A stretch of 64,000 bases of DNA from Haplodiscus bocki (lineage: Eukaryota). Both the position numbers and the translations under genes were made by a program. The number at the start of each line of letters is the position of its first letter. Position 1 is the stretch's first letter. Shown piece by piece: positions 1 through 64,000 of the stretch. The stretch spans positions 35,464,001-35,528,000 of the forward strand of contig OZ296649.1 of assembly GCA_965655095.1 (NCBI GenBank). Reading direction: 5' to 3'. Below the pieces are notes generated by a model. That model made no database searches. It saw nothing but the letters and a program-made list of their open reading frames with translations, and was not told the origin of the DNA.

Positions 1-1104
1 CACCTCGGAACTAAGATAGATTATCTATTTTTCCAAAGCTCGAGACTCCTCCAAGCGACGGAAATACAGCTCCTACAGAACCAATGTGAACAAGAGCGTA
101 CCCAGATCCTCACTAACCTGATGCTCGCTCTCGAGAATCCCCGATTAGCTGGCTATATGCTAACAGGAAACAGATCCATGTTCCTAGAAACAGACGGCAG
201 CCTTGCCTGGCTTTATCACTGTCCGAAGGTCCACTCTCCACTTCATACGATGAATCAGTGCTATGATAAGATACCTATACTCTACGAAGGTGAAATACGC
301 TTTGTTGACCCGATTACACGACAAACTTACCCTGATGCTGTTCAGCAAAATTGTTCAGATCGAATCAAGAACCTCTTCCAACTCGATATGGACCAAGAAG
401 ATTCCTGGTACACACTCACGCCTGGTATAGTACACCAGGACCGACCCGCTATCTTTGGACCTAAGAAAATAACACCGATGTCTGCGCAGTCTCTCAATGG
501 ATCACAGGATGCCGGCATGTATACAAGAAACGAACTCCGCGGCTTCTGGGACAACATTCTCATTAATGCCGCTTCAAGAACTGCGTTGAAAAAGTTCTCC
601 CAAAACTTGATTATTTACTCTAATTCGCCGGAAGGATCTGACGGATTCCACTATTACACTCCAAGGACTGAATTCCATGTGGATAAGATGATATCTCCAG
701 AATATTTCAAAGATCGATTCATGGATACTTTTGGACCAGTCGCATATTTCCTCGAGCACTGCGGAATCTACTTCTTCGTGTTTTTATTTTTTAAACTTAT
801 AATAGATGTTGTGGTTATGGTAATACGCCACTTAGAAATCTCTAGAATGACCGGTGCATCGCTTGGGTTCGGTAAGACCCTACTTAGTGCGTCGTACAAT
901 ATCTTTCTCACGTCCGTCTTGACTTCAATGTATGATCCACGCGCGCCTCCGCTTGCCGCGATGACGCAAGAAGAAATAACTCTTTGTCATGAGGAAGAGC
1001 TACATGATATGAGAGACACTCCTAAGAAAAAGGAGGAGCATATTTACCCAATCATGAGTCCGGCCCAATTTAACAAAGCCGTGACTCCAATTTCTCCAGT
1101 CTAA
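1..1104 (+). CDS. env: Envelope glycoprotein, class III fusion type (herpes gB / chuvirus G-like); 5'-truncated by the window edge
   Basis: Frame is open from base 1 (HLGTKIDYLFFQ...QNQCEQERTQILTNLMLALENPRLAGYMLTG...DGSLAWLYHC...QCYDKIPILYEGEIRFVDPITRQ...NC). The long helix with Cys, NP motif and C-Y-x-x-I-P / F-x-x-P-x-T-R pattern resemble gB/chuvirus glycoproteins. C-terminal TM segment (GIYFFVFLFFKLIIDVVVMVI) and cytoplasmic tail. Confidence 0.75.
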   Translation, partial: HLGTKIDYLFFQSSRLLQATEIQLLQNQCEQERTQILTNLMLALENPRLAGYMLTGNRSMFLETDGSLAWLYHCPKVHSPLHTMNQCYDKIPILYEGEIRFVDPITRQTYPDAVQQNCSDRIKNLFQLDMDQEDSWYTLTPGIVHQDRPAIFGPKKITPMSAQSLNGSQDAGMYTRNELRGFWDNILINAASRTALKKFSQNLIIYSNSPEGSDGFHYYTPRTEFHVDKMISPEYFKDRFMDTFGPVAYFLEHCGIYFFVFLFFKLIIDVVVMVIRHLEISRMTGASLGFGKTLLSASYNIFLTSVLTSMYDPRAPPLAAMTQEEITLCHEEELHDMRDTPKKKEEHIYPIMSPAQFNKAVTPISPV

Positions 1105-1126
1105 GTTTATCTTAATTCTTTTTTAG

Positions 1127-1747
1127 GCCCAATTACATTCAATCTTTCCCCCGTGTGACGATTGTCTTTCAGTCCTTTCCGACCCAGAAGACGATTTCCG
1201 ACCTCTTACACCTTCTGGCTTGGATCTTCCTACTAGCTCTGAAGTCACATTCTTATCTCCTATTGCCCCTTGCTCACAGATACCGTCTAATCCAGCTTCG
1301 CCTGATGAGCCGCCTTCCCTCACTTTGCTTTCGACTAGTCAGCCCCCAACTATAAACACTGACGTGGCTCCTATATTAATCGGCTCACAACTCCCAATAT
1401 CTTCACCCGAAGTTAGCCGATCCGAAGATACTTCAGAACTCCCTCCCTTTAGTTCCATTCTTTCTGACGTTCGACCTCTTTTATCACGGCCTAATCAACT
1501 CAAACTTAGACCTGATTCCGCTGTCTTGGGACGTCAACACCGCCGTGAATATTATACAAACCATGCACGCAGGATAAGACGCCCCCGCTTTAATCAACAA
1601 TTACAATACTGCCTTAAGCCAGAGTTCTGTAGGTGGGAAATAATCTTTTGGGATGGCAAACGTCAGGAGTATACAATTCAAAACACCTTTCTTCCCTCTC
1701 AGCGATTGGTAGTTCCACCACAAGCCATCACCGCACTTCCTCATTAA
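1127..1747 (+). CDS. Accessory ORF-A of the retroelement (Ser/Pro-rich N-half, Arg-rich C-half), no ATG; probably a spliced exon
   Basis: The frame of track ORF 1220..1747 is open back to 1127, immediately after cttaattcttttttAG (1111-1126). It contains no in-frame ATG. Its stop TAA (1745-1747) overlaps the next ATG. Confidence 0.5.
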   Translation, partial: AQLHSIFPPCDDCLSVLSDPEDDFRPLTPSGLDLPTSSEVTFLSPIAPCSQIPSNPASPDEPPSLTLLSTSQPPTINTDVAPILIGSQLPISSPEVSRSEDTSELPPFSSILSDVRPLLSRPNQLKLRPDSAVLGRQHRREYYTNHARRIRRPRFNQQLQYCLKPEFCRWEIIFWDGKRQEYTIQNTFLPSQRLVVPPQAITALPH

Positions 1748-3126
1748 TGTCGCTTAACCCTCTTGCGCCAGCTTTCCTCCCGCGTCATCAATCTTCATCT
1801 GACCCACCTCTTTCGTTATGCAACTCTAATACCATGAATCTTCCTCTGGCTCAATTAATTTGCGGAATGCCTCCACAAATTACTCCTTCTCATGCTCCTT
1901 CTATTAACCAACACATTGCTGACAACACTCTCCTCCTTCCTCTTCTCCAACCGATAAATCAGTTTACGAAGGACGCTGCCGCTTATAAATCAACTCCCGG
2001 ATCCTCAACACCCCTGCCCTCATCACTCCACCACCAGATGAAATGTCTCCAGGCAATTAACAATAGCATCCAACAGTTTAACCAACACTTGAAGGCCGAG
2101 AAACTAGACAGACAAATTTTACAGCTCGTTGTCCTTCAATTGCAAAATGACTTGGCTGTATTGCGCTACCTGCTCTCCTCCTCGACTGGGACAATCCCCA
2201 ACAAGGATGTTACCGTTAAAGACGCTGCTACTAGTCCTTCACTTGATATTACCGCTAACCCTAACCCTAATGCTAACCCTAACCCTAACCCTAGCTCTCA
2301 CTTTCCTTCCGCTTTCTCGCTTCCCGGCCCTAGAGCACCGACACTTCGCTGTTCTACCCCGGTGGGCGCTGTGGGGACAGCTAAAACAAAAACAAACAAC
2401 ACTGCAAACAACGATTTCCAACCCATACCCAACACGCAAGAAACCACGATACAGAACCTCACATCAAGAATTTGCAAATTGGAAAAACTGTTTGCCAATG
2501 AGGTATCAATGTACACATCAATCACTGCAGGGGTCCATTCTCAGTACTTTTTATTATGTGATAAAATTCGCCAGCTTGAACCTGGCAACTCAGATGTTAT
2601 TATTTGGAAAATCCCCTCAGTGAAGTTTGTCTTCGACTCTGCAAAGGTGGCCCGACCATCATCAGATCCACTCATCGAGCCAGCTACAAGTTTTAGCAGC
2701 CCCATCTTCAGGACCCACCCGCATGGCTACAATTTCTTCATCAAACTCTACCCGTATGGTATCGGACCCGCTACGGGTAAGTGTGCTTCGGTTCTATTCG
2801 CACTCTTCCCGGGAGGCTATGACAGTCTTCTCCAATGGCCCTTCACAAAGACTATTCATATCGGTATTCGAGACCAGCTGGACCCAATGAATACTTGGAC
2901 GAAGACAATCCTACCCGACCAACACCCAGCTTACAAGAAGCCAACAATGTCAACAAAAACTGGAGTTGCAACGATCCTAATCAATAACTTCATTCCCCAC
3001 TACAAACTCTTTAGTGAAACTGAAGGTTTTCTAATTGATGGTGCGAGTTCTGTAGAAATCAAATTTTCTGCTCCTCCTGTGCTGAAACCTCACATCCAAA
3101 CTTCCCTCCTTTTTCCTTTTCCGTAG
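1747..3126 (+). CDS. RING-less TRAF-like protein: PAM2-like N-terminus, coiled coils, C-terminal TRAF/MATH domain (459 aa from first ATG)
   Basis: About 2596-3066 encodes VIIWKIP...FSSPIFRTHPHGYNFFIKLYPYGIG...SVLFALFPGGYDSLLQWPFTKTIHIGIRDQ...AYKKP...FLIDG, matching the TRAF-C consensus (WKI, SPxFYT, GY, YDxLLxWPF, DQ, FKKP). Preceded by a heptad segment LTSRICKLEKLF...KIRQLE. First ATG at 1747; no introns. Confidence 0.88.
   Translation: MSLNPLAPAFLPRHQSSSDPPLSLCNSNTMNLPLAQLICGMPPQITPSHAPSINQHIADNTLLLPLLQPINQFTKDAAAYKSTPGSSTPLPSSLHHQMKCLQAINNSIQQFNQHLKAEKLDRQILQLVVLQLQNDLAVLRYLLSSSTGTIPNKDVTVKDAATSPSLDITANPNPNANPNPNPSSHFPSAFSLPGPRAPTLRCSTPVGAVGTAKTKTNNTANNDFQPIPNTQETTIQNLTSRICKLEKLFANEVSMYTSITAGVHSQYFLLCDKIRQLEPGNSDVIIWKIPSVKFVFDSAKVARPSSDPLIEPATSFSSPIFRTHPHGYNFFIKLYPYGIGPATGKCASVLFALFPGGYDSLLQWPFTKTIHIGIRDQLDPMNTWTKTILPDQHPAYKKPTMSTKTGVATILINNFIPHYKLFSETEGFLIDGASSVEIKFSAPPVLKPHIQTSLLFPFP
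2255..2293 (+). repeat. (CCCTAA)n telomere-type hexamer run inside the TRAF-like ORF, encoding ANPNPNANPNPNP
   Basis: ctaaccctaaccctaatgctaaccctaaccctaacccta. Confidence 0.85.
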
Positions 3127-3154
3127 AGCCCCTCAATCATTTTCACTTCCCTTT

Positions 3155-3164
3155 GAGCGGGGTG
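3155..3164 (+). other. Polypurine tract of the left LTR element
   Basis: gagcggggtg about 30 bp after the TRAF stop, directly followed by AGTTA. Confidence 0.65.
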
Positions 3165-4548
3165 AGTTATCGCGTTATACTTAACGCTTAAACGTTAATT
3201 AATTAAAAGATGATAAATTAAAGCTAACCTTTTGAAGGGACACTGCTGATGTTGTCGTAGGGCATAGAAAATGAATAAAAAAGCTGGAGATATAAACCAA
3301 TGGAGTTGCATAAATATTTTTTATAAAAAATTCTAACGCGAGCTTTTTTCCTATTGGCTCCTGCTGCCAATTCATGGCTGTTACAAGCTTTTTTCCTATT
3401 GGTTGCATGTCATGACAGCATGATGTTATTTTGGAGTCGATCTGGGAAACGGGCTTGAACATAACTCACTTTCCCGTTCAGCGGACGGGACGCCTTACTC
3501 CTCTTCTGACTTGCTTACCTTACTTCTCCCTTTCACTTGGACAAAATTATTCTAGGTCCAACTCCTCTTCTCTCTTCTCTCTTGGAGAAAATTTTCTAAG
3601 TCCAATTCCTCTTCTCTCTCCTCTTGCACGAAATTATTCTAAGTCCAACTCCAATTTTACAAAGATTTTCTAAGACAATTCTAAATTCTGTCTTAGTCGC
3701 AAAACCAATTCAATTCTACAAAATTTTTCTAAGACAATTCTAAATTCTGTCTTAGTCGCAAAACCAATTCAAATCTGCGAAAATTTTCTAAGTCCCAGCT
3801 TTCTTCTGACTTAGAAAAATTCCCTTCCTTTCATTTACCTTTTACATACTCTTGCCATTGGAGTCTAAACGATGTCCACTGACGCTAGCTTCGGCATTGG
3901 CGTGTGCGGGTTCCGTGGATGAACTTATGTTCTGAAGCTTGAGTGAATCTTAAATATGCACGACCCCCCACGAGGTTCTTAGGCAAAGAGAATTGACATT
4001 ACTCATAGATCATTCTCACCTCGTCTGCTTCCATGGTCTTTAGAATTTATTCTAAATTCCGAGTTATGGATTAAATACGCAGAAACCGTCCCTTCCTGAT
4101 TCCCATAATTCCATTCTTTGCTTTGATTTGAAATTTCCTACTCAATCCTTTCGCAAGTCAGATTCATAAGAGGAGAGTCCCTGAGTTATCAACAGATCAT
4201 CCAGTCCCATCGACGGTAACCGTTAGTTAAACAGTTTTCCTAGTTCAGACAGAGTATATCTCTCTGATCAATTTTAACATTTCATAAATCCCTTCCGTAA
4301 CACCCGCTAGACAAAGTTCTCGGTTGGAAAGAAAGGGACTAAGAAAATATCACCAGGTTACCGCCACAGAGCGAGTTATCACCTGAGTACTAGACAAAAT
4401 TAGAACAAATCAAACCCCGCCAATAAATCCGGTGACTTAATCACGGTTTGGGCAATCGGGAAAATAGGAGCACAACCGGTCGCTACGCTGAAGCCAGTAC
4501 CGAGTGTAGACCAAAGTACAAAAGGTTACATATAACATAACGTTAACT
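3165..4548 (+). repeat. Putative 3' LTR (~1.38 kb) with AGTTA...TAACT termini
   Basis: Starts agttatcgcgttatac; ends tataacataacgttaact (imperfect inverted termini). Contains repeated ttttcctattgg (reverse CCAAT) motifs, tandem repeats and aataaa near 4422. The partner LTR is not in the window. Confidence 0.6.
3530..3800 (+). repeat. Tandem repeats in the LTR: three ~45 bp units then two 59 bp units
   Basis: aaa(a)ttattctaggtccaactcc-like units at about 3543, 3588 and 3631; ttttctaagacaattctaaattctgtcttagtcgcaaaaccaattcaa at about 3666 and 3725. Confidence 0.8.
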
Positions 4549-5823
4549 AACAAAATAAAACAACAAAAAGCCAAAACTTCCCTAGAAAACAGGCCCAGAA
4601 AAACTAGAAGAACAAAAGTCTTCTATCTGGCCTACAGAAAAAAGAACTACTAGACATTACTTTACCTCCAAAAATTATCTCCATCAGTCATTGAGAGTTT
4701 TTATAAATAATATCTTACATTTTGTCATTTGAAATTTGTATGTCTTTTGATATTTTGGACTGATTTTATTTATACCCAAAAAATTGGAGATTTTATAATT
4801 TTCACATTATATCTTGATCGTTGCATAATTTGCGATCTTCATTTTTTCAGATGATTACATTTCTCGAATCTTCTGTCGTGGGTAAAAGTTGAATTTATGC
4901 TTGTTGGGGCTGTTTAAAATAAAGGGATTTAATGTTGAATCGTATAAGGGAAATGTTTTGTAAAATTGTATTTCAATAATAATTTTTGTTACTGCTGCTA
5001 AAATTATTCAAAGGGAGACTGAAATTTCCCTCGTTCCCACTTTTGCTACTATCACTAATGCGTGAATCATCATCCATTAGCGCAGTCCTTTCATTTCCCA
5101 TTTGATTATATTTGCTTCCCCGGTTGACTGAATAATTGATTATTTCATTTTCTATTTTCCCCTCATCGCTCATAAAGTCCTTGCTTTGAACTTACGCAAT
5201 CTTTGTTCGCGAGGCCTGCAAGGCACCTGAGAGTAGATCAATAAAAGCCCCTGAGACTTATTTTCATTAAACAAAACAACTGCTGCGGCGCCACGGCTGT
5301 ATTGATCTAGCTAACAAAAGGAATACTAATCACCTGCAGCACTCAGCTAGGAAGAAAATTGGAACTAGAGAAAGAATTAAATTCAAGCATTAGTAATATA
5401 ATGTTCCCCCCTACTCGGCCTGCGACAGAGTCAAGACTTCTACCAGTATGCAACTTGAGGAGTATGAAATACAATATTACGCATGAAAAATGCAAAACTA
5501 TGAAGGTAGATTTTTATAGCTGCCACGATGGGAATAAAAAACATGCATTTTTTTGAAACGCATAAAACAAAATCCGATCAATACGTTGATAACAGCTTTA
5601 TCTCATGGGCTGGATACTTAATTTAAGTACAAAAACTTTTCACGACATCTGATTTTTTGAATAAATCATAAATGGAGATTCATAACAGAACTGTCAGCAG
5701 TAATTTCTGGGAAGAGCACAAATACTAGGTCTTAGAAACTCCTATTGCAGTCTTTTGTTTATAGATAGTTTTAGTTTTATGAAATGTTATGGGGATGATG
5801 GTAAAACGGTCCCGCACACCCAC

Positions 5824-5952
5824 CTCTAACTTTTGATCGGAACTCTTCTGGTTTGTGGAGGTAGAGAGCAGCTGCGTCCCCGTTCAGAGGGTCTTGTGCA
5901 TTGGGGTACGTCAACAAGTGAGGAAGAAAGACTTCAAAGATATTGGACAGAT
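5824..5952 (-). CDS. UBE2H: UBE2H coding exon 6
   Basis: tttcag|AT CTG...AGA G|gtgggt; (D)[42 protein letters not shown]. Confidence 0.93.
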
Positions 5953-6179
5953 CTGAAACATCAGATGAACAATAGAAATGTTGAAACACAAAGATTTCCA
6001 ACAAAGAAGTTTCTCATTGATCTTGTACCCAACCACTTTTAGTAAACAAATTTGATACATATTTATCTCCATATGTAAAACTCAAACAGCATGGTGCTGT
6101 TGCGGTGCTGGATTAACCCGATTAACTTCAAGCTATCTCAGAAACTTCCAAAAAGCTTAGTTTATTATTTTCCACTCAT

Positions 6180-6673
6180 ATTTATAATACGGAAGGAAAA
6201 TCATCCACTCAAAACGCTCAAATCCGACGTGTTTTTACGCTGACTTGCCCATTGTGATATTGTCCGACTTGACGCTAGTGTCCGGTTCTGAGCTTGAATT
6301 TTTTTTTCATCACCAAATTATAGCAAATTTGCCGTAGAATACGACTGAAATAGTAAGACTACTTTCAAAACGTTCTAAGTTTGGGTTTTTTTGAAAAAAT
6401 AGATGTTTTTTTTTGAAAAAAACCTTGTTTTTCAAAATCCCTCAAGGTGGCAAATTTCCTGTAGAATGCGTATCTAATTATATTATTTCTTAAATGTCTT
6501 TTCTACTTTAACGGTGAGGTTTATTTTGCGAAAAATCAGAAAACTTTTGAATTTGGAAAAATTATAAAATATGATGCAGAGCACTTCGAAAAAAAACGCT
6601 TTGATCCTTTTAAACAGCATCTTTACCTAAATGGGAATCCGGAAAATATTCCGGTGATAGCGAGCCGTCTTGT
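6180..6673 (+). mobile_element. Non-autonomous Helitron-like repeat, copy 1
   Basis: Shares the start (tttataatacggaaggaaaat), internal gcaaattt.c.gtagaatgcg motifs and the end (ccggtgatagcgagccgtcttgt) with three other copies. Confidence 0.6.
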
Positions 6674-9600
6674 TTAAACTTGAGCGAATCCCTGTCATCC
6701 ATGACTTCAGAAAAGAGCTGACGTTTTGGATATTACTGGGAACCACAACGTCCGAACTAAAGATAATCCGTCGCCAAGAAGATATTGTCATAAATTTCCT
6801 ATACTTCCAGATGGCAGAAATGAGAGAATCAAAAAACAGGCGGGAAAAGTGGCTTCCTTGCGATGCAAAGAAGCTATTGTAAACGTAATTTAAGAGATGA
6901 AAACTCAAAAAAAAAGCAATAACAGCAAAATGAGAGCTCCAAATTGGTGAAGCTCCGACTAAAAACCACTAGAAAAAACAACCGACCAATAAAGTCTGTA
7001 ATTTGAAATACGATTTTCACATACTCTGCTCAAAGAGCACAAAAATGAAAATCACTCTAACCTCCAGCAATCTTCCTCCAATCGAAATCTTGGACGCTGT
7101 GTGACTCATTCCGAAAACTTTATCAGGTATTTATGACAAAACACTCCCAAGATACCAATTTATAGACGGAATAAAAACAAACATTTTTCCGTTTCTGCCT
7201 GTTCTTAGCCATAAAAATTATATTTCTCTTGTCTATTTCTAACACAAATTTCCAATGATTTCGTCCAGTTTCTAGAGCCTCATGAGAAAATATCCGAAAT
7301 AATAAATTGGCATTCTATGAGGGAAAAAATAAAAATTACCAATGGAAGATTAAAACAAGCTATCAAGTAAGGAAGACGTGCGGATAAAGCCACTGAAAGC
7401 TTCGATGAAGAAATACTATTCAAAAGGGCTAAGAACATCAGAAATGAAAAGATTTTTCCACGTTTTTAGAGCAAAAATTAGTGAAGCTTAACCCGAATTG
7501 CCATCAAAACCAATATTTAGATAGAAAACACTGTTGCGCTAATGCTCAAGTATCGATTTCATGTTCCTTGAATACCGAATATCTTCTGGATGATTACTGG
7601 ATCGCAGCACTGAAATCACAACTAATTGAGAGAACATTTTGAACGCATTTTACCCAAAAGTATGCTGAATTAGGAAATTCAGTGAAGCTTTTCGCGTTAA
7701 AACCACAAAAGCGATATCCTAGTCCTTCATTACATATTCCACCCAGCATGAAGTCGAATTAGCACTGGAAGATTAGCACAATACGATCATTAACTACACA
7801 GAAAATTTTAGGAAACGAAACGCAATTTGACTTTTGAAACCTTATGGTTCAATATTTGATTCACATATCAAAAGTACAGGAATTCGAACGTAAGCACTGA
7901 GTCAGAAACGTCTGTCCTGTACACTGAGCCAAATTTGACGTGAAATGTGTCACAGATGCAGTCCAAGGCCGCAACAATCAAATTTGATAATAATTTGAAG
8001 TAAGTTGTGCAAAAGAACACAAACGATTCATAGTTTCGATAAATTTCTATAAGTCTTGAGCTTTTCAGACTTGGAATATTTTTTTAGTTAGAATTCAAGA
8101 ATCTTTGTCAAGTGAATTTCTGAGAGGCGTTTTCAGAGAGAGCAAAGGAAAAGAGAAAAGAAGAACTATTGCCTCCTTCACGTTCCCCATTGTATCGTTG
8201 TGTTAATGTTAGATTATTTTCTTTCTAGCTCAGGACAGTTGTTCTGTCACGCGGCTTTTCCCTATTGGCTGAGCGTTAAAGGAATCGTCTTTCGCAATTT
8301 TATGCGAGCGCGTTGCTATTCGCTTAGACAATCTAAATGCTCGGATAACTCCTCTTCGGATATTATTTCTCTCTGAGTCTATCTCCCTGGATAATCTCCT
8401 TTAAGAAAATGAACTAAATTTAATAGGTAGCGCATTGCTGCAATACATGTATGCTAAATGTCTGAATTTTCCGTGCTTTATAAATTATTTGGCTGCATGC
8501 ATGCATGCATTTTGCATGTTTTATCTGTACGTCTCACTGGGGTAGTTTTCTGAGAACAACGAAATTTCTGTGTCACAACCAGCTTGCAACCACAGCGTTC
8601 AATTATTCAAATTTTGTATAAAGCTGTTTTTTCAAAGTCTAAGTTGGGCGTCAGGAAAGTTGCAGGGAAGTAGCACACCTGGGATGCTCAAAGATTCTTT
8701 TCAATTGAAAAAATGCGTTCCATTAGGGCAATTTCATGGGGAATTAGGCTAGAACTCCGTAATTGCCTACGCACAACCCTGCAATAAAATTAAAAGCGCT
8801 TTAGACAATTTTCAAGAAAGTTGCATGGTCCCAGGAAAATTTTTCGACGATATAAAAGGTACCAAAAATTCTCTATCTATGAAAAAAAACGGACGCTTAC
8901 AAAAGTTCCACTGAAAAGTGAAAATTTTCGCGAAGTTTAAAAACAAAACATCTAGACACATGAACATGAAAAATTCTAAACCGAAAATTCCAAAGCATAA
9001 AAGATTTCTTGAAAACGTATCCACAGTACTCGCTGCTGTTAGTTGAAGTACGTTCGAAAAAACGTTAATGTTGACAATAAAAAATGCTACACAGCACACA
9101 AGAATTTCAAGGAGGAACAATTTGTATCGAATGGGAAAAATGTTGTGAAAACAGTCGCCAACAATGCGAACAATTCTGTTTTAGTTTCTTCCATGTAAAA
9201 AATTGCAAAAAAGCAGCTTGTCGTTCACTTCAAAAAGAATCCAATGTCAATCAAGAGACGCGTTTTGGATCAGCGTAATGATAGTCGATAATTCTTGGTT
9301 GAATTAGGGATATGTAACAAGCATACAAAAAAGTTGATGACTCCACTTTACCAAAATGGAAGTTGGTATATCTAGATTAGAGCAGAAAACATCACGAACT
9401 TCACAGTGTTTATTTTCTAATAGACGCTTTAGTATTTTTACTTGAAAAAGCCCGACTATTACACTAATACAGTAACTTGGTCTGCTTTGACGGAAGATCT
9501 CACTGTACGACATTTTTCCATTCAACTAAAATTTTACGGCTTGACTGCTGGCGTCCAACAGAACTGTAGAACATACCAAAAAGCCTCCCAGTTAACATAT

Positions 9601-11619
9601 AACAGCATCACCAAAAAAATTATCGCCAAGGCAAAAACCGCACATTTTCTCAGAAAAATCGATCACCAAAATTATGAATTAAAAGTTCTGGAACTTCAGT
9701 CCAAAGTTTTTCTAGATATGTCTCTCATAAATCGTTATTATGAACACAGATATAAAGCTGCGCTTCACATAAACTTGCGACAAGGTGAGAAACGGCATGG
9801 ACTGATCAAAAGAACTTCGTCATATCAAATTCAGCGATAAAAGTACAAAACAGAGCATATCGACTACTCTGCACATTCCACTAAGTGTGGGTTTCTGAAT
9901 CAGCAATGGATAGCCGCAACACAACCGTTAGTGTTCGAGAAAAACAACTTTGAAGACGTAAGTCGCTGAAAGCTTGATACTGCTATTCTCCACACTGCGA
10001 AGTTTCGAATGAGCACTAGATGGCCTCAACTGAAACGGTAGTCTCTGAGAAAAACAACTTTGACGGAGTCGCATAAAATTCTTCGAACGCCAAGATACAA
10101 GTCAAGAATTTTTGCAAAACAGAAAAAAAAACGGAACGACCCTGGTCAATTACTCCATTTTCGGCCTCATTTGCTGAAAAAGCCACGGTTTTAGACGGAA
10201 AACACGACAGAGGAACCAATCTCAAAGGGAAAACGAGACGACATAAAGAACTTTTGAACAAAAAGCGAGACAGCATGATCAAAATATCAAAACATATCAG
10301 AATCTCAGAAAAGCGAGCTTTGAACGAAGAATAAAGTAAAAAAACAGTCTTGTTTCGCAAGTGTAATATGGAGGCGAACCAGAGCTCAACTAAGCTCGCA
10401 AAATATTCAAACTCGGTAAAAAATTAAAAAATTGCCATATTGCTTATAATTCAATTGTGGAAATTTTACCAGAGACTGCGAAGTTGTCTTCAACTGGAGA
10501 ACGAAATTAAACTTACATGAAAAAAGCACATTTTTTTACATATGAGGTCAGTTCAATCAAAAACCATACTAAAATAAGCACTCTAGGGTGTAAGGAGGCT
10601 CTCTTGGCTCCAAGATAAGATAAATTAACAGTAGTAAGGCTTGAACAACATGTAGCAGTAGCACTCGCCTTTGAATCCTATCTGATGCATTTGTAGCCAA
10701 GAGGCTAATTTAGGGAGGAAAAAAAACACAAACAGTATAGAAAATCGAGCACTTTCGCAGTTTCAGGCTGACTCTGGAGTGCAAAGGGTACCATTTTGCA
10801 AACATGGCAAAATCAGAGAAACAAATCACTAGAAGTCAACACTTCATTTAAAATATTTGTATTTGTAGTGACTGAGGAAAATAAGGGAAATTATGCAAAA
10901 ACCGTTAAGTTAGCTAATTTTACGCTACAGAAAGCACTAAAAGGACCCTTTTCTAAAAATATGCTAGCTACCTGAAGCATATTGAAAGACATGTCACCTA
11001 TCAGTGGATTGCAAGGCACTTGCCGCCGAAAAGCAGAATTAGAAAGCAAACGAGCAAAAGTTCAGCCGGGCCGAAAATTTAGATGGTTTTTGCTATGAAA
11101 CCACCGAAAAACTTCAAAGAAAAACGTTGATACTTTTTCTTGTATTAACCGCTATTTGTACATGTTCCTTACTAGTTTAGCCTTGTCGCCAATTGGTTGA
11201 TTATTTTTCTTTCAGAAAACGTGATGTTAGCTATTGCGGACTACTAACGTCAAAAAGTTCAATAAAAAACCCGAGAAAAGTCCAAAAGATCAACCGCCTC
11301 CAAATACAATTATGTTTTCTGTATCCACTTTAAAACACTAAAAACAGCTCTTTTTGACAAACCCTTCCAAAAAAATCTGCAAACGGAACGTTGTTACTCA
11401 TTTAAGCTTCATGCGTAAATGGAAAGGTTACTCGTCAGCCAAAATAGCGAGAATTGCAAAAAATTGCAAAAACGATCTATTTTGTACAATAAATTTACGA
11501 AATTTTTTCAGTAGAACATTTTTCGTTGGTATTTACTCAGTCAACTTCTGCCCAAAAAATGTGATGTGCTGAAGAACATACCGAAAAATGTGGTAAAAAC
11601 AGCACAAATTTATTCTTAA

Positions 11620-12005
11620 AGGTCGAAAAATCAGCTCGATTCCGACAAGGATGAATCTTAAATTTTTCGTAACAATTTGAAGTCTCGGCGAAAATAGTAA
11701 TTTAATTCGGCTTTCGATGCGGAAAAAAGGTGAGAAAAAATTTCTTGAAGCAGAAAATAGGTCCCTTCCAACTGTTAAAACGGGACAAAAAAGTTTTAAA
11801 ATTAAGAAAAAGGGAAAAGCAAGAGCGAAAAAACTATGTCTAGACGGGATTCGAACTGGACGGTCGGAGAGACCAAGCGTACAAAGCTGTCATCATTAAC
11901 CACAACGCCAAATGCTATTTGATTTTCCGTAGATTCATCCTACGATTATCTTGTGAGAGTTGCGAACGATAGGACAAAACTCGGGTCGACCGCAATAAGC
12001 TGGCG
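11620..12005 (-). repeat. Dispersed repeat carrying a tRNA-like Pol III cassette (SINE-like), copy 1
   Basis: Minus strand: A box TGGCGTTGTGG (11910-11900), B box GTTCGAATCC (11856-11847), T6 run (11833-11828); flanks homologous to 20500-20893. Confidence 0.6.
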
Positions 12006-13990
12006 TTTTGTCAACTTCAGAGGCGAGGCAGAGCTTCCCAACACTCGCGAGACGAAACCAAAATCCAGCAGACATTCAGCAAACACTATGGAAACAATGG
12101 GCCCACAAAAACTAAAGCTTGCAAATTTTTGACATTCGATTTGATATACATTCGAAAGATGATAGAAAATACTCATTAGAACTTTGAAATTTCGACTGAT
12201 TCGGGAGTAATGACCAACATCTGGTGATCTGATATGGAACACGATTTTGACGAGTCCACACATGACAAAAAATTGGACGACAGACTCGATTGAAAGCTTC
12301 GATTATTTTAGTACCAGTTAAGATTCTTGCTTTAAACAATGAGATAGTAAAAATTTGATGTCGAGATTTTTGAGAGACAAAACCAGAAAGTATCGAGATT
12401 ATTTCCGTGTAATTGTAGCTTTTATGTGGTTCAGTTGCTACCGAACTAGAGGAAAAGCGTTGCTAGCAAGCGAGCACGCTAGCAAAAACCATACTCCGTC
12501 GAACATAAGCCGCGGAATATAACGTTAAAATTTTGCTTCAATTGCATCTGATGCATGGGATGCAGCTTGTACACGGGGCGGGGCGGTTCCTAGGTTTGAA
12601 TATTGGCTCATTTCTATTGAGATTCCAAGTTTGGATGAAAGCTCTGTATGAGAGTGAATTGCAGGATGCCATTGGATTTTTTTGGATTATGAATGGTATC
12701 AAGAATTGCCGATTGATTTACTCCATGTTATAACTGGCCGTAGCTGATTCCGCGTGCGATAGAATAATACGAAGACTATTCAAAAACTTGGAAGTTTTAG
12801 TGCGCCTTGTTATTTAGCGCAGTGAAGGAAAAATTTGGATAGTAATGCGGCTTAAAGTCGAGGGCGGATTATTACACGCTGAGCCATGTGAACAAAAATT
12901 TGCAACAGAGCAAGAGCGAGTGAATAATTTTTTTCTGAATAAACTCATCAGAAAACGCGAGTTTCAAACGAACAGAAAAAAGTGAGAATTGTCCGGTCGA
13001 CCGTAAAACACTTCGCTTCGCTTCGCTTACCAGAATTATGTAACACAAAACCTTTGGTTTGTAGTTATTTTATCATTTTCACTCCATTGCTGGCCATTTA
13101 GGAGCAACCCTATGATGTGGGGTGGTTCTTATGAACTTGCTCCCGGAAGATGTTTTCATCGTTCGAACTATGGCTAGGAACAAATTGAGACAAACATTCG
13201 ATTGACACTAAACAGGTTTGGGAGAAATTCAACATGAAATTTCCGATCAAATGTGCTTCGTCGCAAACGTCGGAATTTTTGTAAAACTTGCTCCAAGACT
13301 TGAAATTCTCAGTACCAACGAATTGCAACCTTTCACAAACAATGAGCAATAATACGGCCAAAGACATGTTTCGAGACGTCTACGAGAGAAGCTAATGGTA
13401 TGTATTTGAAAGATCAAAGCATTAGGCAACAGTTAAGCGATCAGTATCTGAAATGCTGCACATAGCCTTAAAAGCAAGTAACGTGACGTCAGCGTCCTAT
13501 CAATTAATCACTGTTGACTCAGCAAACATAACATCAAGATTGTCTTGTATTTCCAAATGAAATCTTCGACATGTCATGATAAAACTGGAGGAGTCAAATC
13601 GAAGATCCAATGGCTCATTTCCGTCGTCACCAAAATCTGGAACCTAATCTAGACTTCCAAATAAACACAAAGGCGAAGCTGTGCTTCGCAAAACTTGCGC
13701 CAAAGAAATGCTAGTGAACAAATCGAACAAGTGTGACTGAATTTTGACGAGGCCATGGTACTGCAAAAACTACTGACTAAACACTTAAGCAGAAAAATAA
13801 TTAACACAGTCAACTCTTATAAACTTTCATACAAGTGTAACAAGTACGAGCGGCTTTAAAATAAGAGCGCACGATGCAAAATAGCCCACGTGAACCACGG
13901 GAGAGTCAAAGTTTTGCAAGAAAGCGAGAGCGCGTGAACAAAATCTAGGAATATTAGAAAGAACAGATGAGAGTTATGAACGGATCTGAA

Positions 13991-14458
13991 ACAAGACGGC
14001 CCGCTACCACCAGCATATTTTCCGCTTTCCCATTTTGGTAAAGAGGTCTTTTTAAAAGATGAAAGCGTTTTTTCTTTCAAAATACTGTTTTTCCATCATA
14101 TTTTCTAAATTTTCCAACTTCATACTTCATTTATTTCTAGCAAAAGCCTCACAATTAAGATGACGACATTTTTTTGAGAAATAATACCATTTGGTACGCA
14201 TTCTACATTTGCCACATTTAGCGATTTTGAAAAAGAAAAGTTTTTTCTTCGATAAAACCTATCTATTTTTTCAAAAATAAACCAAATTTCGTTCATTTTG
14301 AGAAATATGCATTTTACGGCAAATGTGCTACAATTTGGTGAAAAAAATTCACGTTCAGAAACGGGAACGAACATCGTTTAATGTGAATGCAATTCGCACA
14401 CATCGGGTAAAAAAAACGTTCCATTTGAGAGGAAAATTTTCCTTCTTTATCTTAATAA
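13991..14458 (-). mobile_element. Non-autonomous Helitron-like repeat, copy 2
   Basis: Reverse complement of the same family; acaagacggcccgctaccaccagcat at the left end. Confidence 0.6.
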
Positions 14459-14989
14459 ACGAAAAAAAAACGAAGCACCGAAAGCCTGTGATATAACACT
14501 TGCTTGCGCAACTGTATTGATTGGTTTAAAATATCGAATATCCTTTTGTGGCTTGGGTGGTGATTGTTCGCGAAGTCACTATGCAACTGAAGTAAAGCAT
14601 CAATCGTTACTAACGGTAAGTATCCCGAATGAAGAGATGACAGTTCGGTATCACTGCACCCCACATTTGATTAACTCCATTTTATTAAAAAGCGTCAACG
14701 TTGTCTAGCTGATAAACGCATCTTGGTCTAATTATCGATAACTACCAAGTAAATTACCAATAATGATACTGATCAAATACCACGGAAACAACCATACAAC
14801 TACACAAAGCACCGATCTTCAACTTTTCTCGACAAAAAACCTGAATATTTTAAACCGGGTAGGACCAAAATTTATCATAATCTATTTGGCAATTCATGGT
14901 GTTCTCTTTTACACATTAATTTTGGTTCTCTTTCCTAAGACCCCCGATGCACGGAAAATACTTTCCAAATTTACGAAACAGAAGGCTTT

Positions 14990-15550
14990 GCATGGAAGGT
15001 ATGAAACGGGACATCCCGGCCTCTTTACAGGCTCCCCATATTCCGGCTTATTGAAAGACCACTGAGGGCCTCAGTCCAACAACTACTCATCGAAGAATAA
15101 CTTTGAGGAAAAAAATTCGAAAATCAAACAAAAAATAATGTTAAACTGGCGTGGAAGATATGAGTCGGGAAAACGCGGCTTCTTCACAGGTTTCCCATAC
15201 AGCAGGCTGTTGAATTATCTCTGGATTACCACAAAACAACCAGTAGTCTTTGAGAAAAACAACTTTCAAGAAAGACGCAACAACTATTCGAATTTCAAAC
15301 TAAAAGCCAAATTTAGCATAGAAGGTATAGAACGGCGCATCGTAGGTTTTCCACAGCTTTCAGGTAAGGCGGGCTTCCACGTGCCAACTATATGTCCGCA
15401 ATCCAAGCAGTAGTCTTTAAGGAATACAAATTTCAAGAAGGAAGCAAAATAAAAAAACCTTTCCGAAATTCAAACAACAAGTCAAGAAATTTCGCTTGAG
15501 GAGTATGAAATAGGACAAACCCATCTTCTATGTAGATTCTCAATATTTCT
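14990..15550 (+). repeat. Degenerate tandem array, ~165 bp period, ~4 units
   Basis: Recurring gaag(g/a)tatga..cggg...cttt.cagg.t.cccata at about 14991, 15150, 15317 and 15495, with gtagtcttt.ag.aa.acaa.tttcaagaa. Confidence 0.6.
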
Positions 15551-18500
15551 CGTTTTCGAATGAAAAGTTAAAATTTGAAATCAAAAGAAGATTTAGTGCC
15601 AGTAGCCATTGAGGAAAAAAACGGACAAGTAAAAAATCGTCAATTTCTCAAGCACAATTTAGCATGTTTCGAGACAAAATTGAAACATAACCTACCCGGT
15701 AACTTGTCGAAACTTCCCAGATGAATCATAACAGGACTGACGCAATCCTACCATAAGACCCTTAGACACTTTTAACGAGCGAAGTAAGTTAAAACATCAT
15801 ACTATAGGCGGCGCGACTTGAATTCGTCTTTGGTGTTTAGAGCCGGGTGTTTTCATTTTATATAGACAGCTTCAAGTTCCAGAAAAGTTTTGGTGTCAGA
15901 CACCGAGTCAAGAAATCGTGCGTCATCAGGGGACTAACTCATAGCACCCCCGAAAATGTTGATAAACTGGAGCGTTTTTCATCCCATGTTATTTGAGTAT
16001 TGTGGAAAGATTTCGTTTGGTAGTATCTACTTAAATTCTAGCACTCTTGGTTACTGTGCTTTTTAGCCATTCCATTTGTGAAGCTTTTTATGTGTTTTTA
16101 AACAACCGATGATGATCTAACGATCGAAAAGCTTCTTTAAAACACATTTTTATTATTTCAAAACAAAACATCATAGATTTCTCAAACCTGAAAACCATAA
16201 ACTGGTGATAAATGTTAAGAGCAAACCATTGCCGTCGCTCACCAGAAGCTCCAGGCAGCCTGTGGTTGAATCAAAAGTAGATGGAACCAATCTCACCAGA
16301 AGTTATTAAGAAAAACAATTTCAATGAACTACGCAAGAAAAGACATCGGTGATCTTTCAGCTACTCCTCCGAAGTTTTCTGCCAATCTGAAGTGTATAGA
16401 GCTAACGGAAAGTTGAAAATCACCCCAAGCAGCGCAAGTTTGGCGAACTTCGATCAATTTTCTTCAACAAAAGCGCGTGTGAAAAAAACGCAGAAAAATT
16501 CTTTTCAGTTTCAATTCAGATAAAAAATTGAAAAGAGAATTTTTATTGCAAAAAGCATAACGATAACTGATGAGCGATTAAAAATGAGGTTTCCATCGTC
16601 GCAAGCTGATTCAATTTAATTTCAACATTTTTTAAAAGCATTTCGATTTTCGGTATTCTCAGTCTGCGCCTGGGCCCACGGCTGAACATTTACTTCGGTA
16701 ATCGCTATCCATTCCAGTGGTCCCATGAGACGAGCGCGAATTCAGTCAAATATTTGTTTGTTGATTCATATTCATAAATGTTTAGATTCGGAATTCCCGG
16801 TCTCTCCAGAAAATATCGAGAGTAAACAGCCTAACAATTGATGGGACTTTGTACCAGACGAAAAACGAAAGTTTACCGTAGCACTAGCTTCGCTGAATTC
16901 GCAGGTCTGAACAGAGGCGAATTAGAGCTTTGCATCGCAAGCAACCAAAAAAGCATCCAATTATTTGTTAAATTGGAACAAAGTTACAGCAGATGACACA
17001 AAAGCCAAAAACATTGTCGACACCCTTTCGGAAAACGGGAAAATGACGGAGAAAGAGAAAACATAGACGCGAATATTATTAGTGTTACGCTCACCGCAAG
17101 AGCTTCACTCAAAAGCACGAAAATCGAGCGCTTACTTCTATTTCGAAACCTCGGTATCTGAAGAGTTTGATATCAATCCGAAAACTTTGTTTCCACAGTA
17201 CCTTCGAAATACCATTAGTTTCACGTTTTTCTTTTCGAAAAAAGTAATGAAAATATTTTTCACACCAACCAGAAATAGCATGTATTACACTAAAGTCTGT
17301 CTGTTGACTTAAGAAGACATTGGTCATTTTGAGATTTATATTCCAGGATATAGCACCAGTGCTTCAGAAAAAAGCCTGAAAGACCGAGTTTTGAGTTAAG
17401 TTTCTTAAAACCTATGGAAAAAAATTCTGACAGCACAGAAAAACAATATTGGATACATTCCAAGCCCTTGTTTATGCTTTTACAAAGTTGGAGCAGTTTT
17501 GAGCCTCAGTTGCAAATTAGAGAGAATTGCAAAAAAATCCTAGAAATATCAAAAAAACCCTGGACTTCCGAAATTTTAACGAAAACCCTATCCAGGAATT
17601 TCGCGCTCGAACGAAAAAAAAAATAGATGATGGAGTTCCCTGTGCGAATTTTATTTGACTCGGAGGACTACACACAAAAAACAAACGTTATAATTTGACA
17701 AATGAAGATGAAGTATCCAGAAGTTTGGCTTTCAGATTTCCTCGGAAAAAAACAATCCAAAAGTGTCGGACGGCAACTAAAATTGAATAGAGTCTTGCAG
17801 TAACATATCTGCAAGAATTGAAAAAAGCCATCATTGGGTAGAGATTTTAGGCTTTGAATCAGTTTTAAACAGAAAAATTTAGGAGCATTCTGGGCCAAAA
17901 ACGACCGAAGACTTCGATTTCTGAAATCTGGATTTGTCATTTTTTGGAAGTTTACAAGGTCAAGTGAAAAAATCTCAGGAAAAAGTGGGCAAAAAATTCT
18001 GACAGCAGAAACGAGAGAAAAAAGGGACATGCTATGAATTATTGCAAGTTGTCTACGGTCAGAGAAAAAAAGGCGAACCGTAATAAGCCTGCGCTGTTAG
18101 CTTAATTAAAAATGAAATTGCACCTGCTCTGGAATCAAGTTTGTGGAAATTTTGGCTTTTGATTCAGCTCTCGATTGACTCGGTCACACGCTTAGTCTCA
18201 GAAAAAAACGATGAATGTTAAAATAACGTGTTATCCCCACATTTTCAAACAACTTTCCCGGGAAACGGAACACAGAAAATATTTTCCACTAGCTTATTTG
18301 CTAGTTAGCCTGCGATTACACAACAGGTAAACAAATCGAACTGTAATAAAATCCACTCCTGGCTACTATAGCTTCACAGCTACCAAAGAAACGCCAAAAT
18401 CCATTTGACTAAATCGCTTCTGTAAGTGCTCAAGTTCTGCAAATACGAGCCTGGAGGGCTCAGATCTCGAAGCACGTGAATCAAAAGCCAAATTTGGGTA

Positions 18501-20499
18501 ACAAAAACACGAGACCAAAACTGTCGCTTTCGTGGGAAAAGTGGTACTATTTTGAATATTTTACATTTTGCTGCCAATTAAGCTAGATGCGTAGGCAAGA
18601 AGGTGATGTAAAAAATAATAGAGCAAAAAAAATCGGAGAGATCGGAAAATAGGCAAATTTCGTTGTCTCAAAAACAAAAGTGTTCCTCATTACGGAAAGC
18701 TTGGTTTTTCATTAAAATCTACCGATTATAATCTTAACAATAGATTTTCAATGCCCTTGCAGCTGCCAAACTGATTTAGAGACAAGAGAGCTAAGAATCG
18801 GTGAAAGTCCTAGAAAACTAACATAGGACGAACAACAAAAAACTGCAACTCCTGGAAACATCGTGCAAGTAGCAAATTTCCACAATAAGAAAGCCATTTT
18901 GAAACTTTCAAGCAATTTGAGCTTTGGAAAATTTGAGAACGTTTTCGAACATACCACGTATTAAAATAGGCCGGATGCTTCCTTACAAAGTTGGTTTGGA
19001 AAACAAAAACTGAATATTTGGAAAAATTTTCCAAATTCTAAGTACTTCTAGTTAGCTTTAAACCACCCCAAACCTTCAATGTTGACTATTTTTGGAGGGT
19101 TGGGTATTTTTTTTCCAAATTTCTACGTATTGATTCTATGTCGGACTGGTAGTCGTGTGTAGACTGGTAGTCTCACATTTGTTAGAAGTCGGAAAACCGG
19201 AAAAAACGGCCAAAGTTCAAGTTCGGTTTAGCTCATTATAAAACATACAGTATATCACTTTTTAGGTGAACTTTCCAGCAAAACTCCCTAAAACTTAACA
19301 TTTTGTATTGCTTTTATGCTCGATGAATGGCTAACAAGATTTCCTGAGAGAAAAGAGGAAAAAGAAAAAGGATAAAAACACGGAAAAATTCCCTGAAGAA
19401 CATTGGAACTTTTTGTCATATTTAAGCATATCTGTGCTTTTAAATCTCAATAGTTTGGCCTAGCGGCCAAACGGTTAATCAGGAAAGCGAGAACGTAAAT
19501 ATTTTGAGGAAAACTAGACATAAGTTATGATGGGCTATCCTATAAGATCAAACGGCCATTTGAGCCAAAGCTGACCGAAAAACTGCAAAAGAACAACTGT
19601 CTTTGAATACATTCGTGCTTCCTATTGCATTAGTACGGAGACGCTGCTACAGGTTGGTATTGAAATCAACTGCGAAATTCTGGGTAAACCGTGAAACTAG
19701 TTAAATTTCGGCCGGCTTTAAAACGCTGAAAAAATCAATCTTCAACGAAACTTTCTGGTGCTTAGAAAACTTTTCAGAACTTGACAATTGGTATGGCTTT
19801 AAGCTGGATGAATGGCTGAAAAACGAAATCTCGAAAATTCACCAAAAAACATCTCCATGGAACAACCTTCAAGCCTCCTGCTGTCTTAAGCGTTATTTTT
19901 GCTGCTGTATCACAATGGTTTGGCATAGTATTCACATGGTTGACAAAGAAAGCAAAAAAGGGCGAACAATTCAGGGAAAACGCGATCAGCTAATCTTGCC
20001 TACTCTTTATCATCAAAACACCATTTGAAAACCCCGAGAAAATTCCAAAAGATGAATCATCTTTGACAATTATGCTTTCTGTTGTATGAGTAAGGACACG
20101 CTGCTTAGAGTTTATACTGAATACAAAATTGAAAAAATTCTGAGACACTCGAAAAACTAGCTAAAGTTCGGTGTACTTTAGCACACCAAAAAGACATTTT
20201 TCGACAAGCATTATCAAACTTTGGAACAATCCCTCACAACTCATCGTTTTGTACTGATTTGAACTGCATGCGCATTTTAAAAGATCAATGGTCAGCCAAA
20301 AAGCTAAATGTGCAAAAAAACATGCAAAACTATTTTCTAAACCAGAATCACGAGATTTTTCGTCTTTTCCACAAAAAAAAACACCTGAAATTCTCGAACA
20401 TCTTTCGTTGGCATCAGCTCTGACAATTGCCGCCTGAAAAGTTCAGGCGGGAGTAACAAAATGAAAAAAACAGGGCAAAAAGAGCCAAAAAAATTTAAA

Positions 20500-20893
20500 C
20501 GGTCGAAAAACTAGCTCGATTTCGAAAATGATACCAAACGTATTTTTTTTGTATCAATCTGAGATCTCGGCGAAAATAGCAAACCAACTCGGATTTAAAT
20601 GCGGAAAAAAGTTTCCAGCAAACTTTCTGAAACAAGAAAACAGGTCCCTTCCAATTGAGAAATAGGCTTCTTTCGACCGAAATAGATGCCAGATTAAGAA
20701 AAATGGAATTATCAAGAGCAAAAAAACTCGGTCAAGATGTGATTCGAGACCGGGCGGTCCTATCAACCAAGCGAGCATGACTTCGTTATTCACCACTAAC
20801 CCAATTGGTACCTGACTTGGACTAAAATCATTCCACTCTCTACTAGTTTTGAACAATACAAAAAAATGCGGGTCGACCGTAAATAAGCTGGCG
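20500..20893 (-). repeat. Dispersed repeat carrying a tRNA-like cassette, copy 2 (more decayed)
   Basis: Shared blocks ggtcgaaaaa..agctcgatt, tctcggcgaaaatag, aggtcccttccaa and gggtcgaccg.aataagctggcg. Confidence 0.6.
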
Positions 20894-23245
20894 GACTTAA
20901 ATACAATCACTGTGAAAACAATAATGCATATCGATCTAGCATAATTGCACATTTTGGTGCTTGATCAGTTTTTGAAAAAATGAGAAGGCAAGCTCCGACC
21001 TTTCTCCTCGATGTCTAATGCAGATATATATAGCTTTCGTTTGCGCGCTAAATGACAAATTGAATCGATAGTGACGGAGAAAAACAATTTTGCGTATCGA
21101 TTATAATCAACCACCATTGTCTTTATTGGTAATTTTGATCAATTTTTTTCCAAACGTGAACATGGAAGGTCCTAAACTGGTCCAAAACATCCTTTGCAGA
21201 CAGAAGTAGCTTTCGTTTAAGCTCTGAATAAGCAAATGTGGATAGGCAGCAAGTTTGAAATGAACAGTTTTGAACGTCGATCATAGTCAGCAATCACTAG
21301 ATTTTTCATAGCATTTATGGTGATTTTCTTCAAAGGTGAAAATGGAAAGCTCAATCTCTTCAAGCAGATTGTTTCTAAATATAACTGGCTTTAGATTGGG
21401 CGCTCAATAAACAAAATCGGATATGCATCCACTAAATTATTTTGAATTTAGTTGAAAGTCGACGCGCGGTGACATTAGCGGTTGTCGACAAAGAGTGAAT
21501 GTTAGCGGTTGGAAACTACCGCTCTCAAAGAGGTTGGGGAAAAAGAATCAAGAAAAAGTCTACTCCTTTGGAAGTAGCGTTGAATTTATATGAAACACTT
21601 CACAAAAATTCAAATAGTTCAAAAGTAGAGAAAAACTTGAAAACGGAACAATTCAAATGATATAGTGACAAAAAGTCAAAATTGATCGGCTTAACCATCT
21701 AGCAGTCGGAACAAGGGAAGCGATTTGCCCGCAGAACGTAGCTGAAAAACCATTGTGTACAGTTCAACACTAGTGAGGTGGATTTACATGAGACACACAA
21801 CTATAATTTCAGTCTTGAAATTCCAGAGAAACTCATCAGTTAAATGAACGAGGAAATCTTCTTTTCATGCACTGATAAGTGAGGTTGCCTAGATGAGGAA
21901 GGTCTTCTGCAAAACTAACTAACATTTCCTTCCTGTCTCTAAAAATTTCATAATTGTTCTCTCTCGGAGAACTAAAACACAGTTGCCCTCGAGCCCGAGC
22001 ATGCTCCGTCAATTTTTCAATACTTAAAAGGACTCCCATAGAGCAAAATTCTCCAACGTATTGTAATATTATAGAGGCAAAGCGTAACTTCGGACCATAT
22101 TCTGACTTGTCAGTTGAGATCATAGATCCTGAAAGAAATTTGAAATCGGGGTGATGCGTTAAGCAGACAAGAAAAGAATACTCAACTGTTCAAGTATTGC
22201 AATCAATCGAACTTGAAGTAAATTCCGAACAATTTGGGAGACAATCAAGTTATAGTACTCAGTCATTTTCTTTCATTTTCCGACTCAATATCTCTATTGA
22301 TTAATATCTGCTCAGTTTTTGTCTGCTTGACGCACACTCTCCTTTGAAGCCATGGTTGGAGATGTGATTGACGCATTTAGAATTACTGCAACAGCTGTCA
22401 ATCCAAGCTTGTTCGGAAAAGTCGAAATCATGTTTCATACGTCGCCACATTGCAGTCCAATGTTTGGGATATTCACACAGTAAACAACGCAAAAATGAAC
22501 AATTACAGGCCCACATTGGCTCAAACTCAAAACATTCTTATGTGAAACATGACCTTTTACCAAGCTGTGGCTCATTTTTGAAAAAGTTTTGGACAAGATA
22601 AAAAAACGCAAAGTCATCAAGGATGCTAGGCACTAAGCGCTAATGATACAATTCTTCTGATTAATCGATTTTACAAAAATTGCAATCACGAAACGTTGCA
22701 CATTATTCAAATAGCCGAAAACTTCGCTTCCAATGGTCTACGGGTCAATTATTGCCGCTTTAAATAGTTTGCAATTTTCGACGCTTTGGGAGTCAACATT
22801 CAAAGACGCGATAAATGGTCACCATTCTGAAAAAAAATGGATAACAAGATGCGAATCAGTGAAAAATTTGAGAAGATTTGAATCTAAGCTCCTCCTAAAA
22901 CAGGAACTTGAAATCTAAGAGTAAACACTGACGATCACGCCTAGTCGGTCAAAAAGGAAGACGTTTGCGAAGAGAAAAAGTAAAATCTATAAGCATTAAG
23001 TTTCACTCAATTCCTAAAAAGCTTTCAGCGCGACTCAAATGTTATTTTACTTCATAATTGCTCATAATTAGGCTAAGACGCTTCTAACAGAACAAAGAGT
23101 TAGGCGCTGTTATTTTCTCTATTATGGTGCTAATAATACATGGGTTGAAATGAACGTGGACCGATTGCGCAATTTTTTGACAATAAGTTCCATTTTCATA
23201 AGATTCAAGGAACCCCGCGACAGCTTTGCATACTCATCAACTTAC

Positions 23246-23298
23246 CATACATCGATGTCCAAGTTTGATTTATAACATCCAAGCATACTGTCCCAGAG
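23246..23298 (-). CDS. UBE2H: UBE2H coding exon 5 (catalytic Cys)
   Basis: tttcag|C TCT GGG ACA GTA TGC...TAT G|gtaagt; SGTVCLDVINQTWTSMY. Confidence 0.95.
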
Positions 23299-23347
23299 CT
23301 GAAACAAAACGGTGTTGATATCGCCATGAGTATTCGTACCATTTTTC

Positions 23348-24051
23348 GGATCTTGTTAAGATTAAACCCCCCAAACCAGGCTGGGGGGTGTATATTTAAG
23401 TTGGTCGGATTTGGGGGGTGTTAACTTTATTAGGGGGTGTAAATTTTATAAATTAACACTTTTTTTATAAATTAACACTTTTTTATAAATTAAAAGTGTT
23501 AACTTTTAGAGATTATAGATTGCGCTCAAATACAAACATAATTGCCTCAATTCTAACTTATATTACATAATCCGAGCAATAGATATGCTGTGTAATAAGT
23601 ACCAGTTAATCCTTTAATAGACTTTAATCCTTTAATTACTACAAACCATGGTACTATACGATTCTGAGACGCATATTCGAGACCTCACAAAGGTCAGCAT
23701 CCCCACATTGGTCAACTTGTTCATCATCTTCCGTCCAGTTTGCAGTCAATTTCTCCAAGCTCATCCAATTGAACTTGGTGGACCTGGGGCCGTGCTACAA
23801 ATAGTGGATACGTAGAGATTGTGGAACGGCGCAATCCATAATACATTCTGTATGATCCATAATACATGATCCTTTATCGTGTTTAGAGCATTTTTCTTAT
23901 TTTGAGTCAAATAAGGCAATATGAGTCAAATAAGTTGGGGGGTGGATACTTGAGTTGGTCAAAACTGGGGGGGTGTTAACTTTAGTTGGTCAAAACTGGG
24001 GGGTTTAAAGTTAACAAGGCCTATTTGGGGGGTTTAATCTTGACAAGATCC
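23348..24051. mobile_element. Non-autonomous TIR DNA transposon (Merlin/IS1016-like)
   Basis: TIRs ggatcttgttaagattaaaccccc / gggggtttaatcttgacaagatcc; 8 bp TSD catttttc on both sides (23340-23347, 24052-24059); subterminal ggggggtgttaacttt repeats. Confidence 0.85.
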
Positions 24052-25229
24052 CATTTTTCTAAACTGCTGTTCTAAACTAATGCAACTCCGCGTAAGAAAA
24101 TGATTATTGGCAGCAAATTTCACGAAAAATATGAATCGGACAAAAGGTGCCACGGGAAAGGTTTCTTAGTACTTGATGTACATCACATTCGGACATTGCT
24201 CGTTGTCCGAAAAGTTTCGGACCGATATAATGGAAGTTTGAAGCAACTAATTTTGGCTATTTTTCAATATTTTGCTGTTTAGCGAGTTGTTGCGCGTAAA
24301 AATAGTATTTTAGCATTTCATAATTTAAGAGATGCCCCGACACATGATACAGATGTTTAAATATTTTGATCTAAGCGACATAGCCGCCCAAGCCGAAGTA
24401 GATTTCGCAAAAGCTTGATGTTTTTAACTTGCGTGCTCTCACCACAAACTACGATGGTCCGTATGGTCCCTCCTGTACTCCCACGCAGCTTTGCTGCCTT
24501 TTGAAAAAATCAAACAAAAATGTCGCACGAAATTCTTTATTTTCGAAGAGGTCGCAAAATGTCCTAAGAGAAAGCGTTAAAAACACAAAAATCGAATAAC
24601 ACCAAAAGTACTTCGGAAAATTACAGTTTTTCGAAGTCCTAAAATTCTTGAATTCGCGACAAGAACGCAGCTTTTCGGAAACGAAAGGTCTCACCCCATG
24701 TTATGAAATGTAAATTTGTTGCTGAAGACCTATAAGTTTAGAAAATTCTGAGCTCGCAGTTAATTTACGACTAAATGATATAATCATTCATGGGACTTTT
24801 GGCGTCAAGTTTCCAAAATATGAAATCGAAAAATCGTCAATTTTACTGAAGTGAAAATGCCGAAAAATTTTCAAAACAATTAAAATTTGCCAAAAGTTGT
24901 ATTTTCAAACTTCTGCAAAATTGATGGGAAAATTAGCAGACTAATAAAAATGATGTAAAAAAAATAAGAACCTTTTGCTTTTGAATTTTTCTTTAGTTTT
25001 CGAGATTTTGAACTCCGAAAATGACTATTTAATATAGTGGAGTTGCAATATTTTAGAACAGCACTGTATTCTACTATTCTACATGTTAATAAGTTGCTTC
25101 AGGCCATACATGTAGTGAACACAATTATTTTGCACTTTTGTAAACGAACATAAAATGACTAATTGCATTTGATCGAAAAGGCAAGACTACAATGAATTCT
25201 GTATTCCATAAACTATAAAAGCTACTAAC

Positions 25230-25269
25230 GCTTCGTCTATGTTCGGGTGGTATATTTTGTTCATAAAGC
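25230..25269 (-). CDS. UBE2H: UBE2H coding exon 4 (HPN motif)
   Basis: ttacag|GC TTT ATG...GAA GC|gttagt; GFMNKIYHPNIDEA. Confidence 0.95.
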
Positions 25270-28200
25270 CTGTAACAATTTCGCAGTTAATTTACTTTAA
25301 CACAACAAAAACGCAGATGCTACTGGAAGATTATAGCGATAATGACCTGCAAACAATGTATAAGCTGATGGAAAAATATAATCAAAATATTTTTTTAACT
25401 TTCAGACAACAGCCCAAAGACAGAAATAAGGGTAGTTCAGAATATCGGCGTCTACTTTTTCAATTCAGTATAAGTTACTTGTGCCCATCAATATCAAAAT
25501 GCAAAATACCTTTGCCTTTCTAGATTTCTAGTTAAGTAATTCGCAGTTCTAGACCCAGATGACTCGGTTCACTTTGCCTACAAAAAAAACAAACCCAAAA
25601 TTAAACTAACGAACAATGCGTTCTTCGCAATTCTGCTTCCAAAATTCCCAAATTAACGATCAAATCAATTACGACTAGCAAAAACCGATGTCTCGAAAAT
25701 CTTGGTTAGCAATCAACATTGCCTGATAAAAAACTATTTTTTTTTCAAAATTTAAAAAAATTCAGTAAACGTCCGTTAGAAACTCCAACCCCTTCTGATG
25801 GTTTTTTAAACATAATTGAATAAATAAAATCTTGCCAAAAAGTCACACATAATACATTGAACTGCTTTTTCAGCCACCACCAGTTCCATAAACTCAGTTG
25901 AGCATTGAAAACATTTTATTACTTATCACATGATAGCAAAACTCAGGGTGATTATTACGTATTGTCAAAACCAGGTATCCTCCTCGCATGCATGTTAAAA
26001 AGTCTTTTTCATTTAAATCATTTTTCTTCATTACATTTTTCTTTTCCAATCGTATTTGCATCAAATCGAGTAAAAATTTCTCTCATCTTCGAAGTCTATA
26101 CTTAAAACCGCTTAAAACTATCTCGTGTTGTAACCACATCGTCAAATTATACCATATGAATAAAAGTATAAACATAAACATGCAAGCATTGTATTTCATC
26201 GATTTAAAAGCTTGTCAAAAAATTGGAATTCAGCCTATTACAGACTTTCGGCGCAATTGGAACCTTAGCAAAAGATGAAAAAATCACTTCTCGCTCTCTT
26301 TAAGGTCAATCACGTCGTTACTCGGAAAATGACGTGTCCTCGCATGAACAAGCTATGGCATATATACTAAACATATCATGTGATCATTCATTCTTTCCCA
26401 TTTTCGCAATCAATAAACTTGCAGATAGAACAACGACTTCTTCAGTTTCGTCTTTGCAAGTAACAGTAGTGGCAACTGCAGTTAGAACATTGGAAAAGCG
26501 AAGGCGGTATAAAGCGTGGTATTTATAAAGGTTGACACGATACGTAAAAGAGTCGCATGTACAGCTATTACAGATATTACCAAGTAGGAATGTACCAATC
26601 AAAAATAGTTGGTAACTCCAATGCGAGGGACGCCACATATCTTCTTACCGCGCGTGCCACCTCAAATTTGAATCGCGTGCACGAAAAAACAGAAAATATT
26701 AGGGAAAATTTGATAACACGCTCGCAGTTTTATAGAAAGTATACATCATTGGCTTCGCAATAATTCCGTCATCTCAAAGACAGCATAGTCAACATAAAAT
26801 GCTTTTATTTATTCGGTTTTATTTGTTCCTCCAAAGTGGCATTCCAGTAGAAAGAGTCTATTCGGGAAGATGAATTCCCATCGTGACGATTATTCAACAC
26901 GTCGAAAAAAATGCAGACTACTCGAAATTTTTGGAGCACGTAATGGTTCACTGGTCACTTTTTGACACTTTGACAAATCTAACCTTTTTCGACGCTTTGG
27001 GAATCGACATTTTCTTGATACAATGCATAGTCAGCATTCAGTAAATAATTGATGTGACGTTTTCAAGAAAGACGTCAATTTCAGGTTACATAATCACGTA
27101 AAGACAGAAAGAATCACATGAGTGAAAGAGCGATCGTTCGAGGCAAACGAGGCTGCGTCTCTCTTGTTTTCCGCACAGTTGAAAAGATTTGCAATTCCCA
27201 TCAGGAGCGACCTTTTAGAAGCAACGCACGAATTGAGAACCTATGCAATTCAAGTGAAAGTGTTTTCCAATTTCTTCGAGTATAACAACACACTATTCTA
27301 TTTACATAGTAAAGCAAAAAATTAGAGCTGAAATGATTCGAACCTATTATTCCAAGTAGCGACTTAGCGTGCTGACCATTACAGTATAGATCAGTTCCGA
27401 ATGCCAAGTAGTTTGTCTAAACTTAAGAAAACTTAATGGTTGCTATAATGGCATTACCAGCCCATTTGCTTCAGCTTTCAGTTCCCACTTCCAATGATCA
27501 ATGTACTGCACCGCTGATAGTGGAAGCGACGCAATTTCATCAGTGGAGCGGATCAGCTGCTCAAAATTGAAGCGACCGCTTAGCTGATGTTTCGATGGCA
27601 CGAAAAATACATAATGGAAAAATACATGAGGTTTGACCTTACTTCCACAAGTTTGACAATAGTCACTACACAGAGAAAAAATTGGAAGGTTATTTCAGAG
27701 ATTTTTCTGAAACTAGCGGCCATATAGCTAATAGCGGTTGTTTTGATAAGCGGTGTTACCGATTAGCAGTTTTTGATTAGCCACGCAATATATTTCCATT
27801 GATGGCATATTTTCGTGCAGTTAAAGAAGTCGGGATGGCTCATAGTCGGCGCGCTTGCTAGTCGCAAATGCCCGTTTTTGAAAAATTTTGGGTATTTTTC
27901 ATTTGGGGTATCCCAAAAATTCATTTTTTTGGTTTTCTGATACATTTTAGTTAGATGAATCTGGAGGGTACCCTGAAAAATTTTGGACCGGCAGGCTGTT
28001 GTATGTTAGCTGGAAAAAAACGCATAGTCGCGCATTTCGCAATGTATACAATCCCAACAAAAAAACCAATCACGGAGTTAGGCATCCAAAAAATACTTCC
28101 CTTTCGATGCTTTGCTTCAATTTTGTTCAATAATAGAATCTCCAAATGAGTTAAGAAATAGCGTAACTTGTTTCATAACCGTCAAAAACTCGACGTCTCG

Positions 28201-28418
28201 GATATCATACAGATAATACGCCTCCTGGGCTCAACCATCAAAGAATTGATTTCTCCTTATAGAAAACTATACTTAAGTCGAAACTCAGTAAAAACAAAAA
28301 TTGGACAACATATGGCCAGAGGACCTATTCACCGTTTTCCATGATGTAAAATCATCACAGACAAGCCTGAAAAAATGGTTCAAGCCAATATTTACAACAA
28401 GAGTGAGTTGTACCAAAA

Positions 28419-31400
28419 AATTCCAAAACAATTCAATTTCACCCACATTAAATCTTGATTGATCACTTTTCAAAGCGCCTCGATGCCTAACTGGCATTTT
28501 CAGTGCCAAGAAATTGAGGAATTTCAGGCGTGAAAAGATGAAACCCACCACGTTTGGGTCTGAAGACTCGCATCTCAGGAAAACTGCGGTGACACACCGA
28601 AATTCTCCCAAAGTCACCGTTGCAATGGTTCATAAGACGAGATGTGCAATGGTTCATACGACGAGATGGGAATAGGTCAATTAGAGACCTATACAGAGGT
28701 ACAGGACTGAGGAAAGGAATTTCGAGAGCTCATGCATTTTTCCGACAGTACTTTGTTAAGCCCTGCTCTTAATCAACCAAAAGGTGATTTTTCAAAATTG
28801 TGCGAAAAGAATGGACCAATGAAACGAATTGCACTGATCACCATTGAAACGTAAAGTTAACTAGCACACAGGCCGCTTTAACCAGTGAAATACACTAGTT
28901 AACTGATCGTGACTTAACTAAATCTCACCGTGCATGACTTTAAGCACCAAGAGAATTAACAGTGCAGCACCTCAGTATTCTAGAAAACTATGATGAGCCT
29001 TACACGCATGGGTAAATTCAACAAAGATTCACCTGGTTGTCTTACATTTCTAGAAACTTTTGAGGATGAAAAAAAGTTCTCCAACTAGGTTAGAAACGGA
29101 AGGCAAAGTAAACTTTAACGGTTCGTACACGAAAAACTCATGCACCGCTATTACTTGATTTTTCACCGGAAAGCGCCAGCCTTCCCTTGGATCTATGATA
29201 GAACATTCAAACAATTTTACGCTGAATCGTTAATACATCTGATGTAGCAACATGCGTAAAACGTGAACTAGAAATCCAAATTGAAAAATTTGACTTCATT
29301 TTTGAGTATGACAATTGAATTAGCATTTTTTCGGCACATAATTGAGCACTTTGGCTATTACATTACATTGACACCTCAAATTGAAGCGCAGTTGATTAAT
29401 GTCTGATGCAAAACACCTTCAGTGTTGACTTTTCCTGAGAATGAACAATATCGTTAACAATTATAAGTGAGCTAAAAGCTTCGTGTTGGTTATTTTCCCA
29501 TGGGTGGTTTCCCCAAAATTTAATGTCACCATGTCTGCTTTGAAACACAAACGTGATCGCTCGGTGTCTTCGTGAAGCTGTTCCTCAATTTAATCAAAGC
29601 TAAGCAATTTAGGCAAACTATTTTCATATACGGAGGGCTAAGGTTCTAAGGGCAGGCAAACGCTAGGTAAATCATTTAAGTAAACGTGAAGCACCATTGT
29701 ACCAAATACTAAACCTTGAGAAGCCACCGTTTAATCTCCGCCATTCTGTCAGCGGAAAACGACTTGAACACATCGGCGACGAATTGGAAGGTAACTTTTC
29801 GACCTTCCACTCAAATACGGATAAGTCAAAATATTCGAGTTTTGTACTATATCAGGATGTAAAGATTCACATGTCTCCTTCAGAAATGATATTTGTTCCT
29901 GATTCTATACTACTCCAACGTATATATTCAGTCAGTTCGTCAATTGAGTCGATAGTGCTTTTTCTACTCGAACCAAATCGTGAGAAAATGAAATTAATTC
30001 ACTCCAAAAACTGAATACTCAGTTGAAAACGACCCTTCCAACGACTTCACTGATTTAGGTAGCAATGCAAACGACCGGTAACCAGTCAATTCATCTACAG
30101 ATCGTTTTTTCAAAAATGGCATTGCTGTCTCTTGAAGATAGTTGCTCCCGGAAGACCCCTATTATCATTGAAAAACTAATATCATGACTTTGACTAATAG
30201 TTTCACGCGAAAGATAGCATTGCTTCCAAAAGGATATTGCCAATAGAGTCCATCCCGGACGAATCCCTACCTTCATCGTTGTTGTTTCTGAAGCTTCCAA
30301 TTCATTAGCGAGATAAAACTAAAATCCAGAACTGCGATAATGAATGATGTCATAGCGACTTCCGTTACGTTTGGAAACTAGCCAACTCCGCTACAGTGGG
30401 AAACTACAGCTCAGTTTTTCACCAAATTCTAATCGGTTCATCTCCATTTTCATCAACCTTTCCAGCCAACGTGGTCTATCAAGCGTTCTCTTCACGGTGC
30501 TTATGTCATCATCAGAACTGCTTCAACACTAACAATATAGCATGCAAAAGTGTTTTGACAAAATATGCATTAAATAAAAATCATCTCATCTGACGAGAAA
30601 GCTATAACTTTCAATTTTGTCTTTTAGGAAGGAAAAACTCATGAAAAAGTCCATTTAGTGTATTTATCTGATTCTTGTTCAAGGATATTTCGATGCGATA
30701 GAATGTAAATAAGAGTCGCAGTAGCGCAAAACTTTCATCGCAGCGGCGGCACTAGGAAAATCATACGATCAATACACTTGTTTCAATTGAATGTTGAAAG
30801 AGTCACGCTCTTATTCAGTACTTCGAAATAATTTCGTCAATTGAATCCAACTAATTTGTAATTAACAGGATAGGTCTCAAAGTATCAATATTAATAACCC
30901 CATAAACAATAACCAGACATTTAAAAGGAATCAAGGTATCCAGAAGCTTTGATGACTTCGTTCACTGCCGTTATTTTGAGAAGGGTAAAACTCATTCTGC
31001 TTGGATCGCTTCTACAACTTTTCTAATCATCTGACAGCGTGATAAAAAACGAAAGAAGAGCATAAAATGACGCAAGTCCACAAGCATGCCTGTACGCATT
31101 CTTGATCAGCACGCTTTAGGGACCGGTTTTAGCATAAGAGTGAATTACTAAGAACTTTTTTTCATTTGAAACCACGCAAAGGAGCATTTTAAGAAGACCT
31201 TTTGCTTTGAAATCAAACCAACTAGATTTCGAAAATACAGGCATCGAGAATCCCAAGCATTAAGTGGGTATGAATTTAGAAGGGTAAAAAACGAAACTGA
31301 GAATTTCAGAAAAATTTGAAAAAAAACACGGAAAGTAAGACCCGAAATAAAAGTGAGAAATTTGACAAGTTCTACTTCAACACTTCAGGTAATTGAAGGG

Positions 31401-34400
31401 CAATAATGACATTGACTCGAGCAGGAGGAACGCAGAGAAATTTAACAAACCTATGATAAAAAATAAGAAAAAATTGTTCCGCTTGACTATATCTCTCAAT
31501 CAGTCAGTCAAAGATTCCCAAATCGAGAAAAAAAATCTATAGGCCTAACCTTGTCAGCATGATGCCTTAATATTTTGGACCTACGGTCCAAAATTTAGTG
31601 ATTAGCACCGTTATGCGTCTACAAAAAAGCAAAGTTTTTTAGGTAACACCCTTTGCGTATTCCGAACCTTGAGGGCAGCGCCGATTTTGAGCACTCAAGT
31701 CTCTGCCTAACCATACATCTACAGTAGCTTCTTTTTGGGTAGTCAGGGGAAAATAGATCAAATTGGATGTACTTTTTTAACCTGCACTTTTGCAACTTGC
31801 CAATTTCAAAGTCAAAAAGACTGGTAGGAAAGTGGATGAAAATTGTTCAACCAGGCAAACTATGTCTTAATAAGACAATTACGGCAGTCACAACTCTTTA
31901 CTCAGACCAGATGCCAAGGGAAAACTCCTCAAAATTGATGTTCAACTGACGGACCGTCAAGCAAACGGTGAGCAGAATGACCGCCACCAAATCCGAGTGA
32001 ATCAAAACTAAGATGTCCGGTCACAACGAGAGGAATTCGTTCCGTCCGAAACGGAAAGAGGTCATCGGCAACCAGTTCAGTCAAACTTTTCTAGCAGTAG
32101 GAACCGAGGATTACGGTCAAGTAACAACAAAGGTAGTGCATTAATCCAAATGAAGGGAGCCTTAGAACCACCTAAATAAGTTAAGCCTGAAGCCGAAACA
32201 AATGTCCGAAAATCTGAATTCATTTTCATGACTGAATTGAACACATTTAATGAAAAGATGGCCCGGGCAATGACCCCATTTCAACTCCCATTGGAATTAC
32301 AGAGAAGTAACGATGACCTTATACCTCATACCTACAACAGATTTCAAAACCCGACATCTACGAGATTCGGCATTATATTCAGAGACCACAAGGTGGTACT
32401 GACGGTCATTTTACGTGAATGGATGCTGAGCGTCTTACAATTCCAAAACAATTCAATTTCACCCACATTAAATCTTGATTGATCACTTTTCAAAGCGCCT
32501 CGATGCCTAACTGGCATTTTCAGTGCCAAGAAATTGAGGAATTTCAGGCGTGAAAAGATGAAACCCACCACGTTTGGGTCTGAAGACTCGCATCTCAGGA
32601 AAACTGCGGTGACACACCGAAATTCTCCCAAAGTCACCGTTGCAATGGTTCATAAGACGAGATGTGCAATGGTTCATACGACGAGATGGGAATAGGTCAA
32701 TTAGAGACCTATACAGAGGTACAGGACTGAGGAAAGGAATTTCGAGAGCTCATGCATTTTTCCGACAGTACTTTGTTAAGCCCTGCTCTTAATCAACCAA
32801 AAGGTGATTTTTCAAAATTGTGCGAAAAGAATGGACCAATGAAACGAATTGCACTGATCACCATTGAAACGTAAAGTTAACTAGCACACAGGCCGCTTTA
32901 ACCAGTGAAATACACTAGTTAACTGATCGTGACTTAACTAAATCTCACCGTGCATGACTTTAAGCACCAAGAGAATTAACAGTGCAGCACCTCAGTATTC
33001 TAGAAAACTATGATGAGCCTTACACGCATGGGTAAATTCAACAAAGATTCACCTGGTTGTCTTACATTTCTAGAAACTTTTGAGGATGAAAAAAAGTTCT
33101 CCAACTAGGTTAGAAACGGAAGGCAAAGTAAACTTTAACGGTTCGTACACGAAAAACTCATGCACCGCTATTACTTGATTTTTCACCGGAAAGCGCCAGC
33201 CTTCCCTTGGATCTATGATAGAACATTCAAACAATTTTACGCTGAATCGTTAATACATCTGATGTAGCAACATGCGTAAAACGTGAACTAGAAATCCAAA
33301 TTGAAAAATTTGACTTCATTTTTGAGTATGACAATTGAATTAGCATTTTTTCGGCACATAATTGAGCACTTTGGCTATTACATTACATTGACACCTCAAA
33401 TTGAAGCGCAGTTGATTAATGTCTGATGCAAAACACCTTCAGTGTTGACTTTTCCTGAGAATGAACAATATCGTTAACAATTATAAGTGAGCTAAAAGCT
33501 TCGTGTTGGTTATTTTCCCATGGGTGGTTTCCCCAAAATTTAATGTCACCATGTCTGCTTTGAAACACAAACGTGATCGCTCGGTGTCTTCGTGAAGCTG
33601 TTCCTCAATTTAATCAAAGCTAAGCAATTTAGGCAAACTATTTTCATATACGGAGGGCTAAGGTTCTAAGGGCAGGCAAACGCTAGGTAAATCATTTAAG
33701 TAAACGTGAAGCACCATTGTACCAAATACTAAACCTTGAAAAGCCACCGTTTAATCTCCGCCATTCTGTCAGCGGAAAACGACTTGAACACATCGGCGAC
33801 GAATTGGAAGGTAACTTTTCGACCTTCCACTCAAATACGGATAAGTCAAAATATTCGAGTTTTGTACTATATCAGGATGTAAAGATTCACATGTCTCCTT
33901 CAGAAATGATATTTGTTCCTGATTCTATACTACTCCAACGTATATATTCAGTCAGTTCGTCAATTGAGTCGATAGTGCTTTTTCTACTCGAACCAAATCG
34001 TGAGAAAATGAAATTAATTCACTCCAAAAACTGAATACTCAGTTGAAAACGACCCTTCCAACGACTTCACTGATTTAGGTAGCAATGCAAACGACCGGTA
34101 ACCAGTCAATTCATCTACAGATCGTTTTTTCAAAAATGGCATTGCTGTCTCTTGAAGATAGTTGCTCCCGGAAGACCCCTATTATCATTGAAAAACTAAT
34201 ATCATGACTTTGACTAATAGTTTCACGCGAAAGATAGCATTGCTTCCAAAAGGATATTGCCAATAGAGTCCATCCCGGACGAATCCCTACCTTCATCGTT
34301 GTTGTTTCTGAAGCTTCCAATTCATTAGCGAGATATAACTAAAATCCAGAACTGCGATAATGAATGATGTCATAGCGACTTCCGTTACGTTTGGAAACTA

Positions 34401-36461
34401 GCCAACTCCGCTACAGTGGGAAACTACAGCTCAGTTTTTCACCAAATTCTAATCGGTTCATCTCCATTTTCATCAACCTTTCCAGCCAACGTGGTCTATC
34501 AAGCGTTCTCTTCACGGTGTTTATGTCATCATCAGAACTGCTTCAACACTAACAATATAGCATGCAAAAGTGTTTTGACAAAATATGCATTAAATAAAAA
34601 TCATCTCATCTGACGAGAAAGCTATAACTTTCAATTTTGTCTTTTAGGAAGGAAAAACTCATGAAAAAGTCCATTTAGTGTATTTATCTGATTCTTGTTC
34701 AAGGATATTTCGATGCGATAGAATGTAAATAAGAGTCGCAGTAGCGCAAAACTTTCATCGCAGCGGCGGCACTAGGAAAATCATACGATCAATACACTTG
34801 TTTCAATTGAATGTTGAAAGAGTCACGCTCTTATTCAGTACTTCGAAATAATTTCGTCAATTGAATCCAACTAATTTGTAATTAACAGGATAGGTCTCAA
34901 AGTATCAATATTAATAACCCCATAAACAATAACCAGACATTTAAAAGGAATCAAGGTATCCAGAAGCTTTGATGACTTCGTTCACTGCCGTTATTTTGAG
35001 AAGGGTAAAACTCATTCTGCTTGGATCGCTTCTACAACTTTTCTAATCATCTGACAGCGTGATAAAAAACGAAAGAAGAGCATAAAATGACGCAAGTCCA
35101 CAAGCATGCCTGTACGCATTCTTGATCAGCACGCTTTAGGGACCGGTTTTAGCATAAGAGTGAATTACTAAGAACTTTTTTCATTTGAAACCACGCAAAG
35201 GAGCATTTTAAGAAGACCTTTTGCTTTGAAATCAAACCAACTAGATTTCGAAAATACAGGCATCGAGAATCCCAAGCATTAAGTGGGTATGAATTTAGAA
35301 GGGTAAAAAACGAAACTGAGAATTTCAGAAAAATTTGAAAAAAAACACGGAAAGTAAGACCCGAAATAAAAGTGAGAAATTTGACAAGTTCTACTTCAAC
35401 ACTTCAGGTAATTGAAGGGCAATAATGACATTGACTCGAGCAGGAGGAACGCAGAGAAATTTAACAAACCTATGATAAAAAATAAGAAAAAATTGTTCCG
35501 CTTGACTATATCTCTCAATCAGTCAGTCAAAGATTCCCAAATCGAGAAAAAAAATCTATAGGCCTAACCTTGTCAGCATGATGCCTTAATATTTTGGACC
35601 TACGGTCCAAAATTTAGTGATTAGCACCGTTATGCGTCTACAAAAAAGCAAAGTTTTTTAGGTAACACCCTTTGCCTATTCCGAAACTTGAGGGCAGCGC
35701 CGACTTTGAGCACTCAAGTCTCTGCCTAACCATACATCTACAGTAGCTTCTTTTTGGGTAGTCAGGGGAAAATAGATCAAATTGGATGTACTTTTTTAAC
35801 CTGCACTTTTGCAACTTGCCAATTTCAAAGTCAAAAAGACTGGTAGGAAAGTGGATGAAAATTGTTCAACCAGGCAAACTATGTCTTAATAAGACAATTA
35901 CGGCAGTCACAACTCTTTACTCAGACCAGATGCCAAGGGAAAACTCCTCAAAATTGATGTTCAACTGACGGACCGTCAAGCAAACGGTGAGCAGAATGAC
36001 CGCCACCAAATCCGAGTGAATCAAAACTAAGATGTCCGGTCACAACGAGAGGAATTCGTTCCGTCCGAAACGGAAAGAGGTTATCGGCAACCAGTTCAGT
36101 CAAACTTTTCTAGCAGTAGGAACCGAGGATTACGGTCAAGTAACAACAAAGGTAGTGCATTAATCCAAATGAAGGGAGCCTTAGAACCACCTAAATAAGT
36201 TAAGCCTGAAGCCGAAACAAATGTCCGAAAATCTGAATTCATTTTCATGACTGACTTGAACACATTTAATGAAAAGATGGCCCGGGCAACGACCCCATTT
36301 CAACTCCCATTGGAATTACAGAGAAGTAACGATGACCTTATACCTCATACCTACAACAGATTTCAAAACCCGACATCTACGAGATTCGGCATTATATTCA
36401 GAGACCACAAGGTGGTACTGACGGTCATTTTACGTGAATGGATGCTGAGCGTCTTACAATT
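28419..36461 (+). repeat. Head-to-tail tandem duplication of a ~4020 bp unit
   Basis: 28421-32440 and 32441-36459 are near-identical (about ten differences seen); identical short ORFs recur at a 4019-4020 bp offset. Confidence 0.97.
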
Positions 36462-39400
36462 TCGACATCCGCGGCAAACAACAAAATTAGCAGTGACCAA
36501 TAATTTCTGGTTACCGGGAAGACGTCAAAGACGAAGTAAAAAACTGCAATGCTTATATCAATCCCTGTAACATTTTAAATCCCGCATGGAGATTACAAGC
36601 AAACTTTACCCGAAAAAACGACAAAATGGGTAATCCCATGAACTTTGGTAGCCTATATCCTTTTAGCAAATGACCGGTAGCGAAAAACTGTAACAACAGA
36701 AGCAAAAAAGGTTTAGATAAAACTGGAAAATCAGTTTAATTTATGAGGGGTACCCAAGACAATCCGTACAAACATCGATTCGGCATTACGAAGCAAAGAA
36801 TTAATAATTCATGCAACAAATATGAGAAAATAAAAATTTCAGAACTATCAGATATACCCACCGCAAAGGATTGGCAGAAGGATCAGCCCGAACAATTAAA
36901 TAATTACTATTGGCTAATCAAGAAGACAGTCTACATTTGGAAGAGAGCGTAAGCTGACCAAAATGGGAGAAGAGATTAACAGTTCATACCTCACAAAAAA
37001 TAAGACCGTTGAAGCATTACCGTATGAAGCCGCGAACGTTAACTAAGACATCAGACATAAAAACAGCACCACTGTCGGCCTAGGAAAACATTGGTATTTC
37101 AGAAAGTCCGACAAACGCTGCCAGTATACGACATGAGACGAAAACGGGAATCCAACCATACTAAAATGCCAAAAAAGGAGAAGCTTGATCGGACAAAGAC
37201 AACCCGTGGAATAACCGACCGGAAAAAGCAAAATAGTGGGGCCAAATTCCTGCACTAGATCTAATAGAATCAACACCAGCAGATCCTTTCAGACTGATTT
37301 CAATTTTCAAAATCCATTGCCGAGTCTGGCCGTACAGTTTTCACCGGAAACAATTGGGTAATAAAAATTAACTAAAATCCAAAACCATTACTATTTACTA
37401 TCCAAGCTAAGTGTGGCCACGTCCCACAGCTGTCAGCCCGCCACAAACAGAAGAAAGAGGACGACGGAAAATTCCGTACGTGGTTTGAAGGAAAAACCAC
37501 ATGATACACCGATGTAAAGATATAAAACGGCACCGGGACACCGATAAAAGCCACCCGCGAACCGGAGACCCAACTGATAAAGCCTAACGACTTTTGTGCC
37601 ATCTGCGGAGGAAGTTCAACCTCAAAAAAAAAGCTTCGAAGGTAAAACACCAGAAAATACGATAGACTCAGGCGGGAATCAAAACATAGGATCATCATCA
37701 ACACTTCTAACCGCGAACCGCCCAGATTATTATTATGGGGGTGCACGGTATTTTTAGAAATCGAAAACCATAGAAATATCATTTATTCGAGAAAACGCAA
37801 CCGAGAAAACTCAGACGGGTCAAGCCGAGGTCATAGCCATACGGCCATCTCGAGAAAATTGGTAAGCAGTAATTTGTATACCCTTCCAAGCTTTGAACAT
37901 GTTGGCAAACAACCGAACTATTGAGTTCCTGAGAAAGCCGCAGATCCTTAGAGAAGATAGCCAAAGTAAAATGAAAGCAAGACACTTTGCCGCCTCTTTT
38001 TGTGATTGAATACTGATATAATCTAATTCCAAATCATTTGTGAGATTTAAAAAAGCCGGTTTTGGACCCGATTGAATTATTCTTTGTCAAGAGGAAATTT
38101 GAAAACAGTTTCTAACACACACCTGGCCCAGAAAGCGATTTTTGAACCGATAAAGAACATGACGGATAACTATAAAGTCCCCATTCCGTACTTTGAATCG
38201 GTCCACCGGGAGAAAACGAAAACAATTGACCTGAAAATAAGGTGAGAGCTGTTCGAACAAAATACCGGGAGAGTCTATGAGAAAAACACATCGAAAAACA
38301 CAAATGAAAGACGAAAAAAGCGTCAGAGAGACCGAATTGGTAAAAGAAATGGGATTACCGATTAAAATTCTACCAAAACGTCAAGCAAAACACAATGAAA
38401 CACAGTGCTCATAAAGCTAGCCACGAAAGATTACGATGTGAACAAAAACGACGTGAAATTTGAAGGCAGAACATTTTCATCCGTAAAGAGCGGCGACGAC
38501 CAAAAACTAGTGGTAATGATTTCAAACCATCCAGATGTCACATTACTTGGTCTAAATTGGTTCGACGCTTCAGACTATGAACTACAGATCAATGAGAACA
38601 CAAACGTTGGAACGATTGGCCAGAAAGAAAAGGAATTGGAACAACGGCTATACAGCAAATACCGCGGATAACTTCCGGACATTCAAACAATTGGAGAGTG
38701 AAAGTTTAAATAACATTGAAAACCGAAATACAAACTATCCGTCGGAAAACCTGACCCAAAAATTCTCCTTTAAGAATGAATATGCACTGAACGAATTAGA
38801 AAACTACAACAAAAAAATCATAGCAATTTTAGAAAAACTACGAAAAAGCATTCTTATCACCCGGTGTAAATATCGTGAAGAAGGACAACAAAGTAGAAAC
38901 AGCTGTAGATTCACGGCAACTAAATGACAGTTGCATAAAGGTACGTCCACAACCCCCCAACATGAATAATTTACTGAGCCGAATTTCAGCAAAAAAAACC
39001 AAAAGATGAAGACGAAATATGGATATCGAAAAATGATCCAGAAAACGTGTATGGACAATTAGTTTGACGAATAAACTAGCATTGTCCTCGCTCCAACTTC
39101 AGGAGAAACTATACTTCTAGTTAAGTTTCAAGGATGGAATCTCCGGACTAACCGAAGGACCCACGATTTTCCTAGAGAAAAATGAACGGACTGGAGAACA
39201 ACGGATACCGGGCGAGCTGTCGAAAGACAAAAATTGCCAGAACGAAACGTTCTGGATTGAAACCAATTATCAAAAGACGGAATACGACACAAAACGGAAA
39301 AAAACCGAAGCAATAGCAAACGTATCGCTGCCTAAGCAACAAAAGAACTAAAATGCTTCGTCAGGGCCGTACACTTTTTTGGAGAGCAGAAAGGACTCGT

Positions 39401-40400
39401 CACAACAAACGGACGACCAGAAGTATTTGAAAACACAGAAAAGATTTGTAATCAAGAGAAAGAAAGAAATTGAAAATTTGACAGACAAAAATGACAAGTC
39501 TTCAGTGTCTAGCACACTACTCTGTGAACAGAAAACTGACATCAAACGACCCATTCAACACTTGACAGCGGGCAACCTTAAAGCAAAAAAGGAAGACTTT
39601 GAAATAATATTCATCGCAGTGCCAAGCAGATATTGAAACAGTACCGAGAAACGGTACGCTATTGGAGAACTACAAGTAACTGGGAGTAGTATAAGCGTTG
39701 GAACACTTGAGATAAGGTACTTACGGGAAACTAAAAGCATACACCGACCACCAGTCAATACAGCCGGTAAAACGGAAAAACCGGACAAAAAACTGCAGAA
39801 AACTAATAGCACATTGCATTGACTGATTACCACACACTGATAACTAAGTACAGCACCTCTAAGGAAAGGAAATCAAAAAGACGGATTACTTCAGTACGAA
39901 TCCTCAAGCAGCCGACACCAGAAATCCATTCGACCAAGAGTATGTAATGAACGCACTAATTCCCGTCAGCCATTGGAGCAAAAAAAATGACCCTGAACAA
40001 AATCTTCACACACGACTTGAGAATGAAAACAGACGGTAATGGCTCAGCGCAGGAAAGCGTAAAGAGATCAGAAGCGAGAGAACGGTCAAATAAAAAGTTC
40101 GATAAATCAAAATCAGTCGAACAACAAACTTACACGGGTAAAGCTTCGAAGGTATTACACTAGATAAAACGGTAACCTCAGGTAGCAACCAAAACATAAA
40201 ATCTTCGACCAGACTTTTAGCCTCCAAAACGCCGGATCAGTATGGGACTCTACGATATTGGTAAAAATCGAAAACCTCAATCATAGTAACCCAAACAATT
40301 TGTTGTAGAAACAGCAACCGATAACCCAGACACATCAAGTCAACATCGAGGACGGTAGGTCAAAGTGAGGTGGACGAATGTGGTATACAGTAGTTCACAC
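36247..40400 (+). pseudogene. Heavily decayed Gypsy-like pol fragments
   Basis: RDHKVVLTVILREWMLSVLQFRHPRQTTKLAVTNNFWLPG resembles the integrase zinc-binding region; VTLLGLNWFD near 38540 resembles a retropepsin C-terminus; purine tract + TG near 40365-40380. Confidence 0.5.
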
Positions 40401-41099
40401 TTCAAATCTTTGAAATTGAACTTGTTGACAAACAACCAAACTACTAAGTTGTTTGTAAAACCTGAGATCAATACAGAAGATAGCTACATTACAATAAAGA
40501 GTAAAAACTTTTCTGCCTCATTTTGTGATTGAGTACCGATCCAAGCTTATTCCATGTTAATCTGGCAAAATAAATAAATTGAATAAAGCAGTGATAGTTC
40601 TCAACTGAAACCTTTGTGGAAAAAAAGCTTTTCTAAAGGAATTTTGAGAACCATTTTGGTAAAATACAACAATGGTTTCAGCTTTCGATTGCAGTAAACC
40701 AAAAATTTTGAAACAATTTGATCACTTTGGAACGCTAAAATCGGGTTCACTACATTCAAATTCCCCAACAAAAAAAACAATGAAATTCCTTTGCCAATAA
40801 CATATACAAGAACTAAATGATTATTTCAAAGGCAAAGTTTATTCGACCAAAATGCAGAAGACACATTTTAAGATTCTATACATCCTTCCACTCAACACGA
40901 ACTTACATTCCGACCACTTCTTTTTGCCGTATAGATATTTCCAGAGTTTCAAAGATGCATGAGAATGCTCTTTAGTTCTTGTCTCCGCAAAGTGACAAAA
41001 ATCAACTTTGGTGATAGATGCAATCAGACTAATCTACGCTGGGATTACCCAATTGAAAAACAAATTTCCATGTTTTAATCACAAAAACTAGGTGAGCTG

Positions 41100-43300
41100 C
41101 TCATTCGGCTCATTGACTTATTGCAATTAGGAATACCAAGACATCTGTTGAAGGCCGGGAGTTGTTTCTCTTTCCATTTCCAAAATTAACGGGCTTACTT
41201 AAATAACTATCATGGAACAGAGCGATACAATTTGATATTTTTCTTATGGGATCACAAGAGGATTCGTACGTGTGATCATTAAAACAGATCTTAAGATCCC
41301 ATTTTACCAGGTACACTATCAAAAAAATAGACGTAATTTCGATTAGTAAGAGAGATCAAGACGACTGAGAATAATGGCTTTGAATAACAGTAGCCATAAA
41401 TCCTCATCATATCTTGAACTAAAGTAAGGAAAAGATTTATGCCGGTTGCCAGTTTACGCAAGATTTCTCAATGCCTCTTTGACCCAGAGTAACACCATCA
41501 TACTTTAAGTGAGGTGGATGGTGCTATTTTTTTCACCGCTGGCCGCTAAGTTCAGCGGAAGCTTTCAGATTCCTGGACTTTTTGGAGAAAAACTACACAT
41601 TCGGTTTACTTAAACTTGGCATCAAATGATACAATTCGAAAAGGTGAACAAGGCCTTCAAAACTTTGGATAGCTGGTTACGTAAATTTCCTCTGCCGGAG
41701 AAAATCAAACTATCATGTGCAAACTGAATAACGCTGCCATCCTGGATTTCGCAATGAAGGGAATCTTTATATAGTGAAGAGGTCCTAGAATGGTACATCG
41801 AGGTACCTCTTGATGGAGGCTGACCCATTCAGATTCAGACCCGTTGTTATTCAATCAGACTTTTGCTTTCTGTCCTTCTTTGAGAACTCTCCTATGATTG
41901 ATTTTGGTAGGAAAGAAAAACTGAATCATGCCAAAAACTCTTACGCAGAACTTGATTTGAGATGGAGTCAAAGGTTTTCTATACAGTCATGATTTTAATT
42001 AAGGCGACAACTTCATTGCATAAGACAACTTTAAGCACGAAAAACTTCGGGAATAATCATTTAGGCCAAAAGTACCAGAAACAAAATATTCTTGAAAATT
42101 TTAGATTATAATGGTGTTTGTTTGAAAATTTTCCAACAAATAGAGCAAACACTAGAAAATGCGTGTGGCCAAATTTTTCATTCTTTGAGAATTTTGTAAC
42201 TTCGAAAAAGTAATTATGGAATTTTACTTCAACGATAGATGCCTCTGATGTGTTTGTGAACGCTGATATCATTTGTCAGCATTAAAGTTTTCAAAAGCTT
42301 TTCTGAAATCAATGTTGAATCTGCTAAGTTTGGAAACCAATGTATTAAAATAGGATGTTAATTAAATACTTTGACTTTTTGCAATTTCTTCTGGAAATTC
42401 AAAGTTGTGAAAAAAGTGATGAAGATAATAGCTCTGGGGAAAAACCAAAACTAACAAATTATGTAATTTGTTTTTTAATATCTTCCGTCATTGTCGTTTT
42501 TTTAACAAAAACTACCAAAATAGGTCTTTGGGACACAACTTCTACTTCTTTGCAGTACTTGTTTCGGCAACTAAAACCACCGTGTGATGGCCCTTCTAAT
42601 GAGCTTTCTCAGAGTACCTTTGCTTACTCTGACCTCCTATTATTCACTTCTCCACTTAGGATATTGAAAAACGTATCAGAAATGCTCAGCCGCATTAATT
42701 AGAATCAAAACTGTATATCAAGGAAAACAGCAAGCACTAAATGTTCTCATCCATTGACTTGGAAAATTCTCAGTACGATGAAAAATTGCATCTATTGCTG
42801 AGGTCCTCATGTGGCAGCCGAATTGTGTTCAACTGAACAATCAATTTGCACAAGATATTCGATCCTTTGCATTTTGAGCACTTTTTTCCGATGCTGGATT
42901 AAGCTGCTGTAGTAGGATTGGGTCTGCATTTCAAAGGATCTTTTTCATCACCCCTCTTGTAAATCGGCGTTACATGTGCTATCTTGAGCTGCTGAGGGAT
43001 TCTTTGTTCTAAGATGGGAGCATCTATCAAGAAAGTGAGATGTGAGTTGACTAATTTTATACAAAGGTATTGTCAAATGGTTATCCGGATCGATTATTAC
43101 CAGGATTCTTGTTTTCACACAGATGGGATGGATCGTGAATTTTCCAAGAGAGGAAGATTTCTAGTTTGGGCAATTGGCAATTTTCTTCTGGTCTGTAATC
43201 AATTCACCAAAGAAACTTTCAGAGGCCTTATAGGTGAAGTAGTTCTATATGAATCGTGGGTTGCATTAATGGACTTCGATTTTCTCCGATCGGTGTCGAA
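41100..43300 (-). pseudogene. Decayed non-LTR retrotransposon (LINE) RT remnant
   Basis: Minus strand 42997-42920 reads PQQLKIAHVTPIYKRGDEKDPLKCRP, like the LINE RT motif PxxxKxAxVxPIxKxGDxxxxxNYRP; boundaries approximate. Confidence 0.55.
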
Positions 43301-43663
43301 CTTTTGAATGATTGACCTTTTAGTATTGAGGTCATCAATTTGGAGACTTTATGAAGAAAATTGAGATATACATCAAGGTTTCTTACGCGAGCAGAACTTT
43401 CGTTGCGCTTTAATCAGCTGTATAATTGATTGTTTGTTTCGGAAATACACTTTTTTATGGTTGTAATCTTCTAGTCATAACAGACATACATTTTATCTTT
43501 GCGCCTTAAGCTTTCAATGCCTTTTCCAAAATATTGACGTGAACATTCCCTCGGCACATTTTCGCCGAGAGAATTCAATCCAATCATTCTTTTCAACCAG
43601 TGCGCTCTTTGTGACAAAAATGACTCTTGATGGAGATTTGCGGGCCTTATTATTTGGCGCCAT

Positions 43664-44138
43664 ATTTAAAATATGGAAGCAAAATCTTCCTCTCAAATGC
43701 GCTATTTCTGACGTTTTTTTTACCCGATGTTTGCCAATTGCGTTCACGCCACATCGGTAAGTTTGTTCACGTTACTGAAGGTGAAATTATTTTTTGACCA
43801 AATTGTGGCAAACTTGCCGTAGAATGCGACTCGAATAGTAAGAATTCTCAAAACGTTCAAAGTTGGGTTTTTTTTGGAAAAACAGATGGGTTTTTTTTTC
43901 GAAATCGATATAGGTGGCAAATTTGCTGTAGAATGCGTATCAAATGGCATTATTTCGTAAAATGTCTTCTCCGCCCTACTTATGAGGTTTTTTGGCGAAA
44001 ATTCAGAAAATTTGGAAGTTGGAAAAGTTAGAAAATATGAAGTGTTTTTTCGAAAAAAAAACGTTTTCATATTCTCAAACTCCTTCTTTACAAAAATAGG
44101 AAGGCGCAAATTATGCCGGTGGTAGCCGGCCGTCTTGT
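43664..44138 (+). mobile_element. Non-autonomous Helitron-like repeat, copy 3
   Basis: Ends with a perfect hairpin GCCGG-tggtag-CCGGC followed by cgtCTTGt; no TIR or TSD seen. Confidence 0.65.
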
Positions 44139-45004
44139 TGAGTTTGATTTCAAAATTTCCAATGTGGCTTGGTGATTACTTTTGATTATAGTGTCTGAGA
44201 CAAAAGTCATTTCGACCGTTTTTGATTGCTGGCGAAAAAAATTCCATCCGTCACTCTCGTCGGTATTGTGGAATTGCATATTCTCAGATTATATGGCACT
44301 TTCACGTTATCCAGGCAGTCTTTTTCTTTTTGGAACGAAAAATTTCAGCAAGCTACTCATTTTTGTTGTCCACGGACTTCAACATCAGATTTTGAGGAAT
44401 GGACCGAAATTAAAACAAGGTTTTAATCTGGCACGTAGTCATTCATCAATATGAGGGCGAGCCAGCCTAAAAGAGTCGACATCATCAATACTCACAAATT
44501 TGAGCTTATTTTCTATACAAAGTCGACTATAAATTGTAAACAACGCGATTGATCGATAAACTTCAATATTTATCAGCCAACTATTAGTGGCATCAGCCAC
44601 ATCCAAGGAAGATGTAGAGAGTAAAGCGCAGAGGCAACTTCTCAGACAAAAAATGAAGGAAACGAAGCTCATCATTTTGAACAACCGACTTCCCGAATTG
44701 TCATGTGGCAATTGTAATGATGGTGAAACTTCCGAAATTAGATCAACCAAACTTTTGTCTAACAAAGCTGAAAATCTTCAAGTTTCGAGTTTTGAATACT
44801 GCTTTCTGAGTTGGTTAGTTACCTATTTGGTCTGCAATTTTGTTGATCACAATTTCAACGTATGTTTTTTTTTCAAATATACTATTGTTCAATAACGTAT
44901 TTTCAAATATACTTTCAATGTATTTCTGATATCAAACTCAATTCAAAAGCCTTAATGTTAGAAAGCGCAGAGACAACAGTATAGGCGAATTAATTTCCAC
45001 TAAC

Positions 45005-45079
45005 CAATTGATGGTGATTTGAAAGGATAAGTGTCTGGCAGGTTAACTCTCAGTTTCCAAACTCCTCCATGATAAGGCG
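45005..45079 (-). CDS. UBE2H: UBE2H coding exon 3
   Basis: cttcag|CG CCT TAT...ATT G|gttagt; [25 protein letters not shown]. Confidence 0.95.
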
Positions 45080-45470
45080 CTGAAGAAGAAATTGGTTTGA
45101 AATTTGCGTAACACGCTTAATGAGGAGACAACCCCATACAAAGTTTTCAGAGAGCAACCCCTGTACCTGGCAGATACTCTGACTGCCAGAGCGCTTATTA
45201 TAATCTGACGTGAATTAGCGGGAGCCATCCTTTCGGAAAGCAAAATTGTTGTTTTTGTTCAGGATTCGTAGCCTTCTGCTGCGGGCGATTTTGACTCCCA
45301 ATCATCATTTCAAAACAGAGTCCCTTATTATTCATTTCTCATCAACAAAAACAAGATCATGAAAGGGATAAAAATTCATAAGGATTTGGTTGATGAAACA
45401 ATTCATAGACGCAGAAAGCACATGTTTATTGAGGACACCGCAGTGGACAATTTTGATATTTTCCGCCCAT

Positions 45471-45897
45471 ATTTATAAGATAGGACGAAAATCCTTCGTC
45501 GGGTGCGTTTTTAAGGTTTACTTGCCAATTGCACGATTCTGGCAAATTCCACGATTTCCAATCTTGGAATTTTTTAGCACCAAATAACACCAAATGTGCT
45601 CTAGACTGCGTATCAAAAAGTAATATATCAAAACTTCGTGTTTCGAGACCAAAATATAGGGTTTTTCAAAACCTGAACTTTTAAGAAAAGTTTTCAAATG
45701 TAGGAAATTTGTTGCAGAATGCGTATGAAGATTTAATATTTCTTAAAAAAGCTTTTCCGGCCGAAATTTAGGATTTTTCGAAAAACTCGAAATTTTCTTC
45801 AATCCAGAAAAACCTACAATTTTCCTTTACTGTTTTAACCTCGAGGGAAGTTTAAAGAAAGGGCGGAAAATATCTCGGTGGTAGCCGGACGTCTTCT
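45471..45897 (+). mobile_element. Non-autonomous Helitron-like repeat, copy 4 (diverged)
   Basis: atttataagataggacgaaaat ... ctcggtggtagccggacgtcttct. Confidence 0.5.
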
Positions 45898-45935
45898 TAT
45901 CACATTCTCTAAACAGACGAAGGAAAGGAACTAAC

Positions 45936-46015
45936 TGTCTTGAGGTCCATAAAACTTCACTGAGAATAGATTCATTTCATCTCCAAGGACAGTCACTTCA
46001 TGTTTACTCTCGATT
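45936..46015 (-). CDS. UBE2H: UBE2H coding exon 2
   Basis: ttttag|A ATC GAG...GAC A|gttagt; IESKHEVTVLGDEMNLFSVKFYGPQD. Confidence 0.95.
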
Positions 46016-46083
46016 CTAAAAAGGAAACAGTGGTTCAAACATGAGCATTAATTTTCAGCTAATCGAGAAAAAAAATCACTCAC

Positions 46084-46136
46084 AGCTTTACTACATCTAC
46101 CTGCATACGTCGACTCCCAGGACTGGGCGAAGACAT
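46084..46136 (-). CDS. UBE2H: UBE2H coding exon 1 (start codon)
   Basis: ATG TCT TCG CCC AGT CCT GGG...AAG CT|gtgagt; MSSPSPGSRRMQVDVVKL closely matches the UBE2H N-terminus. Confidence 0.95.
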
Positions 46137-46269
46137 GTGGGAAACACTAAAAGTGTAAAAACTATCGTACCACTGTATCTGAAAAATAATGCCTACATTA
46201 GTTCGTTTGCCTTTATAGCCCAAGGATCCTCAATAAATAACCGGCAATTATAACTGGATAGTGATTCCC

Positions 46270-46423
46270 CATCGCGCCGAACATTCAAAGCGCCGCAAAA
46301 TGGCAAACTATTCAAGGCGCCGAAAAAATTTCAAAACTCCATAGTTGACTCATACCTTTTCGGCGCTTTGAATACTCTGGTATTCTTTGGCGCTTTGGGT
46401 ATCGATAAATTTTCAGCGCGATG
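46270..46423. repeat. Palindromic MITE-like element just upstream of the UBE2H start codon
   Basis: catcgcgccgaa...ttcagcgcgatg outer inverted repeat, with inner attcaa(a/g)gcgccg / cggcgctttgaat repeats. Confidence 0.6.
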
Positions 46424-46563
46424 AAAAGCCACCGGTTATTGCAACAATGAGCTTGAGATCGTAAACTGTCTGGAGAAAGTAATTGTCGACCTTGTATTCG
46501 AAGTTTGCTTGGACTTTGAATGCTGAATTGAATCCTATGGTCTGAACATCTCAATTGAATCTA

Positions 46564-46635
<72 letters not shown>
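46564..46635 (-). repeat. (CTA)24 microsatellite; 3' tail of the LINE
   Basis: Perfect (TAG)24 on + strand, about 60 bp downstream of the last LINE ORF2 fragment. Confidence 0.9.
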
Positions 46636-46695
46636 ACTTAATTACACTGAGTGCACTACAATTTGCAATCAAAGAAAGAAGTACATAATGGATGT

Positions 46696-49058
46696 TTACA
46701 AAAATTCTCGTTTCACTTCAGATTTAAATTGAATGGGGTTTGTAGTTATATCCATCGACGTCTTTTCTTGAATAAAGTTTGCATATTTGCTAGCTCGGAA
46801 GAAATTATGTTCACTCTTCTTTTTATTTGTATATGGAATATCAAAGGTAATCGAATCGTTACTCCGCAGAGAATATATAGAAGGTAATTTAGCTGTAATA
46901 TAATCACTGACAGGAAAGTCAAAGCCACCATTAATTAATTTGTTGAACATTACAACAACCTTTTCTATGGCATGTTTAATCGGAAGCACTTTCAATATCA
47001 AGAGGCGATTTTGGTAACCAGTTGCAGAAACAGCCCAGCGAGAAACGCATTTTTGGAATCTTTCCAGTTTATCTAAATCGCTTTTTGACGGATACCAAAA
47101 TTCTGAGGCATAAAGAAGTACTGGTAAAATGAAAGTCTTATATAATTTTGATTTCAAGGAAATATTAAGGTGAACTGGAAGATTAGGCTTCAGCTGATGA
47201 AAGGTATTGTAACAGGATTTTAAGCACCAAGTGAGCTTGCAGAAAACATAAATTCCTAGATCTTTAACGAATTCAGATGAATTATTTTCTTTTTCGTTGA
47301 AAAGTAGAGGTGAGTGTGGTTCTTTTCCAATAAACAAAAACTGAGTCTTAGCAGCATTAAATTGCATCAAGTTTATTTTCGACCATTCAACACAAGAATT
47401 TAAATTAGATTATAAGCTCGGCATGGAATTACATATCACTTTATTGTCGTCAGCATACAAGAAAAAAAACGACGAGTTACATACATCTGGAAGATCGTTA
47501 ATGAAGATCACAAATAATAGAGGCCCTAATGAAGAACACTGCGGAACACCGCTTGCAACTGAGGCATGTTCACTGAAAACATCACCAACTTTAACACATT
47601 GATAGCGGTCAGATAGGTAAGAAGAGAAGAGTTTTAATAGTCCACAACCGATACCAAACTTCCTCAATTTGTCAAGCAAAAAAAAATGAGGGACTTTATC
47701 AAAAGCCCTGCTAAAATCCAAATAGCAACAGTGAGCTGTTAAATCGTTGTCGTGTGAAAGATATAGTTCATCCAAGAAAACTAGAAGTTGTAAATTGGTA
47801 GATTTGTTTTTCAGAAAGCCATACTGATGTCGATGAATTTTGTTGCAAAATTTTCGTCAATTAAATGAAATAAAATTTGTTCAAAAGCAAGCGACAATTT
47901 TGACTGTATACCGATAGGTCTATAGGAATTAATAAAGTTACGCGGACCACTCTCGTATACTAGTCTGATGTGCGACATTTTACAGTTTGATGGGAAACAT
48001 GAGGTTTGGGTTAAATGAACGAAAAGTTTCAATACAAGGAAACAATTGTCCGAAGCACATGAAGAGAGAAATGAACCCGGAATTCGATCCAAACCACAGC
48101 CCTCTTTTGTTTACCACAATGCAGAATACACAGCAGAGAAAGTTATAAGAGCACTGTTGAAAAAGTCTTCGGAAAAGTCACCATAAACATGAGCTGGTTT
48201 CTCAAAAGATTTGACAAAGTACGCATTAAAGGCATTAGCTATAGTAATAGGACAATCAGTTAGAAGTTTATCTTCACCAGGCAAATAAAAAGACTGCGTG
48301 AGGCTGTTAGATTTCAATGCGTTAAGGAGTCTAAACGAACCGTGAAGACCACCATTAGACTGACAAAATTGTTCCAAAAAGAGATCAGTATCTAATTTAA
48401 TGGACTCTTCGTAATCTTTATCCAATGAATAAGGATAATTAGATTGAGACTTAAGGAATTTTCGGTAGTACCTCCGAAAAAAAGACCATATCAAATCAAG
48501 CATGTGATTACTATTATGGCTGAGGCGGTCCACTATTAGATGAAAATTTTGTTCTAGCAAAAAGTCAATGAGGGAGCAAAAGCTAACGTCACGTGTGTGA
48601 TACGATTCAGCTTCAAAATCAGGTTGATTGGAATCACCCATAATAAGTGTTTTCGTGCGTTCAAAGCTACGGAGAAGGGATTCTAAGAACCTTTTAATAT
48701 CAAGTGGATTAACACGGTAAGGACTAATTTTAGAAGGATTGTAAAAAATAACAATCAACAGAGGAAACCCCAAATTGATTACGGCAGAACAACAAAAGTC
48801 AGTTTTGACAGATATAGCGTTCAAAGAAATACCATTCCTTCTAATAATAGCTGTACCTCCATGACTTCCGCTTTTCCGATCAGTACGACTGCCAACAATA
48901 TACTCGGAAGAAATAAAAAGGTTAACATTCAAGGAATTGTCTGAACAGGTCTCTGTTAAACATGAAGAATCAAAATTATGAGAATGCGCGAAGGTAATAA
49001 GAGAAAGACGTTTTGAAAAACTTGCTATACTTCTGGAATTTAGCAGACCCAGTTTCAA
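46696..49058 (-). pseudogene. LINE ORF2 (APE endonuclease + reverse transcriptase), disrupted
   Basis: LLNSRSI, CLTET, RTDR..GGTAI, MGDSN, LDL (APE); YRPI, YLDFSRAFDKVPH, SGVPQCSSLGPLLFVIFIND, YADD, KDLGI (RT), split over four ORFs. Confidence 0.92.
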
Positions 49059-49067
49059 AGTAAGTAG

Positions 49068-49790
49068 TCAATCAATGCTCACTAATTGATTTTCATTGTA
49101 GAGTTTCAATCCTCTAATCTTTAAGTGTTTTTTATCGACTCCATTAATATTGATCAAATCATAGCGTTTCGCTAACAACTTCTTTTCAATGATCTTGTTT
49201 TCGCGTGATAATTCAGGGAGCACAAGAATCTTGTCCGAAGTGTACAGCTTGCTTTTCAATGCTTGTGAAAAACAAATCCTTTTATCCCATACGTTTCTGA
49301 AGTAAACTAGGATAGGGCGCGATTTGTCGTTGTCATATTTACCAAGGCGACGACACTCCGATATTTCGACCGAACTGCCAATTTTTGTCAAAATGCTCTC
49401 AACATCTTTTTTTTCAATTTCTTTTCATTGGGGAACTTGACGTCATTTTCTGGCAATCCAACAACTTTTAGCTGGAGTTCATGTTCATCGGTTTTCAAAT
49501 TCAAATCATTTTTCGGTGCATTTACATGTACCGGTGCAGGGGAAGCAAAGGAGCACGACTGATTGGAAGCTGAGTCAAACTTTTTGGCTATACTTTCTGT
49601 TTTTGCTTGAAGATCGTCAATTTTTTCATCAATCTAGATAGCGAAGAAGAGAATGATTGGGCTTCACAAAGATGAATTACAGTATCTTTAAGAAGGTATA
49701 ATGACCAATGTTTTGTAAGTTCTTCGGTTAGAGCCTTGAATTGCTCACAATCACTAACAGACTTCACCATCTCATCAACCGTAATAACCT
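49068..49790 (-). pseudogene. LINE ORF1-like protein, disrupted
   Basis: ECRRLGKYDNDKSRPILVYFRN motif typical of CR1/L2-group ORF1; directly upstream of ORF2. Confidence 0.7.
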
Positions 49791-50999
49791 TTTCACCGGA
49801 AAGTACCTGGAAGAAGAATTTTCACGAGATCGGTCTACAGACATTAATTAATCAGGCGTGATTGTTGATCTCTGATGTGAATGTAAATCCTTCACACTTG
49901 AAGTAAAGCGTAGATCTTTCAGTAAGAGAGTTCCAACTTTGCGCCAGCCACCCAGAAGAAGCGTTCACCAAACTGCTTATAAGATCAGGTAAATCATAAA
50001 CATCACTATTTAATAGGTTTATCACAACATATAGGCTATGCAATATGAATCTTTTTCCTCCCTCAAAGATCTCACTTATTGCGATAAATCATTGATAGGT
50101 CTGAAGAGAATGATGATAAGGACGAAAACCTGCTCAACTGCTGATGCCATCACTATCCCATTTAGCGAGGGCCAGTTGGAAGTTCAGCCAATAACATTGC
50201 AAACTCTCTGCGATTGGAGCACAACATAGAAGCTTGTAAGTTTTGCATCCTTCAGGAAAAAAAACAGTCGCTAAGCTGCTTAGCGCAAAGCTCGGGAAGG
50301 CACCCAACCTGTTGATTACGTCGCTGACCATGCTTATGCATTACCAGAGCATGTAGCAAAATCCGGGTACAGAACAACCAGATAACACCGGAGGTTCAAA
50401 GCAACTATCATAACTTGAAACAGAATTTAGCTGAAAGAAAATTTTGCCATCTCAGAAGTCAGCGAAAGACAACCGCTGTTTGACAAATGCCGTCAGGGCA
50501 GCAAGCTTGCAAAAGTTGACAACTAGGGCGTTAATTTAAAAAAATATGAATCCGAAAACAATAAACTTTTCCAAAAACACGTGTTTTCTTGATTAATTTA
50601 AAAAAAAAACTCAACTACTTCGCGCAACCCAAAGGTCATGAACACAGGAGATCCTGAATGTTATCAGGAAACACAAATTTGAGGCAATTTTTGAGTTCAT
50701 GAAAGTCGTAAGTAGTGAAGGCAGGGGGGTTTGCGGCAATTTTTGACTCCGAAACCGAAAAATTTCGGAGTCAAAAAAGTCTCATTATAGGCAGTCCCAA
50801 TCTCGTCAAAGTGCAAAATCCGTACAAAGTCAATCGAAACTGAAGTTTGTTGACTGAGTACACAAAAGTGATCCAACTGTGAAATTTAGTTGACAATTGA
50901 AAATTTCTACGAAGATTTGACAGTTCTTTAGACTAGCTTTTGAAAAAATTTGACATCTCTTCGCGCGCTATCCAATATTTGACAAAAACTTCTATATTG

Positions 51000-53900
51000 G
51001 CAGAAATCATACAAGTTTTGGAGAAACCCATCTTTTCCTCAAAAAGTCTAGCTTTTGCACATCATCTTTTCTTTAATGTGCTATAAGTGAGAAAATGGCA
51101 AACAGCGTCGCAAACTAAACTTTACGGGATCCACTCACTGCTTCACCCAAAGCTTTATTTTGCATCGTTTTTTCTTACTATCTGAAATACACTACCTTTT
51201 GAATGTTTGAGGAGCTTTTTACTTTAGATAGTACTGGCAACTTCTCCTCCTAAACGGATTCAGGAAACCCTTCGTCTCCTAGCATTGGCGGAAAGCCAAC
51301 GGGAGCGTCCACAGTGTTCAATGGTCCAAGTGACATATCAATGTCGGCTGATTGAAGCTTCCAGACAAACATCTAACGCAAAAAATCATCTCGCATCTTT
51401 TTATATGGAGCGGTTTGTTTCATGGTCCTTCATTTATGGTTTCACCAGTCAAATCTCTTTTTTTAATCTTTCAAACGCCTTTCAGCACCATAAATTACAA
51501 GTGAGCTACTATTTTCTGTTTCCGAGGATCTTTGACAATGAAAACAAGTCGTAATTTTGAAAATACGCCGAAAAACACCTTTTTTTCAAAAAGTGAAATA
51601 CTGGCTATAAATTTGCGCTGGCATTTTCTGTTTTTTTAAGGAATCAAAAATTTCAAGTTTCCAAATATCAACTGCGGTTGCTTCAAGTAAACTGAAAAAC
51701 TGATTAGTATGATGAAAAAAGAAATAGTGTAGGCAAACTTTCCGTTTTTCAAAAAGCGCTACTTTTGTTTTCTGCGAGATCAAGAGAACGTTTTTTGTTA
51801 GTGTCGTGTATTTCACTTTCGTCAAAAGATTCATCCATCAAACTACAACAAACAGCACCTTGCCTTGCTAGCAACAGTTTTGAAAACTTTTCTCACCCAC
51901 CTAATTTCCAGACTCAGACTCGAACAGTATGGAGACTACTAGCTAAATTTTCAAGGAAACACATTTTGGACATTGATTCTTCTTAAATGCTGGAATGAAA
52001 AGTGTTCGTGGAAAGTTTGGTCCAAGTTTCTCTTTTTTGTTTTTGAAGCGGATTTCAAAATGTTTCAAAAGCCTCCTTCCATTTTAATGGTACTTCACTG
52101 TGAACACTTTGTCATGAACAGAACGAGAACTTACCGGAAAACTCCAGTCTTTGCCAACAGTTGGCATGGATTTGGATGGGATTTCTACTCTTGTGCTTTT
52201 AGATTCAAACATCACTTCCTGGGTTTTGTTTTTTGGTTGTTGTAACGTTTTGACAGAACAGATTTTGGAAGCAGAATTACCTTAGTGAAGATTTCATTGT
52301 GCTAATTCAATTTTTGTTTTCCAGCTCCCATTGCTTTTTTCATCAAATGTTCAATTGATAACGCTCGTCTACCACCCTTAATTTTGATGTCTTTTTAAAA
52401 AGCAAAGGTACATCTTGAATCTTTCAGCAGTTTACACTGAAACTTTTACTGTGTGTCAACCTGTTTTTGTGCCGCTGAACATTTGTACATTAAACGTTAT
52501 GACAGTTCGGAAACTTGAAACAGATTGTTGATGTGTGTTTGCAGTAGAATTCGTTTTGAGAAAAAATTAAAAAAATTGTTTTTGAATAACGTGAAACTAA
52601 CTTTGGACTGCTGCCACTGTGCTGTCTGGGCTTGATCCTGAAGGCGGTGCATTATTTCATTTTTGTTTGGATGTTTGATTTCAAAAATTTTGAAGACATT
52701 TTCTTGTAATCGAAGTTTTTTTCAGAAGGTCATTCGGTTCAAGCTCATGCTTAGTTTACATCCAACTACAACCTCAAAGTGGTTATTAGATTAGCCTTAG
52801 ACTGATCCTTTAATATATAGTTGAACTTGAAGAACTATAACACTTTCAGCTGCAACATGCGTGAAGTGTGGCTTTTTGGGAAAAAATCTGTGTTTTTAGT
52901 GGCGTGAAACTAACGTAAGTGTTCCAAAGCATGGTTTTGAGCTCACCAGGATTCGTACAAATAACGTTTGATTTAACTTGGATCAATTTTCTTCGTGAAT
53001 GTGCAAAAAGCACCATTTTCAGGACGTTGGTGTGCCAATTTCTTAGACTTGTGCTCAAATAATTTCCAATATGGTTCAAGGGCTCCTCCAGACCTATGGG
53101 TCAATTGTTTACGTAAAGTCAAAGCTCTGGAGCATGTGATTCAAGCTTAACGTATTTTCGGCGAAATACTATGAGGATTTCTTCGACAGCTCTTTCGTTT
53201 TTTGCTTTTATGTTTCGGAATATTTGTAAAGCCCTTTTCCTCAATTGTGCGTGAAAATGGTTGACTTTCATTGTCTCCGTCATTTCGGGTTGGATATTAA
53301 ACATTGCAAAATAAAAATCTTCGAATAGTTCAATTTTTCCATTTGCCCATCAAACATTATTGTCTTTGCTGATGCTGGTTTTGTTTTTGCAGATGTTGTA
53401 GGTCATTGCTGTGATGCAATCCCCCCATTGCCTCTGCTAATCTGTTAATTGAAGTGTTATGGTCAAACGATGCTCATCACTGGGTGTTTTCGACTATAAG
53501 CAATGTGGTGTCTCGTGACATTTGACTAATGTTGTTTTGTTGTCATGTGGGTTCACGGTACGCTGGAACGTGCCCAGGGAGGAATTCAGGATTTTTTTGT
53601 GGGGTTCTTGTCCTGTCACCGCTTGATGAGCGTGTGTTTGCTGTTGGTTTTTTTTGTTGACCAACAAACGAACTTAATCTACGCTAAAAATACCACGAGT
53701 CTCATCAAATCTATTTAAATCCGTACGTGAGTTTATTCTACTAGAAGCAGTCATCCGTAGGCCTCCGATGTTTCTTGAAAAATGCGTCTGGTCAGGTTCT
53801 AATACGTTACCGTAAACACTCCGTTCTGAATGCGCAATGGCTGGCAAAACAGCCGATTCCACTCTAGGAAATACTATAATTTCTATTGCAGTCAATACCG

Positions 53901-54300
53901 CGTCTTGGACTCTAGTTGCGACTGATGGCATCACATTGACAACTTCACTTCGCACTTTGCTAGCAATAGTTTCCTCAAGTGTATGTATATCTACTTGTGG
54001 GTAATTATTCCGAGCTGGGTTGCCTGCATTGTCAAGAAAAGTACCTCTACGTAACATGTTTTCTCTATTTTGAGTTTGCTCATCCTGATGGCTTTGCCTA
54101 ATCATAACATCAGTGTCTATTTCACTTAGCTGGCTGAAAAGCTTCTTCTTCTGTTGCTTTTTCTTTCTGGTAAAAACCTTTTCAACTTCAACAATCAAAT
54201 TAACTAATAATAATGGAGAAAGCAATACCGATCAACAGAAAATAATTATCAATCACAGAAATGAGAAAACGAAATGATTTAGAGTGTTTCCAGAATCTAC
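51000..54300 (-). pseudogene. Decayed Gypsy-like gag(-pol) remnant
   Basis: QPEMTETMKVNHFHAQLRKRALQIFRNI...EEILIVFRRKY (53304-53119) is gag capsid-like; upstream ORF 54225-53674; downstream sequence is highly degraded; boundaries approximate. Confidence 0.5.
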
Positions 54301-55429
54301 TTATTTTAACAGTTGCTTTTTTTGTTAAGTCCTGTTTTTGGGCCATTGTCGGTCGCGACTTCTCTGATGACCTTTCATTCGGCTTCCAATTAAGATCTTT
54401 TTCAAGACGTCACAAGTAAATCTGCAACTGAAACTGAAGATATAAATAACATCAAAGGAATTGCACCGCTTTTACATGACGTCAATGTTGTAAATAAAGA
54501 CAAGGTAAAATAACTCGAAATGGTATACAAATGGTTTTGCTGTAAAAACTTGTTTCCATAAAAAAACGCATGTGTTCAAATATAAAGGCCTCAGTGGGGT
54601 CAATATAACTACTTATGGGGTTGAAGGTTGTGCCCAGACGATTTTGGTAGCATTTTGAGACCGTTTAAGTACTTGGAACAAAATTATAAAGCGTGACTGG
54701 TGTTTGTCTACATGGCTAGTTCAAAGACCGCTCAATGAAAGTTCTTTTGACCGACATTCACAACACAGCTCCAAAGTGATAAGTTATTGATCAGAATGAT
54801 ATTTATGGACCCCAAAGTGTTCTATTCGTGTATAAAGACAGTGCTTAGCAGTCTTGCTCCGTTAAAAGAAATATCAAATGACATTCATGGACACAACAAA
54901 TTTTTAGTAGTAATTTGAATACTTACATAAGTAACAATTCGTTTTGACTTATTCAGTGTAGGGTTGCTCAATGAAAGGTTCTTTTTATAGCTAGAGCTCT
55001 TTTATTGTACCAAGGAAGTTGCTCACGGCACTTTACAAGTCCTAGGTTGGTTGCTTCTCTGTGTTGGACTTTGTTTTTTTTGGGTAGATCCTGAGCCGGT
55101 CAGAAGACCGGGCGTTGACTTACTTTGTTTCTCTAGCTTCATTCAGCGCCGGTCCAAAAGTAGTTAACGTTTGCTAATTTGACCGCAAATGGACTTTGAG
55201 TACTGAGCACCACCAGAATCAAATAAATAGAAATAAACTATTAGCCAATCAGAAAAGAGTACCGCCAAAATTGGTTGTTCGCGTCGTGGTACAGTGTTTA
55301 GACTTGTTCTTGCCTGTTATTTGACATTTGCGTCTAACGCATGGATTTATTTTACATATGTATTTATACAAGATAGTATTTACAAGCAATGTAATCTATA
55401 TTTAGTAATATTCAGAAGTTTCAGCTATT

Positions 55430-57286
55430 GCTAACATCTTGAAATGGGAGCAAAATAGCTCCGTGGTTTCCATTGTGGACATTTTCAAACGTAATATCAA
55501 TCACTTGCCCGTCGCAAGCGGCAGCTGGCGACAGAAGCCTCCTCGGCAACCAAAACTATGAATTCGGAAGAATATAGTCACATCCTGCAAAAAACATCAA
55601 AAACTAACTGGAATTGAGAAAAGACACCGCCAAGACGCTATATCGAACCACATTCAAAATGTTGTCGAGCTTCTTCGGCGGAAGAAACTGAGTCAATTCT
55701 AGCTGTAGAACTCGTTTAAAACAATGAACACCAATTGCACCTTCAAAATCACAACGGAATTCACATTGAAATTTTGTAATTCGGAAGGCACCAAACACCA
55801 ACAAACCCTTCAAAAAATTCGTGTCCTAACTGTCGAGAAGAGAATGATACCTTTCTTGAAAAAAAGCATGTGCTATGGGGATATCACATAACTACATTGA
55901 GACATAGAGAATTTGTATGAATTTTCAATCAGAGGTACCTTGAAGAAAACTTTCCCAATGTGAGACTTCAGCATAAACACCGCGAGAAGCACCGCATCAC
56001 CTGAAGCAAAAAGTTTAACTACGTTTTTTAATTGCGAGAGAATGAAGCCCATTCCTAGCCCTAACAGAATTAGAAGGAGCAACACCCAAAAAGCATGAAA
56101 GACACTCAAACAAACGGATGTGGTTTCGAACAGTGTTCCTCGGGAGTCGTTCCGTGAGTAATATGGTGGAGATTCGACAATTTTGCTGCAGTTTAGGACA
56201 CACAGTGGTATTTGGTTGGTATGAATACAAAAAATGAAGAAACTTTATGAGAAAAAACTCAAAAAAAGAGGATCTCGGGGTTACAGTTATCCTGAAAGTC
56301 AAATAAAACTTAACAAAGCTAACAATAACCAATTGTCCAAATTGCTGTGTTGGTTGAAATCTAGAAAAACTTTTAAACTCACCGTTATTGAAGAAACAAT
56401 CCTGAAAGTTGAATGCCTAATTGCAGATGCCCAATGGAATTTGCTTGCTTATGGACCAATGGGACCTATTAGAGGGCAGAGGTTATATTTTTGAGTCCTG
56501 TTTTTACATTAAGCTTGAAAATGATGAAAAATTCACTGCAGTCGACGGATCCTTTTTCAATCGAGCGGCCTGCTGTGGTATTTTTCCCACTTTTTTCCAA
56601 CCATTCGATCACAAAAGAGTTGAGATTTTTTGATATTTTTCGAGTTAAATTCGACATACGTCAATGCCCGCTGCATTTCTTAATTTTGACCCTCATTTTC
56701 TACAAAATCATTTGTACGATACGTTTGCCTATTTCTTAGCTGTATTGACAAGGTCGTAGTTCACCGGGGCCACTTCAATCGACGACCGTAAAACATCACA
56801 AGTTTTGGGGAGATGAGATTCATTTGATAAGATGATAAGAGTGTTGAGAAAAAATCAGATGAGAGATGATGACTGAATTTTAAAACCTTCGCGTAACGAA
56901 TGGTTAAAATTTCTGCTGTTTAAAAACATGAGTTTGTTTTTCACAGTTCTCAGTTCCATTTTAGAATAAAAATTTTCACGGGAACTTTCACCCACGGGGT
57001 CGGGGTCTCAACTGCGTGAGAAACGCAACAAAATGTAATTTTGAAAGAATTATCATTTAGAGTTACAATCAAGACAAAACAAAACTGTCTAGATGGCAAT
57101 TCAAGTGCGGGGCCGGAGTGATATTAATCAAAAAGAGTATAAACAAATCGAAACAAGAATCTTCATCAATTTCACTTCTTTTTTTCGCTTATTTTTGTTT
57201 CAGTTTGCTTTTTTGCTTTTGTCTAGGTCCGGTATACTCACTCCATTCCATGTGATAAAGCTTCATGGTAATCAGAAATGTTAGCT
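55430..57286 (-). repeat. Putative 3' LTR of the right-hand element
   Basis: Follows PPT agcgggggga (57296-57287); begins AGCTAACAT; an inverted match gctaacat lies at 55430-55437. The far boundary is tentative. Confidence 0.45.
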
Positions 57287-58861
57287 TCCCCCCGCTGGAA
57301 CCTGAAAAGTATTGATGAGTGGAGAACGCAAACAAAGAAGACCAAAGAAGCAGGTCAAGAGCTTCAGGAGAGCATAAATTTATGGGTATAGTTGCAACGT
57401 CCGTTTTCAGTAAGAAAACCGTTTGCTTAACTAGGTGTGCACAAAGGGCAAGGCAGGTGATTGTCGTGTAGCTCCTGCAAACCGGTCAACCCACTGTGGT
57501 CATTAGCTGCTCGATGGACTGGTTGTGTGAACACTCGTTTAATATTCTTGACAAAGGTTATTAGGCGGGAAGCAGCAAAAGCTTCGTCTGTCGTGGAACC
57601 CGTCTTGTCCTGTGCAGGTGCGCATGAGGGTGTTGGCGTATTGGGATAACGTGGCCGTATCTCCAGAATTTTTACAACGATGATAATGATAGAGAGTATC
57701 ATCTGGAGTAGAGGCAGCAGACAGGTCAGTGCGCAAAGAATGAAGATTTGACTGCAGCAGTTTGCTTAGCGCTTTGATTAGGAGTTGTCTGCATGGCTCA
57801 ACCGAGTGCGCAAAGAGTGGATCTCCTCAGTTTAATTAAAGGAATCTTTCATGAGACTGTTATGGGTAGGGCTTAGATCTTGCTAGGAAACGGGCAGCCG
57901 TTGAACATCTGTGGTAAACTTGTCTTTGGACGTATGAGCATCAATCAAGGCCTTTTCAGATTCGGAGTACATATCACAGTAGATATGGCTTCTTGGCGGT
58001 CTTCCTTCAAAGTGGTCTCAGTTTGGTTAAGTGACGAAAATTCAGTGTTAAGATTAACCCATGTGTAATGAGTGGTTGTTCTGTCGAAGTCTGCCCGGAC
58101 AGACACGTCAATGACTTCTGCATCAGCCTGTATAGAAGTGTCCTCGACGTCGGGCAACACAGCAGGAAGAAAAGTTGTGGGAAAAAACAGTTGTCGGAGA
58201 AAAAGTTAACCGAGTCCGCAGATTCTGCAGTGGGATTCTGAGGGCAACTTAATTTGGTGAATCGAACGCATCGGGCGATACCGCGTAATACCTTTTTTGA
58301 ACGTAGACGGTGTCAGACTCAAAGCGAACCTTAGTGACACGGTTCTGTAGGTTTTTTACTGAGAAGACGTGATCGTTGACGGCAAAAGGGTGGACGCGAC
58401 GAGAACTCGTGAGGACATTCGATTGAACTGCGGGTGGACAGTTGAAGAAGTTGAAAGACGACCTGAAACAATGGGACGAATACATCAGGAGAAAAATACT
58501 TAGAATTAGATAAGTAATCGTAAATAGGACATAAGAAAAGAGAAAATAGTGAAACTTGCATACAGGAACGTATGTTAAGCAAGGATAATGTCATGAAGAA
58601 GGGGACGTGAGCATGAAAATGTGGTTTGAAGTGCTGAAAAGCGTCTGGATGAATGGCACTAAATCATGCCAAGAGCACTGGTATGGAAAACCAGAGAACA
58701 ACGTCGAAGATCTTGAACTCGGAAACGTGTTGGAAGGGCATCACGAAAAGTGATGACAAGAAGTAAAAGAGACTGGTAAAGAGGAAGGGGTATAGTAAGG
58801 TGACTGTTTCATGTGGAGGTTTCAGTATAGATAGAAGCAATAAAGGAACGGTACAAAAGAT

Positions 58862-61000
58862 TCAACGAAGGAGTATGTTTAGAAAAGTTAGTATGAGGAG
58901 GGGCGTTCTCATGGGGGTGCGTAGAATGAAGAAAAAAGTTCGGGTTGACAGAAAGCGTTTGATGTAGGGCTGCCTGTGCAAGAGCCTGTGGAGCCTGGAC
59001 TTCAGAAACAGAAAAGTAATGAAAAGAAGATTCCTTTTCGGTGTAAGGATTGCCTTCCACAAAGTGCATAAATCGTCTCGAGGTGCCACGGAAGAAGTTT
59101 CGGGGTGCGTGAACAACCGCCTCCACTGTCGGAGAAAAAGCGTGAAACCAATGCACAAAGTCAGGACTGAGAGGGCGATGGAGATGAGGTAAAAACGGAC
59201 TGCTGTGCGGGTAGGGAGACAGGAGAACAGAGCGGCTGATGTGGTTTGAGGTATGGATGACTGACACTGTGCGATGGTTCGAGTGAGTTCAACAACGGTA
59301 TCACTAGACATGCGCTTAACGTTAGAGAGTTCTGCTAAGTCAAGGCAAACACTACTGAGGATGGATTGACATGCTTCATCAAGAGAGTACCTGAGAAGAT
59401 TGTGAGTAGCCTGGCGAACATGTTGGACGAATTGTTCGAAGGGTGGTGTAAGCTGGATGGAGGCGAGTAAAGGCTCCAGGTTGGTTTTGCAAAAAATGAT
59501 GATGAGTTCCAATGCTCCTTGGTTAAACAAGAGTGTACAGAAAGTAGAGAAACCAGTACCACTATCAATTTTCATTCAAATATTACGGTCACGAGAGATA
59601 ATACGATATATGCCATCAGCTGAACAGAAGTCTCGAGGGGCGTCCTGTAGGACAACAGATTCAACTTTACAATTACGAGGGACAGGAATGTCGTTTTTTT
59701 TATAATAGAAGGAAGGCAAAGAAAGAAGTGTTTCGTCAATTGTAGTGGAAAAAAATTGACGGCAAACTTTAGTGAGATTGCTTCTTGAGTGTCTTTGAAG
59801 ACTGAAAGCGCTGAGTTCAACGAAATGAGATTTATCGGTGGAGACTGCATCAAAGGTGTTCGGAAATTGGTACAGGGAAGCCGCATCGCCATCGTCGTTA
59901 GGTTGGTAAGGAGGAATTCCTTGAAAGATATTGCAGGCCTCTATGGGATTTTCAAGGACAGCAGAGGTACCCGTGGAAAGGAAAGCGACTTTTAAGACCA
60001 ACTGAGCATCATAATAATAAATTGCTTCTTGGCCGGTACGGATAGGAGTGGAGTGTTATCACCCTCGCATGGACTCGAAATTGACGAGCTCTTTCGATAA
60101 CATAGCCAACTGACAGGAGACGAGAAATTGAGATGTAACGTAACCAGCTTTGAGTGAGGAGGTTGTGGAAAAGAGGACAATTTTGTCTCCAAATTAATCG
60201 GCTCGGTAAGCTTATATGTTTGTGTACAGTGTTCCCAAATGATCCACGTGGTTTCGGCTCTGCCGAACAAAGATCATATTTTGTGTGAGGTGTACAGTGC
60301 CTGCGGACAATGCAACAGTTACGCCTTTAAATTCAAGTAACTCAGTTTGAAGGAGTTTCTACGGACCACCACATTTTTCCGTTACTTTCTGTACACTTTT
60401 TTATGTATTTCTTCAGTTCCCAGAATAAACAACTTCTCGTCGTTCTTTGTCCGTACCCATTCCAAAAAACCATGGAAGTGTTTTTGAATCGACATAACTT
60501 GGCCAAAAATTGCTTCCAGATCTTGTTGTTGGTGCAAAGATTAAAATTGGAGAGAGCTGAAGGTGCAGCTTCTTTCATTGGATTTCCATGAACCAGTCCT
60601 GTGGCACCTGCGGCCGCAGCTACTAGTTGCACTGCACGTTTGCTGCGGGCTGTGCCATGCTCATGCTTCGCAAAACTAGGCAGAAACCTCGGCCAAATGT
60701 TTTTGATCTGTGTGTGCAGCCTTGATCTCTTTTTGTATCAGGGAAAATATTACCATCCATCTGGTCAATTAGTTGGTCATATAAAGTGCCCATGCGCTCT
60801 GTTCAACAATGTCTGATTGTAGCCATGCCAGTCATCGAGTCGGTGTTGCCTCGTGTATGAAGAACTGCATAGTCACCAGTTAATTTGATCAAGGGAATCT
60901 TGGGGAACGGTGAAAACACACGAGCCTGGTTCTTACTCTCTGGCTTTATTGCCTGTTACTTGAAATAAAATGCAGCACATTTCCTAAACAAAAGTTTGTC
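58862..61000 (-). pseudogene. env: Envelope glycoprotein, class I fusion type (baculovirus F / errantivirus / paramyxovirus F-like), frameshifted
   Basis: Furin-type RSKR (60647-60636) followed by AVQLVAAAAGATGLV; Cys-containing ectodomain fragments; TM FYLISIALSVLTLCIGFTLFL followed by RQWRR. Confidence 0.7.
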
Positions 61001-61759
61001 CTTAGCTTCGCTGAAATGGGTGGTAAAGTGAAGATCTGCGAGAAGACCACGGAATGGAGCATAGGAAAGAAGTAGAGACAAAGTGGCTTGTCACGGCTTC
61101 TGACGTGCAAGGCTCCTGAAGAAACGGAATACCAGGAAATGACTCGGCACTGATAGTTGGCTGTGACGAAGTCTTAGTGCGGGCTACAAACATTCAATGG
61201 AATTCCGATTTTTTGGATTTCTTTGGGGACAAAACGCCAATGAGATCGCGTGGTTAACGAGTTTCGTGGAGTGGTTCCACTTTGAGTTGGACTGTTGTGC
61301 TTTGTCGAAGAGTACGTGCGGGAGGGCAATGTAGATTTTGGCCAGCTTTTTGAAGATGGCGCTTAGCCTTCTGGATGATGCTGTTGACAAGGAAGAGACA
61401 AAGTTCGATCGATGGGAGGCCGTAAACTAGCCAAAGCACGGTTGTTCATCAACAGACGGAACTGAAGTTGGTTCACAAAGGAAAGTAATGGGTGGGGACG
61501 ATGTTTTTGCCGGGATGTTGGAGGCATTCGAGGAATCAAGCGAAGACCGCGGAGACCTGAAAGGACGTGAATGGGATATAATCGAACCAGCAGGGCTCGA
61601 TGGAGGGGGCGGTTTTTTGGGGAAGGTACTAGGCAAGTTGGCGGCACGCTGCAAGAAGATTACAACACAAAGATCGTGGTTAATGGGCCTTGAAGGCTGC
61701 TGCGTCGGGTTTTTTCCGTTGACAGGTTGATGCTCGGGTATGCTAGTTGGGCGAAGAGG

Positions 61760-64000
61760 TTACGGCTGACAAGGTTTAAATCGGTTATAGTGAACACACA
61801 TTTGTTTTCGGGACTTCAATTCTTCATTTTTGTAGTTCACATCGTTGATACTTTTCAAAACTCTATAAGGGCTTGTCCAGATACTGGAAAACAGGACTTT
61901 GTGACCAGTTACTGTGACAGCGTAAAGAAGGAGGATGTAATCTCCCTCACGGTTTCCTGGACCAAGAACGTTTTTGTAATTTAAAGCATTTGTCTGTTTC
62001 TGTTGGCTGGTAGTGTTTCGTCTAACAAGCTCGAAGGCTATCTCGAAAACAACTTGTTTCTGCATCACATGTTTGCTTGAGTTGATGGGCTCGTTAGTTC
62101 CCGGAAGTGGGTACATCAGGTAAAAAGTAAGCAAGAGCTCATGACCAAGTACAACTAAGTTGTGAGTGAAACCCGTGGGTACCTGCACAGAGGACCGATA
62201 AGCCATCAGGACAAAAGGTAAGAAATAAAACCACTGGTCTTGTTCCTTGTGAATGTTTGTTGTGAGCATGTTTAAGAAAGTGCGGTCCATGCGCTCGATG
62301 AATGAAGTAGACTGGGTATGCGAGGTTGTTGTCCTTGTTTTTTCAAATTAAAGCAATTTCATCAAATGTTTGAACAACTGGGATTCATTTTTTCGCCCTT
62401 GGTATTTTTTAATGCTATAGGGGTACTTAACTCTGCAAATCCAGTATTCCGGAAAAACGTTTGCACTGGTTAGTGACTGTTGATTGAAGAACGGTATCGT
62501 ATATTATCTATTTTCGAAAAGATCGCCAATCAACAGTATGAACTGAGCACCGTTAGAAGTCGGAAGTGGTCCAAGGAAATCAAGTGCAATGTGATGAGAG
62601 TGGTGAATGATTTTCCAGTCAACCGAACAATGGCAATGCCTCTTGGGCGGACTTGATCGTTTTGGCACATATCACAACATCGAGTAACTGTTTATTATCT
62701 CCCTTGAATCAAGGCCAATACGAACGTTGGTGAACTTTATTGATCACTTTGTGCGTGTCCGGGTGACCTGCTGTTGTTGAACAAGGTAATGAAATCGGAA
62801 CATCAGGAACTGAGTACCGAGAAAAGATCTCTTGGAAATATGGCAGACTACAGTCTAGTGGTTCAAACACTCGGCACAAAAAGTTGTCCTTAAGGTATAA
62901 GATGGGCAATTGGCTTTACGTTTTCCAGCCCAAACGAGGGATTCCCTTTGATTTGTTGTTCTTGGGGACATGTCCCTCCCGAAACCTTTTGCAATTGTGC
63001 TGCAAAGGTTGGTCCGCCTCCTGTGTTTTCAATAGGACAATTCTATTGCTCAGTTAATCAGATATGTTGCCCTCTGAATTAACGGCGGGTTGCAAGCAAA
63101 CAGATATCTAGACAGGTGAAGTTCAAAACGTCTCCAGGATAAATTGTCGCACCATGCTACATTCAAGACCCGATCCAATACAGGGAAAGCTAGTTCCTCG
63201 GATGTCATTTTGTTCAACATGGGCGCGAATTCGCTCTAAGAAGGCCCACAGGGTGCCAAATGTGGGCTGGTTGAAAAACTTTTCCTTGGTTATGAGGTTT
63301 TAAATGTACCGCTTTGAGTCGAAAAACACTGTGGCAAAAGTGGACCTAACTTTTGGTCGATATTGGTTGGGTATGCACACGGGTGGTTGCTGTTGATTTT
63401 CTGGCATTACTTACTGACTTTTTAAAGTTAGTTGAAACACAAAGGCATATTGAATCTTTTGAATCAAAGAAATTACCTACCAGTTCACTGTAATGGCCTG
63501 TAACTTCATGTTAGGCTTTGTCAGTCCATTGAAAAGCGGATGGCATTTCATTAGCTTTGTGTAACGGGCGGGTAGGGGAAACAAAACCCTGAACAGAACT
63601 TCGGTAAAAGGATGCCAAACCTAGGAATGATTTCGTTCGTGTCTGGTTTTTGGGCGTTGAGAAAACAGGAACAGCTTTGATTTTGTCGGGGTCCATATAG
63701 AGGCCATTTTTACTCCCGAGGTGGCCAAGGAACTGAAGTTTGGTTCCAAAGAATGAACGTTTCGATGGGTTTGTTTTTGAGATTGCCCTCGCGAAATCGA
63801 TGAAGAATCGCTCTTAGACGAAAGATGTGCTCCTCCGCTGTCTCTGAAAAAGAGATACAGTCATCAAGATACTGTACAAGTCTTCCATGTGAGTCCTAAA
63901 GGGTCATGTTCCATAAAACTCTGGAAGGTGTTGGGGCTACCTGTTAGGCCCATTGGCATTGGGAGTCACTTGAAAGAGAACAAAGTGTGTGTTAAAGGCC
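61760..64000 (-). pseudogene. pol: Gypsy pol remnant (RT ... integrase)
   Basis: MPMGLTGSPNTFQ, YLDD (63871-63860), DPDKIKAV...SFLGLASFYR, GHPDTHKVINKVHQRSYWP, LPFVLMAYRSSVQVPTGFT, WTSPYRV...VHYNRFKP. Confidence 0.92.

Follow-up and report, generated by a model that had tools for sequence, protein, structure and literature searches.

Host-gene capture by LTR elements has usually been judged on one or a few copies, without a donor or an expression route. In complex retroviruses (HTLV pX, HIV tat/rev, foamy bel), a small start exon ahead of env is joined by splicing to one that lies between env and the 3′ LTR, and several small accessory ORFs are carried. The closest described elements are those of planarian Burro/GYPSM1, which are giant, Gypsy-like and present in thousands of copies, show env homology to mononegavirus fusion proteins and contain MATH_TRAF_C (PMC6431247). 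In one species this domain lies in a separate accessory ORF, and the elements were proposed to interfere with apoptosis and ubiquitination (PMC6431247). A preliminary description of the present locus knew of no described case of such a captured TRAF gene, though it allowed for one; in the broad sense this was wrong, as giant Gypsy elements with env and a MATH domain of TRAF type are already known. The element reported here is a variant with an ORF X, a splice, a stop-start overlap and a PAM2-like motif, none of which the preliminary description had noticed. In addition, the Anakin elements of mosquitoes are Bel/Pao elements with a chuvirus glycoprotein (PMC7642597), and reinitiation at UAAUG or AUGA has precedent in caliciviruses and influenza B as well as in the LINE SART1 (PMC10275272). 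A search of mostly open-access main texts brought up no description of this group of elements, nor of a PAM2 motif in any protein of a retroelement.

The window, a stretch of 64,000 nt from Haplodiscus bocki (contig OZ296649.1), contains at positions 1-5427 the 3′ end of a 19.7-kb Ty3/Gypsy-type element with an LTR pair and the gene order gag, pol, small ORFs, env, ORF X, TRAF. The features of this end are given below in window coordinates.

1-1104, forward strand: 3′ portion of env, which encodes a fusion glycoprotein of chuvirus/Monjiviricetes type (PF24664, E 2.5e-26) and begins upstream of the window, in L021
1105-1126, forward strand: polypyrimidine tract and AG of a splice acceptor; AG in 33 of 34 matching unspliced loci, 40 examined
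1127-1747, forward strand: ORF X, a second exon of 206 codons without ATG, conserved in all families examined; dN/dS 0.23, wrong frames 1.29 and 1.74
1745-1749, forward strand: TAATG, in which the stop of ORF X and the start codon of TRAF overlap; 63 of 64 TRAF starts overlap a stop
1747-1785, forward strand: PAM2-like (putative MLLE-binding) motif, aa 1-13; PF07145 E 0.01 at 15.9 bits, under the cut-off of 20
1747-3126, forward strand: captured RING-less TRAF ORF, 459 aa, open; profile matches, structure model, dN/dS 0.23
2020-2184, forward strand: first coiled coil (aa 92-146), whose homologue in host RING-less TRAFs is the FPLxN..YLH block; strongly diverged in the window family
2434-2571, forward strand: second (TRAF-N) coiled coil, aa 230-275; structure model, dN/dS 0.16
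2596-3069, forward strand: MATH/TRAF-C domain, aa 284-441; profile matches and structure model, dN/dS 0.11-0.12
3127-3167, forward strand: U-rich tract and plus-strand primer position, with GGTGAGT as the conserved part
3168-5427, forward strand: 3′ LTR, 2,260 bp, TAT...ACA termini, compared with the 5′ LTR at L022:3726-6030
5428-5431, forward strand: target-site duplication GAGT, whose second copy precedes the 5′ LTR; sibling insertions likewise have 4-bp duplications

The two LTRs differ by 8 mismatches over 2,260 columns and a single 45-nt gap. Both this matching 5′ LTR and pol, which the preliminary description had proposed to look for on the left, lie upstream of the window. The element end that it placed at 4548 was wrong, the 3′ LTR running on to 5427. 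Upstream, the gag ORF matches Retrotrans_gag (E 2.1e-7), and pol is open with its domains in the order PR-RT-RH-IN, the protease match being weak (E 0.016). Among PDB entries the RT matches Ty3 RT best (E 1e-32 to 1e-33), with foamy and other RTs ranking lower. The upstream part of env also matches PF24664 (E 1.6e-11); its frame is broken just past the signal peptide in the window copy and open in all six siblings checked, and env is under selection (dN/dS 0.08). The element, whose anatomy is shown in the DNA, belongs to a recently active, env-bearing Ty3/Gypsy-type lineage of about 20 kb in an acoel-like animal. A degraded element at 57-64 kb of the window shares no similarity with the TRAF-bearing family in TRAF, ORF X or env.

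LTR termini are TA...CA in families A, B, D and E and TG...CA in family C. GAGCGGGGTGAGT directly adjoins the 3′ LTR, and the 16-mer across the junction of primer position and LTR occurs 2,183 times in the genome (control, 1). The preliminary description had called this site a polypurine tract, which is right for the purine-rich window copy and fails for three other families, where the site is not purine-only and GGTGAGT alone is common to them. GGTGAGT also looks like a 5′ splice site. After the 5′ LTR, a site starting with TGG is conserved (2,391 exact 15-mers genome-wide); no tRNA matching this putative primer-binding site was found in six loci.

The 459-aa ORF matches TRAF-mep_MATH (PF21355, E 3.7e-16) and MATH_2 (E 2.5e-14), its best PDB sequence matches are TRAF4/5/3/2/1/6, and Foldseek with its predicted model places TRAF1 on top (E 9.5e-14). 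Hydrophobic residues occupy 12 of 16 a/d positions in the first predicted long helix (aa 92-146) and 8 of 13 in the second (aa 230-275). Residues 1-280 have no RING or zinc-finger match and only six scattered Cys. Coiled coil and TRAF-type MATH are thus accompanied by neither the RING nor the zinc fingers of TRAF2-6. These results bear out the intact coiled coil-MATH ORF, lacking RING and zinc fingers, of the preliminary description, as well as its position between a viral glycoprotein ORF and the 3′ LTR; the stop, put at about 30 bp from the polypurine tract, was measured at 28 nt ahead of GAGCGGGGTGAGT.

The 642 nt from env to TRAF are a conserved coding exon rather than a spacer. ORF X has an acidic start, a Pro/Ser-rich middle and a conserved basic C-terminal domain, and its start codon is supplied by a three-codon upstream exon. 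It has no match in Pfam or PDB profile searches, and these gave no support to an ETS identity, a weak atlas lead (0.81) that was rejected for now. Joint modelling of TRAF (aa 85-445) and the C-terminal part of ORF X scored 0.00 and gave no answer. A GT-AG splice, with its donor ATGGTTGAG directly before GT at L021:8630, removes a 2,496-nt intron containing env and joins the three-codon start exon to ORF X. The joined junction is present in 13 genomic copies (reversed control, 0), family C has the same splice, and on a tree of 46 copies the spliced state requires six changes, at least three of them forced. These copies prove that the genomic RNA gets spliced, not that a dedicated subgenomic mRNA exists. 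Contigs of four sequencing runs, none of the runs on record as RNA, gave 478 joints, and no GT-AG joint was among 15 of these. Loci L033 and L169, considered as doubly spliced RNAs, show no GT-AG join at the upstream junctions and are read as deletion or gag-only derivatives.

The stop-start takes the forms TAATG, TGATG and ATGA among copies, and the overlap still holds in 35 of 36 starts once 28 ATGA cases, automatic from Met-Thr, are set aside, suggesting termination-reinitiation. TGGGA lies 98-101 nt upstream of it in five of five sequences checked; because this motif is dictated by Trp-Asp codons and hence confounded, it does not demonstrate a TURBS.

The TRAF start is present in at least 1,149 genomic copies, counted as exact matches to a degenerate pattern (control, 0), and the env-TRAF-LTR order recurs in siblings, so the multi-copy arrangement expected in the preliminary description is present. 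TRAF is in place in 35 of 44 long elements, which were selected by their ends and not by TRAF, whereas 26 of 70 end-paired elements are short gag-only derivatives without a TRAF start, indicating that TRAF is not needed in cis. In copies not chosen for intactness, TRAF dN/dS is 0.23 overall (wrong frames 1.02 and 1.48) and MATH dN/dS is 0.12 or slightly below at dS of about 0.7-0.8; a value near 1, which the preliminary description had set against capture, was thus not obtained. TRAF and ORF X are under purifying selection, and with at least 1,149 copies TRAF is therefore a maintained accessory gene. A neutral passenger, in which a retrocopied host gene became trapped beside the 3′ LTR and multiplied by hitchhiking, would fit the fact that TRAF dN/dS exceeds that of pol, gag and env (0.07-0.09) and reaches 0.45 within subfamily B; this reading is nevertheless hardly credible, being already contradicted by the dN/dS of MATH and by the open frames, the conserved stop-start coupling and the retention of TRAF across element families 32-67% identical.

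In the TRAF tree, the seven element rows form a single clade (100/99) on the RING-less side of a branch (87/94) that is unstarred, with long branches flagged. Its outgroups comprise a single host gene plus three unnamed MATH domains, because a single-protein search gave only 13 acoel-type matches. A profile of the host block finds families C, D and E at E about 1e-18 and the window copy only at E 0.17. Host loci L092 and L093, together with Convolutriloba macropyga XP_075250303-6, are members of the acoel RING-less TRAF subfamily, whose host proteins have at most one zinc-finger remnant, and the RefSeq relative from C. macropyga has no RING or zf-TRAF match. The TRAF of the elements originated inside this subfamily. 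Since an intron in MATH of both host paralogues is missing from the elements, capture via a spliced mRNA, as first proposed, is plausible. The accompanying idea of a dominant negative made by RING deletion is not supported, because the donor subfamily is itself RING-less. The last MATH strands, SVGILHF in host proteins and presumably the peptide-binding edge with its conserved Gly, are replaced in the elements and differ between element families. A zinc-finger TRAF gene is present in the host as well. In another genome, the P0287 family may represent a second, possibly independent TRAF capture; a metagenome scan for its genomic context gave one weak 36-residue match.

The TRAF appears to have gained a PAM2-like start that its host relatives lack, at scores below the Pfam cut-off. 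PF07145 is the sole Pfam match of the first 24 residues and matches three of five family starts (the window family and two of four others) at 13.9-16 bits, against a cut-off of 20. The PAM2 pattern, which occurs somewhere in 2.1% of shuffles, is present in families A, B, C, D and E and in none of 20 relatives other than the G000 elements. The motif is kept across families just 32-38% identical to the window protein. Many PAM2s have an acidic residue that is missing from this start. Between subfamilies A and B, dN/dS is 0.12 over the 13 N-terminal codons and 0.36 over the following 77, and within subfamily B the 13 codons give 0.75 on few sites. Part of this constraint may act on the RNA, because the start codons overlap the putative reinitiation signal. 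A search of the genome did not find the MLLE of PABP; a host MLLE domain was found in an exon that we take to be of UBR5/HYD type.

The best explanation as a whole, to which we give a probability of about 0.5, is that TRAF is a spliced and reinitiated accessory gene encoding a PAM2 adaptor. Judging from the sequence, TRAF is probably translated from the env-less spliced RNA, with ribosomes terminating and reinitiating where stop and start overlap. The N-terminal motif would, with somewhat less assurance, be a working PAM2 that binds the MLLE of poly(A)-binding protein or of the HECT ligase UBR5/HYD. More tentatively, at slightly worse than even odds, the protein would trimerise through coiled coil and MATH and act in trans as an adaptor, tethering host RING-less TRAF partners or new targets to PABP-coated mRNPs or UBR5; such tethering could dampen a stress or defence response of the host or benefit the element RNA. 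A further version, in which a complex-retrovirus-style cassette evolved independently, with a trimeric TRAF-PAM2 hijacking PABP or UBR5 and a reinitiation-coupled, Tat/Rev-like ORF X, is doubtful.

The strong selection on the TRAF fold would suit a plain signalling decoy, whose coiled coil and MATH vie with host TRAFs for the tails of receptors or enter inactive mixed trimers and damp NF-kB or cell death, the N-terminal motif being incidental. The zinc-finger TRAF gene would offer it a target for interference, and Burro elements combine MATH with BIR and BCL2-like domains (PMC6431247). Such a decoy is rather unlikely, however, given a donor with no RING to lose, replaced and family-specific last MATH strands, and an N-terminal motif kept despite the divergence between families. 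The tight translational link to ORF X, the divergence of host-type surfaces in families A and B and the hint of RNA granules in PAM2 would instead accord with a trimeric scaffold for the element's own RNA-protein particles, possibly with ORF X, that no longer touches host signalling. This we regard as improbable: matches to TRAF-binding patterns number zero in Gag, Env and ORF X and only three in the 1,846 aa of Pol, and gag-only derivatives spread without TRAF in cis, although the latter is neutral regarding a role in trans.

In summary, donor subfamily, selection, splice and translational-coupling signal are all readable here from DNA, together with a motif gained over the donor. If the motif binds MLLE, the element would encode a means of engaging PABP or UBR5 that is based on an immune adaptor, which would permit a direct test of transposon counter-defence in a deep-branching animal. 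Like its acoel RING-less relatives, the element TRAF has two coiled coils and MATH without RING, a TRAF1-like architecture, but it lacks their MATH intron and zinc-finger remnant (one at most) and has a PAM2-like start. The start-exon splice and small accessory ORFs resemble those of complex retroviruses, although neither the RT nor the class of env makes the element a retrovirus and ORF X has no sequence match to any family. The UAAUG/AUGA overlap near the RNA 3′ end is shared with caliciviruses, influenza B and SART1, and the part of PMC10275272 consulted names no LTR element among its examples. As in Anakin, a chuvirus-type glycoprotein serves an LTR element as env; Anakin is Bel/Pao, whereas the RT here is nearest to Ty3 among solved structures, and a host-derived accessory gene such as this TRAF is not mentioned in the consulted text (PMC7642597). 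With Burro, the element shares a giant env-bearing Gypsy structure with TRAF-type MATH in many copies. There, MATH, BIR and BCL2 lie in or upstream of the ORF1 polyprotein, and env sits between gag and pol, in frame with them; here neither holds, BIR, BCL2 and ankyrin have no match in the element ORFs scanned, env forms an ORF of its own within an intron, and TRAF is the last gene, with two coiled coils, a traceable host donor, a PAM2-like start and coupling to ORF X. Taken together, the two systems suggest that TRAF domains have repeatedly been useful to large env-bearing Gypsy elements.

The TRAF accessory gene is real, under selection and widespread in the host genome. It belongs to a Ty3/Gypsy-type LTR element whose 3' end occupies the start of the window.

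Features of the window
1-1104: glycoprotein (env) ORF, within which the window starts, matching PF24664, the Monjiviricetes fusion protein (E 2.5e-26)
1127-1747: ORF X
1747-3126: TRAF ORF
3161-3170: plus-strand primer position; its conserved final GGTGAGT matches a 5' splice site perfectly, and in three families the position does not consist of purines alone
3168-5427: 3' LTR
5777-6004, minus strand: 350 nt from where the LTR ends, a frame that we take to resemble the final part of a ubiquitin-conjugating enzyme (UBE2H)
28419-36461: tandem duplication of ~4,020 bp, 99.75% identity, either genuine or produced by the assembly
46696-49424, minus strand: LINE-like frames for endonuclease and RT, both degraded
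57300-64000, minus strand: degraded second Gypsy-like element with remaining RT, Integrase_p58_C (E 4.4e-7), a macro-like stretch resembling the pol of the TRAF-bearing element and an env-like region that contains an RSKR site but has no Pfam match; no TRAF found in it

Leftward extension located gag, an open 1,846-codon pol frame matching RT, RNase H, integrase and, weakly, protease, and a matching 5' LTR, as expected for the retroelement proposed in the preliminary description. Over 2,260 columns the LTRs show 8 differences and a single 45-nt gap, and GAGT adjoins both element ends; therefore the 3' LTR spans 3168-5427, instead of ending at 4548 as first placed, and the element is 19.7 kb long and recent. 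Among solved structures its RT is nearest to Ty3. In most elements the LTR starts with TA rather than TG. In pol (L021:172-5712, upstream of the window), protease and RT flank a Macro-like domain that falls short of the Pfam Macro cut-off (E 0.0011). Small ORFs, several abutting stop-to-start, are chained between pol and env (L021:5814-8611) and before gag (L022:6417-6758); they match no Pfam family, have dN/dS values of 0.08-0.31 when compared with a single family B element, and are further accessory genes. Env is disrupted soon after the signal peptide in the window copy, unlike in its siblings, where it is open in six of six examined.

The 459 open codons of 1747-3126 match TRAF-type MATH profiles (E 3.7e-16 and 2.5e-14), and no RING or zinc finger was found in the protein by domain search, both in agreement with the preliminary description. 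The nearest solved structures by sequence and by fold are TRAFs, with TRAF1 at the top of the fold comparison (E 9.5e-14). The model consists of a disordered N-terminus, helix 92-146, a disordered linker, helix 230-275 and MATH 284-441, the disordered parts accounting for a mean pLDDT of only 62.8.

In the 1.5-Gb host assembly, where the window is C2:35464001-35528000, exact pattern matches numbered at least 2,391 for the primer-site 15-mer (control 0), at least 2,183 for the 3' junction (control 1) and at least 1,149 for the TRAF start (control 0). The gene is carried by sibling elements, as the capture proposal implied. The 92 scored of 4,957 candidates were all element copies (identity 91-100%), the majority stop-free. 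Five of six fetched siblings carry gag-pol-env-TRAF and one lacks gag-pol. Four of four elements from other families share this gene order and likewise have paired LTRs and 4-bp duplications; their pol is 73-88% identical and their TRAF 32-67%. For a TRAF-independent sample, listed coordinates of element ends were paired over the first 77 Mb of contig C1 (99 junctions). Long elements accounted for 44 junctions, with the TRAF start pattern in place in 35 and one of the other nine being a family D element already seen to carry TRAF; 26 fell in short elements, all of which lack the pattern, and for 29 the primer site was not matched. Short gag-only non-autonomous derivatives are abundant (26 of 70 end-paired elements in the C1 sample), as represented by loci L179, L180 and L181 (internal regions 2.7-4.9 kb); all three fetched short elements were of this kind, one retaining ORF X plus a TRAF tail and another part of ORF X. 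Head-to-tail elements with one LTR in common occur at L028, at L040 and as pairs spaced ~18 kb. Gag and TRAF fragments of the element family lie inside an intron of the host zinc-finger TRAF gene on contig C8 (L110:1634-4387).

L092 and L093, two low-copy host genes on contig C5, specify proteins with two coiled coils and a MATH domain; L093 can be read as two exons, the first of them short and containing half a zinc finger. Near the MATH end each gene is interrupted by an intron, at a site that the elements read across unbroken, which makes capture of a spliced mRNA plausible. A relative groups with RefSeq proteins from the acoel Convolutriloba macropyga, in the longest isoform of which neither RING nor zf-TRAF was matched; this grouping is the ground for describing the host as acoel-like. 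In a 27-row tree with long branches flagged, the seven element rows (one, P0154, assumed to be from the host genome) form a single clade (100/99), which an unstarred branch (87/94) places with the RING-less sequences, apart from the C8 zinc-finger TRAF. A profile of the host first coiled-coil block picks up C, D and E (E about 1e-18), but A only at 0.17 and B only at 1.5, and did not find the C8 locus. The RING was thus already missing before capture, and the RING-deletion logic of the preliminary description is not supported. A separate high-copy RING-less TRAF family (clusters P0285, P0287 and P0288, with 104, 9 and 14 members) is absent from the host genome (best match 42-46%), has no PAM2-like start, is not sister to the elements in the tree and is possibly an independent capture.

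The 642-nt env-TRAF interval contains the 206-codon, ATG-less ORF X, which is kept in all families and matches no known family in Pfam and PDB profile searches. Its frame opens immediately 3' of a T-rich tract and AG, and a donor lies upstream of env (ATG-NNN-NAG|GT in A, B, D and E; ATGGTGGAA|GT in C). The predicted env-removing junction is present in 13 genomic copies, 8 of them exact (control 0), with an equivalent join in one family C copy; all eight A/B junction copies fetched are gag-pol elements from which env is gone at the predicted sites. The spliced state takes 6 changes on a 46-copy tree, of which starred branches require at least 3, and therefore arose repeatedly, as reverse transcription of spliced RNA would predict. 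At 63 of 64 TRAF starts the ATG shares nucleotides with the ORF X stop, or at 35 of 36 once 28 ATGA cases, automatic from Met-Thr, are set aside. PMC10275272 describes reinitiation at UAAUG and AUGA overlaps in caliciviruses and influenza B, and reinitiation in the LINE SART1 as well; TRAF is probably translated by reinitiation too.

PAM2 is the sole Pfam match of the first 24 TRAF residues (E 0.01; 15.9 bits, cut-off 20), and its profile also matches the TRAF starts of two of four other families. A PAM2 sequence pattern fits the starts of A, C, D and E, and also B, but 0 of 20 host-type or other relatives; it matches 208 of 10,000 shuffles at any position. UBR5 is among the proteins bound by PAM2 motifs. 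The host genome search yielded a single MLLE match, located in an exon that HECT-like sequence follows, and did not find an MLLE of PABP. The exon before the MLLE match (L173:2-424) holds what we take by eye to be a PAM2-like stretch, as in UBR5 and unscored by Pfam. Binding of PAM2 motifs to the PABC/MLLE domain of PABPC1 is described in bioRxiv 10.1101/2025.10.09.680815. The motif, spanning TRAF residues 1-13, is a strong lead as a functional candidate.

To estimate selection, the window copy was compared with 20 of 20 loci of subfamily B, with intact frames not preselected. The dN/dS was 0.23 for TRAF, 0.12 for MATH, 0.23 for ORF X and 0.08 for env, far below 1 and consistent with the retained gene first proposed, against 1.02-1.74 in wrong frames; the simple counting method does not centre on 1 in a 300-nt LTR control, where the ratio came to 0.63. 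Against one B element, pol gave 0.07 and gag 0.09. With intact frames (16 A, 12 B and 13 C; 20-25 random pairs per comparison), TRAF values were 0.29 (A-A), 0.23 (A-B), 0.45 (B-B) and 0.17 (C-C), and A-B values were 0.53 for the linker and 0.12 for the first 13 TRAF codons, the pairs being non-independent and the loci ranked by similarity to a query.

Beside these ratios, TRAF as a neutral passenger is nearly excluded. We favour, at a probability of about 0.5, a trans-acting trimeric adaptor that would couple an MLLE protein, through the PAM2-like start, to TRAF-domain partners. That the RING-less protein is a plain signalling decoy is a tentative second choice, and a scaffold acting inside the element is improbable. 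The expression anatomy of the TRAF gene is unusually clear and the motif is new and testable.

A search of the freely accessible literature turned up no account of this lineage, of its splice or of a PAM2-TRAF fusion, and the available text of PMC12440569 and PMC12846552 holds no precedent. Anakin is a Pao element with a chuvirus glycoprotein (PMC7642597) and a TRAF-like gene is listed in adinto-like viruses (PMC8502044). The preliminary description knew of no described case, yet the planarian Burro/GYPSM1 elements, giant Gypsy elements with env homology, already have MATH_TRAF_C beside BIR and BCL2-like domains, MATH_TRAF_C lying in an accessory ORF in Dugesia tigrina (PMC6431247).

What the first reader, a model, noticed from the sequence alone, without database searches (positions are those of the whole stretch)
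1105..1760. Complex-retrovirus-like expression: splice acceptor opens ORF-A, and a TAATG stop-start couples it to the TRAF ORF
Seen: 22 bp after the env stop is cttaattcttttttAG|GCC. A 206-codon frame with no ATG opens exactly at 1127, and its stop TAA (1745-1747) shares its last A with the first ATG of the TRAF ORF. Established: UAAUG overlaps drive termination-reinitiation in influenza B BM2 and in the SART1 retrotransposon. Inference: a spliced subgenomic, bicistronic mRNA produces ORF-A (with its AUG from an upstream exon) and then the TRAF protein by reinitiation.
Basis: partly seen in the sequence, partly recalled or inferred. Interest (0 to 1): 0.78.

Follow-up and report, generated by a model that had tools for sequence, protein, structure and literature searches.

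The report
Retrotransposon splices out its envelope gene
A large virus-like jumping gene cuts its envelope gene out of its RNA as an intron, which supplies a start codon to the next gene and appears to create one message from which several small genes, ending in a captured signalling-adaptor (TRAF) gene, are read in series.

Summary
The stretch is the 3' end of a ~19.7 kb Ty3/gypsy-type LTR element with a chuvirus-like env. The missing AUG was found 1.37 kb upstream of the window: ATG-GTT-GAG then a GT donor, in phase with the 1126/1127 acceptor, so env lies inside a 2,496-nt intron. Splicing left a record in the genome: 15 copies lack exactly this span, arising repeatedly, while none of 18 other deletions has GT..AG ends. 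Donor and AUG hold in four families, the acceptor in six. ORF-A is under purifying selection (dN/dS 0.22) and ends in a small beta-barrel. The stop-start contact persists in five families (TAATG, TGATG, ATGA, stop+2 nt). Reinitiation is not shown: no TURBS- or SART1-like signal was found. Instead AUG is the most or second-most depleted triplet over the upstream small ORFs plus ORF-A (13 of 13 copies, four families) but not in env, those start codons are weak, and TRAF has a conserved strong second AUG. This favours a polycistronic, leaky-scanned mRNA like rice tungro bacilliform virus, with reinitiation a possible supplement. No RNA data; the mRNA's 5' end is not located.

The parts
1..1104 (+). 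3' half of env (chuvirus/Monjiviricetes-like fusion glycoprotein). Lies inside a 2,496-nt GT-AG intron whose donor is upstream of the window (last exon base G000:C2:35462630, i.e. 1,370 nt before window base 1), directly behind ATG-GTT-GAG (M-V-E). In this copy env is broken near its 5' end.
   Evidence: PF24664 E 2.5e-26; donor; intron size; break
1105..1126 (+). 3' splice site: branch-point-like CTTAAT, T-rich tract, AG at 1125-1126
   Evidence: exact joins in 14 of 14 junction copies of families 1-2 and 1 copy of family 4
1127..1747 (+). ORF-A exon 2 (206 codons): acidic Pro/Ser-rich low-confidence N-part, Arg-rich helix (about residues 131-147), C-terminal small beta-barrel (about 152-205)
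   Evidence: dN/dS 0.22 whole, 0.10 barrel; alignment over six families; model pLDDT about 90 for 161-200; fold hits weak, Z<=4.0, Tudor/chromo/KOW/SH3/integrase-CTD-like
1653..1712 (+). out-of-frame 19-codon ORF in strong AUG context inside ORF-A; with those at 1305 and 1563 an obstacle to simple leaky scanning in this family
   Evidence: ATG kept in 22, 24 and 24 of 24 intact close copies
1745..1749 (+). TAATG stop-start overlap (TGATG, ATGA or stop+2 nt+ATG in other families)
1747..3126 (+). TRAF-like ORF, 459 aa, C-terminal MATH domain (residues about 286-438), no RING/zinc-finger hit
   Evidence: PF21355 E 3.7e-16, PF22486; best solved relatives are TRAFs, E 4e-13
1834..1836 (+). second in-frame AUG of the TRAF ORF (codon 30), purine at -3
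   Evidence: codon 30 with purine -3 in 28/30, 18/20, 10/12 and 8/20 copies of families 1-4; 7 more family-4 copies have it at codon 26
3154..3162 (+). polypurine tract
   Evidence: sequence
3163..5427 (+). 3' LTR, TG...CA, 97.7% identical to the 5' LTR about 17.4 kb upstream

Best explanation
The element is a ~19.7 kb env-bearing Ty3/gypsy-type LTR retrotransposon. SHOWN (genomic evidence): a GT-AG intron removes env; splicing joins a 3-codon AUG micro-exon (M-V-E) to ORF-A in phase; such spliced RNA was packaged and re-integrated repeatedly; ORF-A encodes a selected protein. INFERRED: a subgenomic mRNA that starts just before small ORF s2 (internal promoter, or a further splice to a conserved TCAG just upstream of s2) carries s2, s3, s4, s5, ORF-A and the TRAF ORF in series; because internal AUGs are cleared and each start codon is weak, 40S subunits are shared out by leaky scanning (helped by reinitiation after very short ORFs), the strong codon-30 AUG of TRAF catching those that get through. 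Removing AUG-rich env is what puts ORF-A and TRAF on this path; env itself has a strong AUG and its own TATA-like box and candidate acceptor inside the intron. The TAATG overlap may add termination-reinitiation at TRAF codon 1. INFERRED, weak: ORF-A is a nuclear regulator of the element (Arg-rich helix plus Tudor/SH3-like barrel, Rev/Tat- or CERV-like role); the RING-less TRAF protein acts as a decoy in host TNF/Toll signalling.
For: Donor with AUG at -9: 19/19 unspliced family-1 copies, GT 20/20 and AUG 18/20 in family 2, 12/13 and 12/13 in family 3 with different intron letters, 16/20 in family 4. Intron-less copies: 14 of 40 scored hits span the junction, 14 of 14 join exactly, tree needs 7 changes, 6 forced by starred branches; one more in family 4; 0 of 18 other distinct deletions have GT..AG ends. 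AUG rank 1 of 64 triplets in 10 and rank 2 in 3 of 13 copies of families 1-4; 3.9-7.3 per kb against 16.5-20.3 in env/TRAF, binomial p 2e-3 to 4e-6 (copies within a family are not independent). Per ORF in the window's element obs/exp 0-0.45 for s2-s5 and ORF-A, 0.96-1.59 for gag, pol, s1, env, TRAF; family 6, with no TRAF ORF behind its ORF-A-like frame, is not depleted (1.05-1.39). Long-ORF start codons on the path have a pyrimidine at -3 in the three copies listed; gag and env have a purine. Codon-30 AUG. Precedent: RTBV (PMC5902531, passages).
Against: No RNA evidence: no run on record as RNA. The intron-less copies are genome-length, with the M-V-E AUG more than 10 kb behind AUG-rich gag-pol, so they are not the translated mRNA; its 5' end is not located. 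Family-1 ORF-A keeps three out-of-frame AUGs, one in strong context 94 nt before TRAF. The path is 1.8 kb with five ORF starts, twice the RTBV length (900 nt), so pure scanning would give little TRAF. Family 5 shows only mild depletion over the path as I drew it (rank 18 of 64, p 0.019), although its ORF-A has no internal AUG, and its ORF-A AUG lies downstream of the acceptor. A pyrimidine at -3 is forced wherever a stop abuts the AUG, so weak context is partly a by-product. Recombination between copies could inflate the count of independent intron losses; the junction has 3 nt of microhomology. ORF-A function rests on Z<=4.0 fold hits.
Confidence: 0.55

Rival explanations
1. One reading: same splice, but TRAF is made chiefly by termination-reinitiation of ribosomes that finish ORF-A (and perhaps a chain of such hand-overs from s2 onward).
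For: Stop within 5 nt of the TRAF AUG in five families with four geometries: TAATG 28/30, family 2 19/20 (18 TGATG, 1 TAATG), ATGA 12/13, family 4 20/20 (11 TGATG, 9 ATGA), stop+2 nt 7/8. Stop directly abutting the next AUG at s2/s3 in families 1, 3, 4 and s3/s4 in family 4. TRAF codon 1 is in weak context yet its N-terminus is conserved. UGGGA at -98 in all 64 intact copies of five families.
Against: Does not explain AUG clearance inside ORF-A and s2-s5. No drop in synonymous divergence before (pS 0.62 vs 0.55 overall) or after the overlap (0.43 vs 0.46). No stable fold up- or downstream (z -2.0 to +1.8 in 15 copies). The UGGGA is a Trp-Asp codon pair of the barrel and lies outside the 40-87 nt TURBS span given in PMC5902531. 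The barrel ends 3-5 residues before the stop, so tight packing plus shared ancestry can give the same geometry; in family 4 one C/T difference switches TGATG and ATGA.
Confidence: 0.27
2. HIV-like scheme: each small ORF and the TRAF ORF gets its own multiply spliced or internally promoted mRNA; overlaps and AUG scarcity are by-products.
For: Candidate acceptors exist after pol, before s2 and before env; TATA-like boxes inside the intron in families 1, 3, 4; one family-4 copy joins the 3' part of gag to the same acceptor; multiply spliced RNAs lacking a packaging signal would leave no genomic copies.
Against: No conserved acceptor before TRAF: the AG at window 1701 is absent in family 2; only one T>=5-AG in 7.7 kb; AUG depletion is specific and repeated; the gag join has a GC, not GT, at the matching place of an unspliced copy.
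Confidence: 0.13
3. ORF-A and TRAF are made as one fusion by -1 frameshifting into the TRAF frame, which is open 38 codons upstream of its AUG.
For: Open upstream TRAF frame in families 1-2; family 6 has the ORF-A barrel fused in frame to a coiled-coil-like tail.
Against: That extension evolves neutrally in the TRAF frame (dN/dS about 0.9) while the same bases are constrained in the ORF-A frame (0.07); it is closed within 0-5 codons in 9 of 12 family-3 copies.
Confidence: 0.03
4. The intron-less copies are DNA-level or template-switch deletions, and the acceptor is not used.
For: 3 nt of microhomology at the junction; other deletions with microhomology are common.
Against: Same GT..AG borders in 14 copies on separate branches and at the homologous borders of a family with different flanking letters; 0 of 18 other deletions are GT..AG; acceptor kept in six families even where the AUG moved downstream.
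Confidence: 0.02

Closest known systems
Rice tungro bacilliform virus (Caulimoviridae) expression strategy (PMC5902531, passages)
   Same: Consecutive ORFs with short overlaps, cleared of internal AUGs and read by leaky scanning; splicing fuses a short AUG-bearing ORF in frame to a distal ORF.
   Different: Here an integrated LTR element, AUG-poor path of 1.8 kb with five starts lying after pol, not before it; the intron removes only env; the spliced RNA stays polycistronic; untested experimentally.
Burro/GYPSM1 giant gypsy-like elements of planarians (PMC6431247, passages)
   Same: Large gypsy-like element with MATH/TRAF-C domain and a glycoprotein similar to mononegavirus fusion proteins; very high copy number.
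   Different: Burro holds these in a ~5,000-aa polyprotein with env between gag and pol and BIR/BCL2 domains; here separate ORFs, env after pol inside an intron, TRAF last. Relationship not tested by tree.
Anakin (BEL/Pao with chuvirus glycoprotein; PMC7642597, passages)
   Same: Env captured from the chuvirus/Monjiviricetes group.
   Different: Backbone here has gypsy-type Pfam hits; no accessory ORFs or splicing seen in the passages read.
SART1 non-LTR element, caliciviruses, influenza B BM2 (PMC10275272 and PMC5902531, passages; the SART1 paper itself was not held)
   Same: UAAUG or AUGA stop-start contact.
   Different: No downstream hairpin or TURBS-range signal detected; upstream ORF is AUG-depleted, which those systems do not need.
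Cer1 CERV of C. elegans (PMC10309623, abstract) and complex retroviruses (foamy virus, WDSV: recalled)
   Same: LTR element with a regulatory protein from a spliced mRNA; accessory ORFs behind env.
   Different: No sequence relation tested; ORF-A function unknown by experiment; polycistronic chain not described for them in what I read.

Membership tests
Ty3/gypsy (Metaviridae-type) LTR retrotransposon | gag plus pol in the order PR-RT-RH-IN | tested here: met
   (PR hits weak, E 0.016; RT, RH, IN strong; Retrotrans_gag 1e-6)
Ty3/gypsy (Metaviridae-type) LTR retrotransposon | direct LTRs with TG...CA ends, PBS and PPT | tested here: met
Ty3/gypsy (Metaviridae-type) LTR retrotransposon | 4-6 bp target-site duplication | tested here: inconclusive
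   flanks of the window's copy do not match; no other copy had both outer flanks fetched
Ty3/gypsy (Metaviridae-type) LTR retrotransposon | RT phylogeny within Metaviridae (versus Retroviridae, BEL/Pao, Odin/Loki) | not tested
   no reference RT set was fetched
Troyka | CG...CG termini | tested here: not met
   TG...CA against PMC12440569 (first part read)
Anakin | chuvirus-like glycoprotein | tested here: met
   PF24664
Anakin | BEL/Pao backbone | tested here: inconclusive
   no Pao-type Pfam family listed for gag or pol, but no tree
Burro | MATH/TRAF-C domain | tested here: met
Burro | env in frame between gag and pol in one giant polyprotein | tested here: not met
   separate ORFs, env after pol
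Spliceosomal GT-AG intron | GT donor, pyrimidine tract and AG, removed precisely | tested here: met
   (genomic copies, not RNA reads)
TURBS termination-reinitiation | stop and start within 20 nt | tested here: met
TURBS termination-reinitiation | structured 18S-pairing element within about 40-87 nt upstream | tested here: inconclusive
   UGGGA at -98/-113 coincides with Trp codons; no fold or synonymous constraint; host 18S not examined
SART1-type coupling | stable hairpin shortly downstream of UAAUG | tested here: inconclusive
   120 nt downstream z -1.3 to +1.0 in 15 copies; a small hairpin could be missed
Termination-reinitiation (any) | downstream ORF depends on termination at the overlap | not testable with these tools
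   needs reporter or ribosome profiling
RTBV-type leaky scanning | upstream ORFs cleared of internal AUGs, weak start contexts | tested here: met
   strongly depleted, not fully free
RTBV-type leaky scanning | one capped mRNA carries the ORFs and downstream output falls when upstream starts are stronger | not testable with these tools
   no RNA or translation data
Tudor/chromo/KOW/SH3-like barrel (ORF-A C-terminus) | structural match above background | tested here: inconclusive
   best Z 4.0, rmsd 2.6-3.7, 45-53 aligned; Foldseek best E 0.16; no Pfam hit

The most novel reading that the evidence does not exclude
A group of animal-type enveloped LTR elements runs an operon-like accessory cassette: one spliced subgenomic mRNA with up to six cistrons, translated by leaky scanning plus stop-start hand-over, in which env is nested as an intron that works as a switch (retained: env, excised: nuclear regulator ORF-A and a TRAF decoy), and env-less spliced genomes re-integrate and spread repeatedly as a built-in intracellular form.
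Probability: 0.4. Interest if true: 0.85.

Novelty: new variant of a known kind. Interest (0 to 1): 0.74.

Why it matters
Polycistronic translation of many long ORFs is rare in eukaryotes and known mainly from plant pararetroviruses and a few viruses. A high-copy LTR element that seems to do it with up to six cistrons, with six related families as natural variants, makes the choice between leaky scanning and stop-start reinitiation testable, and shows that a UAAUG overlap alone should not be read as reinitiation. Precise, repeated loss of env by splicing is a simple route from an enveloped to an intracellular retroelement. The intron-less copies also show that splice junctions can be proved from a genome alone. 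Thousands of TRAF/MATH hits in this genome are element-borne, which matters for counting host TRAF genes.

Tried and rejected
RNA evidence: no RNA holder listed; four runs of unknown kind, contigs only, showed no GT..AG joint among the 15 joints displayed, 463 not shown: no evidence either way. Frameshift fusion ORF-A/TRAF rejected. A second acceptor at window 1701 rejected as not conserved in family 2. TURBS or SART1-like structure not found. ORF-A: no Pfam family; Atlas hits under 0.9 (Ets/IRF) are leads only and disagree with the fold search; 183 profile hits among 1.84 billion representatives carry no annotation and were not traced to other organisms. Small ORFs uORF, s1-s5 have no Pfam hit above cut-off. 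Five of the 20 MATH loci fetched (L064-L066, L068; and the deletion forms L071-L073 for the junction counts) were left out of the family-3 counts because they lack the env/ORF-A region; L046 was left out of the tree (large ORF-A deletion); L086 has env but no ORF-A or TRAF hit. Troyka membership rejected. Earlier-findings look-ups returned nothing. Literature searches for the scheme found no paper describing a split-AUG, env-in-intron, AUG-cleared cassette in an LTR element; the library lacks most subscription papers and Repbase, so absence from print is not shown. The host organism was not established.

Full report
Observation. The upstream ORF is a Monjiviricetes/chuvirus-like fusion glycoprotein (PF24664).

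The element. The genome is 1.5 Gb; the stretch has over a thousand candidate matches (1,209 at first look). Neighbouring DNA shows a ~19.7 kb element: 2.3-kb LTRs, TG...CA, 97.7% identical; a 113-aa ORF; gag; pol (PR, weak macro-like insert, RT, RH, IN); small ORFs s1 (140 aa), s2 (73), s3 (73), s4 (127), s5 (114); env; ORF-A; TRAF ORF. Env of this copy is broken near its 5' end. I sampled six families, defined by similarity to the window: 1 (94-96% nt), 2 (ORF-A 72-80% nt), 3 (TRAF ORF 30-35% aa), 4 (ORF-A 40% aa), 5 (ORF-A core about 36% aa, shorter TRAF) and 6 (env 34-46% aa, no MATH). Samples are best hits, not random draws.

The missing AUG. Ten bases after the s5 stop and about 290 before the env ATG stands ATG GTT GAG followed by GTGAGT, the only AG|GTRAG in 7.7 kb, as the acceptor is the only T>=5-AG. 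Nine coding bases give phase 0, matching the acceptor. It is present in 19 of 19 unspliced family-1 copies; GT in 20 of 20 and ATG in 18 of 20 family-2 copies; in family 3 as ATG GTG GAA|GTAAGA, GT 12 of 13, ATG 12 of 13; in 16 of 20 family-4 copies as ATG GTA GAG|GTTAGA. The acceptor is kept in 29/30, 20/20, 12/13, 20/20, 8/8 and 4/4 copies of families 1-6 and opens the ORF-A frame in phase 0 in families 1-4 and 6; in family 5 an ATG lies 4 nt behind it. No donor was located for families 5 and 6. Three contigs of one metagenome show the same acceptor, and two of them the overlap; they may come from the same kind of host.

Splicing is recorded in the genome. One fetched copy lacked env exactly from the GT to the AG. 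A search with a natural junction found 14 full-span matches among 40 scored; all 14 join exactly. The four examined at length carry gag, pol and the small ORFs, and one was followed from LTR to LTR. On a tree of the downstream exon (63 rows) the intron-less state needs 7 changes, 6 forced by starred branches; recombination could inflate this, but families 1 and 2 both have such copies and a family-4 copy lacks the homologous 2,407 nt. Small clades of intron-less copies suggest they transposed again. Of 18 other distinct deletions none has GT..AG ends. The junction has 3 nt of microhomology, so a template switch is not formally excluded, but it would not hit these borders again and again. One family-4 copy joins the end of gag to the same acceptor; the matching place in an unspliced copy reads GC, so a second donor is possible, not shown.

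ORF-A is a protein. Intact in 24 of 30, 8 of 20 and 7 of 13 copies of families 1-3. Between families 1 and 2 dN/dS is 0.22 overall and 0.10 in the last 51 codons; the overlapping upstream extension of the TRAF frame is neutral (about 0.9). The model has a low-confidence N-part, an Arg-rich helix and a confident C-terminal beta-barrel whose best matches are weak and of Tudor, chromo, KOW, SH3 or integrase-CTD type (Z<=4.0). A nuclear regulatory role is inference only.

The overlap. Stop and TRAF AUG stay within 5 nt in five families: TAATG 28/30; TGATG 18/20 plus one TAATG; ATGA 12/13; 11 TGATG and 9 ATGA of 20; stop+2 nt 7/8. This fits coupling, but also tight packing behind a barrel that ends a few residues earlier. 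Signals expected for known reinitiation systems (PMC10275272 and PMC5902531, passages) were not found: no synonymous constraint on either side, no stable fold in 15 copies. UGGGA lies at -98 in all 64 intact copies but is the Trp-Asp codon pair of the barrel.

AUG clearance. In the window's element AUG triplets are scarce in s2-s5 and ORF-A (obs/exp 0-0.45) and not in gag, pol, s1, env or TRAF (0.96-1.59). Over the path from s2 to the donor plus ORF-A, AUG is the most depleted of 64 triplets in 10 and second in 3 of 13 copies of families 1-4, start codons included (3.9-7.3 per kb against 16.5-20.3). Family 5 is weaker (rank 18), and family 6, without a TRAF ORF, is not depleted. Starts on the path have a pyrimidine at -3, gag and env a purine. 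The TRAF ORF has a second in-frame AUG at codon 30 with a purine at -3 in 28/30, 18/20, 10/12 and 8/20 copies, though its N-terminus is otherwise divergent. Terminating ribosomes do not need AUG-free upstream ORFs; scanning ones do. This is the design described for rice tungro bacilliform virus, which also splices a short ORF onto a distal ORF (PMC5902531, passages). Against it: three conserved out-of-frame AUGs in family-1 ORF-A, one strong; a path twice as long as in RTBV; and the 5' end of the mRNA is unknown, since the genome-length spliced RNA cannot be scanned from its cap. A conserved TCAG just before s2 in families 1-4 could be an acceptor or a start site.

Verdict. Splicing out of env and the split AUG of ORF-A: about 0.95 and 0.85. 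TRAF reached mainly by scanning 0.55, mainly by reinitiation 0.27, by its own mRNA 0.13; the first two can coexist. Gene content has precedent: MATH/TRAF and a mononegavirus-like glycoprotein in Burro (PMC6431247, passages), chuvirus env in Anakin (PMC7642597, passages), a spliced regulator in Cer1 (PMC10309623, abstract). The expression layout was not found in six literature searches of a library that lacks most subscription papers. New variant of a known kind; interest 0.74.

Noticed in passing
L031:8690-8760 (inside the env intron); same place in L058 and L077: Two TATA-like boxes, repeated GC-rich motifs and a candidate acceptor lie between the donor and the env ATG in families 1, 3 and 4: env may have its own internal promoter or splice.
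   Followed up: partly
L031:7388-7440: Conserved 2-codon ORF, TCAG and a second very short ORF just before the s2 AUG in families 1-4; in family 4 the short ORF ends in a TAATG overlap with s2. Could sort ribosomes past s2.
   Followed up: partly
L032:7917-8258 and L087:2317-2727: The 113-aa ORF before gag shares an LNCPWTIT stretch with a 136-aa pre-env ORF of family 5: a small-protein family used at two places.
   Followed up: no
L043:2497-2940: Family 2 carries an extra 73-codon ORF between s2 and s3, again stop directly before AUG; s2, s3 and this ORF are all 73 codons and may be paralogues.
   Followed up: no
window 2257-2292: Telomere-like (AACCCT)n run inside the TRAF ORF, coding Asn-Pro repeats; 2-8 units among 30 copies, length changes mostly in frame.
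   Followed up: partly
L071-L073: Family-3 deletion derivatives (3,477 nt, not GT-AG) that join the env N-terminus region to the MATH domain; three copies share the breakpoint.
   Followed up: partly
L074-L078 (family 6): ORF-A barrel fused in frame to a coiled-coil-like tail (up to 362 aa), no MATH domain, env directly after pol: a simpler relative.
   Followed up: partly
L031 pol residues about 373-432: Weak macro-domain hit (E 0.0011, below cut-off) between protease and RT.
   Followed up: no
L079 and L129: Tandem arrangements: L079 repeats part of env, ORF-A and TRAF; in L129 a TRAF 3' end precedes the 5' LTR (elements sharing an LTR).
   Followed up: no
window 28419-36461: Tandem duplication of 4,023 bp at 99.75% identity; recent duplication or assembly artefact.
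   Followed up: no
window 46696-49067 (-), 58000-64000 (-): Decayed LINE-like piece (endonuclease, E 9.5e-5) and a decayed LTR-element piece (integrase C-terminus, E 4.4e-7).
   Followed up: partly
L064-L066: MATH hits without element genes nearby, 32-37% identical to the element's domain: candidate host TRAF genes and possible donors.
   Followed up: no
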